Source of the DNA: Bacteroidales bacterium UBA5219
Lineage (GTDB): Bacteria > Bacteroidota > Bacteroidia > Bacteroidales > ML635J-15
Reading direction: 5' to 3'
DNA: 64,000 nt
NCBI GenBank assembly: GCA_002412425.1
Contig: DHVB01000049.1
Span: 74,401-138,400, forward strand
This document shows, piece after piece, positions 1 through 64,000 of this stretch. Within the stretch, counting starts at the first letter, position 1; the number at the start of each line of letters is the position of its first letter. The position numbers were made by a program, and so were the translations under genes. The notes under the pieces are model-generated. The model was given only the letters and a program-made list of their open reading frames with translations, was not told the DNA's origin and did no database searches.

Positions 1-30
1 TTGAAAACATATGAAACACCACTTTAGGGT

Positions 31-1965
31 TTATTTTTTCCTTTGTTGTTGCAACTTTTGTTGTTGAGCACGTTGAGCTTCTTCTATGCGTTGTTGCCAT
101 TTAGATTTTGGCTTTGCAGGCTTTTTCTTATTTGCGTCCATTTGAGCCAACAACTTTTCCTCATTAATAATAAACTTTTGTATTATTAGAGTTTGTAGTA
201 TTGTCAAAACATTAGCAAGGAAATAATAGTAGCTCAAGCCAGAAGAATATTTATTAAACCAAATTATCATCATTACTGGCATAAAGTACATTATAAATTT
301 CATTCCTGGCATAGAATTATTTTGAGGCTGATTTCGGCTTGTTATCCAAGTTGAAACAAGCATTGAGGCTGCCATTAATAACGTAAACAAAGAAATATGA
401 TTTCCATAAAAAGTAGATATTATAGGAATATGTGTTGACCATTCAACTATTGCATCGTAAGATGATAAATCGTTTGCCCACAAAAAGCTTTGTTGACGCA
501 ACTCAATTGAAGCTGGGAAAAATCTAAACATTGCAATTAAAATCGGAAACTGAAGAAGCATAGGCAAGCAACCACCCATAGGACTAACTCCTGCTTTCTT
601 GTACAAAGCCATTACTGCTTGTTGTTTTTCCATTTCTTTACCCTTAGGATATTTTTCATTTAAGGCATCAACTTGAGGTTTCAAAACCCGCATTTTAGCA
701 GAAGATAGATATGACTTATAAGTTAATGGAGCTAAACCTATTTTAACAATAAGTGTTAGCAGAAATATTATCAAGCCATAGTTATTTATAAAACCGCCAA
801 GCCAATTAAAAATAGGGATAATTATCCATTTGTTTACCCAGCCAAAAATTCCCCAACCAAGTGGAACTAATTTTTCGAGTTTAATGTCATATTTTTTTAA
901 TTTCGAGAACTTATTAGGACCAAAATACATTCTGAAACCTACTTTTTGTTTTTCTGCATTTTCGAGTGGAATAGAAAAAGTAGAGCTAAAAGTTTTTAAA
1001 TAATTACCCGAAGGGTCATCTATTTTCTCGGCGTTTACAACAGGCGAAGACAAAGCCTCATCAGCAATAAGAACAGAAGAGAAAAACTGTTGTTTATAAG
1101 CTATCCAATGTGCAGAACCACTAGTTTTAAATTCATCTTTTGCTTTTGCTGCATTTAGAGATTCTATGTCTTTGTCTATTTTTAAATATATTGTTGTATT
1201 ATTATTTTCCCAATCTATACCTCTTTCTAAGCGTGGAACTTTCACTTCCCATCTCATATTGGCATAAGAGTTTACAAGAGTATTGATTTCATTTTGCAAT
1301 CCAACAAAATTTATATCAAAATCTAACATATAATTATCGGGATAAACGGTATATAAAAACTCAATATACTTATCATCTGCGGCTTTTAAACGCATAGAAA
1401 GTTTTTCTTCTTTGTCCACAACTTTAATTGTATCTTCCTTTGTTGAAGGAGCAAAATACATATCATTAGTAATAATAGATTTTCCAGCAACAAACAGTTC
1501 TAAGCCAAAAGTTGACAAAGAATCATTTTTATATAATATTAGTGGATCTTGATAATAAGTTTTATAATCTTTCAATTCTACAGAAGCGATTTTACCTCCG
1601 AGATTTGAAACTTTTATAATCATTTTATTGTTTTCGATAATTGTAAACCCGTCATCATTACTATCAAAAGCATTTGCAAAAATGCCATATTTATCTTCTA
1701 GTTTAAGAGCATTTAAAGAGTCTCTTTCTTCTTGAGATAAGCTTTCATGATTTTCAATTATTTCTTTTTCTTGAGCTTTTTCGAGGCTGTCTTGCATTGC
1801 AATTTGAATTTTTGCAAGCGAGTCTTCTTTCATTTTAACTTGTGCTATAGAATCTTGCATTCTTTGTCTAGCTTCAATTTGTTCTGGGGTGGGCTTAGTA
1901 AGAAACATATAACCAACCAACAAAGCTCCAATTATCAATAATCCTATTACCGTGTTTCTATCCAT
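31..1965 (-). CDS. yidC: Membrane protein insertase YidC (long Bacteroidota form)
   Basis: 644-aa ORF. N-terminal TM helix (VIGLLIIGALLVGYMFL), large periplasmic domain, C-terminal multi-TM Oxa1/YidC core (GGCLPMLLQFPILIAMF) and a Lys/Gln-rich tail. Lies directly downstream of pyrG. Confidence 0.9.
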   Translation of the reverse strand: MDRNTVIGLLIIGALLVGYMFLTKPTPEQIEARQRMQDSIAQVKMKEDSLAKIQIAMQDSLEKAQEKEIIENHESLSQEERDSLNALKLEDKYGIFANAFDSNDDGFTIIENNKMIIKVSNLGGKIASVELKDYKTYYQDPLILYKNDSLSTFGLELFVAGKSIITNDMYFAPSTKEDTIKVVDKEEKLSMRLKAADDKYIEFLYTVYPDNYMLDFDINFVGLQNEINTLVNSYANMRWEVKVPRLERGIDWENNNTTIYLKIDKDIESLNAAKAKDEFKTSGSAHWIAYKQQFFSSVLIADEALSSPVVNAEKIDDPSGNYLKTFSSTFSIPLENAEKQKVGFRMYFGPNKFSKLKKYDIKLEKLVPLGWGIFGWVNKWIIIPIFNWLGGFINNYGLIIFLLTLIVKIGLAPLTYKSYLSSAKMRVLKPQVDALNEKYPKGKEMEKQQAVMALYKKAGVSPMGGCLPMLLQFPILIAMFRFFPASIELRQQSFLWANDLSSYDAIVEWSTHIPIISTFYGNHISLFTLLMAASMLVSTWITSRNQPQNNSMPGMKFIMYFMPVMMIIWFNKYSSGLSYYYFLANVLTILQTLIIQKFIINEEKLLAQMDANKKKPAKPKSKWQQRIEEAQRAQQQKLQQQRKK

Positions 1966-1976
1966 TATTCAAACTC

Positions 1977-3605
<1,629 letters not shown>

Positions 3606-5909
3606 TTAAAAAGTAAAACTTAACCCAAGACTAGGCATAATTGGAAGTTGGTCCACTCGATTATAGTCTATTCTATCAAAATAGAAAATATTTCTTCTAT
3701 TATAAACATTTGTTACTCCGGCATTAAGCTCTAACTTAGTATATTTATTAAAAGTTATAATTTTATTTACAGTTAAGTCTAATCTATGATAATATGGCAA
3801 ACGTCCTGTATTAAGCTCATCGTAAATAATTCCTAACGAACCATTTCCTTGCCAATAAGGATAGTTTAGACTATGATAAAAATCGACTTCTTCGTAAAAT
3901 CCTGCAGTTTTTGTAAATGGAAATCCTGAACCTAAATTCCATCTTGCACTAATGCTCCAAGATTGTTTTTTACCTAATTTATATGTAGTTACTAAATTTA
4001 TGTTGTGTCTTCTATCATAATGTGGACTATATAACTGCACGCCATCATCACGTTTTACCCAACCTAAAGAATACACAAACCAAACATAAAGATTATTTTT
4101 ATCATATTTTAATAAAAAGTCAAGTCCGTAAGCATAACCAGTTTCGATTAAGAAATCTTTTTTCAAATAATCTGGTTTAGTTCCATTTATTGGAATATCG
4201 TTATATATTTTATTTCTATTAATTGTTGAAAGCTGAGAAAAATTCTTTATGTATGCTTCTACATTAAAGTCTATATGATTAGTTACATCTACTTCTGCAC
4301 CAATAATTAAATGTTCTGATTTTTGAAGTTTATGTCTTAACTCTTCGCCTTTGAACGAGCTTGGTAAATTTAAGTCGCCACTAAGGAAACCATAAAAAAG
4401 ATTAACAACATCTCTATCACTATTTGCGGCAACTAAATTTTGAGAGTACAGACCAGCAGCTAATTTAAACCTAAGTCTCTCTGTTGCGTTATATTTAAGT
4501 CCTAATCTAGGTTCTAAAGATGCTTCACTCATAGACGCATAGTATTGTAGTCTAAGTCCTGGCTCAATAAGTAAACTTCCAAGATTAAGTTTATATTTTG
4601 CAAAAGCAGCCAATTCTGTTGTGTTTTCTTCTTGTTTCAACTCTCTACCGATAGAGTTGTAATAAATAAAATCTGTATTAAAGCCCAAGGTTTCTACACC
4701 CCAAACAAACTGATTTTTACCAAAGAAATACAAGAAGTTTAAGCCAAAATTATATCCTCTAATTCCACTTTTACTAGGTAAATTATCAAGAGTTTGCAAT
4801 CCAATTTTATAGTCTGAATAAGAAAAGTTAGATTTTATCATAACAGTAGAACCTAATGGTACAACAGAAACATTTGCTCCTATTCCATAAGAATCCCAAC
4901 CGAGTTGGCTTAAACCTTGATAACTAACTCTATCGCTAAATTTGAATCCAAATAAATTTATCTTACTTCCTTCGGGTGAGCTTAAAGATACTTTTCCATA
5001 CAAGTCTGTATAGTTAAATGGTAGTCCTTTGCCATCATTAATATATGTGTATAATAATTTAGACGATTGTTCGAGATAAGAAGTTTTTCCAGAAAACAAA
5101 TAAGAAGCACTTACTTTATTTTCTTTATATTTAACAATAGGTCCTTCGAGTAAAACTTTTGACCCAAAGCTACTTGCCGAAACTTTTCCTGTAAAACGTC
5201 TTGAATTTCCTTCTCGTATAGATAAATCCATTACTGAAGAAATTCTTCCTCCATAGTCGGCATTAAATCCTCCAGTATAAATATCTGCATTTCTAATAAT
5301 ATCAGAATCGAACACTGAAAACAAACCTATAGAATGGAATGGATTATAAATAGTCATTCCATCTAAAAGCACAAGATTTTGAATATTTGAGCCTCCTCTA
5401 ATATATAGTTGCCCACCTTGGTCGCCTGTAAAAGTAACACCAGGCACTACCTGCAAATACTGAGCTATATCTGGTTCTCCACCTACTGACGGAAGTTGTT
5501 TTATTTGAGTTGGAGAAACTTTAACCATAGAAATTCTGGTTTGAGTTTTCATTTCCTGCCTTTCTGCCGAGACTACTGTTTCGCCAAGAACAAAAGCAGA
5601 TTTTGTCATATAAAAATTCTTAGAGTATAATTTTGCACTTTCTATGCGCAAATCTTCAACTATACTATCATAGCCCACATAAGTAATTATAATTTTATAA
5701 TCTCCAATAGGAATTTTTGGAATTGAAAAATATCCATTCAAATCTGTTGCTGCTCCCAAATTTGTTCCTTTAATAGAAACATTTGCAAACATACAAGGTT
5801 CTCCATCATCTTTGTCATATACAAAACCTTTTATTGCTCCTTGTTGAGCATAAAGTGTTACTGGCAAAAATGAAAATATAAAAAATGTATTTCTTATTAT
5901 TTTATGCAT
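3606..5909 (-). CDS. TonB-dependent outer-membrane receptor with N-terminal carboxypeptidase-regulatory-like domain
   Basis: Signal peptide. CarbopepD_reg-like segment (IKGFVYDKDDGEPCMFANVSIKG...NGYFSI). Plug domain (IAQYLQVVPGVTFTGDQGGQLYIRGGS...LLDGMTIYNP). Long beta-barrel ending in the aromatic terminus LSFTF. Confidence 0.85.
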   Translation of the reverse strand: MHKIIRNTFFIFSFLPVTLYAQQGAIKGFVYDKDDGEPCMFANVSIKGTNLGAATDLNGYFSIPKIPIGDYKIIITYVGYDSIVEDLRIESAKLYSKNFYMTKSAFVLGETVVSAERQEMKTQTRISMVKVSPTQIKQLPSVGGEPDIAQYLQVVPGVTFTGDQGGQLYIRGGSNIQNLVLLDGMTIYNPFHSIGLFSVFDSDIIRNADIYTGGFNADYGGRISSVMDLSIREGNSRRFTGKVSASSFGSKVLLEGPIVKYKENKVSASYLFSGKTSYLEQSSKLLYTYINDGKGLPFNYTDLYGKVSLSSPEGSKINLFGFKFSDRVSYQGLSQLGWDSYGIGANVSVVPLGSTVMIKSNFSYSDYKIGLQTLDNLPSKSGIRGYNFGLNFLYFFGKNQFVWGVETLGFNTDFIYYNSIGRELKQEENTTELAAFAKYKLNLGSLLIEPGLRLQYYASMSEASLEPRLGLKYNATERLRFKLAAGLYSQNLVAANSDRDVVNLFYGFLSGDLNLPSSFKGEELRHKLQKSEHLIIGAEVDVTNHIDFNVEAYIKNFSQLSTINRNKIYNDIPINGTKPDYLKKDFLIETGYAYGLDFLLKYDKNNLYVWFVYSLGWVKRDDGVQLYSPHYDRRHNINLVTTYKLGKKQSWSISARWNLGSGFPFTKTAGFYEEVDFYHSLNYPYWQGNGSLGIIYDELNTGRLPYYHRLDLTVNKIITFNKYTKLELNAGVTNVYNRRNIFYFDRIDYNRVDQLPIMPSLGLSFTF

Positions 5910-7902
5910 CGTTTCCGTCTTTGTTTTTTAGTTCGCGTTCTGCCAAATCTATAGCTTTCTTTTTTTCTTTAAGAGTTTTTATTTCTTCTTGTGCTTTTTC
6001 AATTTTTTTATTAAAATCTTTTACCAAACTTTCAGTTCCAGAAGCAAAAAATCCCATATTATTTTCTATTTGCAATATTTCTGCATTTAATTCTTTAATT
6101 TTTTGTAAAATACGATTTTTCTCTCTTGCAAGTTCGTTTAAAGCACCACTTCCCTTAATAGATTCAACTTTGTTTGTAAAATTACTAATTTCTAAAGCAG
6201 ATTTATTAAGTTTTAATTTTTTATACAACTCATTAATAGCTCCACGATATTCGTCATACAATCTATCTCTTTGTGAAATTTCAACAAAGCCAATCTCTGT
6301 CCATGTGTTTTGGAATTCTTTAATTTTATTAACGTTTTCGCTTTGGTCGTCAAGAGGTTTATAGTTTTTAATTTCTTCGATAAGAGCCTCTTTCTTAGCT
6401 AAATTTTCTTTGTGTTCTGTTTCAATATTTTTGAAAAACTCTGATTTAGCATTAAAGAAATGGTCGCAAGCAGCTCTAAATCTTTTCCATATTTGTTCTG
6501 AATTTTTTCTTGGAACTGGACCGATTTCTTTCCATTGTTTTTGTAAATCCAAAAACATTCTAGTTGTTTTTTTCCAATCTGTACTATCTTGCAAGCTTTC
6601 TGCACTAAGACAAATGTCTGTCTTTTTTTGCAAATTATCTTTTAGCTCAGCATTTATTTCACTAAAAAATTCATTTTTAGCTTCAAAAAACTTATTGCAA
6701 CCAGCTCTAAACCTTTCAAAAACCTCATTATTAACTGCTGTTGGCACCATTCCTATAGTTTTCCAAATTTTTTGCAATTCTAAAACTTGGTCTGAAAGTT
6801 CTGCCCATTCTTTACCATTTGTTGCAGTGTTTTCAACTAAAATACTTTCAACTTTTTCGCAAAGTATAAGTTTTTGTTTATAGTTAGCTTCTCTTTCTTC
6901 TTTTAGTTTTTCAAAATGGTCTTGATAATTTTTTCTTATTTTTTTGCTTATATCAGAAAATCTATCCCATAGCTCAACACGTTTATCGCTAGGAACAGGA
7001 CCTAACTCTTTCCATAATTCGTGATAATCCTGCAATTTTCTATAAGAAGCAACTACATCGGTTGATAAAAGCAATTCTTCTGCTTTTTCGCACAACTCAA
7101 TTTTTTGTTCTAAATTTCGTTTAAAATCAAAATCTCTGGCTTCTTTATTTAGCTTAACTAAATCATAAAACCTTTCGATTTGAAGTTGATAATTATTCCA
7201 TAATTCGTTTGAAACTTCTGCTGGAACTGGTCCAATTTTCAGCCATTCTTGTTGAAGTTCTTTAAATTCGTTAAAAGTTTTATTCATCGACTCTTCGCCA
7301 TTTGCTAAAACTTTGATTTTTTCGATGATTTCTTCTTTCTTTTTAAGATTTTCTAATCTTTCTGCTTCTTGTTGTTTTGCTAGTTCAGCACGTTTCTTGC
7401 CATATTCAGCCCACAATTCTTTTAAATAATCTTCGTTTGGGTCTTTTGGCAAACTAACCTCTAATTCATTTCCTGTTGCCTCCATAATCTCTTGACGCAA
7501 AGCATCTTGTTGTCTTCTCAAATTTCTATAAAACAATCTTTTGAGCAAATCAATATCTTTACGAGTTTCTTCAATATTAGATTCGTAAATAAGCTGTTTA
7601 AGTTTTTCAATGATTTCTTCATTATTCAAATTGCTAAAATCATTTTCTGCAGGAACATTATCGTTATCAACATCTTCATCGTCTTCGTCAGCATCAATTT
7701 CTGAAATAAAAACCTCATCAGTATTTATTTTTTTATCTTCAGTTGATTTGATTTCAACTTTTTCTATTGTTTTATTTTGCTCTGTCTCAACACTACCATT
7801 TTCTGCATTAATCTCAACTTTTTCAACATTATTGTTGTCTTGGTCAGTGTTTTTTGTCGTATTTTCTTGGTTTTCTAAACCATTTTTAGCATTTTCAATC
7901 AT
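5902..7902 (-). CDS. DUF349 repeat protein with acidic N-terminus
   Basis: At least 5 repeats of the DUF349 pattern, e.g. QQEWLKIGPVPAEVSNELWNNY, HELWKELGPVPSDKRVELWDRF, QKIWKTIGMVPTAVNNEVFERF, QKQWKEIGPVPRKNSEQIWKRF. The 8-nt overlap with the downstream receptor gene suggests an operon. Confidence 0.8.
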   Translation of the reverse strand: MIENAKNGLENQENTTKNTDQDNNNVEKVEINAENGSVETEQNKTIEKVEIKSTEDKKINTDEVFISEIDADEDDEDVDNDNVPAENDFSNLNNEEIIEKLKQLIYESNIEETRKDIDLLKRLFYRNLRRQQDALRQEIMEATGNELEVSLPKDPNEDYLKELWAEYGKKRAELAKQQEAERLENLKKKEEIIEKIKVLANGEESMNKTFNEFKELQQEWLKIGPVPAEVSNELWNNYQLQIERFYDLVKLNKEARDFDFKRNLEQKIELCEKAEELLLSTDVVASYRKLQDYHELWKELGPVPSDKRVELWDRFSDISKKIRKNYQDHFEKLKEEREANYKQKLILCEKVESILVENTATNGKEWAELSDQVLELQKIWKTIGMVPTAVNNEVFERFRAGCNKFFEAKNEFFSEINAELKDNLQKKTDICLSAESLQDSTDWKKTTRMFLDLQKQWKEIGPVPRKNSEQIWKRFRAACDHFFNAKSEFFKNIETEHKENLAKKEALIEEIKNYKPLDDQSENVNKIKEFQNTWTEIGFVEISQRDRLYDEYRGAINELYKKLKLNKSALEISNFTNKVESIKGSGALNELAREKNRILQKIKELNAEILQIENNMGFFASGTESLVKDFNKKIEKAQEEIKTLKEKKKAIDLAERELKNKDGNDA

Positions 7903-8090
7903 ACTAAATCTCTGATAATTAAACGTTTAACAAATTATTAAATTAATGTTATAAAACTTACGAAGGTATATTTTATATAAATTAGAAACAAATTTTTATC
8001 GATTTTTTCTATTTTGAAAATTTATTTTGCGAAAATAATACAAATTTTCTATAAATTTTTAAAAAATGCTGCCTTCTCTCGCTCAGATTT

Positions 8091-8139
8091 ATGTTGCAAC
8101 AAAATAATTATTATGGTATTTGAATAAATTGGCATTGTT
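8091..8139 (+). repeat. Direct-repeat module ATGTTGCRACAAAA...AAATTGGCATTGTT, copy C
   Basis: ATGTTGCAACAAAATAATTATTATGGTATTTGAATAAATTGGCATTGTT. Both ends match 11390-11454, with an internal deletion of about 17 nt. Confidence 0.7.
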
Positions 8140-8196
8140 GTAAAATCAACGCATGTGTTGATTCTACAACATGCTATATAATTTATTAAAAATCAA

Positions 8197-8253
8197 ACTT
8201 TCGACTTTCGACTTTTAACACTTCAACTACGTTCAGTGCATCGCCTTTAACTG
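8197..8253 (-). repeat. 57-nt dispersed repeat, copy 1 (contains the antiporter stop codon)
   Basis: The reverse complement reads CAGTTAAAGGCGATGCACTGAACGTAGTTGAAGTGTTAAAAGTCGAAAGTCGAAAGT. It is 54/57 identical to 17575-17631. Confidence 0.9.
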
Positions 8254-10406
8254 TTTTGTTCTTCTTCTTCAGATTTAACAAAAATCTTCCCTATCCCCTT
8301 TCCGATATTTTCTATAGCCTCAATACCTTTTGTCAATGGATTATTTGCAAGGTCGTCATACTGAGCTATAGAGCCTTCTATTTGCTGTGGGAAAATTACA
8401 ATTCTGTTATATTCAGAATAATATCTTTCTATTTTGCTGAAAATATTTTCAAAATATGGCACATAAGAAAACGAATTTCTTCTTGCCGATGCAACAATCA
8501 TAAGGTCGTCTTTTTCAATATATCTTGCTAAAATTAAAAAATCTTCCCATTCGCTAAACTCGCTAAACTCGATTTTTACATTAAATTTATTCTTTTTTAC
8601 GAGAGTTTTTAGGCTTTTATCAACTTCTTCGGTGCCAAAATGAAGTATTTGTGCCGACAGTTCCGAAGCAAGTTTAAGCACTTTTTCTGTCCACAATTTA
8701 AAACCTTTTTCTTTATTTGCTAAATGAGGTGTAACTAAAATAATCCTTTTATTGGCAACAAAAGCATTTTCAAGAGAAGTAACAAAAACGTTTTTATTTC
8801 CCGAATAAATAATTTTATTCACTCTCTCTCCAGCTAGTTTATTGATAATGCCAGCTTTACCGGGCCAACCAAGGATTAGAATATCTGCCATCATTTCTTT
8901 TGACACGCGTGAAATTCCACTAACGACATTATAGTCAATGCTTGTAATTGCGTTTACTTCTACTTCGGCAGCAGCGCCATATTTTATAAAATCTTCTAAT
9001 TTCTCTTTTGTTTTTAAAAGATTTTGCTCAGCATTAGAATCATTTTGAATAATTGATAAAAGAGATATTGGTCTTGATGATTTTAAGTTTTTTATCAATA
9101 CTGCAAACTCTAAAAGCTTTGGCACAGAAGCTAAGTTGGCAACTGGTATAAGTATATGCTCGGCAAATTTATTATAAGCTTTTTCACCAATTTGACTATC
9201 TTCTTCGGTTAAAGCCAAAGTTTTAGCTGCTCTTTCGGTTACAAATGAAGCTATTATACAAGAAACTAAAATTAGAATAATTGTACCGTTAAGAATATTG
9301 TCGTCTAAAATTCCTATTCTATAGCCCACTAAAATTACTGCCAAAGTTGCGGCTGCGTGTGAAGTTGACAAGCCAAAAATTAATTGTCTTTGAGTTCCAG
9401 AATATCTAAAAATTACTTGAGTTAAAAAAGCTGCTATCCATTTTCCAAAAACAGCACCAACAATCAAAACTCCAGCAACAATAGCTGCACCCCAACCTTG
9501 AACAACAACGCTTACATCTACTATCATTCCCACCGAAATTAAAAAGAAAGGAATAAACAAAGCATTTCCGCTAAATTCTATTCTATTCATCAAAGCAGAT
9601 GTTTTTGGAATTATAGGATTCAGAGCTAAACCAGCAACAAAAGCCCCAATAATTGGTTCTAAACCACTTATTTCGGCTAAGAAAGCTGCAAAAAACAAAA
9701 CTGATAAAGCAAATATAAAATGAGCATGTTTTTCGCTTTCTAATTTTGAGAAAAACCATCTCGCAACTTTTGGAACAAGGAAAAACATGATTATTAAAAA
9801 CAAAACAAAACAAATTCCCAATCTAATAAAAAACTCTTGGTCTAAGCTACCTTGTGTATTTCCAATTATAATGGCTAAAATCAACAAAACAGCAGTATCG
9901 GTAAAAATTGTACCACCTACAGTTACAGCAACAGCTTCGTTTTTAGTTACGCCAAGTTTGCTAACTATAGGATAAGCAACCAAAGTGTGAGTAGCAAACA
10001 TGCTTGCGGTCAACACACTTGCATTAATGCCATAGCCCAAAACATAATGACACAAAGCATAGCCTATTGCAAATGGAAAAATAAAAGTAAACACACCAAA
10101 GGTTAAACTTTTATATTTATTCATTTTAAATTGAGCCAAATTTAGCTCCAAACCAGCAACAAACATTATATATAGCAAACCTATGGTAGAGAATAGCTCT
10201 ATAGCACTATTATTGGCTATAATATTAAAGCCATAAGGACCGATAATTATACCAGAAATTATTAATCCTATTATTCCGGGAATTTTGAACCTTTGCAATA
10301 AAATTGGCGAAAGTAAAATTATAAAAAGAATAACAGAAAACACTAAAATAGGATTACTCAAAGGAAGAGTAAATTCTGCTAATAACTCGCTAAAAAATTC
10401 TTGCAT
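8247..10406 (-). CDS. Cation:proton antiporter (CPA family) with C-terminal cytoplasmic USP-like regulatory region
   Basis: About 400 aa of 11-13 TM helices typical of Na+/H+ or K+/H+ exchangers, followed by about 300 aa of soluble domain. The stop codon lies inside repeat copy 8197-8253. Confidence 0.85.
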   Translation of the reverse strand: MQEFFSELLAEFTLPLSNPILVFSVILFIILLSPILLQRFKIPGIIGLIISGIIIGPYGFNIIANNSAIELFSTIGLLYIMFVAGLELNLAQFKMNKYKSLTFGVFTFIFPFAIGYALCHYVLGYGINASVLTASMFATHTLVAYPIVSKLGVTKNEAVAVTVGGTIFTDTAVLLILAIIIGNTQGSLDQEFFIRLGICFVLFLIIMFFLVPKVARWFFSKLESEKHAHFIFALSVLFFAAFLAEISGLEPIIGAFVAGLALNPIIPKTSALMNRIEFSGNALFIPFFLISVGMIVDVSVVVQGWGAAIVAGVLIVGAVFGKWIAAFLTQVIFRYSGTQRQLIFGLSTSHAAATLAVILVGYRIGILDDNILNGTIILILVSCIIASFVTERAAKTLALTEEDSQIGEKAYNKFAEHILIPVANLASVPKLLEFAVLIKNLKSSRPISLLSIIQNDSNAEQNLLKTKEKLEDFIKYGAAAEVEVNAITSIDYNVVSGISRVSKEMMADILILGWPGKAGIINKLAGERVNKIIYSGNKNVFVTSLENAFVANKRIILVTPHLANKEKGFKLWTEKVLKLASELSAQILHFGTEEVDKSLKTLVKKNKFNVKIEFSEFSEWEDFLILARYIEKDDLMIVASARRNSFSYVPYFENIFSKIERYYSEYNRIVIFPQQIEGSIAQYDDLANNPLTKGIEAIENIGKGIGKIFVKSEEEEQNS

Positions 10407-10432
10407 TATAAAAAATTGCTATTTAGTTTTTG

Positions 10433-10440
10433 CAAAAATA
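10433..10440 (-). promoter_or_regulatory. Candidate -7 box (TATTTTTG) for the antiporter gene
   Basis: Matches TAnnTTTG on the minus strand, 27 nt upstream of the ATG at 10406. Confidence 0.35.
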
Positions 10441-10450
10441 AAAAAATAAA

Positions 10451-10556
10451 TCAGTTAAAAGTTAAAAGAGTTTTTAGTGTTTAGTTTTTAGTGTTTAGTC
10501 TATTGCTCAAACGGATTTAACTTTACGAACTTTAAAACTTTTTAACTTTTAACTGA
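10451..10556 (+). repeat. Mosaic word-doublet element with 18-bp terminal inverted repeats
   Basis: TCAGTTAAAAGTTAAAAG (10451-10468) faces CTTTTTAACTTTTAACTGA (10538-10556). The interior has GTTTTTAGTGTTTAG x2 and AACGGATTTAACTTTACGAACTTTAAAAC. Confidence 0.85.
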
Positions 10557-10566
10557 TTTGATTGTG

Positions 10567-10661
10567 TTGCCCTTACGGGCAAGGCTTTTGAGGGTCTAAC
10601 TACCGCAGGCTACGCCTACGGTTAATCACATATTGCCCTACGGGCAAACCTTTGAGAATCT
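10567..10661. repeat. Cluster of three GC-rich palindromic units (REP/BIME-like) in an AT-rich spacer
   Basis: The units are TTGCCC-TTAC-GGGCAA (10567-10582), ACCGCAGGC-TAC-GCCTACGGT (10602-10622, one mismatch) and TTGCCC-TAC-GGGCAA (10633-10647). Units 1 and 3 share the flank CTTT(T)GAG(G/A)(G/A)TCT. Confidence 0.7.
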
Positions 10662-10663
10662 TG

Positions 10664-10703
10664 ACGTTGCGACAAAATTAAATACTGTTTTAAAAATTAT
10701 TTT
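10664..10703 (+). repeat. Direct-repeat module, copy A (abuts the higA stop)
   Basis: ACGTTGCGACAAAATTAAATACTGTTTTAAAAATTATTTT. About 36/40 identical to 11390-11429. Confidence 0.75.
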
Positions 10704-10711
10704 GGAATTTT

Positions 10712-10990
10712 TTAAACTGGATTTATTTGTATTTGTCCACCAATTGCTCTTAAAATTTTCATAATTGTTTCAAATCTAGGATTAGAACCTTCTGATAATG
10801 CTTTATACAAACTTGATCTGCTTAATCCTGTTTCTTTAGCAATTTTTGTCATGCCCATTGATTTTGCGACATGTCCAATTGCTACAATTACGTCTGAGTC
10901 ATCACCTTCTGCTAAAACAGTATTAAGATATTCTGCAATCATCTCATTACTGTCTAAATAATCTGCTATGTCAAATTTTGAGGTTTCCAT
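10712..10990 (-). CDS. higA: Addiction-module antidote protein, HigA family (HTH)
   Basis: 92 aa. Conserved N-terminal DIADYLDSNEMIAEYLN and the HTH segment GMTKIAKETGLSRSSLYKALS. Begins 5 nt downstream of the toxin gene. Confidence 0.8.
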   Translation of the reverse strand: METSKFDIADYLDSNEMIAEYLNTVLAEGDDSDVIVAIGHVAKSMGMTKIAKETGLSRSSLYKALSEGSNPRFETIMKILRAIGGQIQINPV

Positions 10991-10995
10991 TATAT

Positions 10996-11295
10996 TTATT
11001 CTTTAAGTTTTTTCAAAATATTTTTAGCTTTATTTATGTCTTTCTGCTGAGTTGATTTTTCTCCACCAATGAGTAAAATAATAATTTTCCCATCTGATTC
11101 TTTAAAATATATTCTATATCCTTTAGCATAGTCAATTTTTAGTTCCCTAATTCCATCACCAACATGTTTACAATCTCCAAAATGTTCATCTTCTTCAATC
11201 TTTTGAATGCGAAACAATATTATGGCTTTTGCTTTTAAGTCTCTTAATTTTCTTAGCCACTTATCGAAATCAGATGTCTTATAAATTATATACAT
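10996..11295 (-). CDS. higB: Addiction-module killer protein (HigB-like, RelE/ParE superfamily)
   Basis: About 99 aa from the ATG at 11295 (MYIIYKTSDFDKWLRKL...GDGIRELKIDYAKGYRIYF...IILLIGGEKSTQQKDI). Toxin-first order is typical of higBA. Confidence 0.8.
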   Translation of the reverse strand: MYIIYKTSDFDKWLRKLRDLKAKAIILFRIQKIEEDEHFGDCKHVGDGIRELKIDYAKGYRIYFKESDGKIIILLIGGEKSTQQKDINKAKNILKKLKE

Positions 11296-11324
11296 ACATT
11301 TCTCCAAACGTCTCCATTCGGATA

Positions 11325-11356
11325 CAAAATTACATAATATTTTTATTTAAAACAAA
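11325..11356 (-). promoter_or_regulatory. Full-consensus Bacteroidota promoter for higBA (-33 TTTG / -7 TAATTTTG, 20-nt spacer)
   Basis: The minus strand reads TTTG-ttttaaataaaaatattatg-TAATTTTG. The -7 box ends 30 nt upstream of the higB ATG (11295). Confidence 0.5.
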
Positions 11357-11363
11357 TATTTAT

Positions 11364-11380
11364 TGCAAATCCGTGCAAAT
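11364..11380. promoter_or_regulatory. Direct repeat TGCAAAT-N3-TGCAAAT just upstream of the higBA -33 element (candidate antitoxin operator)
   Basis: TGCAAAT occurs at 11364-11370 and 11374-11380, a 10-bp phasing. Confidence 0.3.
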
Positions 11381-11389
11381 TACAGATAG

Positions 11390-11454
11390 ATGTTGCGACA
11401 AAAATAGACACTGTTTTAAAAATTATTTTTGATTTTAAATAAATTGGCATTGTT
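11390..11454 (+). repeat. Direct-repeat module, copy B (upstream of the higB promoter)
   Basis: ATGTTGCGACAAAAATAGACACTGTTTTAAAAATTATTTTTGATTTTAAATAAATTGGCATTGTT. Confidence 0.75.
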
Positions 11455-11511
11455 AATTAATATTTATATCATGAAACTAACAAAGGTGTCTTAGAAGTGT
11501 TCAAATGCACA

Positions 11512-11603
11512 TCAGTTAAAAGTTAAAAGTTAAAAAGTTAAAAGAGGCTGACGCGTCTATAGCATGAACGGATTTAACTTTATGAACTTTAAAAACTTTT
11601 AAC
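11512..11603 (+). repeat. Mosaic word-doublet element
   Basis: TCAG(TTAAAAG)x4, then GAGGCTGACGCGTCTA, then AACGGATTTAACTTTATGAACTTTAAAAACTTTTAAC. Shares its left and right modules with 10451-10556 and its centre with 43993-44074. Confidence 0.85.
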
Positions 11604-12577
11604 TATTTTATCGCTTCGATAGAAAATAGAAACCCCTTATGAATAGGATTAAGCTTATCTTCCCACAATGCAGGGCTAATGCTTTGGAAAGCTTGAGTAA
11701 AATAGACTTCAGAAAATCCAAGATTTTTTATATATGCAAACAATTCTTCTTTTGAGAAATAGTCTGCATTATGCTGATATGATTCTTTTTTATTTTCGTC
11801 AACGAAATTTAAAACGTTTTTATAAAAAGTTTCCACATTTCCTGTATCACAGTCGTTTAGGCTTGCTCTTAAATCGGGAGATTTTGCATACAAATTATCC
11901 ATAGCTGCTACGGCGTTATGGTAAAGAAAAGTATTTTCCGAATTAAAAACTAATTCTTCTGAGTTTACCAAACTTTTTATAACATATTCGTTTTTATCGT
12001 TAAATGTGGCTTTAACTCTGCCTTTATGATTTTTTATAAAATTATTTAATTTTTCTTTTGACTCTCTACATTCAAATGGTGCTTTTGGAGTAATTAAATG
12101 ATTTTTATAAAGCTTGTATGAATAATCATAACAATGAACTTTTGAGTGAAAAACTCCACCTTTTTTCAAAATCCTATATGCTTCTTTGCATAAATTTTTA
12201 GTAGCATCAATTGATATATGTTCTATTACAAAAGAATTAAAAACAACTTCGGCATGATTATCTGGTAAAGGTATTGGAGCTAAAGATTCCAAATCATAAA
12301 ATATATCTATTCCTTCTTTGCTATATTTACTTGCTTCTAAGTCGATATATGTCCATATATCATATTTGCTTCGTTGAGAACCTGCACCTATATTATAAAA
12401 TCTCTTTTCTTTTAAACTCTCTTCGCTATAAACACTGTGAATATATTGCTCTAAGAAATTTATCTCCATCAATTTTTGCTTTACAAAAGGAATTCTTGAA
12501 AAAAATATTTCAAAAAATTTCCTAAAAAACTTGGAATGCTTTATAAGAGCAATACTTACAAATCTTATTTTACTCAT
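11603..12577 (-). CDS. Putative class I SAM-dependent methyltransferase-like protein
   Basis: 324 aa. Weak motif I (FYNIGAGSQ) and a Methyltransf_11-like post-I region (VVFNSFVIEHIS...EAYRILKKGGVF). The start is uncertain, with an alternative Met 36 codons in. Confidence 0.45.
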   Translation of the reverse strand: MSKIRFVSIALIKHSKFFRKFFEIFFSRIPFVKQKLMEINFLEQYIHSVYSEESLKEKRFYNIGAGSQRSKYDIWTYIDLEASKYSKEGIDIFYDLESLAPIPLPDNHAEVVFNSFVIEHISIDATKNLCKEAYRILKKGGVFHSKVHCYDYSYKLYKNHLITPKAPFECRESKEKLNNFIKNHKGRVKATFNDKNEYVIKSLVNSEELVFNSENTFLYHNAVAAMDNLYAKSPDLRASLNDCDTGNVETFYKNVLNFVDENKKESYQHNADYFSKEELFAYIKNLGFSEVYFTQAFQSISPALWEDKLNPIHKGFLFSIEAIK

Positions 12578-12676
12578 TTTATCAAAACTATTTTCGAGAA
12601 TTTTTCACAAAATTAAAATAATTATTGCAAAGCCATAAATAATTAGAAAATAATATTTTTGTGTTTATTTTTTTAA

Positions 12677-12684
12677 TAGATTTG
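12677..12684 (+). promoter_or_regulatory. Candidate -7 box (TAGATTTG) for the 12693 methyltransferase gene
   Basis: Exact TAnnTTTG, 8 nt before the ATG, which implies a very short leader. Confidence 0.3.
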
Positions 12685-12692
12685 TAAAAAAT

Positions 12693-13706
12693 ATGAAAAT
12701 TATGCTTAGTCCAAGATTTAAAAACGATGGTAAACCTATTTACAAACTAAACGAAATACAATTACAAGCAAAAGCCGATGTAGAACTAAAAATAGAAAAA
12801 GGACAATACGAGTTCGAAGAAGTAAACTGTGCTGCTTGCAAAAGCAAAGAACATGAACTGCTTGCCGAAAAAGATAGATACGGACTAACATACTATACTG
12901 TAATTTGCAAAAATTGCGGATTAGTTTATGTGTCTCCAAGAATGACTGAAAAAGCATATGCAGAATTTTATAATGCTGAATACAGAAAATTGTACATAGG
13001 AGTTGAAGCTCCTAGAGCTAAATTTTTTATTAAACAAACAAATAGAGGAAAAAGAATCCTTAAATTTGTAAACAAGCATTATAAATTCAATAATAAAACT
13101 ATTGATGTTTTAGAAGTTGGTTGCGGTGCTGGCGGAATTTTAGAAGTATTTAAACAAGCAGGACACAATGTAGTTGGTATAGATTTAGATGAAAAATATT
13201 TGAATTATGGTAAAGAAAAGTTTGGATTAAATTTAATTAGTTCAACTATAAATGACTTAGATGAAAATATTAAGGCAGACCTTATAATTTATGCTCATGT
13301 GTTAGAACACATATTAGATTTAGACAAAGAACTTGCTATGATAAAAAAACATCTAAAGCCAGACGGAATTGTTTATATTGAAGTTCCAGGTGTAAGATAT
13401 GTTCATAAAACAAGTGAAATGGATTTTTTGAAATATTTACAAAATGCTCATGTTTTTCACTTCTCTCTTAATTCATTAAATCGAATATTTTATAATAACG
13501 GATTTAAAAACATTTGTGGAAATGAATATATTAGAGCTTTATACAAACAATGTGATAAAAAACAAGACATAGCCTACACAAATGAATACAGTAAAGTTCT
13601 TAACTATTTAACAAAAACTGAGAAAAATTTATATTCATTTATATTTTGGATAAAAAAACCTTTTTGGATAATCAAAAAACTTTATAAAAAATATATAAAA
13701 GAATAA
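12693..13706 (+). CDS. Class I SAM-dependent methyltransferase with N-terminal Cys4 zinc-ribbon
   Basis: CAAC...CKNC zinc ribbon. Motif I VLEVGCGAGGILE, acidic GIDLD, and IIYAHVLEHI...LKPDGIVYIEVP. Confidence 0.75.
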   Translation: MKIMLSPRFKNDGKPIYKLNEIQLQAKADVELKIEKGQYEFEEVNCAACKSKEHELLAEKDRYGLTYYTVICKNCGLVYVSPRMTEKAYAEFYNAEYRKLYIGVEAPRAKFFIKQTNRGKRILKFVNKHYKFNNKTIDVLEVGCGAGGILEVFKQAGHNVVGIDLDEKYLNYGKEKFGLNLISSTINDLDENIKADLIIYAHVLEHILDLDKELAMIKKHLKPDGIVYIEVPGVRYVHKTSEMDFLKYLQNAHVFHFSLNSLNRIFYNNGFKNICGNEYIRALYKQCDKKQDIAYTNEYSKVLNYLTKTEKNLYSFIFWIKKPFWIIKKLYKKYIKE

Positions 13707-13727
13707 CTCCATTTAAATAATATTGTT

Positions 13728-13735
13728 TATATTTG
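13728..13735 (+). promoter_or_regulatory. Candidate -7 box (TATATTTG) for the YWTD gene
   Basis: Exact TAnnTTTG, 22 nt before the ATG at 13758. Confidence 0.35.
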
Positions 13736-13757
13736 TAGTAGATTAAAACTTGTTATT

Positions 13758-14858
13758 ATGAGAGCATTATTTCTTTCATTATTCATAATAGTTTCGTGCT
13801 CTGCGTTTTCACAACCAATGCTTGATTCTGTTGAATATATTTATTGGGGAGACCACTCTGGAGGCACAATTAACAAAGCTAAACTTGATGGCTCTGATGT
13901 TCAAACCTTAGTTAGTGGTGATTATCAAATAAGAAGAGTTAGACTTGATAGAAAAAATAGAAAAATTTATTGGGCTAGCGGACTTTATGCAGCTATTCGT
14001 TCTGCAAACTATGATGGTACTGAAGTTACTACAGTTTTGCCAACATCTAACCAAATAGGTGTAATTGAAGTTGACCAAAAAAATAAGCGACTTTATTTTA
14101 CCGAAGACAATAGTGGAATGATTAAAAGATGCAAAATTGATGGAACAAGCTTAGAAACAATTGTTACCGGAACTGGCTTGGTTTTAGGAATGGCTGTTGA
14201 CACTTTACATGATATACTTTTCTGGGGAGATTATACAAATAAAAAAATATTTAAGGCTAATACAGATGGCACTAATATTGTTGAAATTCATAATTCCAAC
14301 CTTAAAATTTATGACCTATATATTGATGTTAAACGCAATTATGTTTATTTTAATAATAGAACAAATAACTCAATTCAAAGAATTGATTATTACGGAAATG
14401 GTCTAACAGATATTATTCAATGTTGTAGCAATAATTGTGTTGTCGGCTCTTTGGCTGTTAGTGTAGAATATAACTTTCTTTTCTGGATTGAAAGAGAAAA
14501 TGGTATTTTAGCAAGAAGTAATGCCAATGGTGAAGACAGAACAGATATAATATATGTTCCTGGATCTAATTTTTCAGGAATGGACATAGGCAAAGAATAT
14601 TTAACCCATGTAAAAGTAGATGAAAATAAGTTGAAACAAATTAAAATTTATCCCAATCCTTGTTCAAACCAGTTTTTTGTTGACGCAGAAATAAATTCTG
14701 ATGTTTCTATTTATAATTTATATGGGCAAAAAATTAAAACTTCAAAACTAACTAGCTCTAAATCAATAGATATTGACGAACTACCCACAGGAATTTATTT
14801 TGTAGAAGTAAAAAACGAGAATGATGTGTTTAAGCAAAAAATTCAAGTTGCAAAATAA
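13758..14858 (+). CDS. Secreted six-bladed YWTD (LDL-receptor class B) beta-propeller with T9SS C-terminal sorting domain
   Basis: Signal peptide. Six YWTD-type blades: IYWGDHSGGTINKAKLDGS, KIYWASGLYAAIRSANYDGT, RLYFTEDNSGMIKRCKIDGT, ILFWGDYTNKKIFKANTDGT, YVYFNNRTNNSIQRIDYYGN, FLFWIERENGILARSNANGE. CTD KIYPNPCSNQFFV...GIYFVEV. Confidence 0.7.
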   Translation: MRALFLSLFIIVSCSAFSQPMLDSVEYIYWGDHSGGTINKAKLDGSDVQTLVSGDYQIRRVRLDRKNRKIYWASGLYAAIRSANYDGTEVTTVLPTSNQIGVIEVDQKNKRLYFTEDNSGMIKRCKIDGTSLETIVTGTGLVLGMAVDTLHDILFWGDYTNKKIFKANTDGTNIVEIHNSNLKIYDLYIDVKRNYVYFNNRTNNSIQRIDYYGNGLTDIIQCCSNNCVVGSLAVSVEYNFLFWIERENGILARSNANGEDRTDIIYVPGSNFSGMDIGKEYLTHVKVDENKLKQIKIYPNPCSNQFFVDAEINSDVSIYNLYGQKIKTSKLTSSKSIDIDELPTGIYFVEVKNENDVFKQKIQVAK

Positions 14859-14926
14859 TTTTCATTCCATTACTTATTTGTTCTAATCTCATAAAGCAAA
14901 GATTTTAATTTATATAAATCTTTTTC

Positions 14927-14934
14927 TAAATTTG
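14927..14934 (+). promoter_or_regulatory. Candidate -7 box (TAAATTTG) for the transglutaminase-like gene
   Basis: Exact TAnnTTTG, 20 nt before the ATG at 14955. Confidence 0.35.
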
Positions 14935-14954
14935 TGTTTTTATATTTAAAGTTT

Positions 14955-17633
14955 ATGAGAAATTTAGTTTTTAGTTTTCTTATCCTTTTTATGTTTTCAT
15001 CTTGTTTAAAAAGGGTTGAAGTTATTGAACCAAGTCAGTTTGAGTTAAATTATAACGACAAACTTGCCTTTGCAGAGGCAATAGGAAGTGATTTTTTTGA
15101 AAAATTAGAAAATTACAAATCCGACAGTTTAGTGTATCAAGATTTACAATATCTGTTTACCTACATGCCACTTAGTGATTTTGCGGATTATGATTTTGAG
15201 TTCTTTTTAAATCAAGTAAAATATGCACATTTAATAAAAGAAACTTTTCCTTGGGCAAAAGATATTCCGCAAGATATTTTTAGACATTACGTTTTACCTC
15301 ACCGAGTTAACAACGAAAACTTAGACACTGCTCGCATGGTTTTTTATCGTGAACTTAAAGACAGACTGCTTCCTTTAAATTTAACTGCCGAAGAAGCTGC
15401 TTTGGAAGTAAACCATTGGTGTCACGAAAAAGTAATTTATAAACCTACTGATGCAAGAACAATTTCTCCTCTTGGTGCTGTTCGTTCTGGCTTTGGTCGC
15501 TGTGGCGAAGAAAGTACTTTTACTGTTACAGCATTAAGAGCTGCGGGCATTCCTGCACGACAAGTTTACACGCCACGCTGGGCACATACAGACGACAACC
15601 ACGCTTGGGTAGAAGTTTGGATTGATGGAGAATGGAAATATCTTGGAGCTTGCGAACCACTACCCAGACTAAATAGGGGTTGGTTTACTGTGTCTGCAAC
15701 AAGAACAATGTTAGTGCACACAAAACAGTTTGGACAAGATGATGAAGAAAGTTCAAACTACCTTGGAAGTAATGCAAATTATACTTGGGTAAATGCTATG
15801 AAAACTTATGCTCCAACAAAAAATTTAATAATACTTGTTGTAAATAAAAACAATATGCCTGTTTGGAATGCTGAAGTAAGATTTCAATTATATAATTATG
15901 CAGAAATGTACCCATTGCATACTGCCAAAACAAATATTAATGGAATGGCAAAATTTACAACAGGATACGGTAGTTTAGAAGTTTCTGTAAGCTACAAAGA
16001 CAAAACAATTAGTAAAACAATAAATCCACAAGATGAAAACATAATTACACTAAATATTGATACAGACCCAAAATTTCCAGCAGAAAATGTTGTGTATTAT
16101 CCACCAGTAGCAGGCGAAAACCACATAATCGATCCTGAGGAAGAAAAACTAAATAACGAAAGACTAAAACAAGAAGATAAAATTAGAGCTAACAACGAAA
16201 GTTCGTATTACAACCAGTCTAAAACAAAAGATTTTATAAAAGCATTTGACTATCCCGAAAGTGTAGCAGAAATTCTTATTGGTAGCAAAGGAAATTGGAT
16301 GGAAATAGAAGCTTTTTTAATAGAAGCAAGCTATAAAAATTGTAAAAATGAAGCTCTAGCACTTCTTACTGAATTATCAGAAAAAGATTGGAGAGATACA
16401 AAAAAGGAAATTTTATCTAAACATTGCGAATTGGCTATTAAACACAGAAACAGCAATTTAGCTGATAGTATATTCAATAAGTATGTGCTTAACCCACGAA
16501 TACATTTTGAACTATTAACAAATTACAGACCTGCCATTTTAGAAAGTTTAACCGATGAAAACATAAAAAACTTTAAATCAAATCCTGAAAAAATATATCA
16601 ATACATTTCAGAAAATATTAAAACACAATTTAATATTAATGGCAAAAATATTGATGTTCAAGACTTTAATAATTACAACGTAAGTATTACGCCACTTGGT
16701 GTAAATAAAGTTAAACATGCTGACCCATTGTCGCTTAAAATTTATACTGTTGCTTTTTGTCGAAGCTTAGGTATTCCTGCACAAATAAATTTAGCAAGCA
16801 ATTTTGCACAATATTTTCACAATAATGAATGGGTAGATTTTAATTTTGATAAAGCCAAAGTTGAAAAAGCTAAATTATTCTTCACAAATCCCGATACTAC
16901 AAGAGATCTAAAATATAGAGTTCATTTTGCAATAGCAAGATTAGAATCAGGATTTTTCAACACTGTTGACTTGGGCTGGGAAATTCCAATTAGCGATTTT
17001 TCTGACGGAATAGAAGTTTTGGACGGAAAATACATGCTTCTTACTGCATATAGAAATTCTGACGAAAGTGTTAGTGTAAATAGAAAATATTTTGATTTGA
17101 AAGCAAACGAAACAAAAACAATAGAAGTTACAATACCTGAAGATAATAGTATTTCACTAAATATTAAAGCCTTCGTTCATGGCAATTTAACTGATAATCA
17201 AACAAATAGCCTCATCGACAGTAAATTAATTTGCAAAGAAAATACTGCAACTGCTTTTTGTTGGATAAATCCTACGCAAGAACCATCAAAACACATAATT
17301 AGAGATATTAATTTAGGTTTAAATAACTTAAAAAACAACAAAATAAATGTTGTTTTTATAACTGATGGTTCTGAAATTCAAGGACTTTCTAAAGAAATCC
17401 CAACTTATACTGACAAAAATTTTGAATTGCTAAATAAAAACTCAGCTTGCTCACTTAGTGCAAATAGCAATGTATTTCCAAATATAATGTTAGTTAGCAA
17501 TAATAATTGCATATTTTCAAGTAAGGGGTATATAATTAATGTTAGTGAGATATTAATTAATGAATGGAAAAAATCAGTTAAAAGCGATGCACTGAACGTA
17601 GTTGAAGTGTTAAAAGTTAAAAGTCGAAAGTAA
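14955..17633 (+). CDS. Transglutaminase-like (Cys-His-Asp core) lipoprotein
   Basis: Lipoprotein signal (LFMFSSC) from the ATG at 14955. Transglutaminase core [25 protein letters not shown]...[22 protein letters not shown]. The last 16 codons are encoded by repeat copy 17575-17631. Confidence 0.75.
17575..17631 (+). repeat. 57-nt dispersed repeat, copy 2 (encodes the last 16 codons of the transglutaminase-like gene)
   Basis: CAGTTAAAAGCGATGCACTGAACGTAGTTGAAGTGTTAAAAGTTAAAAGTCGAAAGT. Same orientation relative to its host gene as copy 1. Confidence 0.9.
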
Positions 17634-18316
17634 TGCGAATTGATATAATTACTGTTTTGCCCGAATTGATTGCTGGTCCGTTAGATTTGTCAATTATTAA
17701 AAAAGCAAAAGACAAGGGCATAGTAGAAATAAATATTCTCGATTTGCGAGAATATGGTTTGGGAAAATACAAACAAGTTGACGACTACCCATATGGCGGC
17801 GAAGCTGGAATGGTTTTAATGATTGAGCCTATATTTAATTTGATAGAAAAATTAAAGTCAGAAAGAAAATATGATTTGATTTTTTATACCTCACCTGACG
17901 GAAAACCTTGGACTCAAAAAGAAGCTAACAAAATAAGTTTACTCGAAAACATAATTATTTTGTGCGGTCATTATAAAGGAATAGACCAAAGAATAAGAGA
18001 ACACTTAATTGACGAAGAATATAGCATAGGCGATTTTGTACTAACAGGTGGTGAATTGGCTGCAGCAATGATGTGCGATAGTATTGTTAGACTTCTTCCT
18101 GGTGCTATAGGCGATGAACAATCTGCGTTAAGCGATTCTTTTCAAGATAATTTGTTAGCTCCACCAGTTTATACACGCCCCGAAGTTTTTAATAATTGGA
18201 AAGTTCCCGAAGTTTTGCTTTCTGGAAATTTTAAAAAAATTGAAGAATGGAAAGAAGAACAAGCTTATGAAAGAACTTTAAAACTTAGACCAGACTTATT
18301 AAAAAATGATGAGTAA
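17633..18316 (+). CDS. trmD: tRNA (guanine37-N1)-methyltransferase
   Basis: 227 aa. [22 protein letters not shown] and [12 protein letters not shown] motifs. The start overlaps the upstream stop (TAATG). Confidence 0.95.
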
Positions 18317-18332
18317 AATTTCACTATTTTAT

Positions 18333-18340
18333 TATCTTTG
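18333..18340 (+). promoter_or_regulatory. Candidate -7 box (TATCTTTG) for the ABC-F gene
   Basis: Exact TAnnTTTG, 17 nt before the ATG at 18358. Confidence 0.35.
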
Positions 18341-18357
18341 CACTTTAAAATTTAGTG

Positions 18358-20241
18358 ATGAGCAGTCTTTTACAAGGTGAAAATTTAAGCAAAAGATATG
18401 GTGAAAAACTTCTGTTTGAAGGAATAAATATTAATATTTCAGAAGGAGACAAAATTGCATTAATAGCCAAAAACGGAACGGGAAAAACTTCTTTACTAAA
18501 CATTTTAACAAATACTGATACGCCAGATAGCGGAAATATTACAAGCAAAAGAGATTTGCGTTTAGCATACCTGCCTCAAGAACTAAATTTAGACCCCGAA
18601 AAAACTATTTTAGAAGCAGTATTTTTCTTAGATGACGAAATTATTAGCACAATCCGAGAATATCATTCTGTTTTATCTTCAAATAATCATGCTGACTTAC
18701 AAGCAATATTAGACAAAATGGATAGCTTAAATGCTTGGGATTACGAAACTAAAGTAAAACAAGTATTAAGCAAATTAAAAATTGACGATTTTTCAAAAAA
18801 AATAAAATATCTAAGCGGAGGACAAAAAAAAAGAGTAGCACTTGCCGGAACTTTAATTAGCGAACCAGATTTATTAATTTTAGACGAACCCACAAACCAC
18901 CTTGATTTAGATATGATTGAATGGCTCGAAGAATATTTAACAAAAACTAACTCCGCAATTTTTATGGTTACTCACGATAGATATTTTTTAGATAGAGTTT
19001 GTAGCACCATTTTTGAGTTAGATATGGGTCAATTTTTTATTTACAATGGGAATTACTCATATTTTGTTGAAAAAAGAGCCGAAAGAATAGAAAACCTACA
19101 AGCCAATATTGACAAAGCTCAAAACTTAATGCGTAAGGAGCAAGAATGGATAAGACGAATGCCAAAAGCAAGAACTTCAAAATCAAAATATAGAATAGAA
19201 GCATTTGATGAACTTAAAGAACAAGCATCACAACGAATTGAAGACGAAAAATTGCAATTTGGTATAGCTAACCAAAGATTAGGCAAAAAAGTAATAAACA
19301 TTTATAATATTTCTAAATCCTTTGGTTCAGAAATTTTAATATCAGACTTTTCTTATAAAATTGCTAAAAACGAAAAAATTGGAATTATTGGAAATAACGG
19401 AAGTGGTAAGACAACTTTTTTAAATATTTTAACCAACAAAATAAAGCCTGATTCGGGCAGGGTTGAAATTGGAGAAACTGTAAAAATTGCTTATTACACA
19501 CAAGAAGGTTTAAGCTTTGACGAAGACTCTAAACCAATTGATATAATAAAAAATATTGCAGAAACAGTAAAATTAAAAAATGGGAAAACACTTTCTGCTT
19601 CGGGATTTTTGCAATATTTTTTATTTTCGCCCGAAATGCAATATACCTATGTAAAAAAACTTAGCGGTGGCGAAAAACGCAGATTATATCTATGCTCAAT
19701 TTTAATGACTCAACCCAACGTTTTATTAATGGACGAACCCACAAACGACCTTGATATTATGACTTTGCAGGTTTTAGAAGAATATCTATCAGAAATTGAA
19801 GCAAGTGTAATTATTGTTTCTCACGATAGATTTTTTATGGATAAAATTGTTGACCATGTTTTTGTTTTTGAAGGAAATGGTAAAATTTTGGACTTCCCTG
19901 GCAATTACACACAATACAGATATTCGCCTTATTATCAGAGACTTAACCAAGAGCAAAAACCAGAGAAAAAAGAAAGTCCAAGTAAAGAATCTTTGCCAAA
20001 AAATGTTTCGCAAGATAAACCCAAAAAAGTTAGTTTTAAAGATAAATATGAATACGAACAACTAAACAAAGAGCTTGAAGAATTAAACCATAAAAAACAA
20101 AAATTAGAAATAGAAATAAATTCTGGTAATTTCAATCATGTTGAGTTAACCGAAAAATCGGAAGAATATTCAAAATTATTAGAAATAATCGAAGAAAAAG
20201 AGTTTAGATGGTTAGAATTAGATGAACTTATAAATCAATAA
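18358..20241 (+). CDS. ABC-F family ATPase (two ABC cassettes, no TM domain)
   Basis: Two Walker A motifs (AKNGTGKTS, GNNGSGKTT), two LSGG signatures (LSGGQKKR, LSGGEKRR), two Walker B motifs (LLILDEPTNHLD, VLLMDEPTNDLD) and a C-terminal coiled coil. Confidence 0.9.
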   Translation: MSSLLQGENLSKRYGEKLLFEGININISEGDKIALIAKNGTGKTSLLNILTNTDTPDSGNITSKRDLRLAYLPQELNLDPEKTILEAVFFLDDEIISTIREYHSVLSSNNHADLQAILDKMDSLNAWDYETKVKQVLSKLKIDDFSKKIKYLSGGQKKRVALAGTLISEPDLLILDEPTNHLDLDMIEWLEEYLTKTNSAIFMVTHDRYFLDRVCSTIFELDMGQFFIYNGNYSYFVEKRAERIENLQANIDKAQNLMRKEQEWIRRMPKARTSKSKYRIEAFDELKEQASQRIEDEKLQFGIANQRLGKKVINIYNISKSFGSEILISDFSYKIAKNEKIGIIGNNGSGKTTFLNILTNKIKPDSGRVEIGETVKIAYYTQEGLSFDEDSKPIDIIKNIAETVKLKNGKTLSASGFLQYFLFSPEMQYTYVKKLSGGEKRRLYLCSILMTQPNVLLMDEPTNDLDIMTLQVLEEYLSEIEASVIIVSHDRFFMDKIVDHVFVFEGNGKILDFPGNYTQYRYSPYYQRLNQEQKPEKKESPSKESLPKNVSQDKPKKVSFKDKYEYEQLNKELEELNHKKQKLEIEINSGNFNHVELTEKSEEYSKLLEIIEEKEFRWLELDELINQ

Positions 20242-20319
20242 ATTAATACAACAAATAATTTTTTAAAAATTTGATTAAGTCTTTTATTATTTTATTTATC
20301 TTGCAAAAAAATTACAATT

Positions 20320-21489
20320 ATGTTAAATATTGCTTTATTTGGTCCTCCTGGAGCTGGAAAAGGAACTCAATCAAAAATTTTAATTGAAGAATATAATTTA
20401 TCCTACATTTCTACTGGTGAATTATTACGTAAAGAGATTAAAAATAAAACAAAATTAGGCTTAGAAGCTCAAAGTATTATTGCTGCTGGTGGTTTGGTTT
20501 CTGATGAAATTATTGTTCAAATTATTGAAAAAACAATTACAGAAAATCCCAATGCAAATGGTTTTTTGTTTGATGGTTTTCCTCGTACATATATTCAGGC
20601 TTATATACTCGAAGGTTTGATGATTAAATTAAACACCTCGTTAAATTGTTTGATAAGCTTAGCAGTTCCAGAAGAAGTTTCTGTTCAGCGTTTATTAGAA
20701 CGTGGTAGAACTTCGGGCAGAACAGACGATAACAAAACAGTTATTAGAAATCGATTAAACGAATATTACGAAAAAACAATACCTGTAATTAATTTTTACA
20801 AAGAAAAAGGAATTTTTTCAGAAGTTGACGGAACTCAATCTGTTGAGAATGTTAGAAAAGACATAAAAGCTATTGTTAAAAAAGAGTTGAGCAAACGTTT
20901 GTTAAATATTGTTTTATTTGGTTATCCTGGTTCTGGAAGAGGTTCGCAAGGCAGAGCTATTGCCAAAAAATACGGCTTAGAATATGTTGCTACAGGACCT
21001 ATGCTACACGAAGAAATTGAAAAAGGTAGCGAAATAGGAAAACAAATTAAAGATTTGTTTGACAATGGAAAACTAATTCCCGATGAGATTGTGGTTCCTT
21101 TGATTGAAAAGAAAATTGAAAATTCAAAAGGTGTAAAAGGTTTTATTTTTAAAGGTTTTCCTCGAACTCTTGTGCAATCCTATATTTTAGATGGCTTATT
21201 GAAAAAGCACTCTTCGTCAATTTCTAAAATTATTGAAATTGAAGTGCCTACTCTTGAATTAATTAAAAGATTAGACGAAAGAAGTAAAACTGAAAATCGC
21301 ATGCCTTATGACTCAAGTACTGCTAAAATTGTTCAAAGACTACAAGACCACCAAACCAAAACTGTTCCTGTTATAGAAAAATACAACGAATTGCACGGAG
21401 TTGTAAAAATTGACGGAATGGGCAGTTTCGACGAAGTTTTCAAAAGAATAAGTTTTGAAATCGAAAATGGATTCGAGAATCTGAAATAA
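20320..21489 (+). CDS. adk: Tandem-domain adenylate kinase (two complete short-type Adk domains in one polypeptide)
   Basis: Domain 1 (aa 1-190) has GPPGAGKGTQ, FLFDGFPRT and RGRTSGRTDDN. Domain 2 (aa 195-389) has GYPGSGRGSQ, FIFKGFPRT and RSKTENRMPYDS. Confidence 0.85.
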   Translation: MLNIALFGPPGAGKGTQSKILIEEYNLSYISTGELLRKEIKNKTKLGLEAQSIIAAGGLVSDEIIVQIIEKTITENPNANGFLFDGFPRTYIQAYILEGLMIKLNTSLNCLISLAVPEEVSVQRLLERGRTSGRTDDNKTVIRNRLNEYYEKTIPVINFYKEKGIFSEVDGTQSVENVRKDIKAIVKKELSKRLLNIVLFGYPGSGRGSQGRAIAKKYGLEYVATGPMLHEEIEKGSEIGKQIKDLFDNGKLIPDEIVVPLIEKKIENSKGVKGFIFKGFPRTLVQSYILDGLLKKHSSSISKIIEIEVPTLELIKRLDERSKTENRMPYDSSTAKIVQRLQDHQTKTVPVIEKYNELHGVVKIDGMGSFDEVFKRISFEIENGFENLK

Positions 21490-21492
21490 AAA

Positions 21493-21523
21493 AAGACAAC
21501 TTCTGCAATGCAAAAGTTGTCTT
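21493..21523. terminator. Perfect 10-bp stem-loop between convergent adk and etfA
   Basis: AAGACAACTT (21493-21502) pairs with AAGTTGTCTT (21514-21523) around an 11-nt loop. The A-run on the plus side gives a U-run after the hairpin on the minus-strand (etf) transcript. Confidence 0.55.
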
Positions 21524-21567
21524 AACCAATTAACATAAAAACAATATTTATCTTTCAACTATGAAAG

Positions 21568-22569
21568 CTACTTTTTTAAGTTTCTGATTTTCTCGGTTAG
21601 AAGTGGTACAATTTTTTCAACCTCGCCAACAATACCAATATCTGCAACTCCAAAAATTGGTGCAAACTTATCTTTGTTTATAGCGATAATGTACTCACTT
21701 TCTTCCATACCTGCAAGGTGCTGAATAGCTCCTGAAATACCACAAGCCACGTAAAGTTGTGGACGAACAGTTTTACCAGTTTGTCCTACTTGTAAATCGT
21801 GATCCATATTTCCTGCATCTACTGTAGCACGTGAAGCAGAAACTTCGCCGTTTAGCTCATCAGCCAATTCTCTAAGATGACCATAATATTCTTTGTGTAC
21901 ACCACGACCAGCAGAAACAAGCACTGGAGCTTCAGTAATGTCTTTTGTTGTTTTTGGTTTTACAACACTTTCTAAAAGTTTCACACGGTTAATTTTCTCC
22001 ATATTGAAACTTACCTCAACTTTCTCAACTTCGCCTTTTCTTGCTGAAGTATCTTCTAAGCGTTGCATAACACCTGGACGAACTGTTGCCATTTGTGGAC
22101 GGTGGTCTTTACAAAGAATTGTTGCCATAAGATTACCACCGAAAGCAGGACGAGTCATTAAGAACTCACCATTTTCGCCTATTTCAAGTTTGGTGCAATC
22201 TGCTGTTAAACCTGTAGTAACACGAGCCGAAACTCTTGGACCAAGGTCACGACCTATTGTTGTAGCACCTAAAAGTAAAATATCTGGTTTTCTTTCGTTT
22301 ATAATTTGACTTAGAGCCTGAGTATAAGGTTCTGTCATATAGTTTTTTAAAGCATCGTTATCTACCACTAAAACCTTGTCTGCACCTGCCTGAATCAAGT
22401 TTTGAGCCTTATTTTCTATATCTTTACCTAAAAGCACGGCTACCACTTTTTCATTTAAAGCATCAGCCAACTCGCGAGCCTTACCTAGAAGCTCGAACGC
22501 TACTTTTTGCACTACGCCACCACGTTGTTCTGCAAAAACATAAACATCTTTATATTGAGTAATATCCAT
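21568..22569 (-). CDS. etfA: Electron transfer flavoprotein, alpha subunit
   Basis: The start at MDITQYKDVYVFAEQR (22569) avoids overlap with etfB. C-terminal FAD-binding region (LYVACGISGAIQHLAGM...IIAINKD). Confidence 0.9.
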   Translation of the reverse strand: MDITQYKDVYVFAEQRGGVVQKVAFELLGKARELADALNEKVVAVLLGKDIENKAQNLIQAGADKVLVVDNDALKNYMTEPYTQALSQIINERKPDILLLGATTIGRDLGPRVSARVTTGLTADCTKLEIGENGEFLMTRPAFGGNLMATILCKDHRPQMATVRPGVMQRLEDTSARKGEVEKVEVSFNMEKINRVKLLESVVKPKTTKDITEAPVLVSAGRGVHKEYYGHLRELADELNGEVSASRATVDAGNMDHDLQVGQTGKTVRPQLYVACGISGAIQHLAGMEESEYIIAINKDKFAPIFGVADIGIVGEVEKIVPLLTEKIRNLKK

Positions 22570-22588
22570 ATTTTCTTTCTTTTTAGGG

Positions 22589-23371
22589 TTAAATAATGTG
22601 TTGTTCTTTAAGTTTTGAAACAATCAGATTTACAGCTTCTTCTGCTGAACCTTCGAATAGTGAACCTGCTGGTTTAATACTCTTAGGGAATGCTTTTGCT
22701 ACACTTGTAGGCGAACCTGCTTTTCCAATTTTTTCTTCGGGAACGTTGATTTTGTCTGCTCCCCAAACTTCTATTTCTTTTTTATAAGCTGCAACTATAC
22801 CTCTCATGTGCATATAACGTGGTTTTACAGCAGAAGCTAAAACTGTTACAAGACAAGGAGTATCCATTTGTAAAACTTGATAGCCCTCTTCGGTTTGTTT
22901 TCTAATAGTTAAAGTTTTTTTGCCATCAAAATCTAAGTGTTCGAGATACGAAACTTGTGGAATGTCTAAGTGTTCAGCAATTTGTGGTCCAACTTGAGCG
23001 GTGTCTCCGTCTATAGCTTGACGACCTGTAATAATAAGATCATAATCCAAAGTGCGTAATGCACCTGCCAAAGAGTTGGAAGTGGCTAAAGTATCTGCAC
23101 CACCGAGTTTGCGGTCGGTTAGTAATATAGCTCTATCTACACCCATTGCCAAAGCTTCACGAAGAATAGCCTCAGCTTGAGGTAAGCCCATTGTAATAAC
23201 GGTAACGTGAGCATTGTATTTATCTTTTAGTTGCAGAGCGAACTCCAATCCACCTTTATCGTCGGGGTTCATAATACATGGAACTCCGTCTCTCATAAGC
23301 GTGCCTGTCTGTGGATTAATCTTTACTTCTGTAGTATCAGGCACCTGTTTTATACAAACTATTATATTCAT
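22589..23371 (-). CDS. etfB: Electron transfer flavoprotein, beta subunit
   Basis: MNIIVCIKQVPDT... and ITGRQAIDGDTAQVGPQIAEHL motifs. Lies immediately upstream of etfA. Confidence 0.9.
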   Translation of the reverse strand: MNIIVCIKQVPDTTEVKINPQTGTLMRDGVPCIMNPDDKGGLEFALQLKDKYNAHVTVITMGLPQAEAILREALAMGVDRAILLTDRKLGGADTLATSNSLAGALRTLDYDLIITGRQAIDGDTAQVGPQIAEHLDIPQVSYLEHLDFDGKKTLTIRKQTEEGYQVLQMDTPCLVTVLASAVKPRYMHMRGIVAAYKKEIEVWGADKINVPEEKIGKAGSPTSVAKAFPKSIKPAGSLFEGSAEEAVNLIVSKLKEQHII

Positions 23372-23408
23372 ATTCTCTTGATTTTCTATTTTAAATTTTT
23401 AATAACTT

Positions 23409-24554
23409 CTATTTTTTACTAAACAAATTAGCTGCAATTACCATTCTTTGAACTTCTGAAGTTCCTTCGTAAATTTCGGTAATTTTAGCATCACGCATCA
23501 TTCTTTCTACAGGATAATCACGAGTATAGCCATATCCTCCATGGAATTGAACAGCCTTAGTGGTAACCTCCATAGCAGTTTCTGAAGCAAATAATTTTGC
23601 CATTGCTGCATCAACAGAGTAAGGAATACCGTTATCCTTTTTATAATGAGCATTGCGAACTAGCAAACGAGCTGCTTGAACCTTAGTTTCCATATCTGCC
23701 ATTTGGAACTGTGTGTTTTGGAATTGCGATATACTACGACCAAATTGCTTACGCTCTTTAGTATATTTTATAGTTTCGTCCATAGCTCCTTGTGCAATAC
23801 CTAAGGCTTGAGCAGCGATACCTATACGTCCGCCGTCAAGAGTTTTCATAGCAATACCGAAACCTCTTCCAACCTGTCCGAGAAGGTTTTCTTTTGGTAT
23901 TCTACAATCTGTAAATACAAGTTCGGCAGTAGCAGAACCACGAATACCAAGCTTTTTCTCTTTCTTACCAATCTCGAAGCCTTTTGTTCCTTTTTCTACT
24001 ATAAAAGCAGAAATCCCTTTATTACCAAGCGACTTGTCGGTCATAGCAAAGATAATGTAAACGTGTGCATATTCAGCATTTGTGATAAAAATCTTAGTTC
24101 CGTTTAACACATACTCATCTCCATCAAGCACAGCCATTGTTTGTTGCATAGCTGCATCTGTACCAGCATTTGGCTCTGTAAGACCGAAAGCTCCAATCCA
24201 TTCGCCTGAAGCGAGTTTAGGTAAATACTTTTTCTTTTGTTCCTCAGTACCGTTTTCCCAAATAGGTGCTACACATAGCGACTGATGTGCCGAAAGTACT
24301 ACTCCTGTAGTACCACATACGCGTGAAATTTCTTCCACAGCTATACCGTACATCATGTTTGTGCCACCAGCTCCACCGTATTCCACAGGTACAGGAATAC
24401 CCATCAAACCAATTTTTGCCATCTTCTCTACTGTTTCGATTGGAAATCTCTCCTGTTCATCAATTTCGGCAGCCAAAGGTTTTATCTCTTTTTCTGCAAA
24501 CTCTCTTATCATTTGCAGAAAAAGTTCTTCGGTTTTTGATAAACTAAAATCCAT
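23409..24554 (-). CDS. Acyl-CoA dehydrogenase (short-chain/butyryl-CoA type)
   Basis: 381 aa. GAFGLTEPNAGTD, the C-terminal catalytic-region motif YEGTSEVQRMVIA, and QFHGGYGYTRDYPVERMMRDAKI. Forms an operon with etfBA. Confidence 0.92.
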   Translation of the reverse strand: MDFSLSKTEELFLQMIREFAEKEIKPLAAEIDEQERFPIETVEKMAKIGLMGIPVPVEYGGAGGTNMMYGIAVEEISRVCGTTGVVLSAHQSLCVAPIWENGTEEQKKKYLPKLASGEWIGAFGLTEPNAGTDAAMQQTMAVLDGDEYVLNGTKIFITNAEYAHVYIIFAMTDKSLGNKGISAFIVEKGTKGFEIGKKEKKLGIRGSATAELVFTDCRIPKENLLGQVGRGFGIAMKTLDGGRIGIAAQALGIAQGAMDETIKYTKERKQFGRSISQFQNTQFQMADMETKVQAARLLVRNAHYKKDNGIPYSVDAAMAKLFASETAMEVTTKAVQFHGGYGYTRDYPVERMMRDAKITEIYEGTSEVQRMVIAANLFSKK

Positions 24555-24594
24555 AATTATACTACTTTTTATCTTTTCTTTTAATTAATTTTAT

Positions 24595-24602
24595 CAAAAA
24601 TA
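24595..24602 (-). promoter_or_regulatory. Candidate -7 box (TATTTTTG) for the acyl-CoA dehydrogenase/etfBA operon
   Basis: Exact TAnnTTTG on the minus strand, 40 nt upstream of the ATG at 24554. Confidence 0.35.
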
Positions 24603-24629
24603 AAATTCAGATAATTTTTCCTATCTGAA
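24598..24629 (-). terminator. Rho-independent-type terminator downstream of the 24749-25672 gene
   Basis: TTCAGATA (24606-24613) pairs with TATCTGAA (24622-24629) around an 8-nt loop. On the minus strand it is followed by TTTTATTTTT. Confidence 0.45.
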
Positions 24630-24748
24630 AAATAAATTGCAAATATATAAATTATTTACCATAATGAAAAGATATATCGTCAAAATTAAAATTTGTTTGA
24701 ATAGCATATTTGATAAAATTAAAGCCATCTCTTAATTTAACATAAAAA

Positions 24749-25672
24749 TTACTTATAAAAAGTTACTTTATTTTTATTATGCTTTTCAATTTCTTCTTCA
24801 ACAGTTGTTGTAAATCCAAATTCTTTTCTACGTTCATTCACTTTTCTTTTTTGCTTAGTTGGAGCTAACTCGCAAGGTTGAGTTACCCCGTCGATTATTC
24901 TACAACGATATTGAGTGCCATATATTTGTCTTTTCCCTCTATAAAGCCTATATCTATCATAAGCAGTTGCCCAACGAAATTTATCTGCTTCATTATTTTT
25001 TACCGCTTCTTCCATTAAACCTAAATGTTTTTTAAATGACGTTTTGTCAGAATGTTGCATGAATAAAAAAGCATAATCTCCTGCAATTTTGCCAACCATG
25101 CTAAAAGTGGGCCAACCATATTTTTGCACAATGGAATCAAGAAATATTGTATTAATACTATCAACATTTTCAGCAATAATAAACTTCAGATCTCCATTCT
25201 CACCAACTTCTGAAGGTTGAGTAATTATTAAACCTCTATATTTCTGATCAAGTATTCCATGTTCCATAATTTTAATTGCTAATGCTGTGTCTGTAATAGG
25301 ACCACTTTCATAAAGAAATTTTTCAATAAGCAATTGATAAACATTTTCCCAATAATTACTTTCTCGCAAAGCACTTATTCTATAATTTAAAAAAATAGCG
25401 GGAGTTAAGTTATATTCAACCTTTTTTATAAAATCCATTAGATTTTTTTGAGCTTTTTCAAAATCTCCCAAATTTGAATAACATATTGCCAAATTGTAAA
25501 TATCTGAGTTAGACAAACTATCTTTAGCTAAAATATCATCTAAGGCTTCTTGAAACAAGTTTTGCTCAACATAATCATTTAATACTGGATAGCAATACAT
25601 CATTCTTTTTTGAGAAAATGAAATATTTAGGCTAAACACAAATAATATTGTTATTAGTAAATATTTTTTCAT
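24749..25672 (-). CDS. Secreted hypothetical protein (TPR-like N-terminus; C-terminus resembles the DUF6624 family as I recall it)
   Basis: Signal peptide. The segments KYGWPTFSMVG...FLFMQHS and GKRQIYGTQY...VNERRKEFGF. Family assignment is from memory only. Confidence 0.4.
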   Translation of the reverse strand: MKKYLLITILFVFSLNISFSQKRMMYCYPVLNDYVEQNLFQEALDDILAKDSLSNSDIYNLAICYSNLGDFEKAQKNLMDFIKKVEYNLTPAIFLNYRISALRESNYWENVYQLLIEKFLYESGPITDTALAIKIMEHGILDQKYRGLIITQPSEVGENGDLKFIIAENVDSINTIFLDSIVQKYGWPTFSMVGKIAGDYAFLFMQHSDKTSFKKHLGLMEEAVKNNEADKFRWATAYDRYRLYRGKRQIYGTQYRCRIIDGVTQPCELAPTKQKRKVNERRKEFGFTTTVEEEIEKHNKNKVTFYK

Positions 25673-25702
25673 ATTCTGCTATTTTTATTTCTACAAAGAT
25701 AT

Positions 25703-26947
25703 TTATAATTTGAAAATAGAATTGAAATCTTGTTCAGTAATTTTGGATTTGCTTAATATTGTGGGACATATTCTGCAGAGAAAATATCCAGAAGCTTTTG
25801 AGGGAAATAAGATTATATAAAACTCTGACTCATAGTTTTCTGCTTCTATAATTTGTTTTATTTTTCCCTTCCAACCTGATTGAAATATTGGAAAATAAAA
25901 TGCACTAACTCCAAATTTCGAACAAATATTATTAATTCTAAATAATTCTCGAAAAGCGTTTTTTTTATGAGTTGAGTAATATTTTTTTGTAGGCAAGATT
26001 AAAACTTTATCATATTGTGCACATTCTGCTATTCCGAGTATTTCAAACATTGAATTTTCGATATCAATTATACCTGTAAGCTCATCTACATAAATATAAT
26101 CTAGCGGTGATAAAGAAACATAAAATCTTTTATTCTCATCAAGAATAAGTCTCTGTTCAGGAAATTTCCAATATTGATACATCAGAATTTCATAAACCTG
26201 ATTCCAAGAACTTTCCCAATTTTTAGCAGATTCGTATGCCTTGTCTAAAAAAAACAGGAAATTTTCTCGTCCAAAATGACTTATAAATACAGATACAGAA
26301 GAACTTTCATAATCATAGTCTATCATAGAAATATCTCGTTGCGACAAAAACTTGGGCCAACCATTATTGTTTACCCAATCTTTTAGTTTGCTACAATTTA
26401 TAGAGTCTTGCTTTGCAACAAGGTCCCATGAAATTTTCTTTTTATTATATTTTACTCTATTATTTTGGTCAGATTCCGATATTAAATCCAATAAATCAAT
26501 TAGCTCTTTATTATAATAAGTACTTTCATAAAATTTTCTATTTTTTTCATATCTTAGCGAATCGTATTCTAATTTTATATCAGAAAAAACTAAGCCAAAT
26601 CTTACAGCTTTGTCAAGATAGTTAAGACTTTTGTTTCTATGTTTATGTTTACATTCAAAATATTTACCCAAATTTGATGTAGTTGGTAAAACTAATAAAT
26701 TTGCGCAAGCTTTTACTTTGTTATTGTGCAATACAGCAAGTCTATAATAGGTTTCTGGCAAAAATGTTTTGTCTTTTGAATTTATAATTTTCGAAGCATA
26801 AAAATAAGTGCTATCAACATTTCCTTTATTAGAAAAATCAATCAGATGCCTAAAGTTAAATTCATTGTGAACATATTCTTTCAAACTTTCTTGAGAATAT
26901 GTAAGAATTGGAAATACTAATAATAAAAATAATAGTTTTTGTTTCAT
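25703..26947 (-). CDS. Secreted hypothetical protein, distant paralog of the downstream gene
   Basis: Signal peptide (LLFLLLVFPILTYSQ). Shares the NNGWPKF...SVFISHFG pattern with the neighbouring gene. No other recognisable motif. Confidence 0.35.
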   Translation of the reverse strand: MKQKLLFLLLVFPILTYSQESLKEYVHNEFNFRHLIDFSNKGNVDSTYFYASKIINSKDKTFLPETYYRLAVLHNNKVKACANLLVLPTTSNLGKYFECKHKHRNKSLNYLDKAVRFGLVFSDIKLEYDSLRYEKNRKFYESTYYNKELIDLLDLISESDQNNRVKYNKKKISWDLVAKQDSINCSKLKDWVNNNGWPKFLSQRDISMIDYDYESSSVSVFISHFGRENFLFFLDKAYESAKNWESSWNQVYEILMYQYWKFPEQRLILDENKRFYVSLSPLDYIYVDELTGIIDIENSMFEILGIAECAQYDKVLILPTKKYYSTHKKNAFRELFRINNICSKFGVSAFYFPIFQSGWKGKIKQIIEAENYESEFYIILFPSKASGYFLCRICPTILSKSKITEQDFNSIFKL

Positions 26948-26985
26948 TTGTTATGTGTTTTTTTGCAATTATTAAGCAAGCAAGC

Positions 26986-27978
26986 CTACCAAAACCTTCT
27001 AAACCCAATTATTTCTTTAACATCTTTTAAAGTTTTACTTGCATTTTCGCGTGCTTTTTCAGCTCCCATTTTTGCTACTTTACTCAAATATTCGGTGTTA
27101 GAATCAATTTCTTTAATTTTTTGATTTATAGGAGCTAACATTTTTATTACATCTTCTGCTATTTGTTTTTTCAAATCTCCATAACGAATTTCACAGTTTG
27201 CGTATTGTTCTTCAAAAAATTTAACTGTATCAGGAGTAGAAACTACTTTCATTATAGTAAAAAGATTTTGAATAGATTCTGGCATTTCAGAATTTTTCTC
27301 AGTAGGTCCGCTATCTGTAAGTGCTCTCATTACTTTTTTTCGTATAACAGATGCTTCATCGGCTAAATAAATTCCATTGCCTTCGGATTTACCCATTTTA
27401 CCGCTACCATCTAAGCCGGGAATTTTAATTAATTCTTTTCCAAAATTAAATGCTTGAGGTTCTTTAAAATATTCAACAGAATACATATTATTAAATCTTC
27501 GAGCAAACCTTCTTGCCATTTCAAGATTTTGTTCTTGGTCTTTTCCTACAGGAACTTTATCAGCATTATGAATAATTATATCAGCAGCCATCAAAACAGG
27601 ATAAGTCAATAAACCTGCATTTACATTTTCGGGTTGCTGACGAGCTTTTTCTTTAAATGTTGTAGTGCGTGCTAATTCGCCCATATATGCATTCATATTT
27701 AATAACAGATACAACTCTGTTATTTCTGGAACATCAGACTGAATATATAAAGTGCTTTTTTCTGGGTCTATTCCTGCTGCCAAATATTCAACCAAAACTT
27801 GCCTAACACTATTATGTAGATTTTCAGGAGTTGGGTGAGTTGTTAACGAATGATAATCTGCTATAAAAAAGTAACAATTATAATCATTCTGCATTTTTAC
27901 AAAATTCTGAACCGCACCTAGATAATTTCCTAAATGCAAATTCCCTGTCGAACGTATTCCACTTAAAACCGTTTCCAT
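26986..27978 (-). CDS. trpS: Tryptophan--tRNA ligase
   Basis: Class I HIGH-type motif (GNLHLGNYLGA) and KMSKS-type motif (KMGKS). 330 aa. Confidence 0.95.
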   Translation of the reverse strand: METVLSGIRSTGNLHLGNYLGAVQNFVKMQNDYNCYFFIADYHSLTTHPTPENLHNSVRQVLVEYLAAGIDPEKSTLYIQSDVPEITELYLLLNMNAYMGELARTTTFKEKARQQPENVNAGLLTYPVLMAADIIIHNADKVPVGKDQEQNLEMARRFARRFNNMYSVEYFKEPQAFNFGKELIKIPGLDGSGKMGKSEGNGIYLADEASVIRKKVMRALTDSGPTEKNSEMPESIQNLFTIMKVVSTPDTVKFFEEQYANCEIRYGDLKKQIAEDVIKMLAPINQKIKEIDSNTEYLSKVAKMGAEKARENASKTLKDVKEIIGFRRFW

Positions 27979-27994
27979 AATTATAAATTTGTTG

Positions 27995-28002
27995 CAAACT
28001 TA
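27995..28002 (-). promoter_or_regulatory. Candidate -7 box (TAAGTTTG) for trpS
   Basis: Exact TAnnTTTG on the minus strand, 16 nt upstream of the ATG at 27978. Confidence 0.35.
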
Positions 28003-28084
28003 AACAAAAAAAATAATTTTACATAACGCTACAAAAACAAAATTCTTGTTAATAAAAAAACTCATTTTATTTGAATATTGTTTT

Positions 28085-28092
28085 TATATTTG
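28085..28092 (+). promoter_or_regulatory. Candidate -7 box (TATATTTG) for the glycogen synthase/phosphorylase gene
   Basis: Exact TAnnTTTG, 47 nt before the ATG at 28140. Confidence 0.35.
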
Positions 28093-28139
28093 TCAAGAAT
28101 TTTTAAAAAATTATAAACCTATAAGCAAAATCTTATAAT

Positions 28140-31100
28140 ATGCAAAATCTTAACAAACCAAACTACATTTTTGAAGTTAGCTGGGAAGTATGTAATAAAG
28201 TTGGCGGTATTCATACCGTAATTTCAACTAAAGCTCTTGAATTATCAAAAAATTGTGACCACCACATTCTTATTGGTCCTAGCATTTGGAGAGAAACAAA
28301 AGAGCATCCCGAATTTATTGAAGACAACTCCTTATTTGCGGATTGGAAACATCATTTAGAGTCAAAAAACACACATATTCATATTGGCTATTGGAATATT
28401 CCAGGAAAACCAAAGGTGTTTTTAATTGATTTTTCAAAATATATTAGCGAAAAAGATAGCATACTTGCAAAATTTTGGGAAGACTATAGATTAGACTCCT
28501 TAGCCGGACAGTGGGATTATATTGAACCTGCTTTATTTGGATATGCATCTGCCAAAATAATAGAAAGTTTTGTAAACTTTTACTTGTCTGTACACGACAA
28601 AATAGTCGCACATTTCCACGAATGGATGACCGGTACAGGAATTTTATATTTAAAATCGCAAATGCCACAAATAGCAACTGCTTTTACTACTCACGCAACT
28701 GCAATAGGGCGTAGCATTGCCGGCAACGGATTACCACTTTACAAAAATCTTTCTAATTATAACGGCGACATCTTAGCTAGTGAGTTTAATATAGTTTCTA
28801 AACAAAGTCTCGAAAAACTAAGTGCTCACAACGCTGATGTGTTTACAACCGTTAGCGAAATTACCGCCCAAGAATGTAGCCAACTTTTAAGCAAAGATGT
28901 TGATTTTGTTACGCCAAATGGTTTCGAAAATAATTTTGTGCCTCAACCAGCAGAATATAGCGAAAAAAGAAAAACTGCTCGCAAAAAAATTATTGAAGTT
29001 GCCCAAGCTTTGATGAATTATAAATATGAAAAAGAACCTGTAATTGTAGCAACTTCAGGACGTTACGAGTTTTCAAACAAAGGTTATGATTTGTTTATAA
29101 ATGCCTTGGCTGAATTAAATAAAAACACAAATTTAAAAGAAGAAGTTTTAGCATTAATTTTAGTTCCAGCAAATAACTATGGAGCTGTAAATCAGCTATA
29201 TAATATTTTAAACAATGTTGAGGGCGACACCAATATTGTAAATAATTTTTTAACTCATAATATTCACGATATTGAATTTGACCCAATTTCAAAAAGAATT
29301 TGCGAAAAACAATTATTCAACAAAGCTGAAAATAAAGTAAAAGTAATTTTTGTACCTACATATTTGAATGGAGATGACGGAATATTTGATATTAAATATT
29401 ACGATTTATTACCAGGCTTAGATTTAACTGCTTTTGTTTCTTATTATGAGCCTTGGGGTTACACTCCATTAGAATCTGTAGCTTTTGGAATTCCCACAAT
29501 AACAACAAGTTTAGCAGGATTTGGAAAATGGATGCAAGGAGTTTTAGATGAAAATGATAAAAGTGTTAAGGTTATTAACAGAACCGACGACAATGCAGAT
29601 GAAGTTGTTGCAGAAATAATTAATTATTTCAATTTTTATTTAGCTCTAAATCAAAAAGAAAGAGAAAATTTATCTAAATCTGCATTTGCTGCTTCTGACA
29701 ATGCTTTGTGGACTAATTTAATTAAAGAATATGAAAAAGCATATAGCTTTGCTTTAGAAAAAGTTAATGACCGTCAAGACGAATTTGTTAAACAAATTCC
29801 AAGCAGACCAATAAGCGAAACCTATGATAAGGAATCACACTCTCCTCAGTGGAGAAAACTTGAAGTAAAAACTCATGTAACCGACAGATTTAATGCTCTT
29901 ATTGCTATTTCTTTAAATTTATGGTGGACATGGAACAAACCAGCTAGAACTATGTTCAAATATATAGATCCTGAACTATGGATAGAACATGCGAAAAATC
30001 CTGTTACATTCTTAGAAAACGTCTCTATTTCAAGATTACAAGAATTAGAAAACGATAAATATTTCACTAATTTATACGATTCGGTTTGCAAAGAATTTTA
30101 CGAATATATTGCTAAGAAAAAAGAGAAAAAAGCTCCAAAAATAGCATACTTTAGCATGGAATATGGATTTGACGATAATTTAAAAATATTTTCTGGAGGT
30201 TTAGGAATTTTAGCTGGCGACTTTTTAAAAGAAGCTAGCGATACAAATACTGATTTAGTTGGAATTGGACTGCTTTACAGATATGGATATTTTAAGCAAA
30301 AAATTACTTCCATTGGAGAACAAAATGCAGAATATATCCCACAAAATTTTGACAAAATGCCAATCCAACCTGTTCGTGATGATAAAAACGAGCAAATGAA
30401 AATTATGGTTTATTTCCCAGGTAGAAATGTATATGCAAAAATTTGGAAAGCCAATATAGGAAGAATTCCGCTATACCTTTTAGATACTGATGTGGAAGAA
30501 AATCAAGAACAAGACAAATATATTACATCTCGTTTATACGGTGGCGATATAGAATTTAGATTTAAACAAGAAATGATATTGGGAGTTGGAGGTATCAGAG
30601 CTTTACAGGCTTTAAATATATACCCTGACGTATATCATTGCAACGAAGGACACGCAGCTTTCATAGGATTAGAAAGACTTAGAATTTTAAGAACAAGACG
30701 CAATTTAAAATTTGAAGAAGCATTAGAAATAATAAGAGCTTCTACCCTATTTACCACCCACACTCCTGTTCCTGCTGGTCACGACACTTTCGATGAAAAT
30801 TTAATGAGAACTTATATGTCTCACTATCCAGAAAGACTAAAAATTACTTGGGATGAAATGATGAGACTTGGAATGTTAAATAAAGGCGATAAATTCTCAA
30901 TGTCGTATTTAGCTGCTAATGTGTCTCAAGAAATAAATGGCGTTTCTATGTTGCATGGACAAGTTTCCAAAGAAATGTTTAAAGATTTATGGAAAGGTTA
31001 TTTCGCAGAAGAAAATCATGTTGGATATGTTACAAATGGCGTTCATTACCACACATGGACAGCTTCGGCATGGCAAAATTTATATTTAACAACTTTTGGA

Positions 31101-32369
31101 AAAGAATTTTTAAACGACTTATCTAATCAAAAATATTGGAGTAAAATTCAAGATGTTGATGATGAAATAATTTGGGATATTCGCCAAAAACAAAGAGCAA
31201 AACTTGTAAATTTTGTTAAAGATAAAGTTAGACGAAATTGGATAAGACGCTATGAAGACCCAAAAAACTTAGTTGCAGTTACAGAAAAAATTAATGAAAA
31301 TGTACTAACAATTGGTTTTGCTCGTAGATTTGCAACCTACAAAAGAGGAGATTTACTTTTGAAAAATCCTGAAAGATTAGCAAGAATTTTAAACAATCCT
31401 GAAAAACCTGTTCAAATTTTATTTGCAGGAAAAGCACACCCAAACGACAAAGCTGGTCAAGATTTAATTAAAAAGATTGTTCAAATATCAAAACAACCAG
31501 AATTTTTAGGTAAAATAATTTTTGTTGAAGATTATGACATTAATTTAGCAAAACATTTAGTACAAGGAGTTGACATTTGGCTAAACACACCAACTCGTCC
31601 TCAAGAAGCAAGCGGAACAAGCGGAATGAAAGCTGTTATGAATGGAGCTTTGCATTTCTCTGTATTAGATGGCTGGTGGGTAGAAGGATATAAAGAAGGT
31701 GCTGGTTGGGCTTTACCTGAAAAAAGAACCTATCAAGACCAAGAGTTGCAAAATGAATTGGACACACAAACAATTTACTCTCTATTAGAAAATGAAATTG
31801 TTCCATTATTTTATAAAAGAGACGAAAAAGGCATTCCTCACGATTGGATAAAATTTATTAAAAATTCTATCGCCACAATTGCTCCACAGTTCACAACCAA
31901 ACGAATGATAGATGACTATTTTGATAAATATTACAACAAGCTATATCAACGTAGCGAGTTGATGAAACCAAACCTTTACGAAATGGCATCTAAAATTGCA
32001 GATTGGAAAAAAAGCGTAAAAAGAGGTTGGAATGATTTAGAAATTGTAAGTGTGAAATTTCCTGATTTTGATAAACATCCTCTAAGCGTTAACGAAAACT
32101 TTACTGGCGAAATTGAAATAAATTTAAAAGGTCTTAGCTCAGACGATATTGGAGTTGAGGTTATTGTTACCGATGCTACAACCAATGGCTTTACAAAAAT
32201 TTATGCTATTCATCAAGCAGAATTAGTAGAAGTGAAAAATAAAATTGCAAGATATATTGTCAATTCAGCACCCAAAAAACCTGGATTTTACAATTATGCA
32301 ATTAGAGTTTATGCTAAAAACGATTTATTGCCATATAAACAAGATTCTGGCTTAGTGCTTTGGGCATAA
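28140..32369 (+). CDS. Fusion protein: GT3-type glycogen synthase (N-terminal) plus alpha-glucan phosphorylase GT35 (C-terminal)
   Basis: The N-terminal 560 aa has FEVSWEVCNKVGGIHTV and YYEPWGYTPLES (eukaryote-like GT3 synthase). Residues 570-1300 have the DUF3417-type start (LWWTWN) and a PLP-lysine context (EASGTSGMKAVMNGALHFSVLDGWW). The C-terminal 100-aa extra domain is unassigned. Confidence 0.85.
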   Translation: MQNLNKPNYIFEVSWEVCNKVGGIHTVISTKALELSKNCDHHILIGPSIWRETKEHPEFIEDNSLFADWKHHLESKNTHIHIGYWNIPGKPKVFLIDFSKYISEKDSILAKFWEDYRLDSLAGQWDYIEPALFGYASAKIIESFVNFYLSVHDKIVAHFHEWMTGTGILYLKSQMPQIATAFTTHATAIGRSIAGNGLPLYKNLSNYNGDILASEFNIVSKQSLEKLSAHNADVFTTVSEITAQECSQLLSKDVDFVTPNGFENNFVPQPAEYSEKRKTARKKIIEVAQALMNYKYEKEPVIVATSGRYEFSNKGYDLFINALAELNKNTNLKEEVLALILVPANNYGAVNQLYNILNNVEGDTNIVNNFLTHNIHDIEFDPISKRICEKQLFNKAENKVKVIFVPTYLNGDDGIFDIKYYDLLPGLDLTAFVSYYEPWGYTPLESVAFGIPTITTSLAGFGKWMQGVLDENDKSVKVINRTDDNADEVVAEIINYFNFYLALNQKERENLSKSAFAASDNALWTNLIKEYEKAYSFALEKVNDRQDEFVKQIPSRPISETYDKESHSPQWRKLEVKTHVTDRFNALIAISLNLWWTWNKPARTMFKYIDPELWIEHAKNPVTFLENVSISRLQELENDKYFTNLYDSVCKEFYEYIAKKKEKKAPKIAYFSMEYGFDDNLKIFSGGLGILAGDFLKEASDTNTDLVGIGLLYRYGYFKQKITSIGEQNAEYIPQNFDKMPIQPVRDDKNEQMKIMVYFPGRNVYAKIWKANIGRIPLYLLDTDVEENQEQDKYITSRLYGGDIEFRFKQEMILGVGGIRALQALNIYPDVYHCNEGHAAFIGLERLRILRTRRNLKFEEALEIIRASTLFTTHTPVPAGHDTFDENLMRTYMSHYPERLKITWDEMMRLGMLNKGDKFSMSYLAANVSQEINGVSMLHGQVSKEMFKDLWKGYFAEENHVGYVTNGVHYHTWTASAWQNLYLTTFGKEFLNDLSNQKYWSKIQDVDDEIIWDIRQKQRAKLVNFVKDKVRRNWIRRYEDPKNLVAVTEKINENVLTIGFARRFATYKRGDLLLKNPERLARILNNPEKPVQILFAGKAHPNDKAGQDLIKKIVQISKQPEFLGKIIFVEDYDINLAKHLVQGVDIWLNTPTRPQEASGTSGMKAVMNGALHFSVLDGWWVEGYKEGAGWALPEKRTYQDQELQNELDTQTIYSLLENEIVPLFYKRDEKGIPHDWIKFIKNSIATIAPQFTTKRMIDDYFDKYYNKLYQRSELMKPNLYEMASKIADWKKSVKRGWNDLEIVSVKFPDFDKHPLSVNENFTGEIEINLKGLSSDDIGVEVIVTDATTNGFTKIYAIHQAELVEVKNKIARYIVNSAPKKPGFYNYAIRVYAKNDLLPYKQDSGLVLWA

Positions 32370-32601
32370 GTTTTAACACTTCTGAAACACCTTGAAAACT
32401 TGCTGGTTTAACAAATCCGAGCGAGCGTCATGGGTGTTGAAGCGAGCAGAGTGAGCAAAGCGAAGTCTGCGAAGCAAACCCAAGCGAGCAAAGCGAGCAA
32501 ATAATTCTTAATTATCGGGTGTTGAGCGAAGCCGAGACACAATTCTTAATTCTTAATTCATCTTCATACTCAACACTAAAAACTCTTTTAACTTTCAACT
32601 G
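32370..32601 (-). repeat. Mosaic word-doublet element (long variant), filling the glycogen-gene/folP convergent gap and the folP 3' end
   Basis: The minus strand starts CAGTTGAAAGTTAAAAGAGTTTTTAGTGTT, matching 10452-10480. It continues with GAATTAAGAATTAAGAATT, GGGTGTTGA(A)GCGA(A)GC x2 and degenerate GCGAGCAA(A) tandem words. Confidence 0.8.
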
Positions 32602-33426
32602 TTTTTTTGTATTGCAATAAAGTTTTACCACTTCCTTAGCTTCTTTAACATCGTGAACTCTTAAAATATGAGAGCCTTTCATTAGAGCTATTGTATTTAA
32701 AACTGTAGTGCCATTTAATGCTTCTAAAGGAGTAATTCCTAAAGTTTTCCAAATCATTGTTTTTCGTGAAAGTCCAGCTAAAATAGGAAGTTCAAACACT
32801 TTAAATCTTTCTAAATTATTTAAAAGTTCAAAATTTTGTGCTACGGTTTTTGCAAATCCAAATCCTGGGTCAACAATTATATCATTAACGCCCATAGAAT
32901 TTAGTTGTGCAATTTTTTCTGAAAAGTAAAAAATAATATCTTCGATAAAATTTTCATAATCAGTTTTTTCTTGCATGTTTTCTGGTGTGCCGCGCATGTG
33001 CATAAGAATATATGGAACATCTAAGTCGGCAACAGTTTCAAACATTTTTTTATCAAATTCGCCACCGCTAATATCGTTTATTATGTCTATTCCAAAATCT
33101 TTTACTGCTCGTTTTGAAGTTTCGGCATACACTGTGTCAAGCGAAAAAATAATATTAGAATATTTTTTATTAACTAAATTTAAAACTGGTTCCAAAAGTT
33201 GCCATTCATCTTCTTGTTTTAAAATAGTTAAACCTGGACGAGTAGAAACTGCTCCAATATCAATCATATCAGCACCATCTGCGAGCAATTTTTCAATACG
33301 TTTGTCGGCATCTTCAACTTGAGGAAAAATACTTCCACTATAAAAAGAATCTTTACTAAGATTTAAAATCCCCATCACTAAAGGCGTATCAACACTTAAC
33401 AATTCAGATTTTACTTTTATAAACAT
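32512..33426 (-). CDS. folP: Dihydropteroate synthase
   Basis: DIGAVSTRPG, FSLDTVYAE, INDISGG and DPGFGFAKT motifs. The last 25-30 codons (KKQLKVKRVFSVEYEDELRIKNCVSASLNTR) are encoded by repeat element 32370-32601, so the native C-terminus is uncertain. Confidence 0.9.
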   Translation of the reverse strand: MFIKVKSELLSVDTPLVMGILNLSKDSFYSGSIFPQVEDADKRIEKLLADGADMIDIGAVSTRPGLTILKQEDEWQLLEPVLNLVNKKYSNIIFSLDTVYAETSKRAVKDFGIDIINDISGGEFDKKMFETVADLDVPYILMHMRGTPENMQEKTDYENFIEDIIFYFSEKIAQLNSMGVNDIIVDPGFGFAKTVAQNFELLNNLERFKVFELPILAGLSRKTMIWKTLGITPLEALNGTTVLNTIALMKGSHILRVHDVKEAKEVVKLYCNTKKQLKVKRVFSVEYEDELRIKNCVSASLNTR

Positions 33427-33583
33427 AATATCTAATTTTAAAATTTAAGCAAAAATACATTTTTTAAAACTTATAGAATATGATTTATCAAAACCTATTC
33501 TATGCTTTTAAGCACTTCGCAAATTATTAATGAATTATTAATAAAATATTCTCCAAAAGCTATGAGGGTTTTAGAAAATTTTG

Positions 33584-33591
33584 TATTTTTG
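33584..33591 (+). promoter_or_regulatory. Candidate -7 box (TATTTTTG) for tmk
   Basis: Exact TAnnTTTG, 25 nt before the ATG at 33617. Supports the shorter tmk start. Confidence 0.35.
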
Positions 33592-33616
33592 TGATTGTTC
33601 GTTAAAAAAATATATA

Positions 33617-34306
33617 ATGGCTTTTTTTGTTATTGAAGGTTTAGATGGTGCTGGAAAGTCAACTCAGTTAGAGCTTTTAAAAGACCATTTTGCAAATATT
33701 GGTAAAAAAACCGAATATATACATTTTCCTACAACCGACTCTCCTATTTTTGGAGATTTAGTGTCTCGATTTTTACGCGGAGAATTTGGCGGAATTAAAG
33801 ATGTAAACCCATATTTAGTAGCTTTATTATTTGCTGGCGACAGATACAATCTTAAAAACAAAATCAACTCTTGGTTAGAGGAAGGAAAAATTGTTATTAA
33901 TGATAGATATGTTTTTTCTAATATTGGTTTTCAATGTGCTAAAATGAATAACGAAAAAGAAGCCTACGAACTTTTTGATTGGATATTTAACTTAGAGTTT
34001 GAGTATTTTAAAATTCCAAAACCTGATTTAAGTATTTTCTTAGATGTACCGTTTTCATTTACCGAAAACAAGCTAAAACAAACTCGCGAAGGGAAAGACA
34101 GAGAATATTTACAAGGAAAAAAAGATATTCACGAAGAAGATTTAAGTTTTCAAAAATCTGTTAGAAAAACTTATTTGCGAGCAATAGAAAAATATCCAAA
34201 CTTAATAATAAGAATAGATTGCTCTGATGAGAATGGACATATTTTAAGTCCTGAGAGTATTTCAAAATTGATAATAAAAGAAATTGAAAAACGTTTTACT
34301 TTTTAA
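33617..34306 (+). CDS. tmk: dTMP (thymidylate) kinase
   Basis: MAFFVIEGLDGAGKSTQ P-loop from the ATG at 33617. DRY motif (INDRYVFSN). Confidence 0.9.
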   Translation: MAFFVIEGLDGAGKSTQLELLKDHFANIGKKTEYIHFPTTDSPIFGDLVSRFLRGEFGGIKDVNPYLVALLFAGDRYNLKNKINSWLEEGKIVINDRYVFSNIGFQCAKMNNEKEAYELFDWIFNLEFEYFKIPKPDLSIFLDVPFSFTENKLKQTREGKDREYLQGKKDIHEEDLSFQKSVRKTYLRAIEKYPNLIIRIDCSDENGHILSPESISKLIIKEIEKRFTF

Positions 34307-34317
34307 AAATAATTATT

Positions 34318-35862
34318 ATGAAATTCTTGAGAAATTTTAGTCGTTTATTTACAGGTATAATCTTTATTTTTTCTGGATTTGTAAAAGTAATAGACCCTCT
34401 TGGTTCTGCATACAAATTTACAGATTATTTTGTTGCAATGCACCTTGACTTCTTAAACGAAGGAGCATTAGTTTTTGCAATTTTAATGTCTATTGCTGAA
34501 TTAATAATTGGTATTGCACTTGTTTTTAATTTATTACCAAAAATTGCTGCTTGGTTACTACTGCTTTTTATGGCGTTTTTTACTCCATTAACACTTTGGT
34601 TAGCCGTTGCCGACCCAGTTAGCGACTGCGGTTGCTTTGGAGATGCAATTATTTTAACCAATTGGCAAACTTTTTATAAAAATTTAGTAATTCTGGCATT
34701 TACAATAATTGTATTCTGGCAAAGAAAGTTATTTAAACCCGCGTATAACTTATTCAACCAATGGGCATTAACAATAGCTTTCACAATTGCTTCGTTTGTA
34801 CTAACATTATACTGCTTATACAATTTACCAATAGTTGATTTTAGACCTTATCACATTGGAGCTAATATTCAAGAAGGAATGCAAATTCCAGAAGAAGAAA
34901 AAGAAAATGTTGACATTTACGAAAGTGTTTTTATTTACGAGAAAAATGGTGAACAAAAAGAATATAGCGAAACTGAATTACCAGATTCAACATGGACTTT
35001 TGTAAACGCCGACCATAAACTAGTGAAAAAAGGTTACGAACCTCCTATTCACGATTTTACTATTGAACCAATTTTTGTTCCTGGCTATAGCCCTGAACCA
35101 GAAAATAAATATGTAAATCCTTGGGATTTAGAATTTGAGTTTACAAAAGATGGCGAAACTATTACTTGCGATTTAGATAGTTTACCAGACCAATCTTGGA
35201 ATTTTAAAAAAATAATTTACAACACAAAACTTAATCCTGACAATTTAAAACTATATTTCTTAAATGAAGAAGGTGAAGAAATTATTGCCAACATAAAAGA
35301 TTTGCCAGACAACAACTCTATATTCCTTGATGCAGAATATATTGATACAGAAAACGAAAACTTTTTATTAAAATATGGCGAAGACATTACCAATCAAGTA
35401 CTTGAAGATGAATCATATGCGTTTTTTGCTATTATGACATTACTTGACGAGGTTAATGAAAAACATTTAGATAAAGTTGCACAAATTTCAGAATTTTGTA
35501 AAAACAACAATTACAAATTTTATTGCATAACAGCTTCAAACTTAGAAGAAGTTTCAGCATTTATAAATTATCACAAACCAAATTACCAATTTTACAATAT
35601 GGATCCAATAACCCTAAAAACTATTGTAAGATCAAATCCTGGATTAGTTTTAGTGAAAAAAGGAACTGTACTAAACAAATGGGCGGCAAAAAACATTCCT
35701 GCTCCTGAACAATTACACAACGACCTAACTGCAAATTCAATAACAAAACATCAAAAAGCTAAAAACAAGTATATTTATCTAACTTATATTTTTGGTACTT
35801 TGTTATTTATGAGTTTATTTCATGGATTTTATAAGTACTTAAAAACAAATAGATATATATAA
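34318..35862 (+). CDS. MauE/DoxX-family membrane protein with large C-terminal soluble extension and terminal TM
   Basis: 4 TM helices with the SDCGCFGDA motif typical of MauE/DoxX. About 300-aa acidic extension. Final TM helix (LTYIFGTLLFMSLFHGF). Upstream of tpiA. Confidence 0.6.
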   Translation: MKFLRNFSRLFTGIIFIFSGFVKVIDPLGSAYKFTDYFVAMHLDFLNEGALVFAILMSIAELIIGIALVFNLLPKIAAWLLLLFMAFFTPLTLWLAVADPVSDCGCFGDAIILTNWQTFYKNLVILAFTIIVFWQRKLFKPAYNLFNQWALTIAFTIASFVLTLYCLYNLPIVDFRPYHIGANIQEGMQIPEEEKENVDIYESVFIYEKNGEQKEYSETELPDSTWTFVNADHKLVKKGYEPPIHDFTIEPIFVPGYSPEPENKYVNPWDLEFEFTKDGETITCDLDSLPDQSWNFKKIIYNTKLNPDNLKLYFLNEEGEEIIANIKDLPDNNSIFLDAEYIDTENENFLLKYGEDITNQVLEDESYAFFAIMTLLDEVNEKHLDKVAQISEFCKNNNYKFYCITASNLEEVSAFINYHKPNYQFYNMDPITLKTIVRSNPGLVLVKKGTVLNKWAAKNIPAPEQLHNDLTANSITKHQKAKNKYIYLTYIFGTLLFMSLFHGFYKYLKTNRYI

Positions 35863-35880
35863 ACTAAAAAATATAATTTT

Positions 35881-36648
35881 ATGAGGAAAAAAATTGTAGC
35901 AGGAAATTGGAAAATGAATACTTTGCCAGCAGAAGGTGCTGAATTAGCAAAGACCATTTGTGAACATGTTAAAACTTTAAGTCAAGAAGAAAAATATAAA
36001 ATAATTCTTGGAGTTCCATTCACACATATTGATAGAGTTGTTAATGCTATTGATTTAAAATTTGTAAAGGTTTCGGCTCAAGATTGTGCTATGTATGATT
36101 CAGGAGCTTATACTGGTGAAGTGTCTGCAAAAATGATAAAATCAATTAATTGCGAATATGCAATTATCGGACATAGCGAACGCCGTCAATATTTTGGAGA
36201 TACTGATGAAGTGATTGCTAAAAAGTTAGAAATGTGCTATACCAGCGATTTATATCCTATTTTATGTTGTGGCGAAAAATTAGAAGAAAGAGAAAACAAT
36301 TCACATTTCGAAGTTGTAGAAAAGCAAATTCTAAATGCTTTATCAAATGTTGATGCTGAAAAAATGCAAAAAACAATTATTGCTTACGAACCAGTTTGGG
36401 CAATAGGTACAGGCAAAACTGCCAGTCCAGAACAAGCTCAAGAAATGCACGAATTTATTCGTAAAATACTTGCAAAAAAATACGGACAAGAAATTGCAAA
36501 CGACACATCTATACTTTATGGAGGTAGTGTAAATTCTAAAAATGCACAACAACTTTTCGACTGCAAAGATATTGACGGTGGTTTAGTTGGTGGTGCTTCG
36601 TTAAAACCAGATGAATTTATTGCAATAATAAATGCAATTAGAAAATGA
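35881..36648 (+). CDS. tpiA: Triosephosphate isomerase
   Basis: AGNWKMN, IIGHSERR and AYEPVWAIGTGKTA motifs. Ends in TGA and overlaps the prmA start (ATGA). Confidence 0.97.
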   Translation: MRKKIVAGNWKMNTLPAEGAELAKTICEHVKTLSQEEKYKIILGVPFTHIDRVVNAIDLKFVKVSAQDCAMYDSGAYTGEVSAKMIKSINCEYAIIGHSERRQYFGDTDEVIAKKLEMCYTSDLYPILCCGEKLEERENNSHFEVVEKQILNALSNVDAEKMQKTIIAYEPVWAIGTGKTASPEQAQEMHEFIRKILAKKYGQEIANDTSILYGGSVNSKNAQQLFDCKDIDGGLVGGASLKPDEFIAIINAIRK

Positions 36649-37469
36649 ATTATATTGAAGTAAAGGTAAATTTTAATAAAGAACAAACCGAACTTAGCGA
36701 AATTTTAATTGCATTTTTAGCTGAACAAGGTTTTGAAAGTTTTTATGAAGAAAATGATTCCTTATTTGCATATATTGAGGAAGCTAATTATAATCTAAAA
36801 AATCTAGACGAATTACTCAAATCTTACAAAGTTTCTTATTCAACAAAAATTATTCCGCAACAAAACTGGAATGCTGAATGGGAAAAAAACTTTGAACCCA
36901 CAGTAGTAGAAGATTTGCTTAGTATTAAAGCACCATTTCACGACATGGATTTTAATACAAAATACAATATTATTATCGAACCCAAAATGTCGTTTGGTAC
37001 AGGACATCATGCCACAACTTGGATGATGTGTAAACTTATTGGCGAATACGATTTTGAAAATAAAGATGTGTTAGATTATGGTTGCGGAACAGGTATTTTA
37101 GCAATATTTGCAGCTCTTTTAAAAGCAAAAGATATTTATGCCATAGATATTGACGAATGGGCTTATGAAAATACAATAGAAAATGCAAATAGAAATAATA
37201 CTCCGCAAATAAAAGCTATACAAGGCGATATAAATTCAATTCCTGATAAAACTTTTGATTTTATATTTGCAAATATAAATCTCAATGTTTTAAAAAAAGA
37301 TATACCAACTTTGGCAAAACATTTGAACAATGGTGGAAAAATCTTTTTTAGTGGATTTTTAAACAACGAATTAGTACAAATACAAAAAGTTTGCTCAGAA
37401 AATAATTTGTCTTTTAATAAAGCAATACAAAAAGACAATTGGACTGCATGTGTTTTTAATAAAATTTAA
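36645..37469 (+). CDS. prmA: Ribosomal protein L11 methyltransferase
   Basis: FGTGHHATT and VLDYGCGTGILAI motifs. 274 aa. Confidence 0.9.
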   Translation: MNYIEVKVNFNKEQTELSEILIAFLAEQGFESFYEENDSLFAYIEEANYNLKNLDELLKSYKVSYSTKIIPQQNWNAEWEKNFEPTVVEDLLSIKAPFHDMDFNTKYNIIIEPKMSFGTGHHATTWMMCKLIGEYDFENKDVLDYGCGTGILAIFAALLKAKDIYAIDIDEWAYENTIENANRNNTPQIKAIQGDINSIPDKTFDFIFANINLNVLKKDIPTLAKHLNNGGKIFFSGFLNNELVQIQKVCSENNLSFNKAIQKDNWTACVFNKI

Positions 37470-37471
37470 TT

Positions 37472-40400
37472 ATGAAAAAATTAGTTTTCTTTTTCGCTTT
37501 AATATTAATTTCAAATTTAATATTTGCCCAAGCTTTTCCAACTGAACCAGATAGGTTTATAAAAAGCTTTAATTCAGAACTTGGATATACTGGTGAAGTT
37601 GCTAGCACTTCAAAAAATTTGAGCAAAGAATTTACTACTTTTTGGGAAACCGATAGTTTAAGTTTTCAAGAAAAAGAAAAATTTATTAGCACTGCAAACA
37701 ATATGGCTGCAAAGGGTTGCAAAGGCTATCCCGATTTTGTATGCTTAGCCGACAATAGAATGTGGTTTAGTAGAAAAGCTTTTGATAATTCACAATACGA
37801 AATATATGAAAAAGGAATTTTCGATATTTTAAATGCAGGCAAAAGACCAAAACTTAATGATTTATCTGATTATCTTTTAAGTTTCAATTATTTATTATCA
37901 AAGGATATTATTGCAAAAAACCCACGTACACATTGGAAAGTTGAAAATAATTCTTTTGAATTAAAATATGATAAAGGAATAAAAATTCAACTATCTAAAG
38001 TTAATCTCATTGGTTATCAAGGAGTTGATAGTTTAAAAATTTATAGAACAGATGCCGAATATTATCCTTCACAAAACTTATGGAAAGGAGTTGGCGGAAC
38101 TGTTGGCTGGGAACGTGTTGGCTATAGTTTAGATAGTATTCAAGCTCAACTTTCTAATTATCAAATTAATACAAAAAACGTAAGTCTAACTGCTGACTCC
38201 GTAACTTTTAACAACGTCATGTATATTAAAAAACCTATGCTTGGCAGATTAATTGACAAAACTGGAAATTTAGATAATCCTAAAAAATCAGATTATCCAA
38301 AATTTACTTCATACAATCAACATTATTATTTGAAAAATTTTGTTCCCGGAATAGATTACGAAGGAGGTTTTTCTGTTCATGGAAGTAGTTTTATAGCATC
38401 TGGAACAAAAGAAGAACCAGCTACAATGTTGCTTACAAAATCCGACAGTATATATATGGAAGCAAAGTCATTAGCTTTTTATTTAGACACAAAAATAATA
38501 ATTAGCGATCAATGTGCTATAAGCCTACATTTTGGCGAAGACTCTATATATCATCCTTACTTAACTTTTAAATATTATATCCACCCACGTTTTTTAGAAT
38601 TAATTCGTTCTAGAGAAGGTATGAATCAAGTTAATTATTCAAACTCATACCACCAAATCAATATGGATTTCACTTGGATGAAATGGTTTGTTGATAAATA
38701 CAAAATTGAGTTTACAACAATGAGAACTGCAGATTCTAAAGAACCAAACAAAGCTCTTTTCGAGTCGGCAGATTATTTTCGTTTAGAAAGATATAGAGAT
38801 ATTCAGAAAAAAGATGCACAACACCCTCTTGCTGTTATTACAAATTTTATTTCTTCTTTTTGGGGAAGTAATGATTTTCAATTAAACGACTTAGCAAAAT
38901 GGATGGGTTATAGTCCGCAACAAGTAGTGCAAATGGTTTTAGACTTAGCATACCGTGGATTTTTAAATTACGACCCTCAAAGCCAAGAAATTATAGTTTA
39001 TCCTAATGCTTGGACATTTTTACAAGCATATAAAAACCAAAAAGATTCTGACGTTATTCAATTTTATAGCGTAACTGACAGTAATAAAACAAATGCAGAA
39101 TTTAGTTTGATAAACTTTGATTTAAAAATTGATGGAATTCGTGAAATACATTTGTCTGATTCTCAAAACATAAGAGTTTTCCCTAACAATAAAAAAATTA
39201 CTCTTCAAAAAAATAGAACCTTTACTTTTGATGGAACAATACAAGCCGGGCAATTTTATTTTTACGGTAGCAACTACAAATTCGACTACAACAGATTTAT
39301 GATAGAATTAAATCAATGTGATTCTATGAAAATGGTTGCAGAAACAGACTTCTTAGATTCAGATGGAACTTACAAACCTGCTATTGTTAGAAATAAATTA
39401 GAACAAATAAATGGAGAGTTTTATATTGACGAACCATTGAACAAATCTGGAAGACAAGATTTCCCAGAATATCCCAAACTTATTTCAAACGAAAAAACTT
39501 ATGTTTACTATGATAGACCCGATGTTTATAACGGAATTTATAAACGAAACAATTTTTATTTTGAAGTTGACCCATTTGAGTTAGACAGTATAAAAGGTTA
39601 TTCAAGAGACAATTTGCGATTTAAAGGCACTCTTTATTCTGCCGATATTTTTCCACCTATAAAAGAAACTTTAGTATTACGTAAAAATGATTTCTCACTT
39701 GGCTTTAACACAAGAACAGGACCTGTTGGGTTACCGCTATACAGTGGCAAAGCAACATTTTGGCATGAAATAGATTTAAGTAACCAAGGACTTCGTGGGT
39801 CTGGAAGAATAGAATATCTCGCTGCAAATATGAATCCTGATTATTTGATATTTTTCCCAAAATTTATGGAAGGACATACTCCAAATTTTGAATTGAAAAA
39901 ACAATCAGCACCTATAGAATATCCTAAAGTTGAAGGAAGAGACAATACTTTAAGATGGAATGTTGAAGATGATGATTTTATGATTAAAAGAGACACCTCC
40001 AACTTTACAATGTACGAAGGAAAAGGTAGTTTTGAAGGAGATTTGAATTTAAAATCTTCAGGACTTGAAGGAGATGGAACAATGTTTATAGATAAAGCAA
40101 AAATAGCATCAGATTTAATAAGCTTTAAGCAAAATGTTTTTGATTCTGACACTGCAAATTTTGACCTTTACACAATTAACGCTCTAAATGTTGATTTTAA
40201 ATCAGATAACGTAAAAACACATATAGATTTTATAGACAGAAAAGGAGTGTTTAAATCAAACGGCGAAAATACTATTTGGACTTTTCCAAAAAACAAATAT
40301 ATGAGCGAAATGAACGAGATGACTTGGTATATGGATAAAGAAGAAATTGCTATTAGTGCCGACACAGATGTTTTGGAAAAGTTAGAAAAAGAAGGAGCAT

Positions 40401-41986
40401 TTCTTGAACCTGACGAATGGGAAGCAATGTTCTTAGAAGGTCCTAAATTTATATCTATTCACCCAAAACAAGACTCACTATATTTTGTCGCTCCAAGTGC
40501 TAGATATGATTATATAAATCATATTATTTATGCAGAAGGAGTTAAATTTATTAAAGTAGCTGATGCAACAATATATACTGAAGATGGAAATGTAACAATA
40601 GAAAAAGACGCTGTAATGCAAACATTACAAAATGCTAAAATTATTGCCAACTCTACCAGCAGACATCACACAGTCTATAATGCATCAGTAAATATTTATG
40701 GAAAGAAAAATTATAACGCTTTTGGAGATTATGATTTTATAAATTCTACTAAACAACCACAAACTATTCATTTAACAAAAATTGCAGTTGATGCTTCAGG
40801 ACAATCATATGGTACTGGCACAATTTTAGAACCTGACAATTTTACTATAAGCCCATATTATAAATATCAAGGAGATGTAACTTTTTATGCAAATAATCCT
40901 GAGCTAGAATTTAATGGTGCTACAAAAATTATTGATGACTGCGACACAACAATTTTTGGTTGGGTAAAATTCAAATCTTTCCTCGACCCTGAAGATATTT
41001 TCATAAAAATTGATTCCATAACATACAATATAAACAACACAAGATTATGTTCAGGTTTAGTTTTAGCAAATACCAACCAACTATACCCTGCATTTTTAAC
41101 AAGAAAACGAAACCAATACGACCAAGAAATTTTTTCTGCCAGCGGTTATTTGCACTACGACCAAGATGACGGAAAATTTATTATCGCACCAAAAGAAAAA
41201 ATCACCGAAACTTCTTTGCCAGGAAATTTAATTAGACGACATAAATCTATTTGTAATGTTTATGGAGAAGGAAAATTTGAATTCAGCAAAGATTTCGGAC
41301 TGTTCAAACCTAACGCTATTGGTAACTTTATGTGGTACCCAGAAACCGATACCACAGAAATAAATGTAAGTATGATTGCAGATGCTTACTTTAGTAATGC
41401 CGCATTAAAAGCAATGGCAGATAAACTAAACTCTACAGGAGGCTTGTCAGGACTAAACGTAAGAGATGATGTGTTTGAAAAAGCACTAATAGAATTTTTA
41501 GGAACTGAAAAGGCTGACCAATGGTTCTCTAATCTAAGTTTAGGTAATTACAATAAATTCCCAAAAGAATTAGAAAACAAACTTATTTTTACCGATTTAC
41601 AATTCTATTGGCATAGAGCTTTAACTTCCTTTGTACATTATGGACCTATTGGAATTGCTAATTTAGGTAAAGAACAAGTAAATAAATATGTTTTCGGTTT
41701 TATTAGAATAGAAAAATCTAGACGTGGCGATGTCTTTGAAATGCTTTTAGAGCCTGATTATTCAACTTGGTATTATATAAGATATAGTGCTGGAACATTT
41801 ACCATTATTTCTTCAGATGAAAACTTTAATAATATTGTTTACAACCAAAAGCCTAATCAAAGAGAAAAAACCGAAAATGGTGTCTTTTATCAATACGGCT
41901 TAGGAAGTTCTTCATATATGAAGAGATTTAAAAAAGATATGTACAAATTTTTCAAAATTGACGAAAACATAAATCTTGATGAATAA
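37472..41986 (+). CDS. Very large secreted hypothetical protein (1504 aa)
   Basis: Signal peptide (FFFALILISNLIFAQA). Uninterrupted 4.5-kb ORF with no recognisable catalytic motif. Its end overlaps the GWxTD gene start by 8 nt. Confidence 0.6.
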   Translation: MKKLVFFFALILISNLIFAQAFPTEPDRFIKSFNSELGYTGEVASTSKNLSKEFTTFWETDSLSFQEKEKFISTANNMAAKGCKGYPDFVCLADNRMWFSRKAFDNSQYEIYEKGIFDILNAGKRPKLNDLSDYLLSFNYLLSKDIIAKNPRTHWKVENNSFELKYDKGIKIQLSKVNLIGYQGVDSLKIYRTDAEYYPSQNLWKGVGGTVGWERVGYSLDSIQAQLSNYQINTKNVSLTADSVTFNNVMYIKKPMLGRLIDKTGNLDNPKKSDYPKFTSYNQHYYLKNFVPGIDYEGGFSVHGSSFIASGTKEEPATMLLTKSDSIYMEAKSLAFYLDTKIIISDQCAISLHFGEDSIYHPYLTFKYYIHPRFLELIRSREGMNQVNYSNSYHQINMDFTWMKWFVDKYKIEFTTMRTADSKEPNKALFESADYFRLERYRDIQKKDAQHPLAVITNFISSFWGSNDFQLNDLAKWMGYSPQQVVQMVLDLAYRGFLNYDPQSQEIIVYPNAWTFLQAYKNQKDSDVIQFYSVTDSNKTNAEFSLINFDLKIDGIREIHLSDSQNIRVFPNNKKITLQKNRTFTFDGTIQAGQFYFYGSNYKFDYNRFMIELNQCDSMKMVAETDFLDSDGTYKPAIVRNKLEQINGEFYIDEPLNKSGRQDFPEYPKLISNEKTYVYYDRPDVYNGIYKRNNFYFEVDPFELDSIKGYSRDNLRFKGTLYSADIFPPIKETLVLRKNDFSLGFNTRTGPVGLPLYSGKATFWHEIDLSNQGLRGSGRIEYLAANMNPDYLIFFPKFMEGHTPNFELKKQSAPIEYPKVEGRDNTLRWNVEDDDFMIKRDTSNFTMYEGKGSFEGDLNLKSSGLEGDGTMFIDKAKIASDLISFKQNVFDSDTANFDLYTINALNVDFKSDNVKTHIDFIDRKGVFKSNGENTIWTFPKNKYMSEMNEMTWYMDKEEIAISADTDVLEKLEKEGAFLEPDEWEAMFLEGPKFISIHPKQDSLYFVAPSARYDYINHIIYAEGVKFIKVADATIYTEDGNVTIEKDAVMQTLQNAKIIANSTSRHHTVYNASVNIYGKKNYNAFGDYDFINSTKQPQTIHLTKIAVDASGQSYGTGTILEPDNFTISPYYKYQGDVTFYANNPELEFNGATKIIDDCDTTIFGWVKFKSFLDPEDIFIKIDSITYNINNTRLCSGLVLANTNQLYPAFLTRKRNQYDQEIFSASGYLHYDQDDGKFIIAPKEKITETSLPGNLIRRHKSICNVYGEGKFEFSKDFGLFKPNAIGNFMWYPETDTTEINVSMIADAYFSNAALKAMADKLNSTGGLSGLNVRDDVFEKALIEFLGTEKADQWFSNLSLGNYNKFPKELENKLIFTDLQFYWHRALTSFVHYGPIGIANLGKEQVNKYVFGFIRIEKSRRGDVFEMLLEPDYSTWYYIRYSAGTFTIISSDENFNNIVYNQKPNQREKTENGVFYQYGLGSSSYMKRFKKDMYKFFKIDENINLDE

Positions 41987-43259
41987 AGCTAATATATCTA
42001 TTTGCGTTATTATATGTATAATTCTAATACAAGCTTGCGTTGGAGTACAGCCTCAAAACCAGACTTCACGTCCAAGTTCGTATAAATATAATTTTGCCTC
42101 TCGTTACAACCCTTCTTCAGCAGAAATACAGCCCGAAGTAAGAATTTTTGCAAAATCTAAAACCGAAGCTTTAGTTTTTTACAAAATTCCTACTAACGAA
42201 ATCCAAAAAACTGTAAACACTATTGATGATGATGCTAGACTAATAGTAAAATATACTTTAAGAAATGCTGATAATTTCGCCATTGTTGATAGTGGAACGG
42301 TGGTTAACATGATTAATCTTAAACAAACAAATGAAGAGTTTAATTCATATTTTACAGTAAATACTCCAAATCAAGAAAATTATAAAATAATTATCAGTAT
42401 TTACGGCGAAAAAGCTAATACAGGGAAACGACTACTTGAAGACATTGAACTAAAGCAAAATAATGAAGTATTTTTCTTTCCAAAAATTTTGAAAAAAAAC
42501 GAAGAAGAAGTTTTATACACTAACTTTATTAACTCAAATAACACATACAAACTTAGTAGCAATATTTGTGGACCTATTGTAAAAATTGATTATTACAAAA
42601 TAACCGAACATGTACATTTACCACCTTATTATATTGCTCCTTCTCAAAATGTTGACGCAACACCAGATTCCACATTTACATATACATTAAGTGACAGTAT
42701 AAAATTTAATAAAAAAGGAATTTATTTTATCCGCGAACAAAATCAAAGTTCTGGTGGACTATGCTTAATTAATATTGACGACTATTTTCCTGAAATTAAA
42801 ACTGTGGAATCAATGTTAGAACCACTTAAACTACTAACTACCAATAAAGAATATAAAGAGATTGCAAATTCAGAAAATTTAAAACAAGCTATAGATTATT
42901 TTTGGCTCACTAAATCTCAAAGTCAGAAATTTGCAAAAGAACAAATACGGGTTTTTTACAATAGAGTAGCTTTGGCAAATAAATATTTTAGCGAAAATAA
43001 AGAAGGTTGGAAAACAGATAGAGGAATGATTTACATAATGTTTGGACCACCATCAATTATAAATATCAGCACAAACCAAGAAGAGTGGTTTTATGGCGAA
43101 GATCCTGATGTCGCTGGAATATTTTTTCTATTCACTAGAACTGAGACACCTAGCTATAATAAATCTTGGATTTTACATAGAGACGCAAATTACCAAACTG
43201 TTTGGGCTCAAGCACTACAGATTTGGAGAAGTGGAAAAATATTTACAATTACAAATTAA
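41979..43259 (+). CDS. GWxTD domain-containing lipoprotein
   Basis: Lipoprotein signal (IILIQAC). Diagnostic KEGWKTDRGMIYIMFGPPS (GWxTD) motif near the C-terminus. Confidence 0.8.
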   Translation: MNKANISICVIICIILIQACVGVQPQNQTSRPSSYKYNFASRYNPSSAEIQPEVRIFAKSKTEALVFYKIPTNEIQKTVNTIDDDARLIVKYTLRNADNFAIVDSGTVVNMINLKQTNEEFNSYFTVNTPNQENYKIIISIYGEKANTGKRLLEDIELKQNNEVFFFPKILKKNEEEVLYTNFINSNNTYKLSSNICGPIVKIDYYKITEHVHLPPYYIAPSQNVDATPDSTFTYTLSDSIKFNKKGIYFIREQNQSSGGLCLINIDDYFPEIKTVESMLEPLKLLTTNKEYKEIANSENLKQAIDYFWLTKSQSQKFAKEQIRVFYNRVALANKYFSENKEGWKTDRGMIYIMFGPPSIINISTNQEEWFYGEDPDVAGIFFLFTRTETPSYNKSWILHRDANYQTVWAQALQIWRSGKIFTITN

Positions 43260-43263
43260 AAAA

Positions 43264-44007
43264 ATGGAAAATTTTATTTTTGGACTACATCCTGTAAACG
43301 AAGCAATTAAATCTGGAAAAGAAATTGATAAAGTTTTGGTTAAAAAAAACTTAACTGGAAATATTGCACTAAAATTAGTTTCAGAAATTCGTCAACAAGG
43401 AATTACTATACAATATGTGCCTCAAGAAAAACTTGATAAAATTTGTAAACACAATCATCAAGGCATAATTGCTTATGTGTCGCCAATTAAATACCAAAAT
43501 TTAGAAGAAGTTATCATCAAAATTCAAGATGAAAATAAAACTCCATTAATAATAATTTTAGATGGAGTTACAGATGTAAGAAATTTTGGAGCTATTGCTC
43601 GCTCTTGCGAATGTGCGGGAGCTTCTGCAATAGTAATTCCAACAAGTGGCAGTGTAAGAATTAGCGATGAAGCAATTAAAACCTCTGCTGGAGCATTGTA
43701 TAATATTCCAATTTGCAAAGTTGAAAATTTAATAGATGCTGTTTTGCTTTTAAATCAAATGAATATTGAAGTTGTTGCTGTTACGGAAAAAGCCGAAAGA
43801 TTAATTTACGAACTCGACCTAACAACAGCTTGTGCTTTAATTTTAGGTGCCGAAGACAAAGGAATTTCAAACTCTCTTATAAAACGAGCCGACAAAAAAG
43901 CCAAAATTCCATTATATGGAAAAACATCTTCTTTAAATGTTTCAGTGTCTGCGGCTTTGGCAGTTTACGAAGCTATACGACAAAGAATGAATTCAGTTGA
44001 AAGTTAA
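43264..44007 (+). CDS. rlmB: 23S rRNA (guanosine-2'-O)-methyltransferase, SpoU/TrmH family (RlmB-like)
   Basis: The start at MENFIFGLHPVNEAIKSG (ATG 43264) avoids a 167-nt overlap with the upstream gene. SpoU motifs LDGVTDVRNFGAIARS, LILGAEDKGIS and SLNVSVSAALAVYE. The stop codon lies inside repeat 43993-44074. Confidence 0.85.
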   Translation: MENFIFGLHPVNEAIKSGKEIDKVLVKKNLTGNIALKLVSEIRQQGITIQYVPQEKLDKICKHNHQGIIAYVSPIKYQNLEEVIIKIQDENKTPLIIILDGVTDVRNFGAIARSCECAGASAIVIPTSGSVRISDEAIKTSAGALYNIPICKVENLIDAVLLLNQMNIEVVAVTEKAERLIYELDLTTACALILGAEDKGISNSLIKRADKKAKIPLYGKTSSLNVSVSAALAVYEAIRQRMNSVES

Positions 44008-44074
44008 AAGTTGAAAGTTAAAAGAGGCTGACGCGTCTAACAAAGTGCGACTTTCGACTTTTAACTTTTAACTC
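43993..44074 (+). repeat. Mosaic word-doublet element forming a 23-24-bp stem, exactly filling the rlmB/Trx-PKD convergent gap
   Basis: TCAGTTGAAAGTTAAAAGTTGAAAGTTAAAAG, then AGGCTGACGCGTCTAACAAAGTGCGA, then CTTTCGACTTTTAACTTTTAACT. The arms pair with only G-U wobbles. It contains the rlmB stop (44005-44007) and abuts the minus-strand gene's stop (44073-44075). Confidence 0.85.
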
Positions 44075-46193
44075 ATCTTATAATGCTGATCTTTTCCGTT
44101 TTAATCTTACCTTTAGTAAATATTCTAGCGTAATAAATTCCTGAAGCAATTCCGTTAGTATTAAATTCAATTACTTCGCTTCCAGCTTCAGCAAATTTCA
44201 TTTGTAGCATTTTTCCTGTTCTGTCAAAAATTTCAACAAAATCGCCTTTATCGAAAGACAATGAGTTCACAATAAACAAATTATCTCCGCATGGATTTGG
44301 ATAAACTGTTATTCCAGTTTCAATTTCTTCGTCTTCAATTCCAACAAGGCAAGTCATTGGTCTTATTCCTGTAGATGTTGAAATTTGATAAGCAGAAGGA
44401 GAAGAATACCATTCTTCGTTTTTATATACAAATAAAGTATTGTCGTTGCCATGTCCTCGATTTGGAGCCATTCCCACTACAAATTCGTCGCCAGCAGCAT
44501 AGTTAATTGAATATCCTAAATAAAATGGACCATCAACTTTAAGAGGCTCGTCAAACATTATTACTTGAAAATAATTTTGTCTCAAAGTTCTCAAAAGCAC
44601 TTTTTGACTTGATAAAACAGTTGTAGGTTTTGGGTCTGCACCATCCCAAGTAATAAATCTAATATAAGCATTATCCGAACCATATGACAATTTCATTACA
44701 GGAACAATAATTCCTCTTATCTCATTAAAAGTATGAAAATCATAATAATCGGCATACATGCTAATTCTATCACTATTTTGTCCGCCATAATAACCTGTCA
44801 TTCCATTTATTTGCATAGCTATTGGTTGTTCGCCTTGTTTAAAATTACCTATTGTATCGCAAACTTCGCCAACAAAAGAGTCGTAAACAACAATATAATC
44901 TTTCTTGGTTAACATCGAAGAACCATTAATATTTCCAACATTTAGAGTAACGTCAAAAAAGCCTGTGTTTTGATAACGAACTCCATTTGGTTGTAATTGA
45001 GTATTAGAGCTTGATGGTTCTCCTCCTTCAAAATACCAAGACCAAAACATTGGATTATTTGTTGATAAATCCTCAAAAAAGACTGGAGTATCACGTTTAA
45101 TCAAGCGATTAGAAGTTGTAAAATTGGCAACAGGAGCATCTGGACCAACTTCTGGAATAACTCTAATGTAATTTTCAATTAACAAAGTATCATAGCCTTG
45201 AGAGTTACGAACAATTAACTGAACATTATATTCACCTGGTGTATTATAAACAATATTTTGAGGATTTTGTGCTGCAGAATTTGCAGGCAAACCACCTTCA
45301 AACTCCCATTTCCATTGGAATGGAAAATCCCAACTTAGGTCTGTAAAGTTTACAGAATTACCAACAATAACAATTACTTGATCAGCAGTAAACCAAGCTG
45401 TTGGAGTAGTATCAGCAATCTCATAAACATGAACATATTTAGTTTTAACTATCTCATCACTATTTCCAAATTCATTTGCAACTTTAAGTTTTACCTTATG
45501 ATAACCAGGAACATTATAAATAATTTCAGGTGGATTTTGACCATTAAAACTATCTGGAGTGCCGTTTTCAAACTCCCAAAGCCAAGTTGCAATAGGATTT
45601 TGCGATAAGTCAGAAAAAATAACTCCTGTATTTACAGGAAGCAACAAAGGGTCGCCAGAAAAATCAGCAATGGGCCAATCTTCTGGACAAGCATTTCTGT
45701 TAATTCCAATTTCTTGAAGACCTTGAACAGTATTTATATCAACTTCTTGGTCATCATCCCAAATAACACTTCTATCTGGTTTAATTAAAATTTTAGTTGG
45801 ATAAGCTTCTATTCCATAATAGTTAACGACAGCACCTCCATGCCCCTCAACAGCACTACAAAGAGGGAAAATAGTATTATGTTCATCTCTATAATTAATA
45901 GCTATTTCATTGGTTACACCCTGAGAAAAAAGACCAAGAACTACTAATTCAAATTCATTACAACCAAAACTTGAATATATATTATTTATCGTCGGGACAG
46001 ACGCAATACAGCCAGATCAACCAGCTAATATAAATTCTATATAAACATGTTTACCTGCATCTAAATAAGTGAAAAGATTATGCTCAACACCATCGAGATC
46101 TGTTATAGTAAAATCCACAGCTTGAGTTGGTTGTTGCGCAAAACTTACGTATGACAAGGCTAACAAAGATAATAAACAAAATAACTTTTTCAT
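44073..46193 (-). CDS. Thioredoxin-fold (TlpA/redoxin-like) + 3x PKD + T9SS sorting-domain protein with one in-frame TGA at the CxxC position (candidate selenoprotein; alternatively a nonsense pseudogene)
   Basis: ORFs 46017-46229 and 44073-45647 are in the same frame (offset 1944 = 3x648). Hand translation of 45648-46016 shows no stop. The reading is MKKLFCLLSLLALSYVSFAQ...GKHVYIEFILAG-TGA-SGCIASVPTINNIY...IEAYPTKILIKPDRSVIWDD, followed by three PKD repeats and the CTD VYPNPCGDNLFIV...GIYYARI. Confidence 0.55.
45990..46003 (-). promoter_or_regulatory. Candidate SECIS-like stem-loop downstream of the in-frame UGA
   Basis: The mRNA reads UGA-UCUGGCUGUAUUG-CGUC-UGUCCC-GACG. This is a 4-bp GC-rich stem with a 6-nt loop containing GU. 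The loop starts 17 nt after the UGA, and weak AU/GU pairing can extend the lower stem. Confidence 0.3.
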
Positions 46194-46262
46194 ATTAATA
46201 AAAATTTTACCATTATTTGCAATTTTCAAAGATAGTAAATTAATTAATATAAACGTTTTGAA

Positions 46263-47201
46263 TTAAACTTTTTTTTCTCTAAAAGTTTTATCTCCATGTA
46301 AAATACTTGCATTTAGCTCAAATCCGAGAATTAAAGATAAAGAACTGATATAAATTAAAAGCATTACAACTATTACAGTTCCGATAGAGCCATAAAGTTT
46401 ATTATACTGTGCAAAATTATTTACATAAAATGTAAAACCTAATACAGTTATAACTTGTAAAAAAGTTGCAAAAATAGCACCAGGACTTATAAATTTGAAC
46501 TTGTTCTTTTTTGAAGGAGCAAAATAAAACAAAATAGAAATTGCCAAAAAGTATAAAACCAAGACTATCAACCACTTAACCACACCAGTCAAAGTTACTA
46601 ATATACCTTTTGATAAAATTTCTGGGTGATGAGAAAAAAACTTTAATATAAAAGTATTACTCATCACAATCAAACTTATTGCGAGCATTATCAACAAGCT
46701 GATTCCAATCACAGAAATTAAAGCTACTATTCTAAGATTAAGAGATTTACGAGTTTCTATATTATGAGAGGTTTTGTTAAAAGCTTCTATAAGAGACATT
46801 ATTCCATTTGAGGAGAAATATATCATCAATAAAATACTTAGAGAAAGAAGTTTTGTATTTTGCTGCATGATTGTATCTGTAATAGTTTCATAAAACAATT
46901 CGTATGCTGATGCTGGTAAAACATTCTCTAAAATCTTAAAAAGCTCTAATTGAAAACCATCTATTGGAATAAAAGGAATTAAAGTAAACAAAAAAATCAA
47001 TGCTGGGAATAATGATATAAACATATTAAACGAAACCGCGGCTGCTCGCATTGTTACAGAACTTTTTCTTATCCCTTGAAAGAAAAATTTTCCTATATAA
47101 TATAAAGACAAGCCTTTAAATCCCGGCAGTATAATTTTGCTCCCAATCTTTTTGATTAATAACAAAAACTTAATGTATAAATTACGGAATTTTCTTCTCA
47201 C
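46263..47201 (-). CDS. YihY/BrkB family inner-membrane protein
   Basis: 312 aa with 6 TM helices. Conserved N-terminal region (MRAAAVSFNMFISLFPALIFL) and YGSIGTVIVVMLLIYISS. Confidence 0.85.
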   Translation of the reverse strand: MRRKFRNLYIKFLLLIKKIGSKIILPGFKGLSLYYIGKFFFQGIRKSSVTMRAAAVSFNMFISLFPALIFLFTLIPFIPIDGFQLELFKILENVLPASAYELFYETITDTIMQQNTKLLSLSILLMIYFSSNGIMSLIEAFNKTSHNIETRKSLNLRIVALISVIGISLLIMLAISLIVMSNTFILKFFSHHPEILSKGILVTLTGVVKWLIVLVLYFLAISILFYFAPSKKNKFKFISPGAIFATFLQVITVLGFTFYVNNFAQYNKLYGSIGTVIVVMLLIYISSLSLILGFELNASILHGDKTFREKKV

Positions 47202-48049
47202 GCTTTTTCTACAATTAAACTTAGGTCTAAACTTTTTACATGATGAGTAAGAGCTCCTGATGAAATATAATCAACACCACATTCTGCATAATCTGTAAGC
47301 GTTTCAAAAGTAATTCCACCCGAAGATTCAATTTTATATCTACCGTCTATAAGTTCTACTGCAAGTTTTGTGTCTGCAATATTAAAGTTGTCTAACATTA
47401 TTATGTCAACATTGCCAACTTCTAGCACTTTTTTAAGCTCATCAATATTTCTTACTTCTATCTCAATTTTTAGGTTTAAATTTTTGTCCTTTAAATATTG
47501 ATTTGTCTTGTTAATTGCTTTTTCCAAACCTCCTGCAAAATCAATATGATTATCTTTAAGCATAATCATATCATAAAGACCTATTCTATGATTTTTGCCA
47601 CCGCCAATTTTAACGGCTTCTTTTTCAATTAATCTTAATCCAGGAGTTGTTTTGCGTGTATCTAAAATTTTTGTTTTATAAGGTTTTAATGCTTCTGCAT
47701 ATTTGGCGGTTTCGGTTGCAATTCCGCTCATTCTTTGCATAAAATTAAGCATTGTTCTCTCAACTTTAAGAATCTCTTGGCGAAAACCAGAAATTTCTAA
47801 AACTAGATCTCCCTTTTTTATTTTTTCTCCGTCATTAATATAAATATCGGTTTTCAAATTTGGAGAAAAATATTGGCAAACTTTTTTAGCAACTTCTACT
47901 CCTGCCAAAACGCCATTTGCTTTAGCAATAAGTTTAGCTTTACCAGTTGCCGAAGCATCAATACAAGCCAAAGAAGAGTGGTCGCCATCGCCAACATCTT
48001 CTTTATAGGCTCTTTCTATTAAAGAGTTTAAATATGTTTCAGGGATCAT
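47198..48049 (-). CDS. nadC: Nicotinate-nucleotide diphosphorylase (carboxylating)
   Basis: ILDTRKTTPGLR, KNHRIGLYDMIMLKDNH and IMLDN motifs. 4-nt overlaps with both neighbouring genes. Confidence 0.93.
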   Translation of the reverse strand: MIPETYLNSLIERAYKEDVGDGDHSSLACIDASATGKAKLIAKANGVLAGVEVAKKVCQYFSPNLKTDIYINDGEKIKKGDLVLEISGFRQEILKVERTMLNFMQRMSGIATETAKYAEALKPYKTKILDTRKTTPGLRLIEKEAVKIGGGKNHRIGLYDMIMLKDNHIDFAGGLEKAINKTNQYLKDKNLNLKIEIEVRNIDELKKVLEVGNVDIIMLDNFNIADTKLAVELIDGRYKIESSGGITFETLTDYAECGVDYISSGALTHHVKSLDLSLIVEKA

Positions 48050-48447
48050 TCTTTTTCTATACGCATTTGATGTACCAAAGGTTTGCCACCACTTTCTTTC
48101 ACAAGAAAATACACTCTATAAGTTTTTCCATCTTCGGTTTCAAGATTTCCAATTGCGTATTGAGCTCCAGATTTTCCTCCTTGATGTAAAAGCGTAAAGT
48201 TTTTAACTTTATTTTTATCAAAAAAGTTTTTTAATATTTGTTCTGCCTGCTGTTTACTATAAACATCTTCTTTATCAAGAATTACTAATTCAACAGTAGT
48301 GTTAAAATATTTTGTCAATTCTGTTGAATTTCCAACTTTCATTGCATCAAAGATTTTTGGCGGAATATCAAAAACCGGAAAAGCAAAAACACTTGAGCAA
48401 AAAGCCATGACAAAAGATAAAACAACTAATTTTTTTAAATTTTTCAT
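48046..48447 (-). CDS. Small secreted protein, DUF4783-like
   Basis: 133 aa with a signal peptide. Pattern MKVGNSTELTKYFNTTVELVI...QAEQILKNFF...FTLLHQGG. Family assignment is from memory. Translationally coupled to nadC. Confidence 0.5.
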   Translation of the reverse strand: MKNLKKLVVLSFVMAFCSSVFAFPVFDIPPKIFDAMKVGNSTELTKYFNTTVELVILDKEDVYSKQQAEQILKNFFDKNKVKNFTLLHQGGKSGAQYAIGNLETEDGKTYRVYFLVKESGGKPLVHQMRIEKE

Positions 48448-48577
48448 TATTTATTAAATTAAAAAGTTTTTAAATACTGTAATCTTACTACAAATACCGA
48501 ACCAAAAAATTTCAAGTCGCAAGATAATAATAATTTCATTCTTTTAATATATCTTTATCACAAATTTTTAATTCATT

Positions 48578-49051
48578 ATGAACATTTTATTAATTGCAGT
48601 CGGTAAAACAGACCTTAACTCAATTTCACACTTATGCGACGACTATTTTAAACGCATAAAAAGATATATAAATTTTGAATTTAAAATTATTAAAGACATT
48701 AAAACTACTGCCAAAACAAATGAGTCTATACAGAAAAAACTTGAAGGCGAAAAAATATTATCAGAATTATCAAGTAGCGATTTTGTTGTGCTTTTAGACG
48801 AAAAAGCTAAAGAATTTACAAGTCGTGAATTTGCTTCTTTTCTTGAAAAACAAATGAATATGTCAACAAAAAATCTTATTTTTGTAATTGGTGGCGCCTA
48901 TGGTTTTTCACAAGAAGTGTATGATAGAGCTAATTTAAAATTTTCTTTATCGCAAATGACCTTTTCGCATCAAATAATTAGAATTATATTTGCAGAACAA
49001 CTTTATAGAGCTTTTACAATAATTAATAACGAACCATACCATCATGATTAA
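48578..49051 (+). CDS. rlmH: 23S rRNA (pseudouridine1915-N3)-methyltransferase
   Basis: 157 aa of the SPOUT family. FVIGGAYGFS and LSLSQMTFSHQIIRIIFAEQLYRAF motifs. Confidence 0.92.
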   Translation: MNILLIAVGKTDLNSISHLCDDYFKRIKRYINFEFKIIKDIKTTAKTNESIQKKLEGEKILSELSSSDFVVLLDEKAKEFTSREFASFLEKQMNMSTKNLIFVIGGAYGFSQEVYDRANLKFSLSQMTFSHQIIRIIFAEQLYRAFTIINNEPYHHD

Positions 49052-52000
49052 AAATAATTTTCCAAATATAAAAATATGGCATCTAATAGTTTCGTTTAGC
49101 TTAGTTTTAATAGGTTTGATTAGTCAACAATTTGTATCAAAATCAAACACTAACACTAAATACACCTTAAATAAAGAAAAAATTGAAACCATTTTAAAAG
49201 AAAAAAACATTCTGCTTAAAGGAACTTTAAAACAACTAACAGAAAATTACAAAACCGATGCTAAGCAAACACAAGAATGGTTCTATTCTCAAGGGAAAAA
49301 CATATATAATGAAAAAGAAATTGGATATTTTTTATATGACAAAAACAATTTAAAATTTTGGACAACAAATGATATTTCTGTTCCCACTTCGACTAATATA
49401 AGTTTTTTCGACAACAAACTTCTTAACCTACCTAATGGTTGGTATTTGTGCCAAACAAGTAGTGCAGACAACTTTTTTATTGTTGGACTAGCAAGAATAA
49501 AAAAAGATTATTCCTATGAAAACCATTTGATTAAAAACAGTTTTGCCAAAGATTTTGATTTAACCCATGACGCTGTAATTAGTAGAGAAGAAATTCAAGG
49601 AAGTACAAAAATTGATATTGACGACACAGGAAGTAGTTTTTATTTGTCTATTAAAACTAACAAAAACATAAATAAAGTTAAGTTTAGCTTTTACAATTTT
49701 CTTTGTATTTTCAACATGCTTAACCTAGTAATTTTTGTTTTACTTTTCACAATATTTCTTTCAAACAAAATTAAGATAATTTTATTGCTCAATCCTATTT
49801 TTTACGCAATACTTATACTTGTCTTACGATATATTTCATTAAAATATAATTATACCGCTAGTTTTAATGATTTTAGACTTTTTAGCCCCGAACTTTTTGC
49901 TGAATCGTTCTGGTTGCAATCTTTAGGAGATTATATAATAAATGTTATTCTCTTTTTAAGTTTTGCTATTTTAGTATTTTTTAATTATAAAATTGATTTA
50001 GATTCTAATTTCCCAAAACCAATTAAAGTAATTTTTTCGATTTCACTTGCTAGTATAATGTTTTTAAGTGGTTTGTTTATTTCAACTTTAATGTTTGGTT
50101 TAGTTTGGAACTCTTCTATGACTTTTTCATTTGAAAACATTTTAGCTTTAGATATTTATAGCTTGATTGGCACTTTAATAATCTTTTTGATAATCCTATC
50201 TTTTGTTTTAATTTTTATAAAATTATTTAAGGTTTTTAAAAACGTATTAAATTTTTGGTATCTTGTTATTAGTCTGTTTGTTTTGTGCTCTCTATATTTA
50301 ATATTTGCAGAAACAACAAAATTGAGCTTTTACGATAATTTAGTTTTCGCTTTTCTGTTTTTCCTTGCATGGTCGAGCTTAGCATTTGTAATGTTAAAAT
50401 CAAAAACCAACTATTTTTTTAGTGTTGGGATAATTATAATTTTTGCTTTTTTAATTTCAGAACACTTTTCACGCCTTAGCGACAAAAAAGAAATAGAAAC
50501 TTTTAAAGTATTAACCTATAACCTTGCTGCAGAAAGAGATGTTGGTGCCGAATTTTTTATTAAAGAATCTTTTTACGATTTAATGAATGATGAAAAATTA
50601 GTTGAACATCTAAAAAATAAAAATTATGACAAAATTGAAAACGCAGTAAGCTCTGAATTCTTTAACAATAGATATTTTAATAAGTATGAAATTCAAATTA
50701 CAATGTGCGAAAAAGAAGATAGTCTGTTGATTGAACCAGACTTAGTTTCGGTAGATTGTTTTGAATTTTTTAGAGAACAAATCAACGAGTATGGAATAAT
50801 TATTCCTTCAACAAATTTTTATTTCTTAGATAACCACAATGGTCGAATATCTTATCTTGGAGAAATTAGATTTCAAGAAAATGATAGCACTGCTATAAAT
50901 ATTTATGTAGAATTAAATTCAAAAATATTTAGCGAGGGCTTAGGTTATCCCGAAATATTATTAGACGAAAAACTATTGGTTAAAAAAACTGCAAGAAGCT
51001 ACAATCACGCAAAATACAACAAGTCTAGACTAATCACCAGCAAAGGAGACTATAAGTATCCGTTTGCTATTGCTTCTGACACAAACGATACTGCCGAATA
51101 TAAATTATTAAAAAAAGATTCTTATATTCATTTTCAATATCGTCCCGACTCAGACAATTTAATTATAATAAGCAAACCTTACTCTCAATATTCAAGACAA
51201 TTAGTATCGTTTTCATATATTTTCTTATTTCTTTTTGTTGTCTTCAATTTAATGTGGTTGTTTTCTAAAATGAGAACAGCAAACTTTTGGAAAGGTGTAA
51301 GTTTAAAAGTTAAAATTCAATCTTGGTTTATAATTATTCTAGTAGTTTCTTTATTGATAACAGGCTCAATAGCTATGAGATTTATTATTGAAGGATATAA
51401 AGAAAAACAAAGTGAAGCCATGTTGGATAAATTAATTTCTGTTGCTGTTGAGTTAGAACATAGTATTGGACAGAAAAAAGCTATAAATTACGAAGATGTT
51501 CATTACCTAAACAACTTATTAATTAAATTGTCTAATGTTTTTTACATAGACATAAATCTTTACGATTTGAATGGTATTTTGCTTTCTACCTCGCGAGCCG
51601 ACTTGTTTGACAAAGGTTTAAAAGCTAGATATATTGATGCTAATGCCTATTCGGAGCTATTGATGAAAAATGCTGGAACTGTTATTGTTGACGAAAAAAT
51701 TGATGAAATAGATTATATGTCGGTTTACATTCCTTTTAGAAACTACAACAACGAAATAATAGCTTATTTAAATCTTCCATATTTTGCTCGCCAGAACGAG
51801 TTTGCTGAAGAAATTTCTAATTTTGTTTTAGCATTCTCGAATATATTCTTGTTTTTAATTTTAATATCTGTAATTGTTGGAGTGTTTATTTCGCGACAAT
51901 TAACTCGTCCGCTTGCTTTGGTGCAAGAAAAAATTAGACAAATGGATATTAATAAAAAAGCAGAAAAAATTGTTTATACTAAAAATGACGAATTAGGTGG

Positions 52001-52754
52001 ATTAATACGTGAATACAATAAAAAAGTTGATGAATTAACAGAATCAGCCAACAAACTTGCTCAGTCTGAAAGAGAAATGGCATGGCGTGAAATGGCAAAA
52101 CAAATCGCTCACGAAATTAAAAACCCGCTTACACCAATGAAGCTAAGCGTACAATACTTAGAGCGTGCTTATGATTTAAAAGATGAAAATTGGGAACAAA
52201 CATATAAAAAAGTGTCTAAAACTCTTATCGAACAAATAGATATTTTATCTGCAATTGCATCAGAGTTTTCAAATTTTGCAAAAATGCCTGCTTCTAAAAA
52301 AGAAGTTATTGATATTGTTGAAGTTATTAAAAACTCAATTCAACTATTTGAAAACACTGAAGATATAGATTTTGAATTTAAAGAAAATCTAAAATCTAAA
52401 GGTTTTGTTTATGCAGATAAAGAGCAGATGCTTAGAGTTTTTACCAATTTAATTAAAAATGGTATTCAAGCAATTCCAAAAGAAAGAATGGGTTTGATAA
52501 AAATAGAAATTTCAAGCTCAGATAAAAATTACATTATTAAAGTTATTGACAACGGAACAGGAATTTCGGAACAAATGATTCCTAAAATTTTCCAACCTAA
52601 TTTCACAACAAAATCTGGAGGAATGGGATTAGGGCTAAGCATGGTAAAAAGTTTGCTAACAAGCAATAATGCAACCATTTATTTCGAAACAGAAGAAAAT
52701 ATTGGAACAATATTCATCATAGAAATTCCAATGTATAACGAAAACAACTTTTAA
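49044..52754 (+). CDS. Large multi-pass membrane sensor histidine kinase (HAMP-HisKA-HATPase)
   Basis: About 900-aa N-terminal region with many TM helices and two extracytoplasmic blocks. HAMP (RQLTRPLALVQEKIRQM), H-box (AHEIKNPLTPM), N-box (NLIKNGIQA), G1 (DNGTGI) and G2 (GGMGLGLSMV). No adjacent response regulator. The start overlaps the rlmH stop. Confidence 0.85.
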   Translation: MIKNNFPNIKIWHLIVSFSLVLIGLISQQFVSKSNTNTKYTLNKEKIETILKEKNILLKGTLKQLTENYKTDAKQTQEWFYSQGKNIYNEKEIGYFLYDKNNLKFWTTNDISVPTSTNISFFDNKLLNLPNGWYLCQTSSADNFFIVGLARIKKDYSYENHLIKNSFAKDFDLTHDAVISREEIQGSTKIDIDDTGSSFYLSIKTNKNINKVKFSFYNFLCIFNMLNLVIFVLLFTIFLSNKIKIILLLNPIFYAILILVLRYISLKYNYTASFNDFRLFSPELFAESFWLQSLGDYIINVILFLSFAILVFFNYKIDLDSNFPKPIKVIFSISLASIMFLSGLFISTLMFGLVWNSSMTFSFENILALDIYSLIGTLIIFLIILSFVLIFIKLFKVFKNVLNFWYLVISLFVLCSLYLIFAETTKLSFYDNLVFAFLFFLAWSSLAFVMLKSKTNYFFSVGIIIIFAFLISEHFSRLSDKKEIETFKVLTYNLAAERDVGAEFFIKESFYDLMNDEKLVEHLKNKNYDKIENAVSSEFFNNRYFNKYEIQITMCEKEDSLLIEPDLVSVDCFEFFREQINEYGIIIPSTNFYFLDNHNGRISYLGEIRFQENDSTAINIYVELNSKIFSEGLGYPEILLDEKLLVKKTARSYNHAKYNKSRLITSKGDYKYPFAIASDTNDTAEYKLLKKDSYIHFQYRPDSDNLIIISKPYSQYSRQLVSFSYIFLFLFVVFNLMWLFSKMRTANFWKGVSLKVKIQSWFIIILVVSLLITGSIAMRFIIEGYKEKQSEAMLDKLISVAVELEHSIGQKKAINYEDVHYLNNLLIKLSNVFYIDINLYDLNGILLSTSRADLFDKGLKARYIDANAYSELLMKNAGTVIVDEKIDEIDYMSVYIPFRNYNNEIIAYLNLPYFARQNEFAEEISNFVLAFSNIFLFLILISVIVGVFISRQLTRPLALVQEKIRQMDINKKAEKIVYTKNDELGGLIREYNKKVDELTESANKLAQSEREMAWREMAKQIAHEIKNPLTPMKLSVQYLERAYDLKDENWEQTYKKVSKTLIEQIDILSAIASEFSNFAKMPASKKEVIDIVEVIKNSIQLFENTEDIDFEFKENLKSKGFVYADKEQMLRVFTNLIKNGIQAIPKERMGLIKIEISSSDKNYIIKVIDNGTGISEQMIPKIFQPNFTTKSGGMGLGLSMVKSLLTSNNATIYFETEENIGTIFIIEIPMYNENNF

Positions 52755-52801
52755 AATGCGTATATTTTTTAAAATAAATTGTATTTTCTCGCTTTAAAGT
52801 C

Positions 52802-52809
52802 TAATTTTG
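52802..52809 (+). promoter_or_regulatory. Candidate -7 box (TAATTTTG) for yicC-gmk
   Basis: Exact TAnnTTTG, 23 nt before the ATG at 52833. Supports the shorter yicC start. Confidence 0.35.
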
Positions 52810-52832
52810 TAAGCAATAAAATAATAATAGTT

Positions 52833-53708
52833 ATGCTAATTTCGATGACAGGCTTTGGTAGAGCTTCTACCGAATATGATGGTAAAAAAATTATCATAGA
52901 CATTAAAACTCTTAACTCTAAAAACATTGATATAACTACACGTATTCCAAATGCTTATAGAGAAAAAGAAATTGAAGTAAGAAAATTATTGTCTAACGAA
53001 CTTCAAAGAGGTAAAATAGAATTTTCTATATTTGTTGAAGCAAACGGAGGAGAGACTAATGCAAAGCTTAACGACAAAATAATTTTAGATTATTACAATC
53101 AATTAAAAAATTTGTGCCAGTCTAACAATATTCCTTTTTCAAATGATGTGTTATCGTCTATTATTAGAATGCCTGATGTAGTTGCAACAACTATAGAAGA
53201 ATTAAACGAAGAAGAATGGGAGCATATTTTAAAATTTATAAACCAAGCTATTGAAGATTGTAAAAATTTTAGAAAACATGAAGGCTCTATTTTGACACAA
53301 GATATAATTACTAATTTGAACTCTATTACTAATCTTTTAAATCAAGTTCCGCAATACGAAGAAGAAAGAATAGATATTATAAAAGACAGGCTAAGCATAA
53401 GTTTGAACGAAATTGTTGACACTGCAAATATTGATGCTAACAGATATGAGCAAGAGATAATTTTTTATTTAGAAAAACTCGATATTAACGAAGAAAAAGT
53501 AAGATTAAAAAAGCACTGCGATTATTTTTTAGAAACTTTAAATACTGAAATATATTCTGGTAAAAAATTAGGGTTTATAGCTCAAGAAATGGGAAGGGAA
53601 ATAAATACTTTAGGTTCAAAAGCCAACCATGTTGAGATTCAAAAGTTAGTAATTATGATGAAAGATGAGTTAGAAAAAATTAAAGAACAAGTTTTAAATA
53701 TTTTATAA
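52833..53708 (+). CDS. yicC: YicC family stress-induced protein
   Basis: MLISMTGFGRA start (ATG 52833). C-terminal FIAQEMGREINTLGSKAN motif. Confidence 0.85.
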   Translation: MLISMTGFGRASTEYDGKKIIIDIKTLNSKNIDITTRIPNAYREKEIEVRKLLSNELQRGKIEFSIFVEANGGETNAKLNDKIILDYYNQLKNLCQSNNIPFSNDVLSSIIRMPDVVATTIEELNEEEWEHILKFINQAIEDCKNFRKHEGSILTQDIITNLNSITNLLNQVPQYEEERIDIIKDRLSISLNEIVDTANIDANRYEQEIIFYLEKLDINEEKVRLKKHCDYFLETLNTEIYSGKKLGFIAQEMGREINTLGSKANHVEIQKLVIMMKDELEKIKEQVLNIL

Positions 53709-53710
53709 AT

Positions 53711-54289
53711 ATGAAACCAAAAGTTTTAATATTTTCGGCACCTAGTGGTTCAGGAAAGACAACAATAGTAAATCATTTGCTTTCTAATCCAAAATTTAAT
53801 CTTAGTTTTTCTATTTCTGCCTGCACTCGCAAACCCAGAGGCGTTGAAGAACATGGCAAACATTATTATTTTTTATCAGCAGAAGAATTTAAGCAAAAAA
53901 TAGCAAATGATGAGTTTTTAGAATGGGAAGAAGTTTATGCAAATACTTTTTACGGCAGTTTAAAATCAGAAGTTGACAGGCTTACAAAACTAGGAAAAGT
54001 TGTTGTCTTTGATGTTGATGTAAAAGGTGGAATAAATATTAAAAATTTTTATGGAGAAAATGCCTTGTCGGTTTTTATTATGCCACCAAGCATTGAGGAA
54101 TTAGAACAAAGACTGATAAAACGTTCTACCGACCAACCCGAAGTTATTAAAACAAGAATTGAAAAAGCAAAATACGAAATGAGCTTTGCAAAAGAATTTG
54201 ATATAATCCTAACTAACAACGAATTACAAACAGCTCTTATAGAAGCAGAAAAAATTGTTGAGAAATTTTTGCAGGGTAAAAGTTTGTAA
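53711..54289 (+). CDS. gmk: Guanylate kinase
   Basis: SAPSGSGKTT P-loop, SACTRKPRGVEEHGKHYYF and EWEEVYANTFYGS. Confidence 0.95.
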   Translation: MKPKVLIFSAPSGSGKTTIVNHLLSNPKFNLSFSISACTRKPRGVEEHGKHYYFLSAEEFKQKIANDEFLEWEEVYANTFYGSLKSEVDRLTKLGKVVVFDVDVKGGINIKNFYGENALSVFIMPPSIEELEQRLIKRSTDQPEVIKTRIEKAKYEMSFAKEFDIILTNNELQTALIEAEKIVEKFLQGKSL

Positions 54290-54418
54290 AGTTGAATTAG
54301 TTACCATTCGCTCGATTTTCCCCACACAATCCTATTTCAGATTTTCCTGCACAACCCGCTCGCTCGGTTCAACTTTACGAACTTTATGAACTTTAAAAAC
54401 TTTACAAACTTTTAACTG
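54290..54418 (+). repeat. Mosaic word-doublet element filling the gmk/T9SS-cargo convergent gap
   Basis: CGCTCGCTCGG module (shared with 32370-32601 and 8078-8090), followed by AACTTTACGAACTTTATGAACTTTAAAAACTTTACAAACTTTTAACTG (shared with 10510-10556 and 11567-11603). Confidence 0.8.
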
Positions 54419-54421
54419 TTT

Positions 54422-56422
54422 CTATTCATACACCAACTTCTCAACTTTTACCAATTCTCCATCTACAAATAGATTGCAGATATAAACTCCTGGTTTCCAG
54501 CCTTTTGTTGGTATTGTGGTGGTTTCGTTAGTAATTGGAATTATAGATTGTAGATGACCATTTAGCCCGGCTATTTTAATTTCGGCATTTTGGTAATTTG
54601 GCAGTGTTAGTTTTACATAAAAATCGTTGTTACTGGGGTTGGGGAAGATTTGGAGTTTGTAGTCAATATTAAACAAATCTGCTTTAGTTGTGTTTTCGGT
54701 TGTAAATGACCATGTGTCTGACCATTCAGATTCGTCTATTGCACTTGTGACTTTTACTTTCCAATAATAAGTTGTGTTTGGAAGTAAATTGTTTAAATAC
54801 ATAATATTTCCATAAAAAATTTGCAAGTATTCTTCGTATTCGTTGAAATCAGGTGTAGTGCTAATCCATATGGTGTAGCTGTTGATATGTTGAATGTTTT
54901 GCCAGTACAACTTTGTATTATTTATTGCAACTTGTGTTGCTTGGTTGCTTGGCTCTATAAGTTGTGGTTTTACTAAAGTTTCAAATGAAAATACAGAACT
55001 CCAAATTGAGGTATCATTTTCATTTATGTATCTTGTTCTCCAATAATATTTTGTATTGAATTTCAACAAGTCGGTTTGAACCATGTTTGCATAATTACTG
55101 TGTTCTAAAGTTTCTGTTTGTTCTGGCAAAAACTCAGGGTTTTGTGATAGTTGATATTGGTATTTTGTAATGCCAGATAGAAATTCCGCTTTTAAGTTTA
55201 TTTTTAAGTTTTGATTTGCAGATAAATCTTCTGGGCTAATCAGTGCTGGGGCGGTAACTGTAGTGAAACTTCTTACAGGTGTATAATTAGAAGTATCCAA
55301 AGAGTGATATGCTCTTACTCGCCAGTAATAAGTTGTGCCAAATAATAAGTTTTGTAAATTTACTGCTGAATTTGGTGTTTCATACTGCATATACAAATTA
55401 GAAGAAAAATCTGGGACAGTATCAAGTTCAAAAATATAGCCAATTATATTACCAATTGACAAAACACTAATACTTGCATTAGTACTAATATTTGTTGCTT
55501 GGTTTAGAGGTAAAATTTGGTGAACACCGCACATACTAAACGTAAACACAGATGACCAATCTGATGTGTCAATAGAGTTTATAGCTCTTGCACGCCAGTA
55601 ATGTTGTTTTTCAAAGTAAAAGTCTCCAACTGAAACTATATCAGAATTATCAGTTTCTGCAATTTCAAATTCTCTTGGATTTGTAAAAGCTAAAGTTGTA
55701 TCTAGTTCAAAAACATAACGCAAAGGTTGATCATATCTTTCTATTTTTAAGTTGCTAATTGAATTTGTAAAATTAAAATTATTTGGAGAAACTAGTGTTG
55801 GCGAACAAGGGATATTTATGTAATTCCATTGATGATAAGACCAACTGGGAGCAGTGTCAAGCTCTGTAATACATTTTGCTCTGACATAATTATTTGAACA
55901 AAAATAAAAAGGAGCATTAATTACTATATAATTTTCCTCATAAGTGGTATCTCTAAGCAATAATGGAGAATCAAAAGTCGCAATAGTATCAATTTCCCAC
56001 CATCGTTCTATACTACACATTATTGTATTTTCAGTTGCTATTAAGTTGCCAATAGGATTAATTGTTACAACAACATATCCTCGTGGTACTGTAATTCGCG
56101 ATATCGTATTGCTCCAGTCAGATGTGTCAGTATTATTAATAGCTCGTGCTTTTAAAAAGTATTCTGTTTCAAACTTCAATAATGGTAAAATATAAGGTAG
56201 AGTTTCAGAATAATCAACATATACATCTACTAAAAAAGAAGCATCTGTTGAAATTTGTATTTCATATTTATTTGCCCCATTAACTGCACCAAAAGAAAGA
56301 GATGGATTACATGGATTTGATGAAAACGTATTAATTAAATTCGGTGCATCTAGTTGAGCATTTGCAATATTATTAAATAATATAATAATAAATAAAATAT
56401 ATAAATTTTTCTTTAACATCAT
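54422..56422 (-). CDS. T9SS cargo: six tandem Fn3-like modules plus C-terminal sorting domain
   Basis: Signal peptide. Repeated 90-100-aa modules ending ...YYWRVRA..DTS.WS...SFTT (6 copies, 2 degenerate). CTD IFPNPSNNDFYVKL...GVYICNL. Confidence 0.65.
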   Translation of the reverse strand: MMLKKNLYILFIIILFNNIANAQLDAPNLINTFSSNPCNPSLSFGAVNGANKYEIQISTDASFLVDVYVDYSETLPYILPLLKFETEYFLKARAINNTDTSDWSNTISRITVPRGYVVVTINPIGNLIATENTIMCSIERWWEIDTIATFDSPLLLRDTTYEENYIVINAPFYFCSNNYVRAKCITELDTAPSWSYHQWNYINIPCSPTLVSPNNFNFTNSISNLKIERYDQPLRYVFELDTTLAFTNPREFEIAETDNSDIVSVGDFYFEKQHYWRARAINSIDTSDWSSVFTFSMCGVHQILPLNQATNISTNASISVLSIGNIIGYIFELDTVPDFSSNLYMQYETPNSAVNLQNLLFGTTYYWRVRAYHSLDTSNYTPVRSFTTVTAPALISPEDLSANQNLKINLKAEFLSGITKYQYQLSQNPEFLPEQTETLEHSNYANMVQTDLLKFNTKYYWRTRYINENDTSIWSSVFSFETLVKPQLIEPSNQATQVAINNTKLYWQNIQHINSYTIWISTTPDFNEYEEYLQIFYGNIMYLNNLLPNTTYYWKVKVTSAIDESEWSDTWSFTTENTTKADLFNIDYKLQIFPNPSNNDFYVKLTLPNYQNAEIKIAGLNGHLQSIIPITNETTTIPTKGWKPGVYICNLFVDGELVKVEKLVYE

Positions 56423-58044
56423 TTTTTTATCAGTATTTTTTTTGATTGAACTATTTCATTATTGAAAATCAAATTTACAATTGCAAAATCATAATTCCAG
56501 TTTGAACTTGAAATATTTATTTTATTTTCGCCTTTATTTAAATCTATAGAGTTTATTGCTTGCCCTGTTGGTAATATGATTTGTATAGAAGCACTGTCAT
56601 AGTTTTCGGGGACAAAACATTCAATATTTATTTTTTCACTTGCTGGATTAGGAAAAATATTTAAGGTATTTTGTTTTAATTCTTCCGATACATTTGTGAT
56701 TAGTAGGATTTTAATTTCTTTTTCTATAGTTTTTATACATTGTCCATCTGTAACAGTAAGTTGCACATTATATGTTCCGGGATAATTAAAAGTATGAGTA
56801 GGACATCTTTCATTGCTAGTTGAAACACCATCACCAAAATCCCATTGCCAAGAATCTGCATAAGCATTATTGTTGTAGAAGTTTACTATTGCTTGTCCAT
56901 TAACTAAATAAAACTCATTTTCAGACACTCCTGTTTGTTGCCAAGCATGTAAAACAGGTCGCAAGTACTTACAATCGTTTGCTGGTGGCATATACCATTT
57001 TGCCATACCTTTGCTATGTATTGAGTCTCCATTTAAAACATTTACATATGTATAATTTCCAACTACTATTAGTGTGTCCTGAAAAACTTTTAATCCATAC
57101 ACAGTTCCTGATGTCCCTCCACCAACCGAGTGTATTTTTTCGCCATCCCATCGTCCAATAAAATTAATCCATGTTGTATCTATTACTGTAACATTCATAA
57201 ATCCGCCAAAATATAAATCACCTCTATACATTTCCATAACTCCATGCCAAACATCTCCCATAACACCCATTTCTAATGGATACCATTTGAAACCATCATA
57301 TTTTGCAATGCAGTGAGATTCAATAGTATCTCCTACATAAAAAAATGAACCTCCTGTGTATAAAAAATTATTTACACTATCCACAAGCATTGCATTTACC
57401 CAGCCTTGTGGTGTGCCAGGGTATTGTAGCCAAGTATCATACCCAACCCTTTTCCATAATCCATAATTTGTTCCAACAAGCAATTCGTCATTGTACTCAA
57501 TAATGCTGGCAGCATAATTTGCTTCTATATTTTCCAAATATTCCCAAGTATTCCCATCAGTTACTAATACTTTGGCTCCAAATTCACAGCTTCCTAGTGC
57601 AAATAAACTATCATTTATTACTTTTAAGCTAAAAATAAATCCACCTATTGGCGGATTAGGTGGTAGCCATTGGTTTCCATCCCAAACTGAGAAATTGGCA
57701 GTACTTGTGTTGCCATTTGGATTCCAACCAGCATTTCTACTGCCTGCATATAGTTTGTTTTTATATGTTGTTAAACAAGAAGGATATCCTGAATTAGAGT
57801 AAGTTTGTTGGAAGCCTGACCATTGATAATTGTTAAATTTTGCTACACCTTTAATTGGTTTGTTGCCAATATTTTGAAATGCGCCTCCTATTATAAAAGA
57901 ATCTTCATCAATGTGAATGCTCTCAATTACTAAACTACCATTCCAAATTGTATCACCAAAATAAGTGTGCCATGATTGAGAATATGATATTTTTATGAAA
58001 GATAAAAAGAATATTATAAGTGTTAAATGTTTTGATTTTACCAT
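56419..58044 (-). CDS. T9SS cargo: propeller-like N-terminal region + PKD domain + C-terminal sorting domain
   Basis: Signal peptide. PKD segment (WQWDFGDGVSTSNERCPTHTFNYPGTYNVQLTVTDG). CTD IFPNPASEKINIEC. 4-nt overlap (ATGA) with the downstream gene. Confidence 0.6.
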   Translation of the reverse strand: MVKSKHLTLIIFFLSFIKISYSQSWHTYFGDTIWNGSLVIESIHIDEDSFIIGGAFQNIGNKPIKGVAKFNNYQWSGFQQTYSNSGYPSCLTTYKNKLYAGSRNAGWNPNGNTSTANFSVWDGNQWLPPNPPIGGFIFSLKVINDSLFALGSCEFGAKVLVTDGNTWEYLENIEANYAASIIEYNDELLVGTNYGLWKRVGYDTWLQYPGTPQGWVNAMLVDSVNNFLYTGGSFFYVGDTIESHCIAKYDGFKWYPLEMGVMGDVWHGVMEMYRGDLYFGGFMNVTVIDTTWINFIGRWDGEKIHSVGGGTSGTVYGLKVFQDTLIVVGNYTYVNVLNGDSIHSKGMAKWYMPPANDCKYLRPVLHAWQQTGVSENEFYLVNGQAIVNFYNNNAYADSWQWDFGDGVSTSNERCPTHTFNYPGTYNVQLTVTDGQCIKTIEKEIKILLITNVSEELKQNTLNIFPNPASEKINIECFVPENYDSASIQIILPTGQAINSIDLNKGENKINISSSNWNYDFAIVNLIFNNEIVQSKKILIKK

Positions 58045-58094
58045 AAAATTTTTAATTTAATTGTCTTGTTTCAAAATTAATTAATTTATTGAAC

Positions 58095-59555
58095 TTATTT
58101 ATAAATAATAAACTTTTTGCTTATTGTTCCATGTTCTTTTGTTATTAAAGTGTAAGTATAAATACCTGGGTGTAAATTTTTTGTGTCAATATTTAATTGA
58201 TTGTCGCCTTGGTATAGATTATATATAGCTATAACTTTACCCATAGCATCATAAATTTCCATAATTCCATCAGTATCTTCAGGTAAATAATATGGGATTA
58301 TGGTGTAATCGCTTGCAGGATTAGGATAAATATCAATTTTACTATTTTCGCAAACTGTGTTTACAAAACTTTCACCACACTCACAATCCTCTACTACACA
58401 ACCACAACTATCAGTTTTTACAAGCCACATAACTTGTGGGTCGAAAGCAACTCCTGCCATTATAAAACCATTGTCGGGGGTTTGTTTGATGGAAAACAAA
58501 GACCTTTGACCTATTGATTCTCCTGGTTCGTAATAATGTTTTGATATGCTATCTCCACTTGGCGAGAGGCGAAAGAGACCAACAATGTTATCATCTTTAA
58601 CTGTTGTAAATATTTCACCATTGTTTGCAACGGCAATTGTACCTATGCTGGTGTATTCTGCTCTAATACCATACAATTTATTCCAAACCTCTTCAAACTC
58701 TGAATTTAACTTAATAATACCGTATTTACGATTATAAAAACTGGCAGATATTGGATCGGTTACATAAGCACTCAATGCAAATACATACTCATTATTTTCA
58801 GTTCTTATTATTGTATTGATACTGCCATCAGGATACAAAGGATTCCCGTAATGTTTTGTCCATTGCTTATTTCCTTCACTGTCAGTTTTAATTAAATAAC
58901 CATCACCATTTCCTATACCATTGGTTAAGCCACCAATTAAATATCCACCGTCATCAGTGGCAATAATGCAAAGACCTATATCCCTATCACTTGTTCCGTA
59001 TTTTTTATACCACTCCATATTACCATTACTATCTGTTTTTACTAATAACACATCTCCATCTGGGTCGCTTTCATCAGTGCTGCCAACTAATGCATAACCC
59101 CCATCAGCTGTTTGGATATGATTATAAAAAGCTGTAAAATCAGGATTGTCAAAATAGAGTTTTGTCCATAATGTATCAAAGTTTTGATCAAATTTGGTTA
59201 ACATACAAGCTCTGTGTTCATTAAAAGTGTTCGTACGATGACCAGACAAAGAATAACCTCCATCATTATTGATTATAAAAGAATTATTACCTCCATGATA
59301 GTAGTCAAATAAATCGTCTCCATATGATTTTTCCCATAATTTATTACCCAAATTATCAAATCCGACAATTAGTATCTCAACTTTCCACACACTATTGTAG
59401 TCGCCACCTACAACAATATAACCATCTTCAGTAATTAAAACATTTCTCATTACAGGGGTGTTCCTTGTAAATGTTTTGTTAAAAATAACTGTTTGAGCAT
59501 TGACTGTAGTACTAATAGTTATTATTAACATTAATATATAATGTAGAATTTTCAT
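58095..59555 (-). CDS. T9SS cargo: repeat (DGGY-type, propeller-like) protein with C-terminal sorting domain
   Basis: Signal peptide. Recurrent motif every 45-55 aa (TEDGYIVVGG, NNDGGYSLSGH, TADGGYALVGST, TDDGGYLIGGLT, TPDNGFIMAGVA). CTD IYPNPASDYTIIPY...GIYTYTL. Confidence 0.55.
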   Translation of the reverse strand: MKILHYILMLIITISTTVNAQTVIFNKTFTRNTPVMRNVLITEDGYIVVGGDYNSVWKVEILIVGFDNLGNKLWEKSYGDDLFDYYHGGNNSFIINNDGGYSLSGHRTNTFNEHRACMLTKFDQNFDTLWTKLYFDNPDFTAFYNHIQTADGGYALVGSTDESDPDGDVLLVKTDSNGNMEWYKKYGTSDRDIGLCIIATDDGGYLIGGLTNGIGNGDGYLIKTDSEGNKQWTKHYGNPLYPDGSINTIIRTENNEYVFALSAYVTDPISASFYNRKYGIIKLNSEFEEVWNKLYGIRAEYTSIGTIAVANNGEIFTTVKDDNIVGLFRLSPSGDSISKHYYEPGESIGQRSLFSIKQTPDNGFIMAGVAFDPQVMWLVKTDSCGCVVEDCECGESFVNTVCENSKIDIYPNPASDYTIIPYYLPEDTDGIMEIYDAMGKVIAIYNLYQGDNQLNIDTKNLHPGIYTYTLITKEHGTISKKFIIYK

Positions 59556-59571
59556 TTTAAACAGTTACTTA

Positions 59572-62500
59572 TTATTTCATTACACTAATTTTCTTTGAAA
59601 ATTCTCCAAGTTTTATAATATAATTACCCTCACTTAAGTTTGAAACATCTATTTGTTCAATACCAAAACCACTTCGTATTGGTTGAGTTAAAATTAATTT
59701 ACCTTCAATATTAAATACTTCAATTTTAGTTACAGGTTTATCTTTTAATATTAAATATTCAATCCATATTTCTTTGCTTGCAGGATTAGGATAAATTTCA
59801 ACTAAATCGTTAATATCGAAATCTTCATGGTCAATTTTTTTAGGACTGTCAACTTTTAAAAACCTTTCTTCCATTGGATAAATAAACTCTGGATCAAACT
59901 CATCTAAGCCTGCAATTGTAAGCATTGTTTGTGCTTGAGCACAACACCTGTGATTTTTGTCATATGCTAAACGATTTACCAAATCTAACCTGCTCTCTAC
60001 TACACTACGATAATCCTCTTTAGTTTTGCAAGTATCAGTAATGATGATTAACTCTTGCAAGTTGGCAAAGTCGTTAAGCTCATTTTGTAACAATAAATTT
60101 TCTGAACTTGCCAAGTAAACAAGTTCGTTAATTTGAGTTTGAGCATCGTTATATTGTTTATCGTCAATCAAAATTGGAATTAAAATACATTTAGCCTGAT
60201 AATTATTTTCCGCACTAAGATATGAGATTAATGAGTCTTTTGCATATACTGAGCTATCGCTTTGTAGTCCATAACGTACATAATCATTAACTAATAAATC
60301 TTTCTGGAAAATAAGCTCATCAATTTCTTTTTGTTTGATAATTACAGGATTTGTACCTGTTTGATGAGAATAAATAGTGTTTTTATGCGGTGTGGGTAAA
60401 TTCATGTTTTCTAATTCAGCCAAAGCATTTTCGGGTAGTGGTGAATTGGCAAGCAAGACATTAGTTTTAGCAACAGTATGTCCATTAACACTTGTTTGCA
60501 TAAATGTTACAAGAACAGTATCTGAAAGATATGGTGACATGTTTAATAATTCGGCACAAGTTTTATTGAAATTATTAGGTCTAAGATTTTGTACTTTGTG
60601 CAAAACAGCAGGAGTATTGCCACCATCTACTAAATTGTTAAAGTTTTGTTTAAGACTAAGTATTTGATCTGCTTTTATTGCAATTACCATATCAGGATTG
60701 ATTAAATGAATACCTGGTAGCTTTGATTTACATGTATTATTATTGTATTCAGTAAGTAATGGATGGACAGAAATATTGGGTGAAGTAAAGCCACTAATAT
60801 CTGTATTATCCCCAGGTTGGTTACAATAATAAATATAGCTCAATGGCGATGAAGATGCTTTAAATGCTTTGTCTTCGCTAAGCATAGTTTTTGAGAAAAG
60901 GTTTGTAGCTGAAATTGAGTTTTCAGGTTGATCTGAGTTAAAATACCCTTGTTCCTTTTTTATTTTTCCTTTAGCAACATAAATATTTGCACCAAAATTA
61001 AATTTTGAATTATTAAACTTATTGCAATGTATAAACAATCCTGTTGAGCCATTTTGGTTGGCATTTGTATAGTAAGCATCAAGAGAAAAATAATTGTTAA
61101 AAAATGAGTTTCTGTAAATTTCATTAGCATTAGTTCCGGAATTATTTACAATAAGACCAATAGTCCAGTCATAAAATTTATTGTTTTCGACATGATATGC
61201 ATTACAATCTTGTAAATACAATCCAGCTTTTTCCATAAACTCGTAAGAGTCAAATGTATTTGAAGTTATGGTAAGAGCGTTAAAGTTTTTAAGGTAAGCA
61301 CCTATACGGTCATAATTTAGAAACTCGCAATTTCTAATTTTAATTGATTGTGCAGTTGTATTTTCTGCTTGAATTCCGTAATATAAACCATCAAAGATAG
61401 ATTTGTCTTGTTGTGTAAATGATGCATGTGGATTGCCAAAGAGATGGCGATTTTCGATTACATTAAAACTAGAGTTAGTTGCCCTTATCCCAATTCCTCG
61501 GTTATTGCCAGTTAAAATTTCTGGATTAGTGCTGTTAATGAATTTATTACCTTTTAGGGTTATTTTATCAACAGAAAAGAGTCTTATATGATTAGTTGGA
61601 GGAGTGATGAAATTATTGTTAGTTTCAAAAATATTCCTATTTATAATTGCTCTTGGTTTTAAATTTGGAAAAATACTCCATTCAAGAGATACTTCATCAT
61701 AATTAACTAAATCTAACCCAATCGGACAATTAATAAATTTACTGTCTGTAATATTGATTACTCCATTAAGGTTTGAAAAAATTGCGACATTGGCAAGTTC
61801 GATAATAGAATTGTTTTTTACAATCAGATGTCCAGGTCCAGGATCAGTTGATGTAGCACCGGTAATTATTCCTCTGTCACCCTCAACGACAATACCATAC
61901 CATAATCGATCGGGACAGACACTGGTAATTTTTGTATTATCTAAAGTTAATTTACTGCCTTGTTTTACTGTTATTGCAACGTCTTCAGTGTTTTCGAGGT
62001 TATGAAACTCATGAGTAAAACAAAATAAATTACAGTTAGTAAATGTCTTATCCTGATTAATAATAAGACTAGGATTGAATGTTGCTCCAATTATAAAACT
62101 TTGATCTTGGAAAGTATCTGATTGGTTAATATTTATGTTTGTTAAGTTTGCAACAGTCTGGTTGATGATGACAGCTTCATTATGGACACCATTCGCATCA
62201 GAAATAATGGCTTGAAAATACCCAGATGGATAGACAGTTCCAGGTATTGTTATTAAATACTCACCCGAATTATCAAAATTATAATTTCCAAGATGAGAAG
62301 CTTGATTAGTTCCTAAGTGCCAGATAGCAACATTGTATGGGGGTACACCAGAATGAATATTCATTAAAATATTGATTTGTGGTCCATTATTGCAATTTGA
62401 GGTAAAATAACTATAATTATCAATTACAGGTTTGTGTTCAGCTATTGTAAATGTATAAGAGTATTCACAGTCTCGATACGGATTTGGATCTGAAGGATCT

Positions 62501-64000
62501 GCTGAATGTACAACGACAGTATAGGTATCCGCTGGAAGCTCATTGTATATTCCTACTATATAAGGCAATTCTCCGCCAAGTGTTACATCAGTCCGAACTA
62601 TTTCATCGTCGCTGTTAAAAACTACGATATAAAGTTTGTATGGTTTACTACCTTGTTCTCCAGAATAAGACAGTGTTATATCAACATGACCTGTCGCAGT
62701 TTCTTCAGGATAACTAATATTTGAAATAGAAAAATTTAGATTGTTTTCTATATCTATAAATGTTGAACCATAATATAAACAGCCGTTTTGATCAGTAACT
62801 GTAAGAAAATAATCTCCATGCATTAAAGTGTTGCAATTATTCAACGTATTTGACTGATTATAAGATTGGTAATTATTTGGGCCTTCCCATTTGTAGTAAT
62901 AATTTCCTGCATTAACAGTTGTATGAAACTCAATCATATCTCCAACACAATATGGTCCATTATTTTCAACTGTCAAACTGGATATTTGTGGCACATGTAT
63001 TGTAAATTCTTCTGAAACAACATATTCTGATCCACCGATTTCTGTTGTTGCAATCACTATGTAATTGCCTGGGCTTAGATTTTCATAGACTTTAGGAAAT
63101 TCTGTGTACCATATTCCATTAAAACTCGTTAATGCATCTGACAAATTATTCTGGTTATATAAAGACACGTTACCATTGAATCCATAACATGATTCTGAGA
63201 TATAAGCTCTTACTGTAGTTGAGCAGGGATCCTCTCCGTCATGTAATACAATAATATCATAAGAGTCAATTTCGTGATCTAAAACTGTAACGGTAAGTTG
63301 TCCTTGAATATTACAATTGTTGGATCCAGCAACATAAGTTAACACATGTTCTCCTACTCCTGCGATTGTCGGATCGAAAATTTCTCCATTGATAATACCT
63401 GTTCCATACCATGTTCCACCTGAGGGTTCTGCATATAAATGTTGCTGACCACTATCCAGACAAAAAATATAATCGAATATATTATTGAAATTAATCTGAT
63501 CCTGAGTAGGTTGGATTAAATTTATTATTAACTTATCATAACTGGTGCATCCTGTGTTTTCATCTGTCATATACAATCTCATACAGGCATTAGGATGAGT
63601 ATAAGAATAATTAAATAAAACCGATGGTGTATTCCACGTTTGAAGTATAGGGGCTAAAATAGCATGCGATTCTCTTAATTGCCATTTATATGAATAATTA
63701 GAACCATAAGGCTCAGCTGCAACAAAAACTATATCACCATAACACGTAGCAATATCATCACCTGCTTCAGCCATGAAACCTGTCCATGACAAATTTGCAG
63801 ACGCAACTCCATCATAGCCTATACAACCATCCATGTCTTGAATTGATACGTATGCTGTTTTTGAATAAATAAGTGGACTCGCAATAACTATGCTTTGTTG
63901 ATTTGATGAACTTAAATTCCATTGGTAATTGAGCCCAGATGAAGCAAAAAGTGTTATGCTGTCTCTAGTACATGCAACTCCATCATTTTGCTCAAGCTCA
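59572..64000 (-). CDS. T9SS cargo, giant (>1475 aa, 5' end outside window): Ig/SprB-like repeats + right-handed parallel beta-helix + helical region + C-terminal sorting domain
   Basis: The frame stays open from 63834 to the window edge by hand translation. Cys-containing Ig-like modules (YYYKWEGPNNY...FLTVTDQNGC). Beta-helix-like repeats (NNSIIELANVAIFSNLNGVINITDSKFINCPIGL). CTD IYPNPASKEIWIEY...GNYIIKL. Confidence 0.6.
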   Translation of the reverse strand, partial: ELEQNDGVACTRDSITLFASSGLNYQWNLSSSNQQSIVIASPLIYSKTAYVSIQDMDGCIGYDGVASANLSWTGFMAEAGDDIATCYGDIVFVAAEPYGSNYSYKWQLRESHAILAPILQTWNTPSVLFNYSYTHPNACMRLYMTDENTGCTSYDKLIINLIQPTQDQINFNNIFDYIFCLDSGQQHLYAEPSGGTWYGTGIINGEIFDPTIAGVGEHVLTYVAGSNNCNIQGQLTVTVLDHEIDSYDIIVLHDGEDPCSTTVRAYISESCYGFNGNVSLYNQNNLSDALTSFNGIWYTEFPKVYENLSPGNYIVIATTEIGGSEYVVSEEFTIHVPQISSLTVENNGPYCVGDMIEFHTTVNAGNYYYKWEGPNNYQSYNQSNTLNNCNTLMHGDYFLTVTDQNGCLYYGSTFIDIENNLNFSISNISYPEETATGHVDITLSYSGEQGSKPYKLYIVVFNSDDEIVRTDVTLGGELPYIVGIYNELPADTYTVVVHSADPSDPNPYRDCEYSYTFTIAEHKPVIDNYSYFTSNCNNGPQINILMNIHSGVPPYNVAIWHLGTNQASHLGNYNFDNSGEYLITIPGTVYPSGYFQAIISDANGVHNEAVIINQTVANLTNININQSDTFQDQSFIIGATFNPSLIINQDKTFTNCNLFCFTHEFHNLENTEDVAITVKQGSKLTLDNTKITSVCPDRLWYGIVVEGDRGIITGATSTDPGPGHLIVKNNSIIELANVAIFSNLNGVINITDSKFINCPIGLDLVNYDEVSLEWSIFPNLKPRAIINRNIFETNNNFITPPTNHIRLFSVDKITLKGNKFINSTNPEILTGNNRGIGIRATNSSFNVIENRHLFGNPHASFTQQDKSIFDGLYYGIQAENTTAQSIKIRNCEFLNYDRIGAYLKNFNALTITSNTFDSYEFMEKAGLYLQDCNAYHVENNKFYDWTIGLIVNNSGTNANEIYRNSFFNNYFSLDAYYTNANQNGSTGLFIHCNKFNNSKFNFGANIYVAKGKIKKEQGYFNSDQPENSISATNLFSKTMLSEDKAFKASSSPLSYIYYCNQPGDNTDISGFTSPNISVHPLLTEYNNNTCKSKLPGIHLINPDMVIAIKADQILSLKQNFNNLVDGGNTPAVLHKVQNLRPNNFNKTCAELLNMSPYLSDTVLVTFMQTSVNGHTVAKTNVLLANSPLPENALAELENMNLPTPHKNTIYSHQTGTNPVIIKQKEIDELIFQKDLLVNDYVRYGLQSDSSVYAKDSLISYLSAENNYQAKCILIPILIDDKQYNDAQTQINELVYLASSENLLLQNELNDFANLQELIIITDTCKTKEDYRSVVESRLDLVNRLAYDKNHRCCAQAQTMLTIAGLDEFDPEFIYPMEERFLKVDSPKKIDHEDFDINDLVEIYPNPASKEIWIEYLILKDKPVTKIEVFNIEGKLILTQPIRSGFGIEQIDVSNLSEGNYIIKLGEFSKKISVMK

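Follow-up and report, generated by a model that had tools for sequence, protein, structure and literature searches.

A 57-nt match at two Bacteroidales gene ends probably reflects two variable heptanucleotide arrays that share a 25-nt module

The window, the whole 64-kb stretch of DNA that was analysed, has a GC content of 30.6% and derives from an uncultured Bacteroidales species often encountered in anaerobic digesters and fermenters. Two of its genes end in closely similar sequence. ORF 8247-10406 on the minus strand encodes an antiporter (Pfam Na_H_Exchanger) with the C-terminus ..EEEEQNS, and its stop codon, the TAA at 8249-8247, falls within the first 10 nt of the repeat. ORF 14934-17633 on the plus strand encodes a transglutaminase-like protein (Pfam Transglut_core), is open through the entire repeat and terminates at the TAA at 17631-17633, which overlaps the ATG of trmD at 17633-17635 in a TAATG junction; the trmD product carries the domain tRNA_m1G_MT. 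As stated in the original prediction, the reverse complement of 8197-8253 and the segment 17575-17631 are identical at 54 of 57 positions, lie on opposite strands, and each stands in sense orientation at the 3' end of its gene. The ungapped alignment stretches to 65 nt with 92% identity (8197-8261 and 17567-17631).

The 57-mer had been described as a discrete element. Instead, a heptanucleotide array and a 25-nt module together make it up, and it ends where the two arrays diverge. Read in heptamer phase, it consists of a header (CAGTTAAAAG), the 25-nt module E (CGATGCACTGAACGTAGTTGAAGTG) and two or three A-rich heptamers (TTAAAAG or TCGAAAG). The heptamers of the arrays are A-rich and of the types AGTTAAA, AGTCGAA and AGTTGAA (also AGTTCGT..). 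At the two gene ends the features are arranged as follows.

8137-8170, minus strand: separate hairpin with a 14-bp stem, GTTGTAGAATCAAC-ACATGC-GTTGATTTTACAAC, downstream of the antiporter array
8191-8218, minus strand: heptamer run 3' of E, TTAAAAG TCGAAAG TCGAAAG TTTGATT
8219-8243, minus strand: module E (CGATGCACTGAACGTAGTTGAAGTG), 25-nt dispersed repeat, antiporter copy
8244-8253, minus strand: antiporter array header CAGTTAAAGG, from which ORF 8247-10406 takes its last two codons and its TAA
17575-17584, plus strand: array header CAGTTAAAAG, copy between the transglutaminase-like gene and trmD
17585-17609, plus strand: second copy of module E, with two frames closed by stops and only that of ORF 14934-17633 open
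17610-17633, plus strand: heptamers TTAAAAG TTAAAAG TCGAAAG, then TAA (17631-17633)

A family scan of the window for AAAGT at 7-nt spacing identified eight sites of three to five units each, including both 57-mers, and the header CAGTTAAAAG opens nearly all eight arrays. Further members are listed below; z values compare fold energies with those of shuffled sequences.

10452-10555: palindromic member consisting of header and heptamers, AGTTTTT/AGTGTTT heptamers and an inverted array (z -6.2)
11513-11605: palindromic member that includes module B (GAGGCTGACGCGTCTA) and whose right end supplies the TAG stop of ORF 11603-12577 (minus strand)
32512-32601, minus strand: member into which the folP-like ORF 32512-33426 continues for 29 codons, its tail being QLKVKRVFSVEYEDELRIKNCVSASLNTR and stop (read by hand)
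43994-44074: palindromic member filling the gap of the convergent genes 43093-44007 (plus strand) and 44073-45647 (minus strand) (z -6.7)
54279-54418: member between the convergent genes 53711-54289 (plus strand) and 54422-56422 (minus strand)

The member at 10452-10555 lies between the end of a HigA-like gene and the start of the antiporter gene, and GC-rich hairpin modules follow it to about 10660. Both convergent stop codons at 43994-44074 lie in or against the arms of the palindrome, and the folP-like ORF is a second case of a repeat-derived protein tail. The ORFs between two of the window elements were considered as a mobilising enzyme and rejected, as they are an ordinary HigB/HigA-like pair. 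Rfam reported no family anywhere in the window at gathering score, and the sole match in the repeat-rich stretches at E values up to 1 was a chance let-7; no tRNA or tmRNA was detected in the window.

The different fates of the two ORFs follow from the reading frames of these parts. Because (AGTTAAA)n contains a TAA every 7 nt, every frame is stopped within 21 nt on both strands, and (AGTTAAA)3 and its complement indeed have TAA in all three frames; any ORF that enters an array is consequently soon terminated. Within E, two frames contain stops and one is open. Of the three possible entry frames, one stops in the header, as in the antiporter gene, the second stops inside E, and the third reads E to the next heptamers, as in the transglutaminase-like gene. 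It is this open third frame, by which an ORF is carried to the heptamers behind E, that gives a stop in the antiporter gene and a tail in the transglutaminase-like gene. The repeat-derived tail that had been predicted for the latter thus exists, with a length of 19 codons (SVKS...SRK) rather than 16, and protein homology to all relatives ends at residue 879/880, which corresponds to the first base of the repeat.

The association with gene ends extends well beyond the two original sites. Among the 32 E-bearing arrays with a locatable start, 16 begin between -15 and +21 nt from the stop codon of an ORF with 100 codons or more, compared to 1.8% of random positions drawn from the same loci, and the array start is most often 1-3 nt 3' of the stop; in two further E-bearing arrays the ORF continues for 19 or 27 codons. 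The genes that bear arrays are unrelated housekeeping genes. The proposal that the repeat targets gene ends is therefore borne out as a statistical statement, but not as a targeting mechanism.

A 20-nt core of E was searched against a species-dereplicated genome collection, in which each species is represented once, and yielded 37 matches in 25 stretches. Of these, 33 lie in a sister metagenome-assembled genome (MAG), DAONZU01, which is 92-97% identical to the window at the nucleotide level where the two overlap; E is put at no fewer than 35 near-identical copies in this sister genome. Another two core matches come from a single contig of 2.8 kb that was binned with a Salinivirgaceae MAG, and two isolated matches without an array, one in Burkholderia and one in a Flavobacteriaceae genome, are taken as chance. 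At least 97 further stretches with the repeat were found in a metagenome scan. Phage records, plasmids and IMG/VR viral contigs gave no match to the 65-mer or the E core, and a phage or plasmid vector is accordingly unsupported.

Among 39 real copies of E, 33 are identical over the 25 nt, and the commonest variable position is the loop of the small hairpin of E. Every real copy follows the header or heptamers and always has the same orientation as its array. The left neighbour is TTAAAAG in 31 of the 39 and ends in AAAG or AAGG in all but one (38/39). The right neighbour varies and can be heptamers or one of three companion modules: F, a 27-nt module (GAACCGAGCTTGCGAGCTCACCGAAGGTAAAG) with a 5-bp stem and a UNCG-type loop; B (GAGGCTGACGCGTCTATTGCTTCGCAGAGTTCGCAAGCTC...); and G, which comprises TTGCCCTACGGGCAA-type hairpins. 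By eye, F (GAGCT-TGCG-AGCTC) and G (GCCC-GCAA-GGGC) are tetraloop hairpins. Modules E, F, B and G combine in many orders, tandem E-E pairs occur at 32-nt spacing (E plus one heptamer), and at a given site whole modules distinguish the alleles. Strain differences between loci with identical flanking genes likewise come as whole units of 7, 25, 27 or 32 nt; E is present in zero, one or two copies at orthologous sites and in up to three per array elsewhere. Clean presence or absence of 25 nt with at most 1 nt of microhomology is seen between L234 and X5/X6, between L310/L317 and L302, between L309 and L335, and at the antiporter site, and one site has a 24-nt rather than a 25-nt difference. At least 12 further orthologous gene ends among the fetched loci differ in E number or module set. 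In the window family, the 11513 site additionally carries E in L227, L229 and L312, and the 54422 site, the third one common to the window and the sister genome and without E in the window, has a different module set including E in the ortholog L029.

At the antiporter gene end, the window and L228 share the structure header-E-TTAAAAG-TCGAAAG-TCGAAAG. L227 and L229 have the same structure with the 27-nt module F within the heptamer run, the X5/X6 contigs lack exactly the 25 nt of E with 0 mismatches over 300-700 nt and 1 nt of microhomology at the junction, and the sister genome L039 (98% amino acid identity) has four heptamers and no E. The 719-aa antiporter is identical across these alleles except L039, and relatives with 78-85% identity have different C-termini and lack the element. 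The hairpin at 8137-8170, outside the repeat, has a z of -4.3 in a 143-nt fold and is kept in L039 and L227-L229; we suggest from its predicted fold that the antiporter transcript probably has its real 3'-end structure here.

At the trmD junction, the header-E-heptamers allele is present in the window and in six other assemblies. L233 and L236 have 7 additional nt, i.e. one extra heptamer 5' of E; L234 has 7 nt fewer (one heptamer fewer 3' of E) and two base changes in E, and equals the empty allele plus exactly 25 nt; and L230 has a base change in E. The X5/X6 allele skips 32 nt (17577-17608, E and one heptamer) with 8 shared bases and flanks with 0 mismatches, and L001, from the sister genome, has an array without E and with CAAAA upstream. 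Five array alleles adjoin an identical TrmD, and among these close strains the transglutaminase-like protein has five different C-termini, one of which is ..KKSVKS while another ends in KKQNQLKVKSRK. The position of the stop codon ranges from 51 nt before the trmD ATG (L233 and L236) through 12 nt before it (X5/X6) to an overlap by 11 nt (L234, the stop lying 11 nt beyond the ATG), and the TAATG overlap is kept in the window and L001 and lost in three other alleles. In a relative at 75% identity, the C-terminus is ..KKYKLNYS, the element is absent and no trmD lies downstream. Given that the C-termini differ among near-identical strains and that distant orthologs are without the element, the tail of the transglutaminase-like protein is incidental, a by-product of the reading frame.

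These observations agree with the original prediction in that the repeat is a multi-copy, polymorphic and gene-end-associated sequence that changes C-termini, with at least 35 copies in the sister MAG and a series of strain alleles rather than two invariant sites. Nor is the tail an ancestral protein sequence conserved at the amino acid level, as orthologs at 75-85% amino acid identity are without it and homology stops where the repeat starts. The remodeling of C-termini is upheld only as a side effect, as the tails differ between near-identical strains. Two further analogies that had been drawn did not stand. The 57-mer does not resemble a Correia element or other miniature inverted-repeat transposable element (MITE) because it has no terminal inverted repeats (TIRs), no target-site duplication (TSD; 1 nt of microhomology) and no significant fold, and it does not resemble an in-frame insert of the Rickettsia palindromic element (RPE) type, as the copies are located at or after stop codons and the tails vary by strain.

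The array scaffold also occurs far outside this lineage. In a genome set dereplicated by species, the header-plus-array pattern CAGTTRAAAGTTRAAAGTYRAAAGT occurs in at least 111 stretches; this count covers the AGTTRAA-type pattern alone and does not thereby single out AGTTRAA. Among the matches listed, the pattern occurs in many phyla, including genomes of 60-71% GC; the taxa listed include Alloalcanivorax, Acidobacteriota, Holophagae, Gemmatimonadota and Anaerolineae as well as Ignavibacteria, Cyanobacteria, Planctomycetales, Treponema and Patescibacteria. With the same restriction to AGTTRAA-type sequences, 34 of the 117 arrays listed are paired with an inverted array no more than 300 nt away, the centre between them often being GC-rich, and 23% of the arrays listed are preceded at 0-10 nt by the stop of an ORF, vs 1.9% of random positions. 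An all-against-all blastp comparison of 1446 ORFs within 2 kb of arrays revealed no shared family beyond common large ones; since no neighbour family recurs, the arrays are not the ends of a cargo-carrying element.

Combining these data, we consider that the two 57-mers are probably alike parts of two non-coding, hypervariable mosaic arrays. As to how such arrays change, we favor, with similar reservation, a model in which modules are moved by homology-guided copying: template switching or short-tract gene conversion on the shared heptamer homology would carry a copy of a module from one array into another. In this model, a nascent strand or repair tract would switch to another array, copy a module and switch back, and the number of heptamers (7 nt) and of E-plus-heptamer units (32 nt) would then rise or fall by slipped-strand mispairing. 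The persistence of the arrays at gene ends may be due to their harmlessness in this position, and they may have some role in the 3'-UTR. They would be tolerated at these positions because translation is stopped in every frame, and a deletion bias would draw them against, or into, the stop codon; harmlessness alone leaves the very tight spacing to stop codons unexplained. An array followed by an inverted array would form a long hairpin, which may act as a bidirectional terminator.

Several alternatives address the match and its role at gene ends. That the 57-nt match reflects chance similarity or an assembly artefact is barely credible: assembled contigs do break at E, as in X1 and X12, but the 24-nt core GCGATGCACTGAACGTAGTTGAAG, which has exactly two occurrences in the window, was found in none of 100 dinucleotide shuffles, and E-bearing alleles recur in independent assemblies from several studies (L228, L231, L232, L235, L237-L239). 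The 57-mer itself could function as a transcription terminator or as a stabiliser of mRNA 3' ends, as might be expected from its location directly 3' of stop codons and from the heptameric repeats near stop codons in Xanthomonas, at which transcripts often start or stop (PMC4692102). Its palindromic relatives, in which an array, a loop and an inverted array follow each other, would also be in keeping with this function, as three of them fold well beyond shuffles (z -4.1 to -6.7). Both 57-mers, however, are single-armed and have fold energies no better than those of shuffled sequences (z +0.2), and a promoter and terminator scan predicted no site at either copy and no GC stem with a U-tract. 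Moreover, the antiporter copy has its own separate downstream hairpin, and the trmD copy lies inside an operon in which an RNA contig from the metatranscriptome X27, with loose ends at 8197 and 8252, spans the gene end and E and reads through into trmD (the RNA runs are represented by assembler contigs, not reads). We therefore regard a terminator or stabiliser function of the 57-mer as improbable. Selection of the repeat for a functional C-terminal peptide, or for coupling trmD translation through TAATG as proposed for mycobacterial interspersed repetitive units (MIRUs), appears very improbable. The window and L001 both arrive in frame at TAATG although their arrays differ by 27 nt net; yet the allele series includes stops 51 nt or 12 nt before the ATG and an overlap by 11 nt, the tail sequences vary between strains, the tail is absent from relatives, and E is mostly positioned 3' of the stop codon.

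Other alternatives concern the means by which the modules move. E, and likewise F and B, could be a tiny non-autonomous mobile unit that is moved by an enzyme acting in trans, e.g. of the HUH/Y1 IS200/IS605 or REP-RAYT type, with strand-specific insertion 3' of AAAG, no target duplication, and AAAG-ending heptamers as landing pads. The left flank of AAAG/AAGG in 38/39 copies, the variable right flank, the fixed orientation to the array and the clean 25-nt presence or absence at several sites with at most 1 nt of microhomology would all be expected of such a unit, and the near-identity of the copies is as expected after a recent burst. In addition, recipient-specific bases are kept beside E (AAAGG before E at the antiporter site and AAAAA before E at the 11513 site). 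Given that homology-guided copying predicts frequent conversion of neighbouring bases, these retained bases and the 1-nt microhomology of the 25-nt indel are somewhat better accounted for by a precise enzyme-made junction. However, the AAAG flank, the orientation and the clean indels are equally given by homology-guided copying, while the 24-nt difference at one site and the tandem E-E arrays and 7-nt steps, an outcome of slippage, fit an enzyme less readily. IS200/IS605- and REP-RAYT-type elements need hairpins at both ends, but E has only one weak, interrupted 7-bp hairpin with an energy no better than that of shuffles; a phmmer search of 1.28 Mb of redundant clade loci with an approximate IS200 TnpA probe gave no match; and 25 nt is below any mobile unit known to us. 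We consequently judge such an enzyme unlikely. Still more doubtful is a wider version, in which AGTTRAA-type arrays are landing pads after stop codons in many phyla and the 25-27 nt modules E and F are inserted and excised 3' of AAAG by a dedicated enzyme; if true, these modules would be smaller than any mobile DNA unit known and would form a cassette-like system at gene 3' ends. This version draws on the occurrence of the array pattern across phyla, also in genomes of 60-71% GC, with many arrays bordering GC-rich inserts and adjoining stop codons. A Correia-type MITE with TIRs and a TSD, mobilised by a DDE transposase (e.g. of the IS630 family), is highly unlikely. Some members are palindromic with heptamer-array arms, an IS630-family transposase adjoins one E array in L318, and an 8-nt direct repeat, GTTAAAAG, surrounds the 32-nt unit at the trmD site; but the 57-mer has no inverted arm, the members vary widely in length and internal modules, the flanks of the palindromic members (AAAT../..ATTT, AATT../..ATCT and ACAT../..TTTT) include no TA or other duplication, and the 8-nt repeat is the array's own heptamer and is missing at the antiporter site. 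Tc1-family inverted repeats begin with CAGT..; an IS630/Tc1-like reading was rejected, as no TA duplication flanks any array. A reading as integron attC sites (core GTTRRRY, similar to GTTAAAA) was also rejected, by inspection, as the arms are in the wrong order and the arrays are perfect tandem arrays.

This lineage offers a clean system for addressing why heptamers occur at stop codons, with near-identical strains that differ by whole units and with E as a marker of putative copying between arrays; the direction and rate of array change would be measurable from existing metagenome series, and the unit-wise polymorphism could act as a strain marker in the manner of variable-number tandem repeats (VNTRs). 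For annotation, the last codons and stop of many genes in this digester Bacteroidales come from fast-changing repeat DNA. Because the repeat supplies stop codons, predicted protein lengths differ between near-identical strains; the called products vary from 865 to 899 aa, owing to differing start calls as well as stops. Repeat-derived C-terminal "extensions" should not be taken as functional. The modules also break short-read assemblies.

A search of the literature yielded no description of these sequences or of heptamer arrays combined with dispersed modules. For each of the two components, however, parallels exist. The cyanobacterial short tandemly repeated repetitive (STRR) heptamers are intergenic heptanucleotide repeats. 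Among the long simple sequence repeats (SSRs; LSSRs in Mrazek et al. 2007) of bacteria, those with heptanucleotide units are the most frequent, according to the summary in PMC4679880, and they cluster at stop codons for a cause that is unexplained (PMC4692102, PMC4679880). In Xanthomonas and Nostoc, most of the GGGAATC and GGGGA(T/C)T repeats are transcribed, and inverted pairs can form among them (PMC4692102). TAACTGA arrays are known from Beggiatoaceae, Cyanobacteria and some Bacteroidetes; strains differ in them by indels in 7-nt steps, and their role is unexplained (PMC4679880). The arrays described here are similar in being intergenic tandems of few 7-nt units, in having inverted pairs that can form stem-loops, in 7-nt-step indels between strains, and in lying on the coding strand at or near stop codons (16/32 arrays here); TAACTGA is, moreover, the complement of TCAGTTA, the start of the header. 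They differ in the heptamer itself, which is AGTTAAA, AGTCGAA or AGTTGAA, and in embedding dispersed modules that are not heptamers (E of 25 nt, F of 27 nt, B and G), which are absent from those papers.

The mosaic arrangement of these modules has its own parallels. Bacterial interspersed mosaic elements (BIMEs) of Escherichia coli consist of REP and linker motifs, and Neisseria intergenic mosaic elements (NIMEs) consist of RS units flanked by dRS3 repeats. Like these, the present arrays combine several short module families in variable order with a short common repeat between them, and they are extragenic, located at gene 3' ends, present in many copies per genome and variable between strains. 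Unlike these, the arrays use a 7-nt tandem unit as their linker, in place of a 20-nt repeat or a REP palindrome; E does not make a convincing palindrome, and no link to a RAYT or to phage integration was found in the loci and collections searched. The boxB unit of BOX elements has 45 nt and MIRUs have 40-100 nt, and MIRUs are found between operon genes with overlapping stop and start codons. As in BOX and MIRU-VNTR loci, the number of internal units varies between strains (here E, zero to two per site and up to three per array), and the operon position with an overlapping stop and start, as at the TAATG junction of the window, is that of MIRUs; on the other hand, the units here have 25-32 nt and the overlap is not conserved between strains. 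With Correia elements and RPEs the repeat shares a small size, the presence of multiple copies, lineage specificity and the ability to alter gene ends, whereas it lacks the TIRs and TA duplication of the former and, in the 57-mer, is neither palindromic nor inserted in frame inside ORFs as are the latter. In total, the array scaffold belongs to the heptanucleotide SSR kind, and the mosaic embedding of modules in it resembles BIMEs, NIMEs, BOX elements and MIRUs.

The summed contig depth of E, the 25-nt dispersed module found inside the heptamer arrays, is 100-600x relative to its flanks at both sites in the window (17573-17614 and 8210-8253; sequencing runs X1, X5, X6, X12, X26 and X27), and at the same positions and in the same runs contig ends fall at E; short-read assemblies are broken by this module. 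E is abundant in RNA contigs too. Not every copy is intact, since the copy near position 1452 of L252 is a decayed one that is missing 5 internal nt (GCTATGCACT-----CGTAGTTGAAGTG). In L183 (JALOAQ010000075), a relative at 75-85% amino acid identity, the element is absent from the ends of both orthologous genes, the antiporter and the transglutaminase-like gene, and a header-array with a module like the 27-nt module F lies away from these two ends (195-300). These data together indicate that the array family, but not E, extends past the species.

Within the window, repeats also border or enter genes other than the two that carry E:

10712-11307, (-) strand: HigB/HigA-like toxin-antitoxin pair (Gp49 and dnstrm_HI1420/HTH)
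32512-33426, (-) strand: folP-like gene (Pterin_bind at residues 18-258 of 304)

The copies of a 48-nt direct repeat (88%; 10663-10710 and 11389-11436) lie on either side of the HigB/HigA-like pair, which is likewise enclosed by two mosaic elements, i.e. arrays with modules; with its bracketing repeats, the pair resembles a small inserted cassette. Another direct repeat, 37 nt long (84%) and with a AATAAATTGGCATTGTT core, is present at 8103-8139, 3' of the antiporter hairpin, and at 11418-11454, upstream of the toxin gene. The folP-like gene has a 29-codon tail; the DNA that encodes this tail is a repeat element built of AGTTTTT/AGTGTTG and AGAATTA heptamers.

A single 389-aa ORF at 20320-21489 (+) has two adenylate-kinase domains in tandem and a DNA repeat with a spacing of 579 nt; it is a fused double adenylate kinase.

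At L013 (3650-5050), composite repeats stand on both sides of a PD-(D/E)XK (PDDEXK_3) gene and a small ORF. These repeats also hold 9-nt arrays (ACCACAAAAG ACACAAAAG..). At this locus the arrays are oriented toward gene starts, not gene ends. L318 carries an IS630-family transposase split over two ORFs, an HTH part and a DDE part (1-1125). The transposase terminates directly at an array with an altered header (TAGTATTAAAAG); this TA-rich header may have been the site of IS insertion.

Among the matches listed, many phyla carry the same AGTTRAA heptamer array, as judged from this heptamer only (genome_contigs loci L117-L226), and the hosts include genomes of 60-71% GC.

Examples of AGTTRAA arrays in genome_contigs
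Alloalcanivorax: L121, L126, L163, L184
Acidobacteriota: L119, L130
Gemmatimonadota: L146

In L117-L226, the arrays often begin 0-10 nt past a stop codon, and a frequent layout is an inverted array pair flanking a GC-rich centre.

What the first reader, a model, noticed from the sequence alone, without database searches (positions are those of the whole stretch)
10451..11603. Two copies of a mosaic 'word-doublet' hairpin element bracket the toxin-antitoxin locus
Elements at 10451-10556 and 11512-11603 are in the same orientation and share modules. Both start with TCAG(TTAAAAG)n on the left. Both end with AACGGATTTAACTTTAYGAACTTTAAAA(A)C(T)TTTTAAC on the right. The first has near-perfect 18-bp terminal inverted repeats (10451-10468 and 10538-10556) enclosing GTTTTTAGTGTTTAG x2. 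The second carries the palindrome-containing centre GAGGCTGACGCGTCTA, which recurs at 44024-44039. Every module is a short word duplicated in tandem (GTTAAAA, GTCGAAA, AACTTTAYG, GTTTTTAGTGTTTAG). With five further loci in 64 kb, this is a high-density MITE/REP-like family of unknown mechanism. No transposase or RAYT-like gene is present in the window.
Basis: seen in the sequence. Interest (0 to 1): 0.6.

Follow-up and report, generated by a model that had tools for sequence, protein, structure and literature searches.

The report
Mosaic hairpin repeats flanking a toxin-antitoxin pair
The two elements are real copies of a fast-changing, non-coding hairpin repeat family found at about 100 gene ends in this uncultured Bacteroidales genome; they mark how the toxin-antitoxin genes probably got there but do not move them, and the family is a new variant of known bacterial mosaic repeats.

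Summary
Elements 10451-10556 and 11512-11603 are direct-orientation copies of a dispersed foldback repeat. Its AT-rich arms are tandem heptamers, TCAG(TTAAAAG)n ... (CTTTTAA)nCTGA, around interchangeable GC-richer modules.

The genome (2.8 Mb, 30.6% GC, a Bacteroidales metagenome-assembled genome) has 128 arms at 103 loci. One sister species has about twice as many. The other 23 congeners have almost none.

Arms abut stop codons ten times more often than chance, and full elements fold as long hairpins. Arrays change much faster than point mutations. Strains with 0-1 SNP over 4.5 kb differ in el.2 by a 9-nt unit and by a 25-nt module placed exactly between heptamers. They also differ by a 214-nt MITE next to el.1.

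Window 10449-12600 is a species-specific island: el.1, GC hairpins, higBA, el.2 and a methyltransferase-like gene. The higBA block sits elsewhere in the sister species, in circularly permuted order. The two direct copies are therefore best read as the scar of a circle that recombined with a resident element (inference).

A RAYT with its own REPIN family exists elsewhere in the genome but does not match these elements. No matching transposase, integron integrase or IS110 gene was found.

Verdict: a new variant of NIME/BIME/MITE-like mosaic repeats, of moderate interest.

The parts
10451..10556 (.). el.1: a complete foldback element. Left arm TCAG(TTAAAAG)2 at 10451-10468, two 14-nt E units at 10469-10499, core GTCTATTGCTCAAACGGATTTAACTTTACGAACTTTAAAA, right arm 10538-10556.
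   Evidence: RNA fold -30.4 kcal/mol, z -4.8. A near-identical copy lies at G000 C5:22868. Invariant except for 1 SNP in 10 strains.
10557..10660 (.). GC-rich hairpin cluster (module G): TTGCCCTTACGGGCAA, CCGCAGGCTACGCCTACGG and TTGCCCTACGGGCAA. It travels with el.1-type elements.
   Evidence: Fold z -3.7. 41 G-type and 17 G2-type copies in the genome. The central hairpin (10606-10624) is replaced by a ~214-nt MITE in strains L065 and L071.
10663..10710 (.). Left copy of the ~48-nt direct repeat that flanks higBA (GACGTTGCGACAAAATTAAATACTGTTTTAAAAATTATTTTGGAATTT).
   Evidence: family D12, 88% to 11389-11436. Homologous to the 53-nt repeat at the sister species' higBA insertion and to the empty site at G000 C40:5251-5303.
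10712..10990 (-). higA-like antitoxin gene (92 aa).
   Evidence: PF21716 at 2.2e-44, plus HTH_3.
10996..11307 (-). higB-like toxin gene (Gp49/RelE superfamily). 103 aa from a TTG start; public gene calls give 99 aa.
   Evidence: PF05973 at 1.3e-7. Gene tables.
11389..11454 (.). Right copy of the higBA-flanking direct repeat, with its extension AAATAAATTGGCATTGTT. The extension is also present at 8103-8139.
   Evidence: families D12 and D17.
11485..11508 (+). N-type terminal repeat (GGTGTCTTAGAAGTGTTCAAATGC) of a second, palindromic MITE family. It abuts el.2.
   Evidence: 70 such ends in the genome and about 20 canonical ~146-nt copies.
11512..11603 (.). el.2: heptamer arm (11512-11544), module D1 GAGGCTGACGCGTCTA (11544-11559), then the shared right half. 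Its right end overlaps the TAG stop of the gene at 11603-12577.
   Evidence: Fold z -3.6 and -5.4. Four or more alleles among near-identical strains.
11603..12577 (-). Methyltransferase-like accessory gene. It forms the right-hand part of the species-specific island.
   Evidence: Weak Methyltransf_11 match. Absent at DNA level from G006 and G015.
10449..12600 (.). 2.15-kb island absent from two sister species. In those species the antiporter gene abuts window ~12601 directly.
8197..8253 (-). Family member at the antiporter gene's stop codon: heptamers plus module B.
   Evidence: The sister species lacks B here.
17575..17631 (+). Family member overlapping the end of ORF 14934-17633: heptamer, module B, heptamers.
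   Evidence: The sister species lacks B and one heptamer.
32371..32601 (.). Composite repeat cluster ending in an inverted el.1-type left end (CAGTTGAAAGTTAAAAGAGTTTTTAGTGTTGAG on the minus strand).
   Evidence: The sister species' contigs break here.
43993..44075 (.). Complete foldback element carrying the D1 module. ORF 43093-44007 ends inside its left arm.
   Evidence: Fold -33.3 kcal/mol, z -6.3. The sister species has one heptamer fewer and a 27-nt module C.
54355..54420 (.). Right-arm-only member: 9-nt units AACTTTAYR x4.7, ending CTTTTAACTG.

Best explanation
**What they are**
- el.1 and el.2 belong to a lineage-specific family of non-coding foldback mosaic repeats.
- Each element has AT-rich arms of tandem heptamers: TCAG(TTAAAAG)n on one side and its inverted complement on the other. 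The second arm is often degenerated into 9-nt AACTTTAYR units.
- The arms enclose a variable set of short GC-richer modules.
- The elements lie at the 3' ends of genes, typically starting within 10 nt of the stop codon. They can fold into long hairpins on either strand.

**How they change (shown directly by comparisons)**
1. Units of 7, 9 or 14 nt are gained and lost.
2. A 25-nt module (B) is copied exactly between two heptamers. A 27-nt module (C) is copied inside a heptamer (TTGAA^AG). Neither leaves a target duplication.
3. A separate palindromic MITE family inserts into the clusters.
4. Modules are joined at shared short words such as GTCTATWGC.

**Relation to the toxin-antitoxin pair**
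- The two copies do not form a transposon around higBA.
- Shown: window 10449-12600 is an island absent from two sister species.
- Shown: the higBA block sits at another locus in one sister species, in circularly permuted order.
- Inferred: a circle carrying [element + GC hairpins + higBA] recombined with a resident element at the 3' end of the methyltransferase-like gene. This Campbell-type integration would leave two direct, hybrid copies.
- Inferred: the heptamer runs serve as portable microhomology, or as sites for a recombinase not yet identified. In transcripts the hairpins may act as 3'-end structures.
For: **Family size and distribution**
- 128 arms at 103 loci; 78 of the 128 are preceded by TCA.
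- The heptamer doublet occurs 113 times in G000 and 194 times in the sister species G006. The other 39 relatives have 11 or fewer.
- Module B occurs only in G000 (39 copies), G006 (41 copies) and one Salinivirgaceae contig, out of 185,579 species genomes.

**Position and folding**
- 44 of 128 arms have their outer end within -25..+10 nt of a co-oriented stop codon. The null is 4.3 +/- 2.1, with a maximum of 13 in 1000 trials.
- 31 loci are in convergent and 10 in divergent spacers, against a background of 228 and 259.
- Fold z-scores run from -3.5 to -6.3.

**Turnover between species**
- Flanks are 93-100% identical, yet there are clean 25-nt (B), 27-nt (C), 7-nt and 14-nt indels.
- B is always in the same phase: 36 of 39 copies follow ...AAAG and precede T[TC][AG]AA. 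29 of 39 copies are identical.
- All 22 C copies with readable flanks (of 23; one abuts an assembly gap) lie between GT[TC]GAA and A, 21 of them before AG.

**Turnover within the species**
- Ten assemblies show 0-1 SNP over window 7700-12200.
- They nevertheless carry at least 4 el.2 alleles: B absent, B after heptamer 1, B after heptamer 2, or two copies, plus or minus one 9-mer.
- They also show a MITE presence/absence polymorphism beside el.1.

**Island and permutation**
-. G000 C40:5251-5303 is the empty site of G006's higBA insertion.
- G000's order is el.1-G-DR-higA-higB-DR'-N-el.2. G006's order is DR-higA-higB-pDR-H-G-x-DR.
- el.1's closest relative is the C5:22868 copy, not el.2.
Against: - No mobilising enzyme is identified.
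  - The RAYT's cognate REPIN is a different sequence.
  - There is no integron integrase, no IS110 gene and no rve gene.
  - The four DDE_Tnp_1 genes have unrelated ends.
- The genome is a 91-contig metagenome-assembled genome with N gaps inside these repeats, so a transposase could be missing.
- Most loci are shared by G000 and G006 (10 of 13). Whole-element transposition since their split is therefore barely seen.
- No clean empty site and no target-site duplication was found for a heptamer-armed element.
- The direction of the B and C indels (gain or loss) could not be polarised.
- Some array differences between short-read metagenome assemblies could be assembly errors. However, the alleles recur in independent assemblies, and one lies on a 954-kb contig.
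- The circle is inferred from gene order only.
The RNA role is untested.
- No canonical terminator was predicted at the elements.
Confidence: 0.6

Rival explanations
1. These are classical MITEs. The heptamer-armed hairpins would be cut-and-paste derivatives of an insertion sequence, moved in trans by a transposase that recognises the TCAGTTAAAAG... terminal inverted repeats. On this reading el.1 and el.2 are two independent insertions.
For: - Terminal inverted repeats of 18 nt, small size (median ~102 nt), many copies and hairpin folds.
- A second family with GGTGTYTCAKAAGTG ends is certainly mobile. It is present in 2 of 10 strains at one site and absent or present between the two species.
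- That second family sometimes carries heptamer arms inside it.
Against: - No target-site duplication at el.1 or at any other heptamer element examined.
- No transposase with matching ends among the Y1, IS110, rve and DDE_Tnp_1 genes of G000.
- Loci are mostly orthologous between the two species, while their interiors differ.
- Arms abut stop codons with a precision that random insertion plus selection explains poorly.
Confidence: 0.2
2. These are REP/BIME elements mobilised by the genome's RAYT. On this reading the hairpins and their modules are cleaved and re-joined as single strands by the REP-associated tyrosine transposase.
For: - A RAYT gene exists at G000 C80:33818-34648 (NF047646, 98 bits against a cut-off of 80; HLH and YIHDNP motifs). 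It is flanked by inverted REPs.
- 63 REPs, mostly as REPIN doublets, lie in the same mosaic clusters.
- B and C insert without a target duplication, as Y1 transposases do.
Against: - The cognate REP (GCTCGCTCGGATTTGCAATCCGAGTG; doublet fold z -12.7) is unrelated in sequence to the heptamer arms.
- B and C do not fold (z -0.3 to -1.25).
- Weaker PF01797 (Y1 transposase) matches in single-copy ORFs of similar length occur in many congeners that lack these elements. They may be RAYT-like but were not scored against the RAYT model, so this argument is weak.
- G006, which has the most copies, gives only a sub-threshold Y1 match.
Confidence: 0.1
3. This is an integron-like cassette system. The hairpins would be attC-like recombination sites, and [methyltransferase-like gene + el.2] and [higBA + el.1] would be two captured cassettes.
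For: - Each gene unit in the island is followed by one imperfect inverted repeat that starts at or near the stop codon.
- The island ends exactly at el.1's outer end.
- The heptamers GTTAAAA / TTTTAAC resemble the attC core GTTRRRY / RYYYAAC (from established knowledge of integrons).
- Toxin-antitoxin cassettes are typical of chromosomal integrons.
Against: - The two boxes are in the opposite order to attC: GTT... comes first and ...AAC last.
- No integron integrase was found. The best TIGR02249 score is 127 bits against a cut-off of 265, and the control genomes give similar hits.
- The elements are scattered at about 100 core-gene ends, not in arrays.
- In G006 the hairpin piece lies upstream of higB, not after higA.
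Confidence: 0.05
4. These are selected cis-acting RNA or DNA structures: 3'-end hairpins that terminate transcription, stabilise mRNA or tune translation termination. Repetition would be a by-product.
For: - Tenfold excess at stop codons, enrichment in convergent spacers and depletion in divergent ones.
- Significant folds on either strand.
- Three or more heptamers carry TAA in all frames on both strands (read directly from the sequence).
- REPs close to stop codons are known to affect translation and mRNA decay in E. coli (from my own knowledge; not checked here).
Against: - No Rfam family matched, and no canonical terminator was predicted.
- Content varies among near-identical strains. The elements are absent from 23 congeners that share the same genes.
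- The same locus can have its own terminator in addition.
- This reading explains where the elements sit but not how they spread. It is compatible with the main explanation.
Confidence: 0.15

Closest known systems
Neisserial intergenic mosaic elements (NIMEs: dRS3 repeats flanking RS elements)
   Same: - Short inverted-repeat 'punctuation' units separate many families of short modules.
- Arrays sit beside genes and differ in number and length between strains.
- They contain opportunistic insertions of other repeats.
- They are proposed to promote recombination and capture of array-flanked genes (PMC1797815).
- Here too, a hypervariable gene (window 12200-14000) adjoins the island.
   Different: - The punctuation here is a tandem AT-rich heptamer, not a 20-bp GC-rich dRS3.
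- The whole unit folds as one long hairpin.
- Modules of 25-27 nt sit at fixed positions of the heptamer register.
- The phylum is different (Bacteroidota).
- No dRS3-type recombinase or IS110-like gene is present.
BIMEs / REP and REPIN elements with RAYT (E. coli, Pseudomonas)
   Same: - Mosaic intergenic clusters of small palindromic units lie at 3' ends of genes.
- The genome really has a RAYT flanked by its REPs, and about 30 REPIN doublets lie in the same clusters.
   Different: - The heptamer-armed elements are AT-rich tandem-repeat hairpins, not 20-40-nt GC-rich palindromes.
- Their modules B and C are not palindromic.
- Their sequence is unrelated to the RAYT-flanking REP.
BrickBuilt MITE of Porphyromonas gingivalis (a minisatellite inside a MITE)
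   Same: - It comes from the same order (Bacteroidales).
- It is an intergenic, species-restricted repeat that combines small inverted-repeat ends with an internal tandem repeat.
- It has tens of copies (PMC4596501).
   Different: - BrickBuilt has one 23-nt unit between leader and tail subunits, and lies 49-591 nt from genes.
- Here the tandem units (7 or 9 nt) are themselves the inverted arms.
- The interior here is a mosaic of many modules.
- The elements here touch stop codons.
Intergenic heptanucleotide tandem repeats: TAACTGA repeats, long simple sequence repeats (LSSRs) and cyanobacterial STRR sequences
   Same: - Tandem 7-nt units occur in many intergenic regions and are sporadic across phyla, including some Bacteroidetes.
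- Those Bacteroidetes have 'larger assemblages of heptamer repeats' at which contigs break.
- A role in gene rearrangement has been suspected (PMC4679880).
- The element end CTTTTAACTGA even contains TAACTGA.
   Different: - TAACTGA repeats in Beggiatoaceae lie mostly just upstream of start codons, as direct repeats only.
- Here the arrays are paired as inverted arms, lie at stop codons and host dispersed modules.
- The STRR comparison rests on my own knowledge.
Integron attC sites
   Same: - Imperfect inverted repeats directly after a cassette's stop codon.
- Heptamer boxes similar to GTTRRRY / RYYYAAC.
- Toxin-antitoxin cassettes as typical cargo.
   Different: - The box order is reversed.
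- There is no integron integrase.
- The elements are dispersed, not arrayed.

Membership tests
MITE | Short, non-coding, many copies | tested here: met
   Median length ~102 nt. 128 arms at 103 loci, with only 2 loci inside called ORFs.
MITE | Terminal inverted repeats | tested here: met
   el.1 has 18/19-nt ends, and the element at 43993-44075 has 25-bp arms.
MITE | Target-site duplication at the flanks | tested here: not met
   None at el.1 (AAA|TCAG...CTGA|TTT against the empty sites of G006 and G015). None at the other loci compared.
MITE | A related autonomous IS with the same ends | tested here: not met
   No transposase lies between inverted ends in G000. The four DDE_Tnp_1 genes have other ends. 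Caveat: this is a draft metagenome-assembled genome.
MITE | Presence/absence polymorphism of whole elements | tested here: inconclusive
   It is seen for the GGTGTYTCAKAAGTG-ended family. For heptamer-armed elements, 10 of 13 and 9 of 11 mapped loci are occupied in both species, and no clean empty site was found.
REP/BIME (RAYT-associated) | A RAYT gene in the genome, flanked by its cognate REPs | tested here: met
   C80:33818-34648; NF047646 at 98 bits (cut-off 80), with inverted REPs on both sides.
REP/BIME (RAYT-associated) | The element is, or contains, the RAYT's cognate GC-rich palindrome | tested here: not met
   el.1 and el.2 contain no CTCGGATTNNNAATCCGAG. Their arms are AT-rich heptamers.
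Integron attC | An integron integrase (IntI) is present | tested here: not met
   The best TIGR02249 score is 127 bits against a cut-off of 265. All 14 control genomes give similar sub-threshold hits.
Integron attC | R''(RYYYAAC) ... R'(GTTRRRY) order, with clustered arrays of cassettes | tested here: not met
   The order here is GTTAAAA...TTTTAAC on both strands. The loci are dispersed.
NIME-like mosaic arrays | Short repeats punctuating many unrelated module families, with arrays that vary between strains | tested here: met
   Module catalogue, punctuation by heptamer doublets and variation. Membership by descent is excluded: the sequence and the phylum are different.
Simple heptanucleotide LSSR | Tandem 5-11-nt units longer than chance, changing by slippage | tested here: met
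   Unit numbers run from 2 to 9. Changes of +/-1-3 units occur between species and strains. This does not account for the identical 25-27-nt modules at 23-39 unlinked loci.
Curated RNA family (Rfam) | A match to a covariance model | tested here: not met
   No hit at gathering thresholds in the whole window. Only miRNA-hairpin noise at E 0.16-0.89.

The most novel reading that the evidence does not exclude
The heptamer runs may be landing pads of an undescribed site-specific system. It would place 25-27-nt non-palindromic modules at one fixed position of the 7-nt register without a target duplication; these would be the smallest mobile DNA units known. The same system would capture circular gene cassettes such as higBA, making it a hairpin-based gene-capture platform in Bacteroidales that is distinct from integrons, RAYTs and IS110-type recombinases.
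Probability: 0.12. Interest if true: 0.8.

Novelty: new variant of a known kind. Interest (0 to 1): 0.45.

Why it matters
- **Repeat layering.** One small genome of an uncultured Bacteroidales lineage carries a layered set of short repeats: heptamer-armed hairpins, 25-27-nt modules, a palindromic MITE, and REPINs with their RAYT. Together they make up about 1.3% of the genome.
- **Speed of change.** These repeats change while the surrounding 4.5 kb collects no point mutation.
- **Strain markers.** This makes them sensitive strain markers in the many metagenomes in which this organism was assembled.
- **Assembly breaks.** They also explain why assemblies of this clade break at these sites.
- **Accessory gene entry.** They offer a concrete case of how accessory genes (a toxin-antitoxin pair and a methyltransferase-like gene) may enter a chromosome at repeat elements.
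- **If the fixed-phase module insertion is enzymatic,** it would point to a new kind of DNA recombination activity.

Tried and rejected
- **Rfam.** The whole window at gathering thresholds gave nothing. The region at E<=1 gave only let-7/mir-type hairpin noise.
- **'Multi-copy gene' ending ...GTACACTTGA before heptamers.** I suspected a transposase. It is only a 26-codon frame inside a MITE.
- **The only >600-nt high-copy region, C39:1-1095.** It is a CRISPR array, not an IS.
- **k=13 repeat map.** Useless in a 30% GC genome. k=16 worked.
- **RAYT as the mobiliser.** A RAYT was found, but its cognate REP is different, and B and C do not fold.
- **Integron reading.** No IntI, and the box order is wrong.
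- **Other transposases.** IS110 and rve are absent. The DDE_Tnp_1 genes have unrelated ends.
- **ORFs between distant MITE ends.** They look like ordinary genes by eye (SPFH-like, DUF58-like, sugar kinase-like, ParA/MinD-like, KilA-N-like). This was not run against Pfam.
- **Viral contigs.** None holds module B or the MITE end.
- **Terminator scan.** No canonical terminator at the elements.
- **The long-contig genome behind locus L065.** It could not be searched.
- **The look-up of encoding contigs with the 103-aa HigB.** Not on record, because the public gene call starts elsewhere.
- **el.1 and el.2 as recent duplicates of each other.** Rejected. Their right halves are 85% identical, while el.1 is nearly identical to a copy on contig C5.
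Full report

Yes.
- Both elements start with TCAG followed by TTAAAAG units.
- Both end with AACGGATTTAACTTTAYGAACTTTAAAA...CTTTTAAC. That 28-mer occurs exactly twice in the window, against 0 in 100 shuffles.
- GAGGCTGACGCGTCTA recurs at 44024-44039.
- The heptamer doublet has 15 matches against 1.7 expected.
- One small correction: the internal unit of el.1 has a 14-nt period, not 15.

**2. What the family looks like genome-wide**

The window is C91:74401-138400 of a 2.80-Mb, 30.6% GC, 91-contig assembly.

Size and shape of the family:
- Runs of two or more GT[TC][AG]AAA units give 128 arms at 103 loci.
- 78 arms are preceded by TCA. Unit numbers run from 2 to 9.
- About 42 elements have an arm followed by an inverted end within 420 nt, with a median length of 102 nt.

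Recurring modules between or beside the arms:

| Module | Sequence or description | Copies |
|---|---|---|
| B | CGATGCACTGAACGTAGTTGAAGTG | 39 |
| C | CCGAGYTTRCGAGCTCACCGAAGGTAA | 23-26 |
| D1 | GGCTGACGCGTCTA | 31 |
| E | GAGTTTTTAGTGTTGAG | 44 |
| G | GC hairpins TTGCCCTACGGGCAA | 41 |
| Right end | TTTATRAACTTTTAACTG | 69 |

All such repeats together cover about 37 kb, or 1.3% of the genome.

Position and folding:
- 44 of 128 arms have their outer end within -25..+10 nt of a co-oriented stop codon. The null is 4.3 +/- 2.1, with a maximum of 13 in 1000 trials.
- Loci are enriched in convergent spacers (31) and depleted in divergent ones (10). The background is 228 and 259.
- Complete elements fold as long hairpins on either strand, with z from -3.5 to -6.3.
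- Because 7 is not a multiple of 3, three units carry TAA in all three frames, and on both strands (read from the sequence).

**3. Who has it**
- The heptamer doublet occurs 113 times here and 194 times in one sister species (G006). The other 39 relatives searched have 11 or fewer.
- Module B is found only in these two genomes and on one contig of a 'Salinivirgaceae bacterium' metagenome-assembled genome, among 185,579 species genomes.
- G006 is 'Bacteroidales bacterium AMR_MDS_4088'.
- The family is therefore young and lineage-specific.

**4. How it changes: species level**

At orthologous loci of G000 and G006 the flanks are 93-100% identical, but the arrays differ by clean indels.

Module B (25 nt, exactly between two heptamers):
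- Present at the window's 8.2k and 17.6k loci and absent in G006.
- Conversely, G006 has two B copies where G000 C58:8022 has none. The heptamer number there is unchanged.

Module C (27 nt, inside a heptamer at TTGAA^AG):
- Absent from the window's 44k element and present in G006.

Smaller units:
- One to three heptamers, or one 14-nt E unit, are gained or lost.

Placement:
- B is always in the same phase and orientation. 36 of 39 copies follow ...AAAG and precede T[TC][AG]AA. 29 of 39 copies are identical.
- The 22 C copies with readable flanks (of 23) always split a heptamer at the same point.
- Neither B nor C folds significantly (z -0.3 to -1.25).

Locus occupancy:
- Most loci are occupied in both species: 10 of 13, and 9 of 11 in the reverse mapping.
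- The arrays are therefore older than the split, while their contents are in flux.

**5. How it changes: strain level**

The exact HigA protein is encoded on many public contigs. Nine places from different samples have the same gene order.
- Over window 7700-12200 they differ from G000 by 0-1 SNP.
- Yet el.2 exists in at least four forms:
  - without B (G000, L066, L067, L070, L073);
  - with B after the first heptamer (L065, L069);
  - with B after the second heptamer (L071, L072);
  - with two copies (L068).
- One 9-nt unit is also present or absent in el.2.
- el.1 itself is invariant except for one SNP.
- The central GC hairpin beside el.1 (10606-10624) is replaced in L065 and L071 by a ~214-nt MITE.
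- These alleles recur in independent assemblies. One (L065) lies on a 954-kb contig, which argues against pure assembly error.

**6. A second, truly mobile MITE family**
- The inserted MITE ends in GGCGGTGTCTCATAAGTGTCAAACTGC and GCATTTTAACACTTCTGAAACACC.
- The genome has 70 such ends and about 20 canonical ~146-nt palindromic copies.
- Some copies carry heptamer arms and B or C inside them.
- el.2 is directly preceded by one such end (11485-11508).
- G006 has a 243-nt composite copy after a stop codon where G000 has none.

**7. Candidate mobilisers**

- Strong IS200-like PF01797 hits are common in relatives. G000 has a single 33-bit hit.
- That gene (C80:33818-34648) is a genuine RAYT:
  - NF047646 scores 98 bits against a cut-off of 80;
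  - it carries HLH and YIHDNP motifs;
  - it gives a weak match to PDB 4ER8.
- It is flanked by inverted copies of GCTCGCTCGGATTTGCAATCCGAGTG.
- 63 such REPs, mostly as REPIN doublets (fold z -12.7), are scattered in the same mosaic clusters.
- This is a separate system, because the heptamer elements do not contain that palindrome.
- Other searches were negative:
  - no integron integrase;
  - no IS110;
  - no rve;
  - four DDE_Tnp_1 genes whose inverted ends are unrelated;
  - ORFs lying between distant MITE ends look like ordinary genes by eye, though they were not scanned against Pfam.
- The assembly is a draft, so absence is weak evidence.

**8. The toxin-antitoxin context**

Gene identities:
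- 10712-10990(-) is a HigA-like antidote (PF21716 at 2e-44, plus an HTH).
- 10996-11307(-) is Gp49/HigB-like.
- 11603-12577(-) is a weak methyltransferase-fold gene.
- 8247-10406(-) is a Na+/H+ exchanger.

The island:
- In G006 and G015 the exchanger gene abuts window ~12601 directly.
- Window 10449-12600 is therefore an island specific to this species, and el.1's outer TCAG is exactly its left edge.

higBA in the sister species:
- higBA with its ~50-nt flanking repeat (94% identical) lies elsewhere in G006, after a 5'-nucleotidase-like gene.
- G000 C40:5251-5303 is the corresponding empty site, with a single copy of the 53-nt sequence.
- The order in G006 is DR-higA-higB-partial DR-element piece-GC hairpin-DR.
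- The order in G000 is el.1-GC hairpins-DR-higA-higB-DR'-MITE end-el.2.
- These two orders are circular permutations of one another.

Reading:
- el.1 is closest to a copy on contig C5, including the adjoining GC hairpin, and not to el.2.
- el.2 joins module D1 to the el.1-type right half at the shared word GTCTATWGC.
- The simplest reading, which is inference, is that a circle carrying element + hairpins + higBA recombined with a resident element at the 3' end of the methyltransferase-like gene. This leaves two direct hybrid copies.
- Each copy ends up at the 3' end of a transcription unit. el.2 overlaps the TAG of the methyltransferase-like gene. el.1 and the hairpins follow higA.

**9. Function**
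- Untested.
- Rfam gives nothing, and no canonical terminator is predicted.
- Placement at stop codons and the hairpin folds are compatible with a 3'-end RNA role. However, content varies among near-identical strains, and the elements are absent from congeners with the same genes.
- Any such role is therefore secondary to their spread.

**10. Comparison with known systems**
- The closest analogue in organisation and proposed role is the neisserial intergenic mosaic element: short inverted repeats punctuating more than 100 module families, dynamic arrays, and proposed capture of array-flanked genes (PMC1797815).
- E. coli BIMEs and REPINs are the analogue for the GC hairpin layer, which is really present here with its RAYT.
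- BrickBuilt of Porphyromonas gingivalis is a Bacteroidales MITE with an internal minisatellite (PMC4596501).
- Heptamer tandem repeats, including assemblages in some Bacteroidetes at which contigs break, were described by MacGregor (PMC4679880).
- None of these combines tandem-heptamer inverted arms, stop-codon abutment and fixed-phase 25-27-nt modules.
- I therefore class this as a new variant of a known kind.

**11. Verdict**
- Observation: confirmed.
- Interpretation: partly supported.
- Confidence that this is a dispersed, rapidly evolving, non-coding mosaic foldback family: high, about 0.85.
- Confidence in the circle-integration origin of the two direct copies: moderate, about 0.4-0.5.
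- Confidence in the whole explanation: 0.6.
- Interest: 0.45.

Noticed in passing
G000 C80:33818-34648 (outside the window): A REP-associated tyrosine transposase gene (NF047646, 98 bits), interrupted by an assembly gap. It is flanked by inverted REPs GCTCGCTCGGATTTGCAATCCGAGTG. The genome holds 63 such REPs, mostly as REPIN doublets with fold z -12.7. This is a RAYT/REPIN system in a Bacteroidales genome.
   Followed up: partly
window 12200-14000: Strains that are identical over window 7700-12200 differ by 7-34% here, across the 5' part of the methyltransferase-like gene, the second methyltransferase gene and the start of the YWTD propeller gene. This looks like an allele replacement hot spot right beside the island.
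   Followed up: partly
window 10606-10624; loci L065 and L071: A ~214-nt palindromic MITE with ends GGCGGTGTCTCATAAGTG... and ...CACTTCTGAAACACC replaces the central GC hairpin in 2 of 10 near-identical strains. The family has 70 ends in G000.
   Followed up: partly
G000 C40:5251-5303; L009 (G006 C13:30702-34444): This is the empty site and the filled site of the higBA block. In G006 an 825-nt segment (higBA plus an element piece plus a GC hairpin) sits between two copies of a 53-nt sequence. That sequence includes the last codons of a 5'-nucleotidase-like gene, and an AbiE toxin-antitoxin pair lies next to it.
   Followed up: partly
window 8084-8139: A solo copy of the higBA-flanking repeat (ATGTTGCAACAAAATA...AAATAAATTGGCATTGTT) lies downstream of the exchanger gene with no toxin-antitoxin genes nearby. 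The motif ATGTTGCRACRAAAT has 11 copies in the genome.
   Followed up: no
G000 C39:1-1095 (outside the window): A CRISPR array with a 47-nt repeat (GTTGTGAATTGGTTTCAAAATTTTGTATCTTTGTGGTCTGAAACAGT) and about 14 spacers, at a contig end.
   Followed up: no
G006 C26:4105-6051 (L035): The sister species has two extra ~830-nt copies (81-82% identical) of the first part of the YWTD propeller gene (window 14001-14843). It lacks the methyltransferase gene at 12693-13706.
   Followed up: no
G000 C9:68404 and C64:32577; strain insert in L065: Some MITE copies carry, just inside one end, a ~26-nt insert (TTTACTTCAACTTCGTTCAGCAACCAC). It shares ACTTCAACTWCGTTCAG with module B, so B-like modules also occur outside heptamer runs.
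   Followed up: no
G006 C42:9445-9502, C53:15840-15897, C75:8298-8355, C4:29559-29616: Module B plus one heptamer occurs as a 32-nt tandem unit in the sister species. The module can therefore also be amplified locally.
   Followed up: no
G000 C81:779-2513 and C40:3-1672: Two apparently complete insertion sequences with DDE_Tnp_1 transposases and their own inverted ends (TCGRCAMTTTTARCCTGAATWATTCATAAA; TCCTGTTTTCCGCA...GGGACACCC). They are unrelated to the repeats studied.
   Followed up: partly

Follow-up and report, generated by a model that had tools for sequence, protein, structure and literature searches.

The question raised by this locus is whether a TGA codon lying in frame within a long minus-strand gene is a stop or is read as selenocysteine (Sec). 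The answer reached here is that it is almost certainly a real Sec codon, placed at the active site of a thiol-disulfide enzyme that is secreted. In the window, i.e. the whole stretch of 64,000 nucleotides that was analysed, the ORF list contains an ORF of 70 aa (46017-46229) and an ORF of 524 aa (44073-45647), and translation of the minus strand over 44073-46229 meets one internal stop only, the TGA at 46017-46019, the terminal TGA being at 44073-44075. The 524-aa ORF opens at the first start codon past the internal TGA, so that no ATG, GTG or TTG lies in between; the first-pass annotation had described both this gap and the frame common to the two ORFs, and the translation and the ORF list bear it out. 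The start codon is the ATG at 46193 (MKKLF...) and not the TTG at 46229, since the same start is found in all orthologs, and from this start the read-through translation gives a protein of 706 aa, the approximate length that had been predicted, in which residue 59 is Sec. In public annotation, the gene is split into a short ORF and a truncated "PKD domain-containing protein"; residues 60-183 (with peptides such as ILIKPDR, SVIWDDDQEVDINTVQGLQEIGINR and DEHNTIFPLCSAVEGHGGAVVNYYGIEAYPTK) precede any annotated start. The features of the locus are listed in Table 1, in which the candidate promoter was read against TAnnTTTG, which we take to be the Bacteroidetes -7 promoter motif.

Table 1. Features of the Sec-type gene and its surroundings (positions in the window)
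Feature	Position	Strand	Remarks
Candidate promoter TATCTTTG	46227..46234	-	34 nt upstream of the ATG; fits TAnnTTTG; read from the sequence
Complete putative selenoprotein gene	44073..46193	-	706 codons and stop, single in-frame UGA
Predicted signal peptide MKKLFCLLSLLALSYVSFA	46137..46193	-	cleavage predicted after SFA; judged by inspection; kept in all orthologs
ResA/TlpA-like thioredoxin-fold domain, residues 20-173	45675..46136	-	profile against PDB, NCBIfam ResA model
UGA, putatively read as Sec, residue 59	46017..46019	-	first position of U-S-G-C
TGT, Cys62, putative resolving Cys of UxxC	46008..46010	-	invariant column
Candidate SECIS core hairpin CGUC-UGUCCC-GACG (stem-loop-stem)	45990..46003	-	begins 13 nt after the UGA; RNAalifold
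PKD domain 1	45420..45674	-	profile match
PKD domain 2	45153..45404	-	profile match
PKD domain 3	44880..45134	-	profile match
Beta-rich domain, about 180 aa, no assigned fold	44340..44879	-	AlphaFold2 model all-beta, pLDDT 37.5
T9SS type A C-terminal sorting domain	44076..44312	-	PF18962, TIGR04183
24-nt inverted repeat between convergent gene ends, probably terminator	43995..44073		

A domain search of the read-through product recovered the layout originally proposed, namely a signal peptide, a redoxin-like domain, three PKD domains (three stretches, E=2e-23), a further domain and a Por-type sorting domain. For the further, beta-rich domain, no Pfam or NCBIfam match was obtained, the homolog search returned two fragments and nothing more, and the AlphaFold2 model is of low confidence and too poor for fold comparison. 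When PDB was searched with a profile built from the N-terminal domain, ResA (4nmu, E=1.9e-21) was matched over the whole fold (profile positions 6-146); in this alignment CgpC is paired with CKPC and the cis-Pro motif YPT with LPT, and the CxxC of ResA falls on U-S-G-C. Scores against the NCBIfam ResA model (E=7e-12, 45.5 bits, cut-off 170) and against Pfam Redoxin (a weak match, 17.6 bits, cut-off 26.6) are both below the curated cut-offs, so the domain belongs to a divergent branch of the thioredoxin-fold superfamily and is not a ResA equivalog. A Cys homolog (P0003) passes the AhpC-TSA model (34.2 bits, cut-off 26), and the selenoprotein-specific NCBIfam models gave no match to the read-through product. 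The ResA alignment and the Cys homologs both put the TGA on the first, nucleophilic Cys of the CxxC motif, as suggested initially, and residue 59 is accordingly annotated as the predicted nucleophilic first position of U-x-x-C in a putative ResA/TlpA-like thiol-disulfide oxidoreductase domain.

The comparison across species, which had been put forward as a check of the Sec reading, revealed both TGA-containing relatives and Cys forms. A TGA is present at the aligned column in nine other Bacteroidales species (eight as GTDB species representatives, the ninth as a metagenome contig), i.e. in ten species including that of the window, and the codons flanking it vary among species (AG-U-SG, EG-U-GS, GG-U-PS, TT-U-GG, KG-U-GT). 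All complete TGA-form genes read through to a T9SS domain at the end (698-705 aa in the orthologs), and one gene runs off its contig. Four syntenic orthologs of 703-707 aa have TGC or TGT (Cys) at this column, and the remoter homologs have CxxC in 66 of 68 cases and a degenerate motif in two. With a dN/dS of 0.24-0.47 over codons 60-183, immediately downstream of the UGA, protein coding continues past this codon. Monophyly of the Sec forms is not resolved in a neighbour-joining tree of 12 full-length orthologs, where the Cys group L013/L015 joins the L006-L011 Sec group; this placement could reflect a single change from Cys to Sec that was later reversed, or a poorly resolved tree.

Directly downstream of the UGA, RNAalifold predicts a sole consensus hairpin, which covers codons +5 to +9 (GCG TCT RTC CCG ACG). 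In the TGA forms (i) all 119 of the 119 pairs compared at these codons are identical codons, against 54% gene-wide, which is the top of 623 five-codon windows, and (ii) the codons used are rare in the genome (GCG 3%, CCG 4%, ACG 2%, GTC 4%), while (iii) no such synonymous conservation is seen at codons +5 to +9 of the Cys forms. The motif occurs once in the window and elsewhere is restricted to TGA-form loci; a downstream hairpin kept in TGA-containing relatives had been named as a point to check, and it is found there and in TGA forms only. Like the E. coli fdhF-type or consensus SECIS, it lies inside the ORF, directly 3' of the UGA, with 17 nt from the UGA to a small apical loop (6 nt) having G-U at positions 2-3. 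Unlike the consensus, its conserved stem has only 4 bp (lengthened to 6 bp in six of the ten species), the G at loop position 2, kept in eight of the ten species including that of the window, is an A in two, and the energy is above threshold in half of the species: the core alone has -3 kcal/mol, the best constrained fold in the window -5.5 kcal/mol, and -7.5 kcal/mol or lower is reached by five of ten. The published bacterial SECIS model has a loop of 3-9 nt, a stem of 4-16 bp, a G in the first two loop positions, a distance of 16-37 nt from the UGA and an MFE <= -7.5 kcal/mol (PMC13188914). The hairpin fits this model in part; it is minimal and misses the energy value in the window species. 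Covariation is weak because the core stem hardly varies, and the test is uninformative. Rfam scans, at the gathering threshold as well as at a permissive E-value, returned no SECIS and no tRNA-Sec family.

Such a hairpin, which in size and strength falls short of the standard bacterial SECIS model, could instead drive programmed read-through or termination without Sec, by near-cognate insertion of Trp or Cys, or by production of a 58-residue peptide and a re-initiated protein, and the fact that Sec genes were not found in the fetched DNA of the window species would agree with this. We consider this unlikely: the UGA stands exactly on the nucleophilic Cys of CxxC, the classic Sec position, past the TGA there is neither a start codon nor a conserved site of initiation, a re-initiated product would be without the signal peptide needed by a T9SS cargo, and a dedicated selA-selB operon is encoded in the sister species.

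This operon was found in the assembly GCA_012512075.1, which holds both the TGA gene (JAAZEU010000006.1) and selA-selB (JAAZEU010000027.1). The TGA locus of JAAZEU010000006.1 is 99.9% identical to that of the sister-species locus L004, and the sister ortholog is 81% identical to the window gene. The selA gene matches TIGR00474 (517 bits), and selB matches Pfam GTP_EFTU with a weak Beta-barrel_SelB match; a partial selB of the same sister species, on a JGI contig, matches TIGR00475 (306 bits, cut-off 242.25). The same SelA and the matching nadC share four NCBI accession blocks, those of GCA_012512075.1 and of three further MAGs, the pairing of selAB with the TGA gene resting on the binning of these four MAGs; the tetranucleotide correlation between the selAB locus and the TGA-gene locus is 0.988. 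The search for Sec machinery that the first-pass annotation had called for was successful in part, with selA and selB in a sister-species assembly and none in the fetched DNA of the window species. ARAGORN and tblastn with E. coli SelA, SelB and SelD queries detected no selA, selB, selD or tRNA-Sec, either in the window or across 83 further loci, no sel genes are present in 10 kb beyond one end of the window, and neither selD nor tRNA-Sec was found in the window or the fetched loci of the clade. A protein search with E. coli SelA gave enterobacterial clusters only. Two low-G+C selA-selB loci (L309 and L325), similar to the window in composition, were considered as those of the window species and were not assigned to it because their SelA is only 53-54% identical to that of the sister species.

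A family that is truly selenoprotein-encoding, with a window species that has lost Sec decoding and makes the truncated product only, would account for sel genes not being located for this species in the window, in the 10 kb beyond one end and in the fetched loci, and for no metagenome SelA among the matches listed being closer than 54% identity to the sister SelA. This, too, is improbable. The absence among metagenome SelA means little, as it concerns only the matches listed (at least 120), and the gene, its TGA and its hairpin are intact across strains, with 32 synonymous and 13 non-synonymous changes in the last 523 codons among same-species strains. In the sequence collection, 47 blocks (same species) list the 70-aa ORF that ends at the TGA, and the TGA was read in at least 22 independent same-species contigs. 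Ten of the same-species contigs, from different digester samples, were followed base by base and have one internal TGA each, at codon 59, with no frameshift or other stop; further disabling lesions, whose presence would have spoken against Sec, were thus not encountered in the same-species assemblies (ten contigs examined in full). The TGA is neither an error nor a nonsense mutation: an error of sequencing or assembly, or a pseudogene left by a recent mutation of TGT or TGC to TGA, is extremely improbable, although TGA is one base from TGT or TGC and gene callers cut the gene in two pieces, given the identical TGA in these contigs of independent samples and in nine other species, the lack of added lesions, the dN/dS below 1 downstream of the TGA and an adjacent hairpin synonymously conserved in TGA forms only.

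Code 11, in which TGA is a stop, applies in the window. Of 39 long ORFs, 5 end in TGA, those of tpiA, nadC and the DUF4783 gene at ATGA overlaps. TGG serves as the Trp codon 239 times, and TGA is found inside no other long ORF of the window; a scan of the window (sense strand) and of the clade loci for other TGA read-through candidates returned this gene only. TGA had been proposed to be an ordinary stop elsewhere in the window, and the ORF ends and the TGG usage agree with this. Genome-wide reassignment of TGA to Trp or Gly (codes 4 or 25), with a residue other than Sec, has a negligible probability in spite of the low G+C of the genome (30.6%) and of one public gene call of this gene made under code 4, with W at both TGAs, since it conflicts with these stops and TGG codons and with the homologs' aligned residue, which is the catalytic Cys and neither Trp nor Gly. 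Among the tests proposed for refuting the Sec reading, every one that was run favoured Sec.

Regarding export, the C-terminal domain passes PF18962 (Por_Secre_tail, 40.1 bits, cut-off 27) and TIGR04183 (43.2 bits, cut-off 23), and with the signal peptide recognised by inspection the protein qualifies as a predicted T9SS type A cargo. The window encodes three more Por_Secre_tail proteins, and on the same contig the gene for PorV, the sole component of the T9SS machinery seen, lies about 4 kb outside the window, on the side of its start. The best joint explanation, which we hold to be highly probable, is a single 706-aa, Sec-containing, T9SS-exported thiol-disulfide redox protein. A SelB-type elongation factor carrying Sec-tRNA(Sec) would recognise the small hairpin 13 nt past the UGA, with its G+C stem of 4-6 bp and its UGUCCC loop, and Sec would be inserted at residue 59. 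The precursor would cross the inner membrane by means of its signal peptide and would be handed by its sorting domain to the type IX secretion system, so that the redox domain may end up surface-exposed or extracellular, the three PKD domains and the beta-rich domain probably being spacer or binding modules. There, in an anaerobic habitat, the enzyme could use its selenol for thiol/disulfide exchange with extracellular substrates.

UxxC selenoproteins of the redoxin/TlpA/Prx-like type have already been catalogued by Zhang and colleagues (PMC13188914; Genome Biol 2006, PMC1794560). The present protein shares with them the thioredoxin fold, the replacement of the first Cys of CxxC by Sec, Cys homologs that are widespread, a SECIS (a candidate here) within the coding region immediately 3' of the UGA, and occurrence in anaerobes. 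The catalogued proteins are mostly single-domain and come from Deltaproteobacteria, Clostridia and marine metagenomes, whereas the present one is a predicted 706-aa multidomain T9SS cargo of Bacteroidales. ResA/TlpA/StoA proteins (e.g. Bacillus ResA, PDB 1ST9, 4NMU), which give the best profile match with the CxxC and the cis-Pro loop aligned, are likewise exported; they have Cys, reside in the periplasm or are anchored in the membrane, and obtain their electrons from CcdA or DsbD, while the present protein has a putative Sec, a further two conserved Cys (78 and 169), and a predicted T9SS exit from the periplasm. We know of no reductant system outside the periplasm for a T9SS-exported redox protein. 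Cys-containing T9SS cargo with a thioredoxin-like domain is encoded in Flavobacteriales, Saprospiraceae and Chitinophagales (L016-L083 and P0003) and shares the signal peptide, the thioredoxin-like and sorting domains, the N-terminal motif AVDFTVTD..G..H.LF, FGCN and a C-terminal Cys. These proteins are mostly of about 256-274 aa (thioredoxin and sorting domain), with CGPC and without the conserved hairpin; the PKD and beta-rich domains are found only in the Bacteroidales subfamily of about 700 aa, and Sec only in part of that subfamily.

To our knowledge, a T9SS-exported, PKD-bearing selenoprotein has not been described in Bacteroidales. The novelty initially claimed holds for the T9SS/PKD architecture and the Bacteroidales host, and is tempered because redoxin/TlpA-type UxxC selenoproteins were already catalogued. 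We lean, with some reserve, towards a broader reading: a first selenoprotein delivered by T9SS to the surface or medium, a Bacteroidales lineage that keeps Sec decoding largely for an extracellular selenol enzyme, an unusually small lineage-specific SECIS (4-6 bp, UGUCCC), and Sec use in abundant Bacteroidales of anaerobic digesters. A 2006 survey reportedly found no Bacteroidota using Sec, and a 2016 survey is said to have found six non-Bacteroidales Bacteroidota strains only, with 0-1 selenoproteins each. Bacteroidota were thought hardly to use Sec, and this clade has a selA-selB operon and a conserved putative selenoprotein. If true, an extracellular selenoenzyme raises the questions of the role of a selenol outside the cell of an anaerobe and of its re-reduction. 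The minimal and perfectly conserved hairpin could be a handy example with which to broaden bacterial SECIS models, whose energy criterion leaves it out. Furthermore, a widespread gene is mis-annotated everywhere in a bacterium that is very abundant in anaerobic digesters; the neighbouring nadC was seen on 447 contigs.

The minus-strand gene with an in-frame TGA is very probably a genuine selenoprotein gene. This interpretation, proposed in the first-pass annotation, is supported by the conservation of the TGA, by the selenocysteine (Sec)/Cys pairing among orthologs, by a hairpin following the UGA and by selA-selB in a close relative.

Translation of the minus-strand frame from 46229 to 44073 revealed a single internal stop, the TGA, ahead of the terminal TGA; in the ORF listing, this frame is divided into a 70-aa ORF and a 524-aa ORF, the latter beginning at the earliest possible start codon past the TGA. 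The frame and its internal TGA thus stand as first described, while the start is moved from 46229 to the ATG at 46193, because the N-termini of all orthologs read MKK(L/I)...; from this ATG the product comprises 706 aa and the TGA is codon 59. The window (G+C 30.6%) uses the standard bacterial code. Indeed, TGA is an ordinary stop elsewhere in the window, as already stated in the first-pass annotation: it terminates 5 of the 39 long ORFs, several of them at ATGA overlaps, and tryptophan is encoded by TGG (239 times). TGA is found inside no other long ORF of the window, and a scan identified this gene as its sole sense-strand read-through candidate. In public records the gene appears as a 57-70-aa hypothetical ORF and a 524-624-aa "PKD domain-containing protein". 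One public call (P0137, Logan/ENA contigs; 710 aa, ...AGWPGC..., ...IIRWVKS) was made with translation table 4 and reads Trp at the Sec TGA as well as at the terminal one; Pro replaces Ser beside Sec in that strain.

The TGA is conserved rather than accidental. Across public assemblies, 47 indexed blocks contain the 70-aa product ending at it. In 10 contigs from different samples, chiefly metagenomes of anaerobic digesters and fermentations, the gene always has a single internal TGA and is free of frameshifts; substitutions number 0-37 per contig, with 32 synonymous versus 13 non-synonymous changes in the last 523 codons. A protein search returned one Cys homolog (motif HW-C-SN-C) and two relatives whose gene calls begin just past the TGA column and whose DNA has an in-frame TGA there. 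Comparison with orthologs, using one genome per GTDB species (80 loci), revealed (i) TGA at this column in 8 Bacteroidales MAGs, with varying flanking residues (GUGSC, GUPSC, TUGGC, GUGTC and others), (ii) TGC or TGT in 4 syntenic orthologs of 703-707 aa, and (iii) a CxxC motif in 66 of 68 more distant homologs (Flavobacteriales, Saprospiraceae, Chitinophagales and others), the motif being degenerate in the other two. Every complete TGA form reads through to 698-705 aa and ends in a T9SS domain. Codons 60-183, the thioredoxin domain past Sec, contain no start codon in the window; since their dN/dS is 0.24-0.47 (window versus four other species), they are translated. This stretch evolves faster than the remainder of the gene, where dN/dS is 0.11-0.22. 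A nonsense mutation or sequencing error, the competing explanation, is effectively ruled out by the TGA in other species and in the 10 contigs, where there is no frameshift. Among the homologs, a 612-aa protein (locus L063) has FFSAGSPSSQQ in place of CxxC and is presumably redox-inactive, and Bacteroidota-type T9SS thioredoxin-like homologs occur in MAGs labelled Methanobacteriota archaeon, Comamonadaceae and Pseudohongiellaceae (loci L037, L041 and L080), whose contigs are probably mis-binned.

The hairpin sought in TGA-containing orthologs is conserved. Codons +5 to +9 of the TGA forms read GCG TCT (G/A)TC CCG ACG, with synonymous sites identical in all species; the same codon is used in 119 of 119 same-amino-acid pairs, versus 54% gene-wide, and none of the other 623 five-codon windows examined in all is as conserved. 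GCG, CCG, ACG and GTC each account for 2-4% of their own amino acid's codons in this genome. Where the Cys orthologs have similar residues, other codons specify them. RNAalifold predicted a single consensus structure, with stem CGUC/GACG and a 6-nt loop (UGUCCC); one stem U-A pair is U-G in one species, and in 6 of 10 species G-C, G-U or U-A pairs can lengthen the stem to 6 bp. The window contains a single copy of the hairpin 14-mer, which is elsewhere confined to TGA-form loci. Compared with the published bacterial SECIS model (PMC13188914), the loop size, minimal stem length, 17-nt spacing and G-U at loop positions 2-3 match, but the energy (-5.5 kcal/mol in the window) misses the model's criterion, as it does in half of the species; the loop G position is A in two species. 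The hairpin can be regarded as a minimal, lineage-specific SECIS candidate with an inferred function.

Family and profile searches of the read-through protein recovered the architecture first proposed (see table). The N-terminal domain profile aligns with the entire fold of Bacillus ResA (E=1.9e-21), including the CxxC and the cis-Pro loop; therefore U59 occupies the nucleophilic position, as had been proposed, and C62 the resolving one. The best NCBIfam matches are ResA, StoA and TlpA, all sub-threshold, and none of the selenoprotein-specific NCBIfam models matched. Two further Cys, at 78 and 169, are invariant in all family members, where they may be joined in a structural disulfide. The beta-rich region could not be assigned by family or homolog searches or by structure modelling. 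PorV is encoded just beyond the window, and three further T9SS cargo genes lie within it. Most likely, Sec would be inserted at codon 59 in a SelB-dependent manner, and the protein would be exported by the Sec translocon, then secreted or attached to the surface by the T9SS, to carry out selenol-based thiol-disulfide exchange outside the cell.

Coordinates of the TGA gene, its product and other features (window positions unless a locus or residues are named)
Feature	Position	Strand	Description
TGA gene	44073-46193	minus	
In-frame TGA	46017-46019	minus	
Terminal TGA	44073-44075	minus	
Codons 60-183	45645-46016	minus	
Signal peptide	residues 1-19		
Thioredoxin-fold domain	residues 20-173		
PKD domains			three
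Beta-rich region			~180 aa; no family match
T9SS type A sorting domain	C-terminal		above cut-off of both T9SS models
Inverted repeat	43995-44073		24 nt, 92% complementary; A/T-rich heptamer-like units
T9SS cargo cluster	54422-63834	minus	666-, 486- and 1420-aa proteins with Por_Secre_tail; 541-aa PKD protein
Glycogen synthase + DUF3417 + alpha-glucan phosphorylase	28140-32369		1409-aa fusion
Tandem adenylate kinase domains (two)	20320-21489		389 aa
1504-aa ORF	37472-41986		no Pfam family at E<=1e-5
Gp49 (HigB-like) + HTH_3 (HigA-like)	~10700-11300 (L099 671-1254)		small toxin-antitoxin pair
Homolog without CxxC	L063 10001-10432		
selA-selB region, sister species	L341 6362-13389		
Second selA-selB operon	L309 1693-5184		

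Searches of the window, of the 10 kb past its start and of the first 83 loci found no Sec machinery. The SelA motif GDKLLGGPQAGI, common to E. coli and Aquifex, was back-translated with an A+T bias and used to scan metagenome contigs, which returned at least 120 loci. Among the matches listed, a JGI contig (L300) is nearest to the window by tetranucleotide composition (r=0.982; 0.988 with L004, a sister-species locus whose TGA-gene protein is 81% identical to that of the window). It encodes SelA (517 bits on TIGR00474, cut-off 268) and the beginning of SelB (306 bits on TIGR00475, cut-off 242). In NCBI, this exact SelA is a Bacteroidales MAG protein with four accessions, and nadC of L004, located two genes away from the TGA gene, has accessions in these four blocks too, at distances of 188-1420 numbers. 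Direct look-up of GCA_012512075.1 located selA-selB on JAAZEU010000027.1 and the DUF4783-nadC-BrkB-TGA gene locus, 99.9% identical to L004 and with the same UGA and hairpin, on JAAZEU010000006.1. Therefore, dedicated Sec-insertion genes exist in a close relative that carries an orthologous TGA gene, and the window species presumably has them too; the loci retrieved from the clade showed neither selD nor tRNA-Sec. On JAAZEU010000027.1 (L341), selA-selB are immediately preceded by the genes of two TlpA-like Cys proteins (~480 aa, DUF4369/DUF5106/AhpC-TSA), and dnaE, a thioredoxin gene and sufE follow downstream; this proximity to thiol-disulfide oxidoreductase genes may be more than coincidence. 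The second selA-selB operon is carried by a metagenome contig of 29.5% G+C (L309; tetranucleotide r=0.978 with the window), and its SelA is just 54% identical to that of the sister species.

Thioredoxin-fold UxxC selenoproteins have already been catalogued as predicted families. The novelty claimed in the first-pass annotation lies in the T9SS/PKD architecture, and the UxxC class itself is well populated: the predicted protein would combine known chemistry, shared with the catalogued proteins, with a new architecture, export route and host lineage, and its SECIS candidate is atypically small. Sec decoding was undetected in Bacteroidetes in 2006; a 2016 survey reported it in just six, all non-Bacteroidales, with 0-1 selenoproteins each, and Bacteroidota are absent from a review (PMC13188914), the deep-Sep paper and the BSepDB selenoprotein database paper. 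The literature search found no relevant link between selenoproteins and type IX secretion. The find is somewhat surprising for specialists, yet within a well-populated class.

Furthermore, the inverted repeat lies where the selenoprotein gene and a SpoU methylase gene converge, between their ends, and is probably a bidirectional terminator, and the Gp49/HTH_3 pair adjoins a Na+/H+ exchanger gene.
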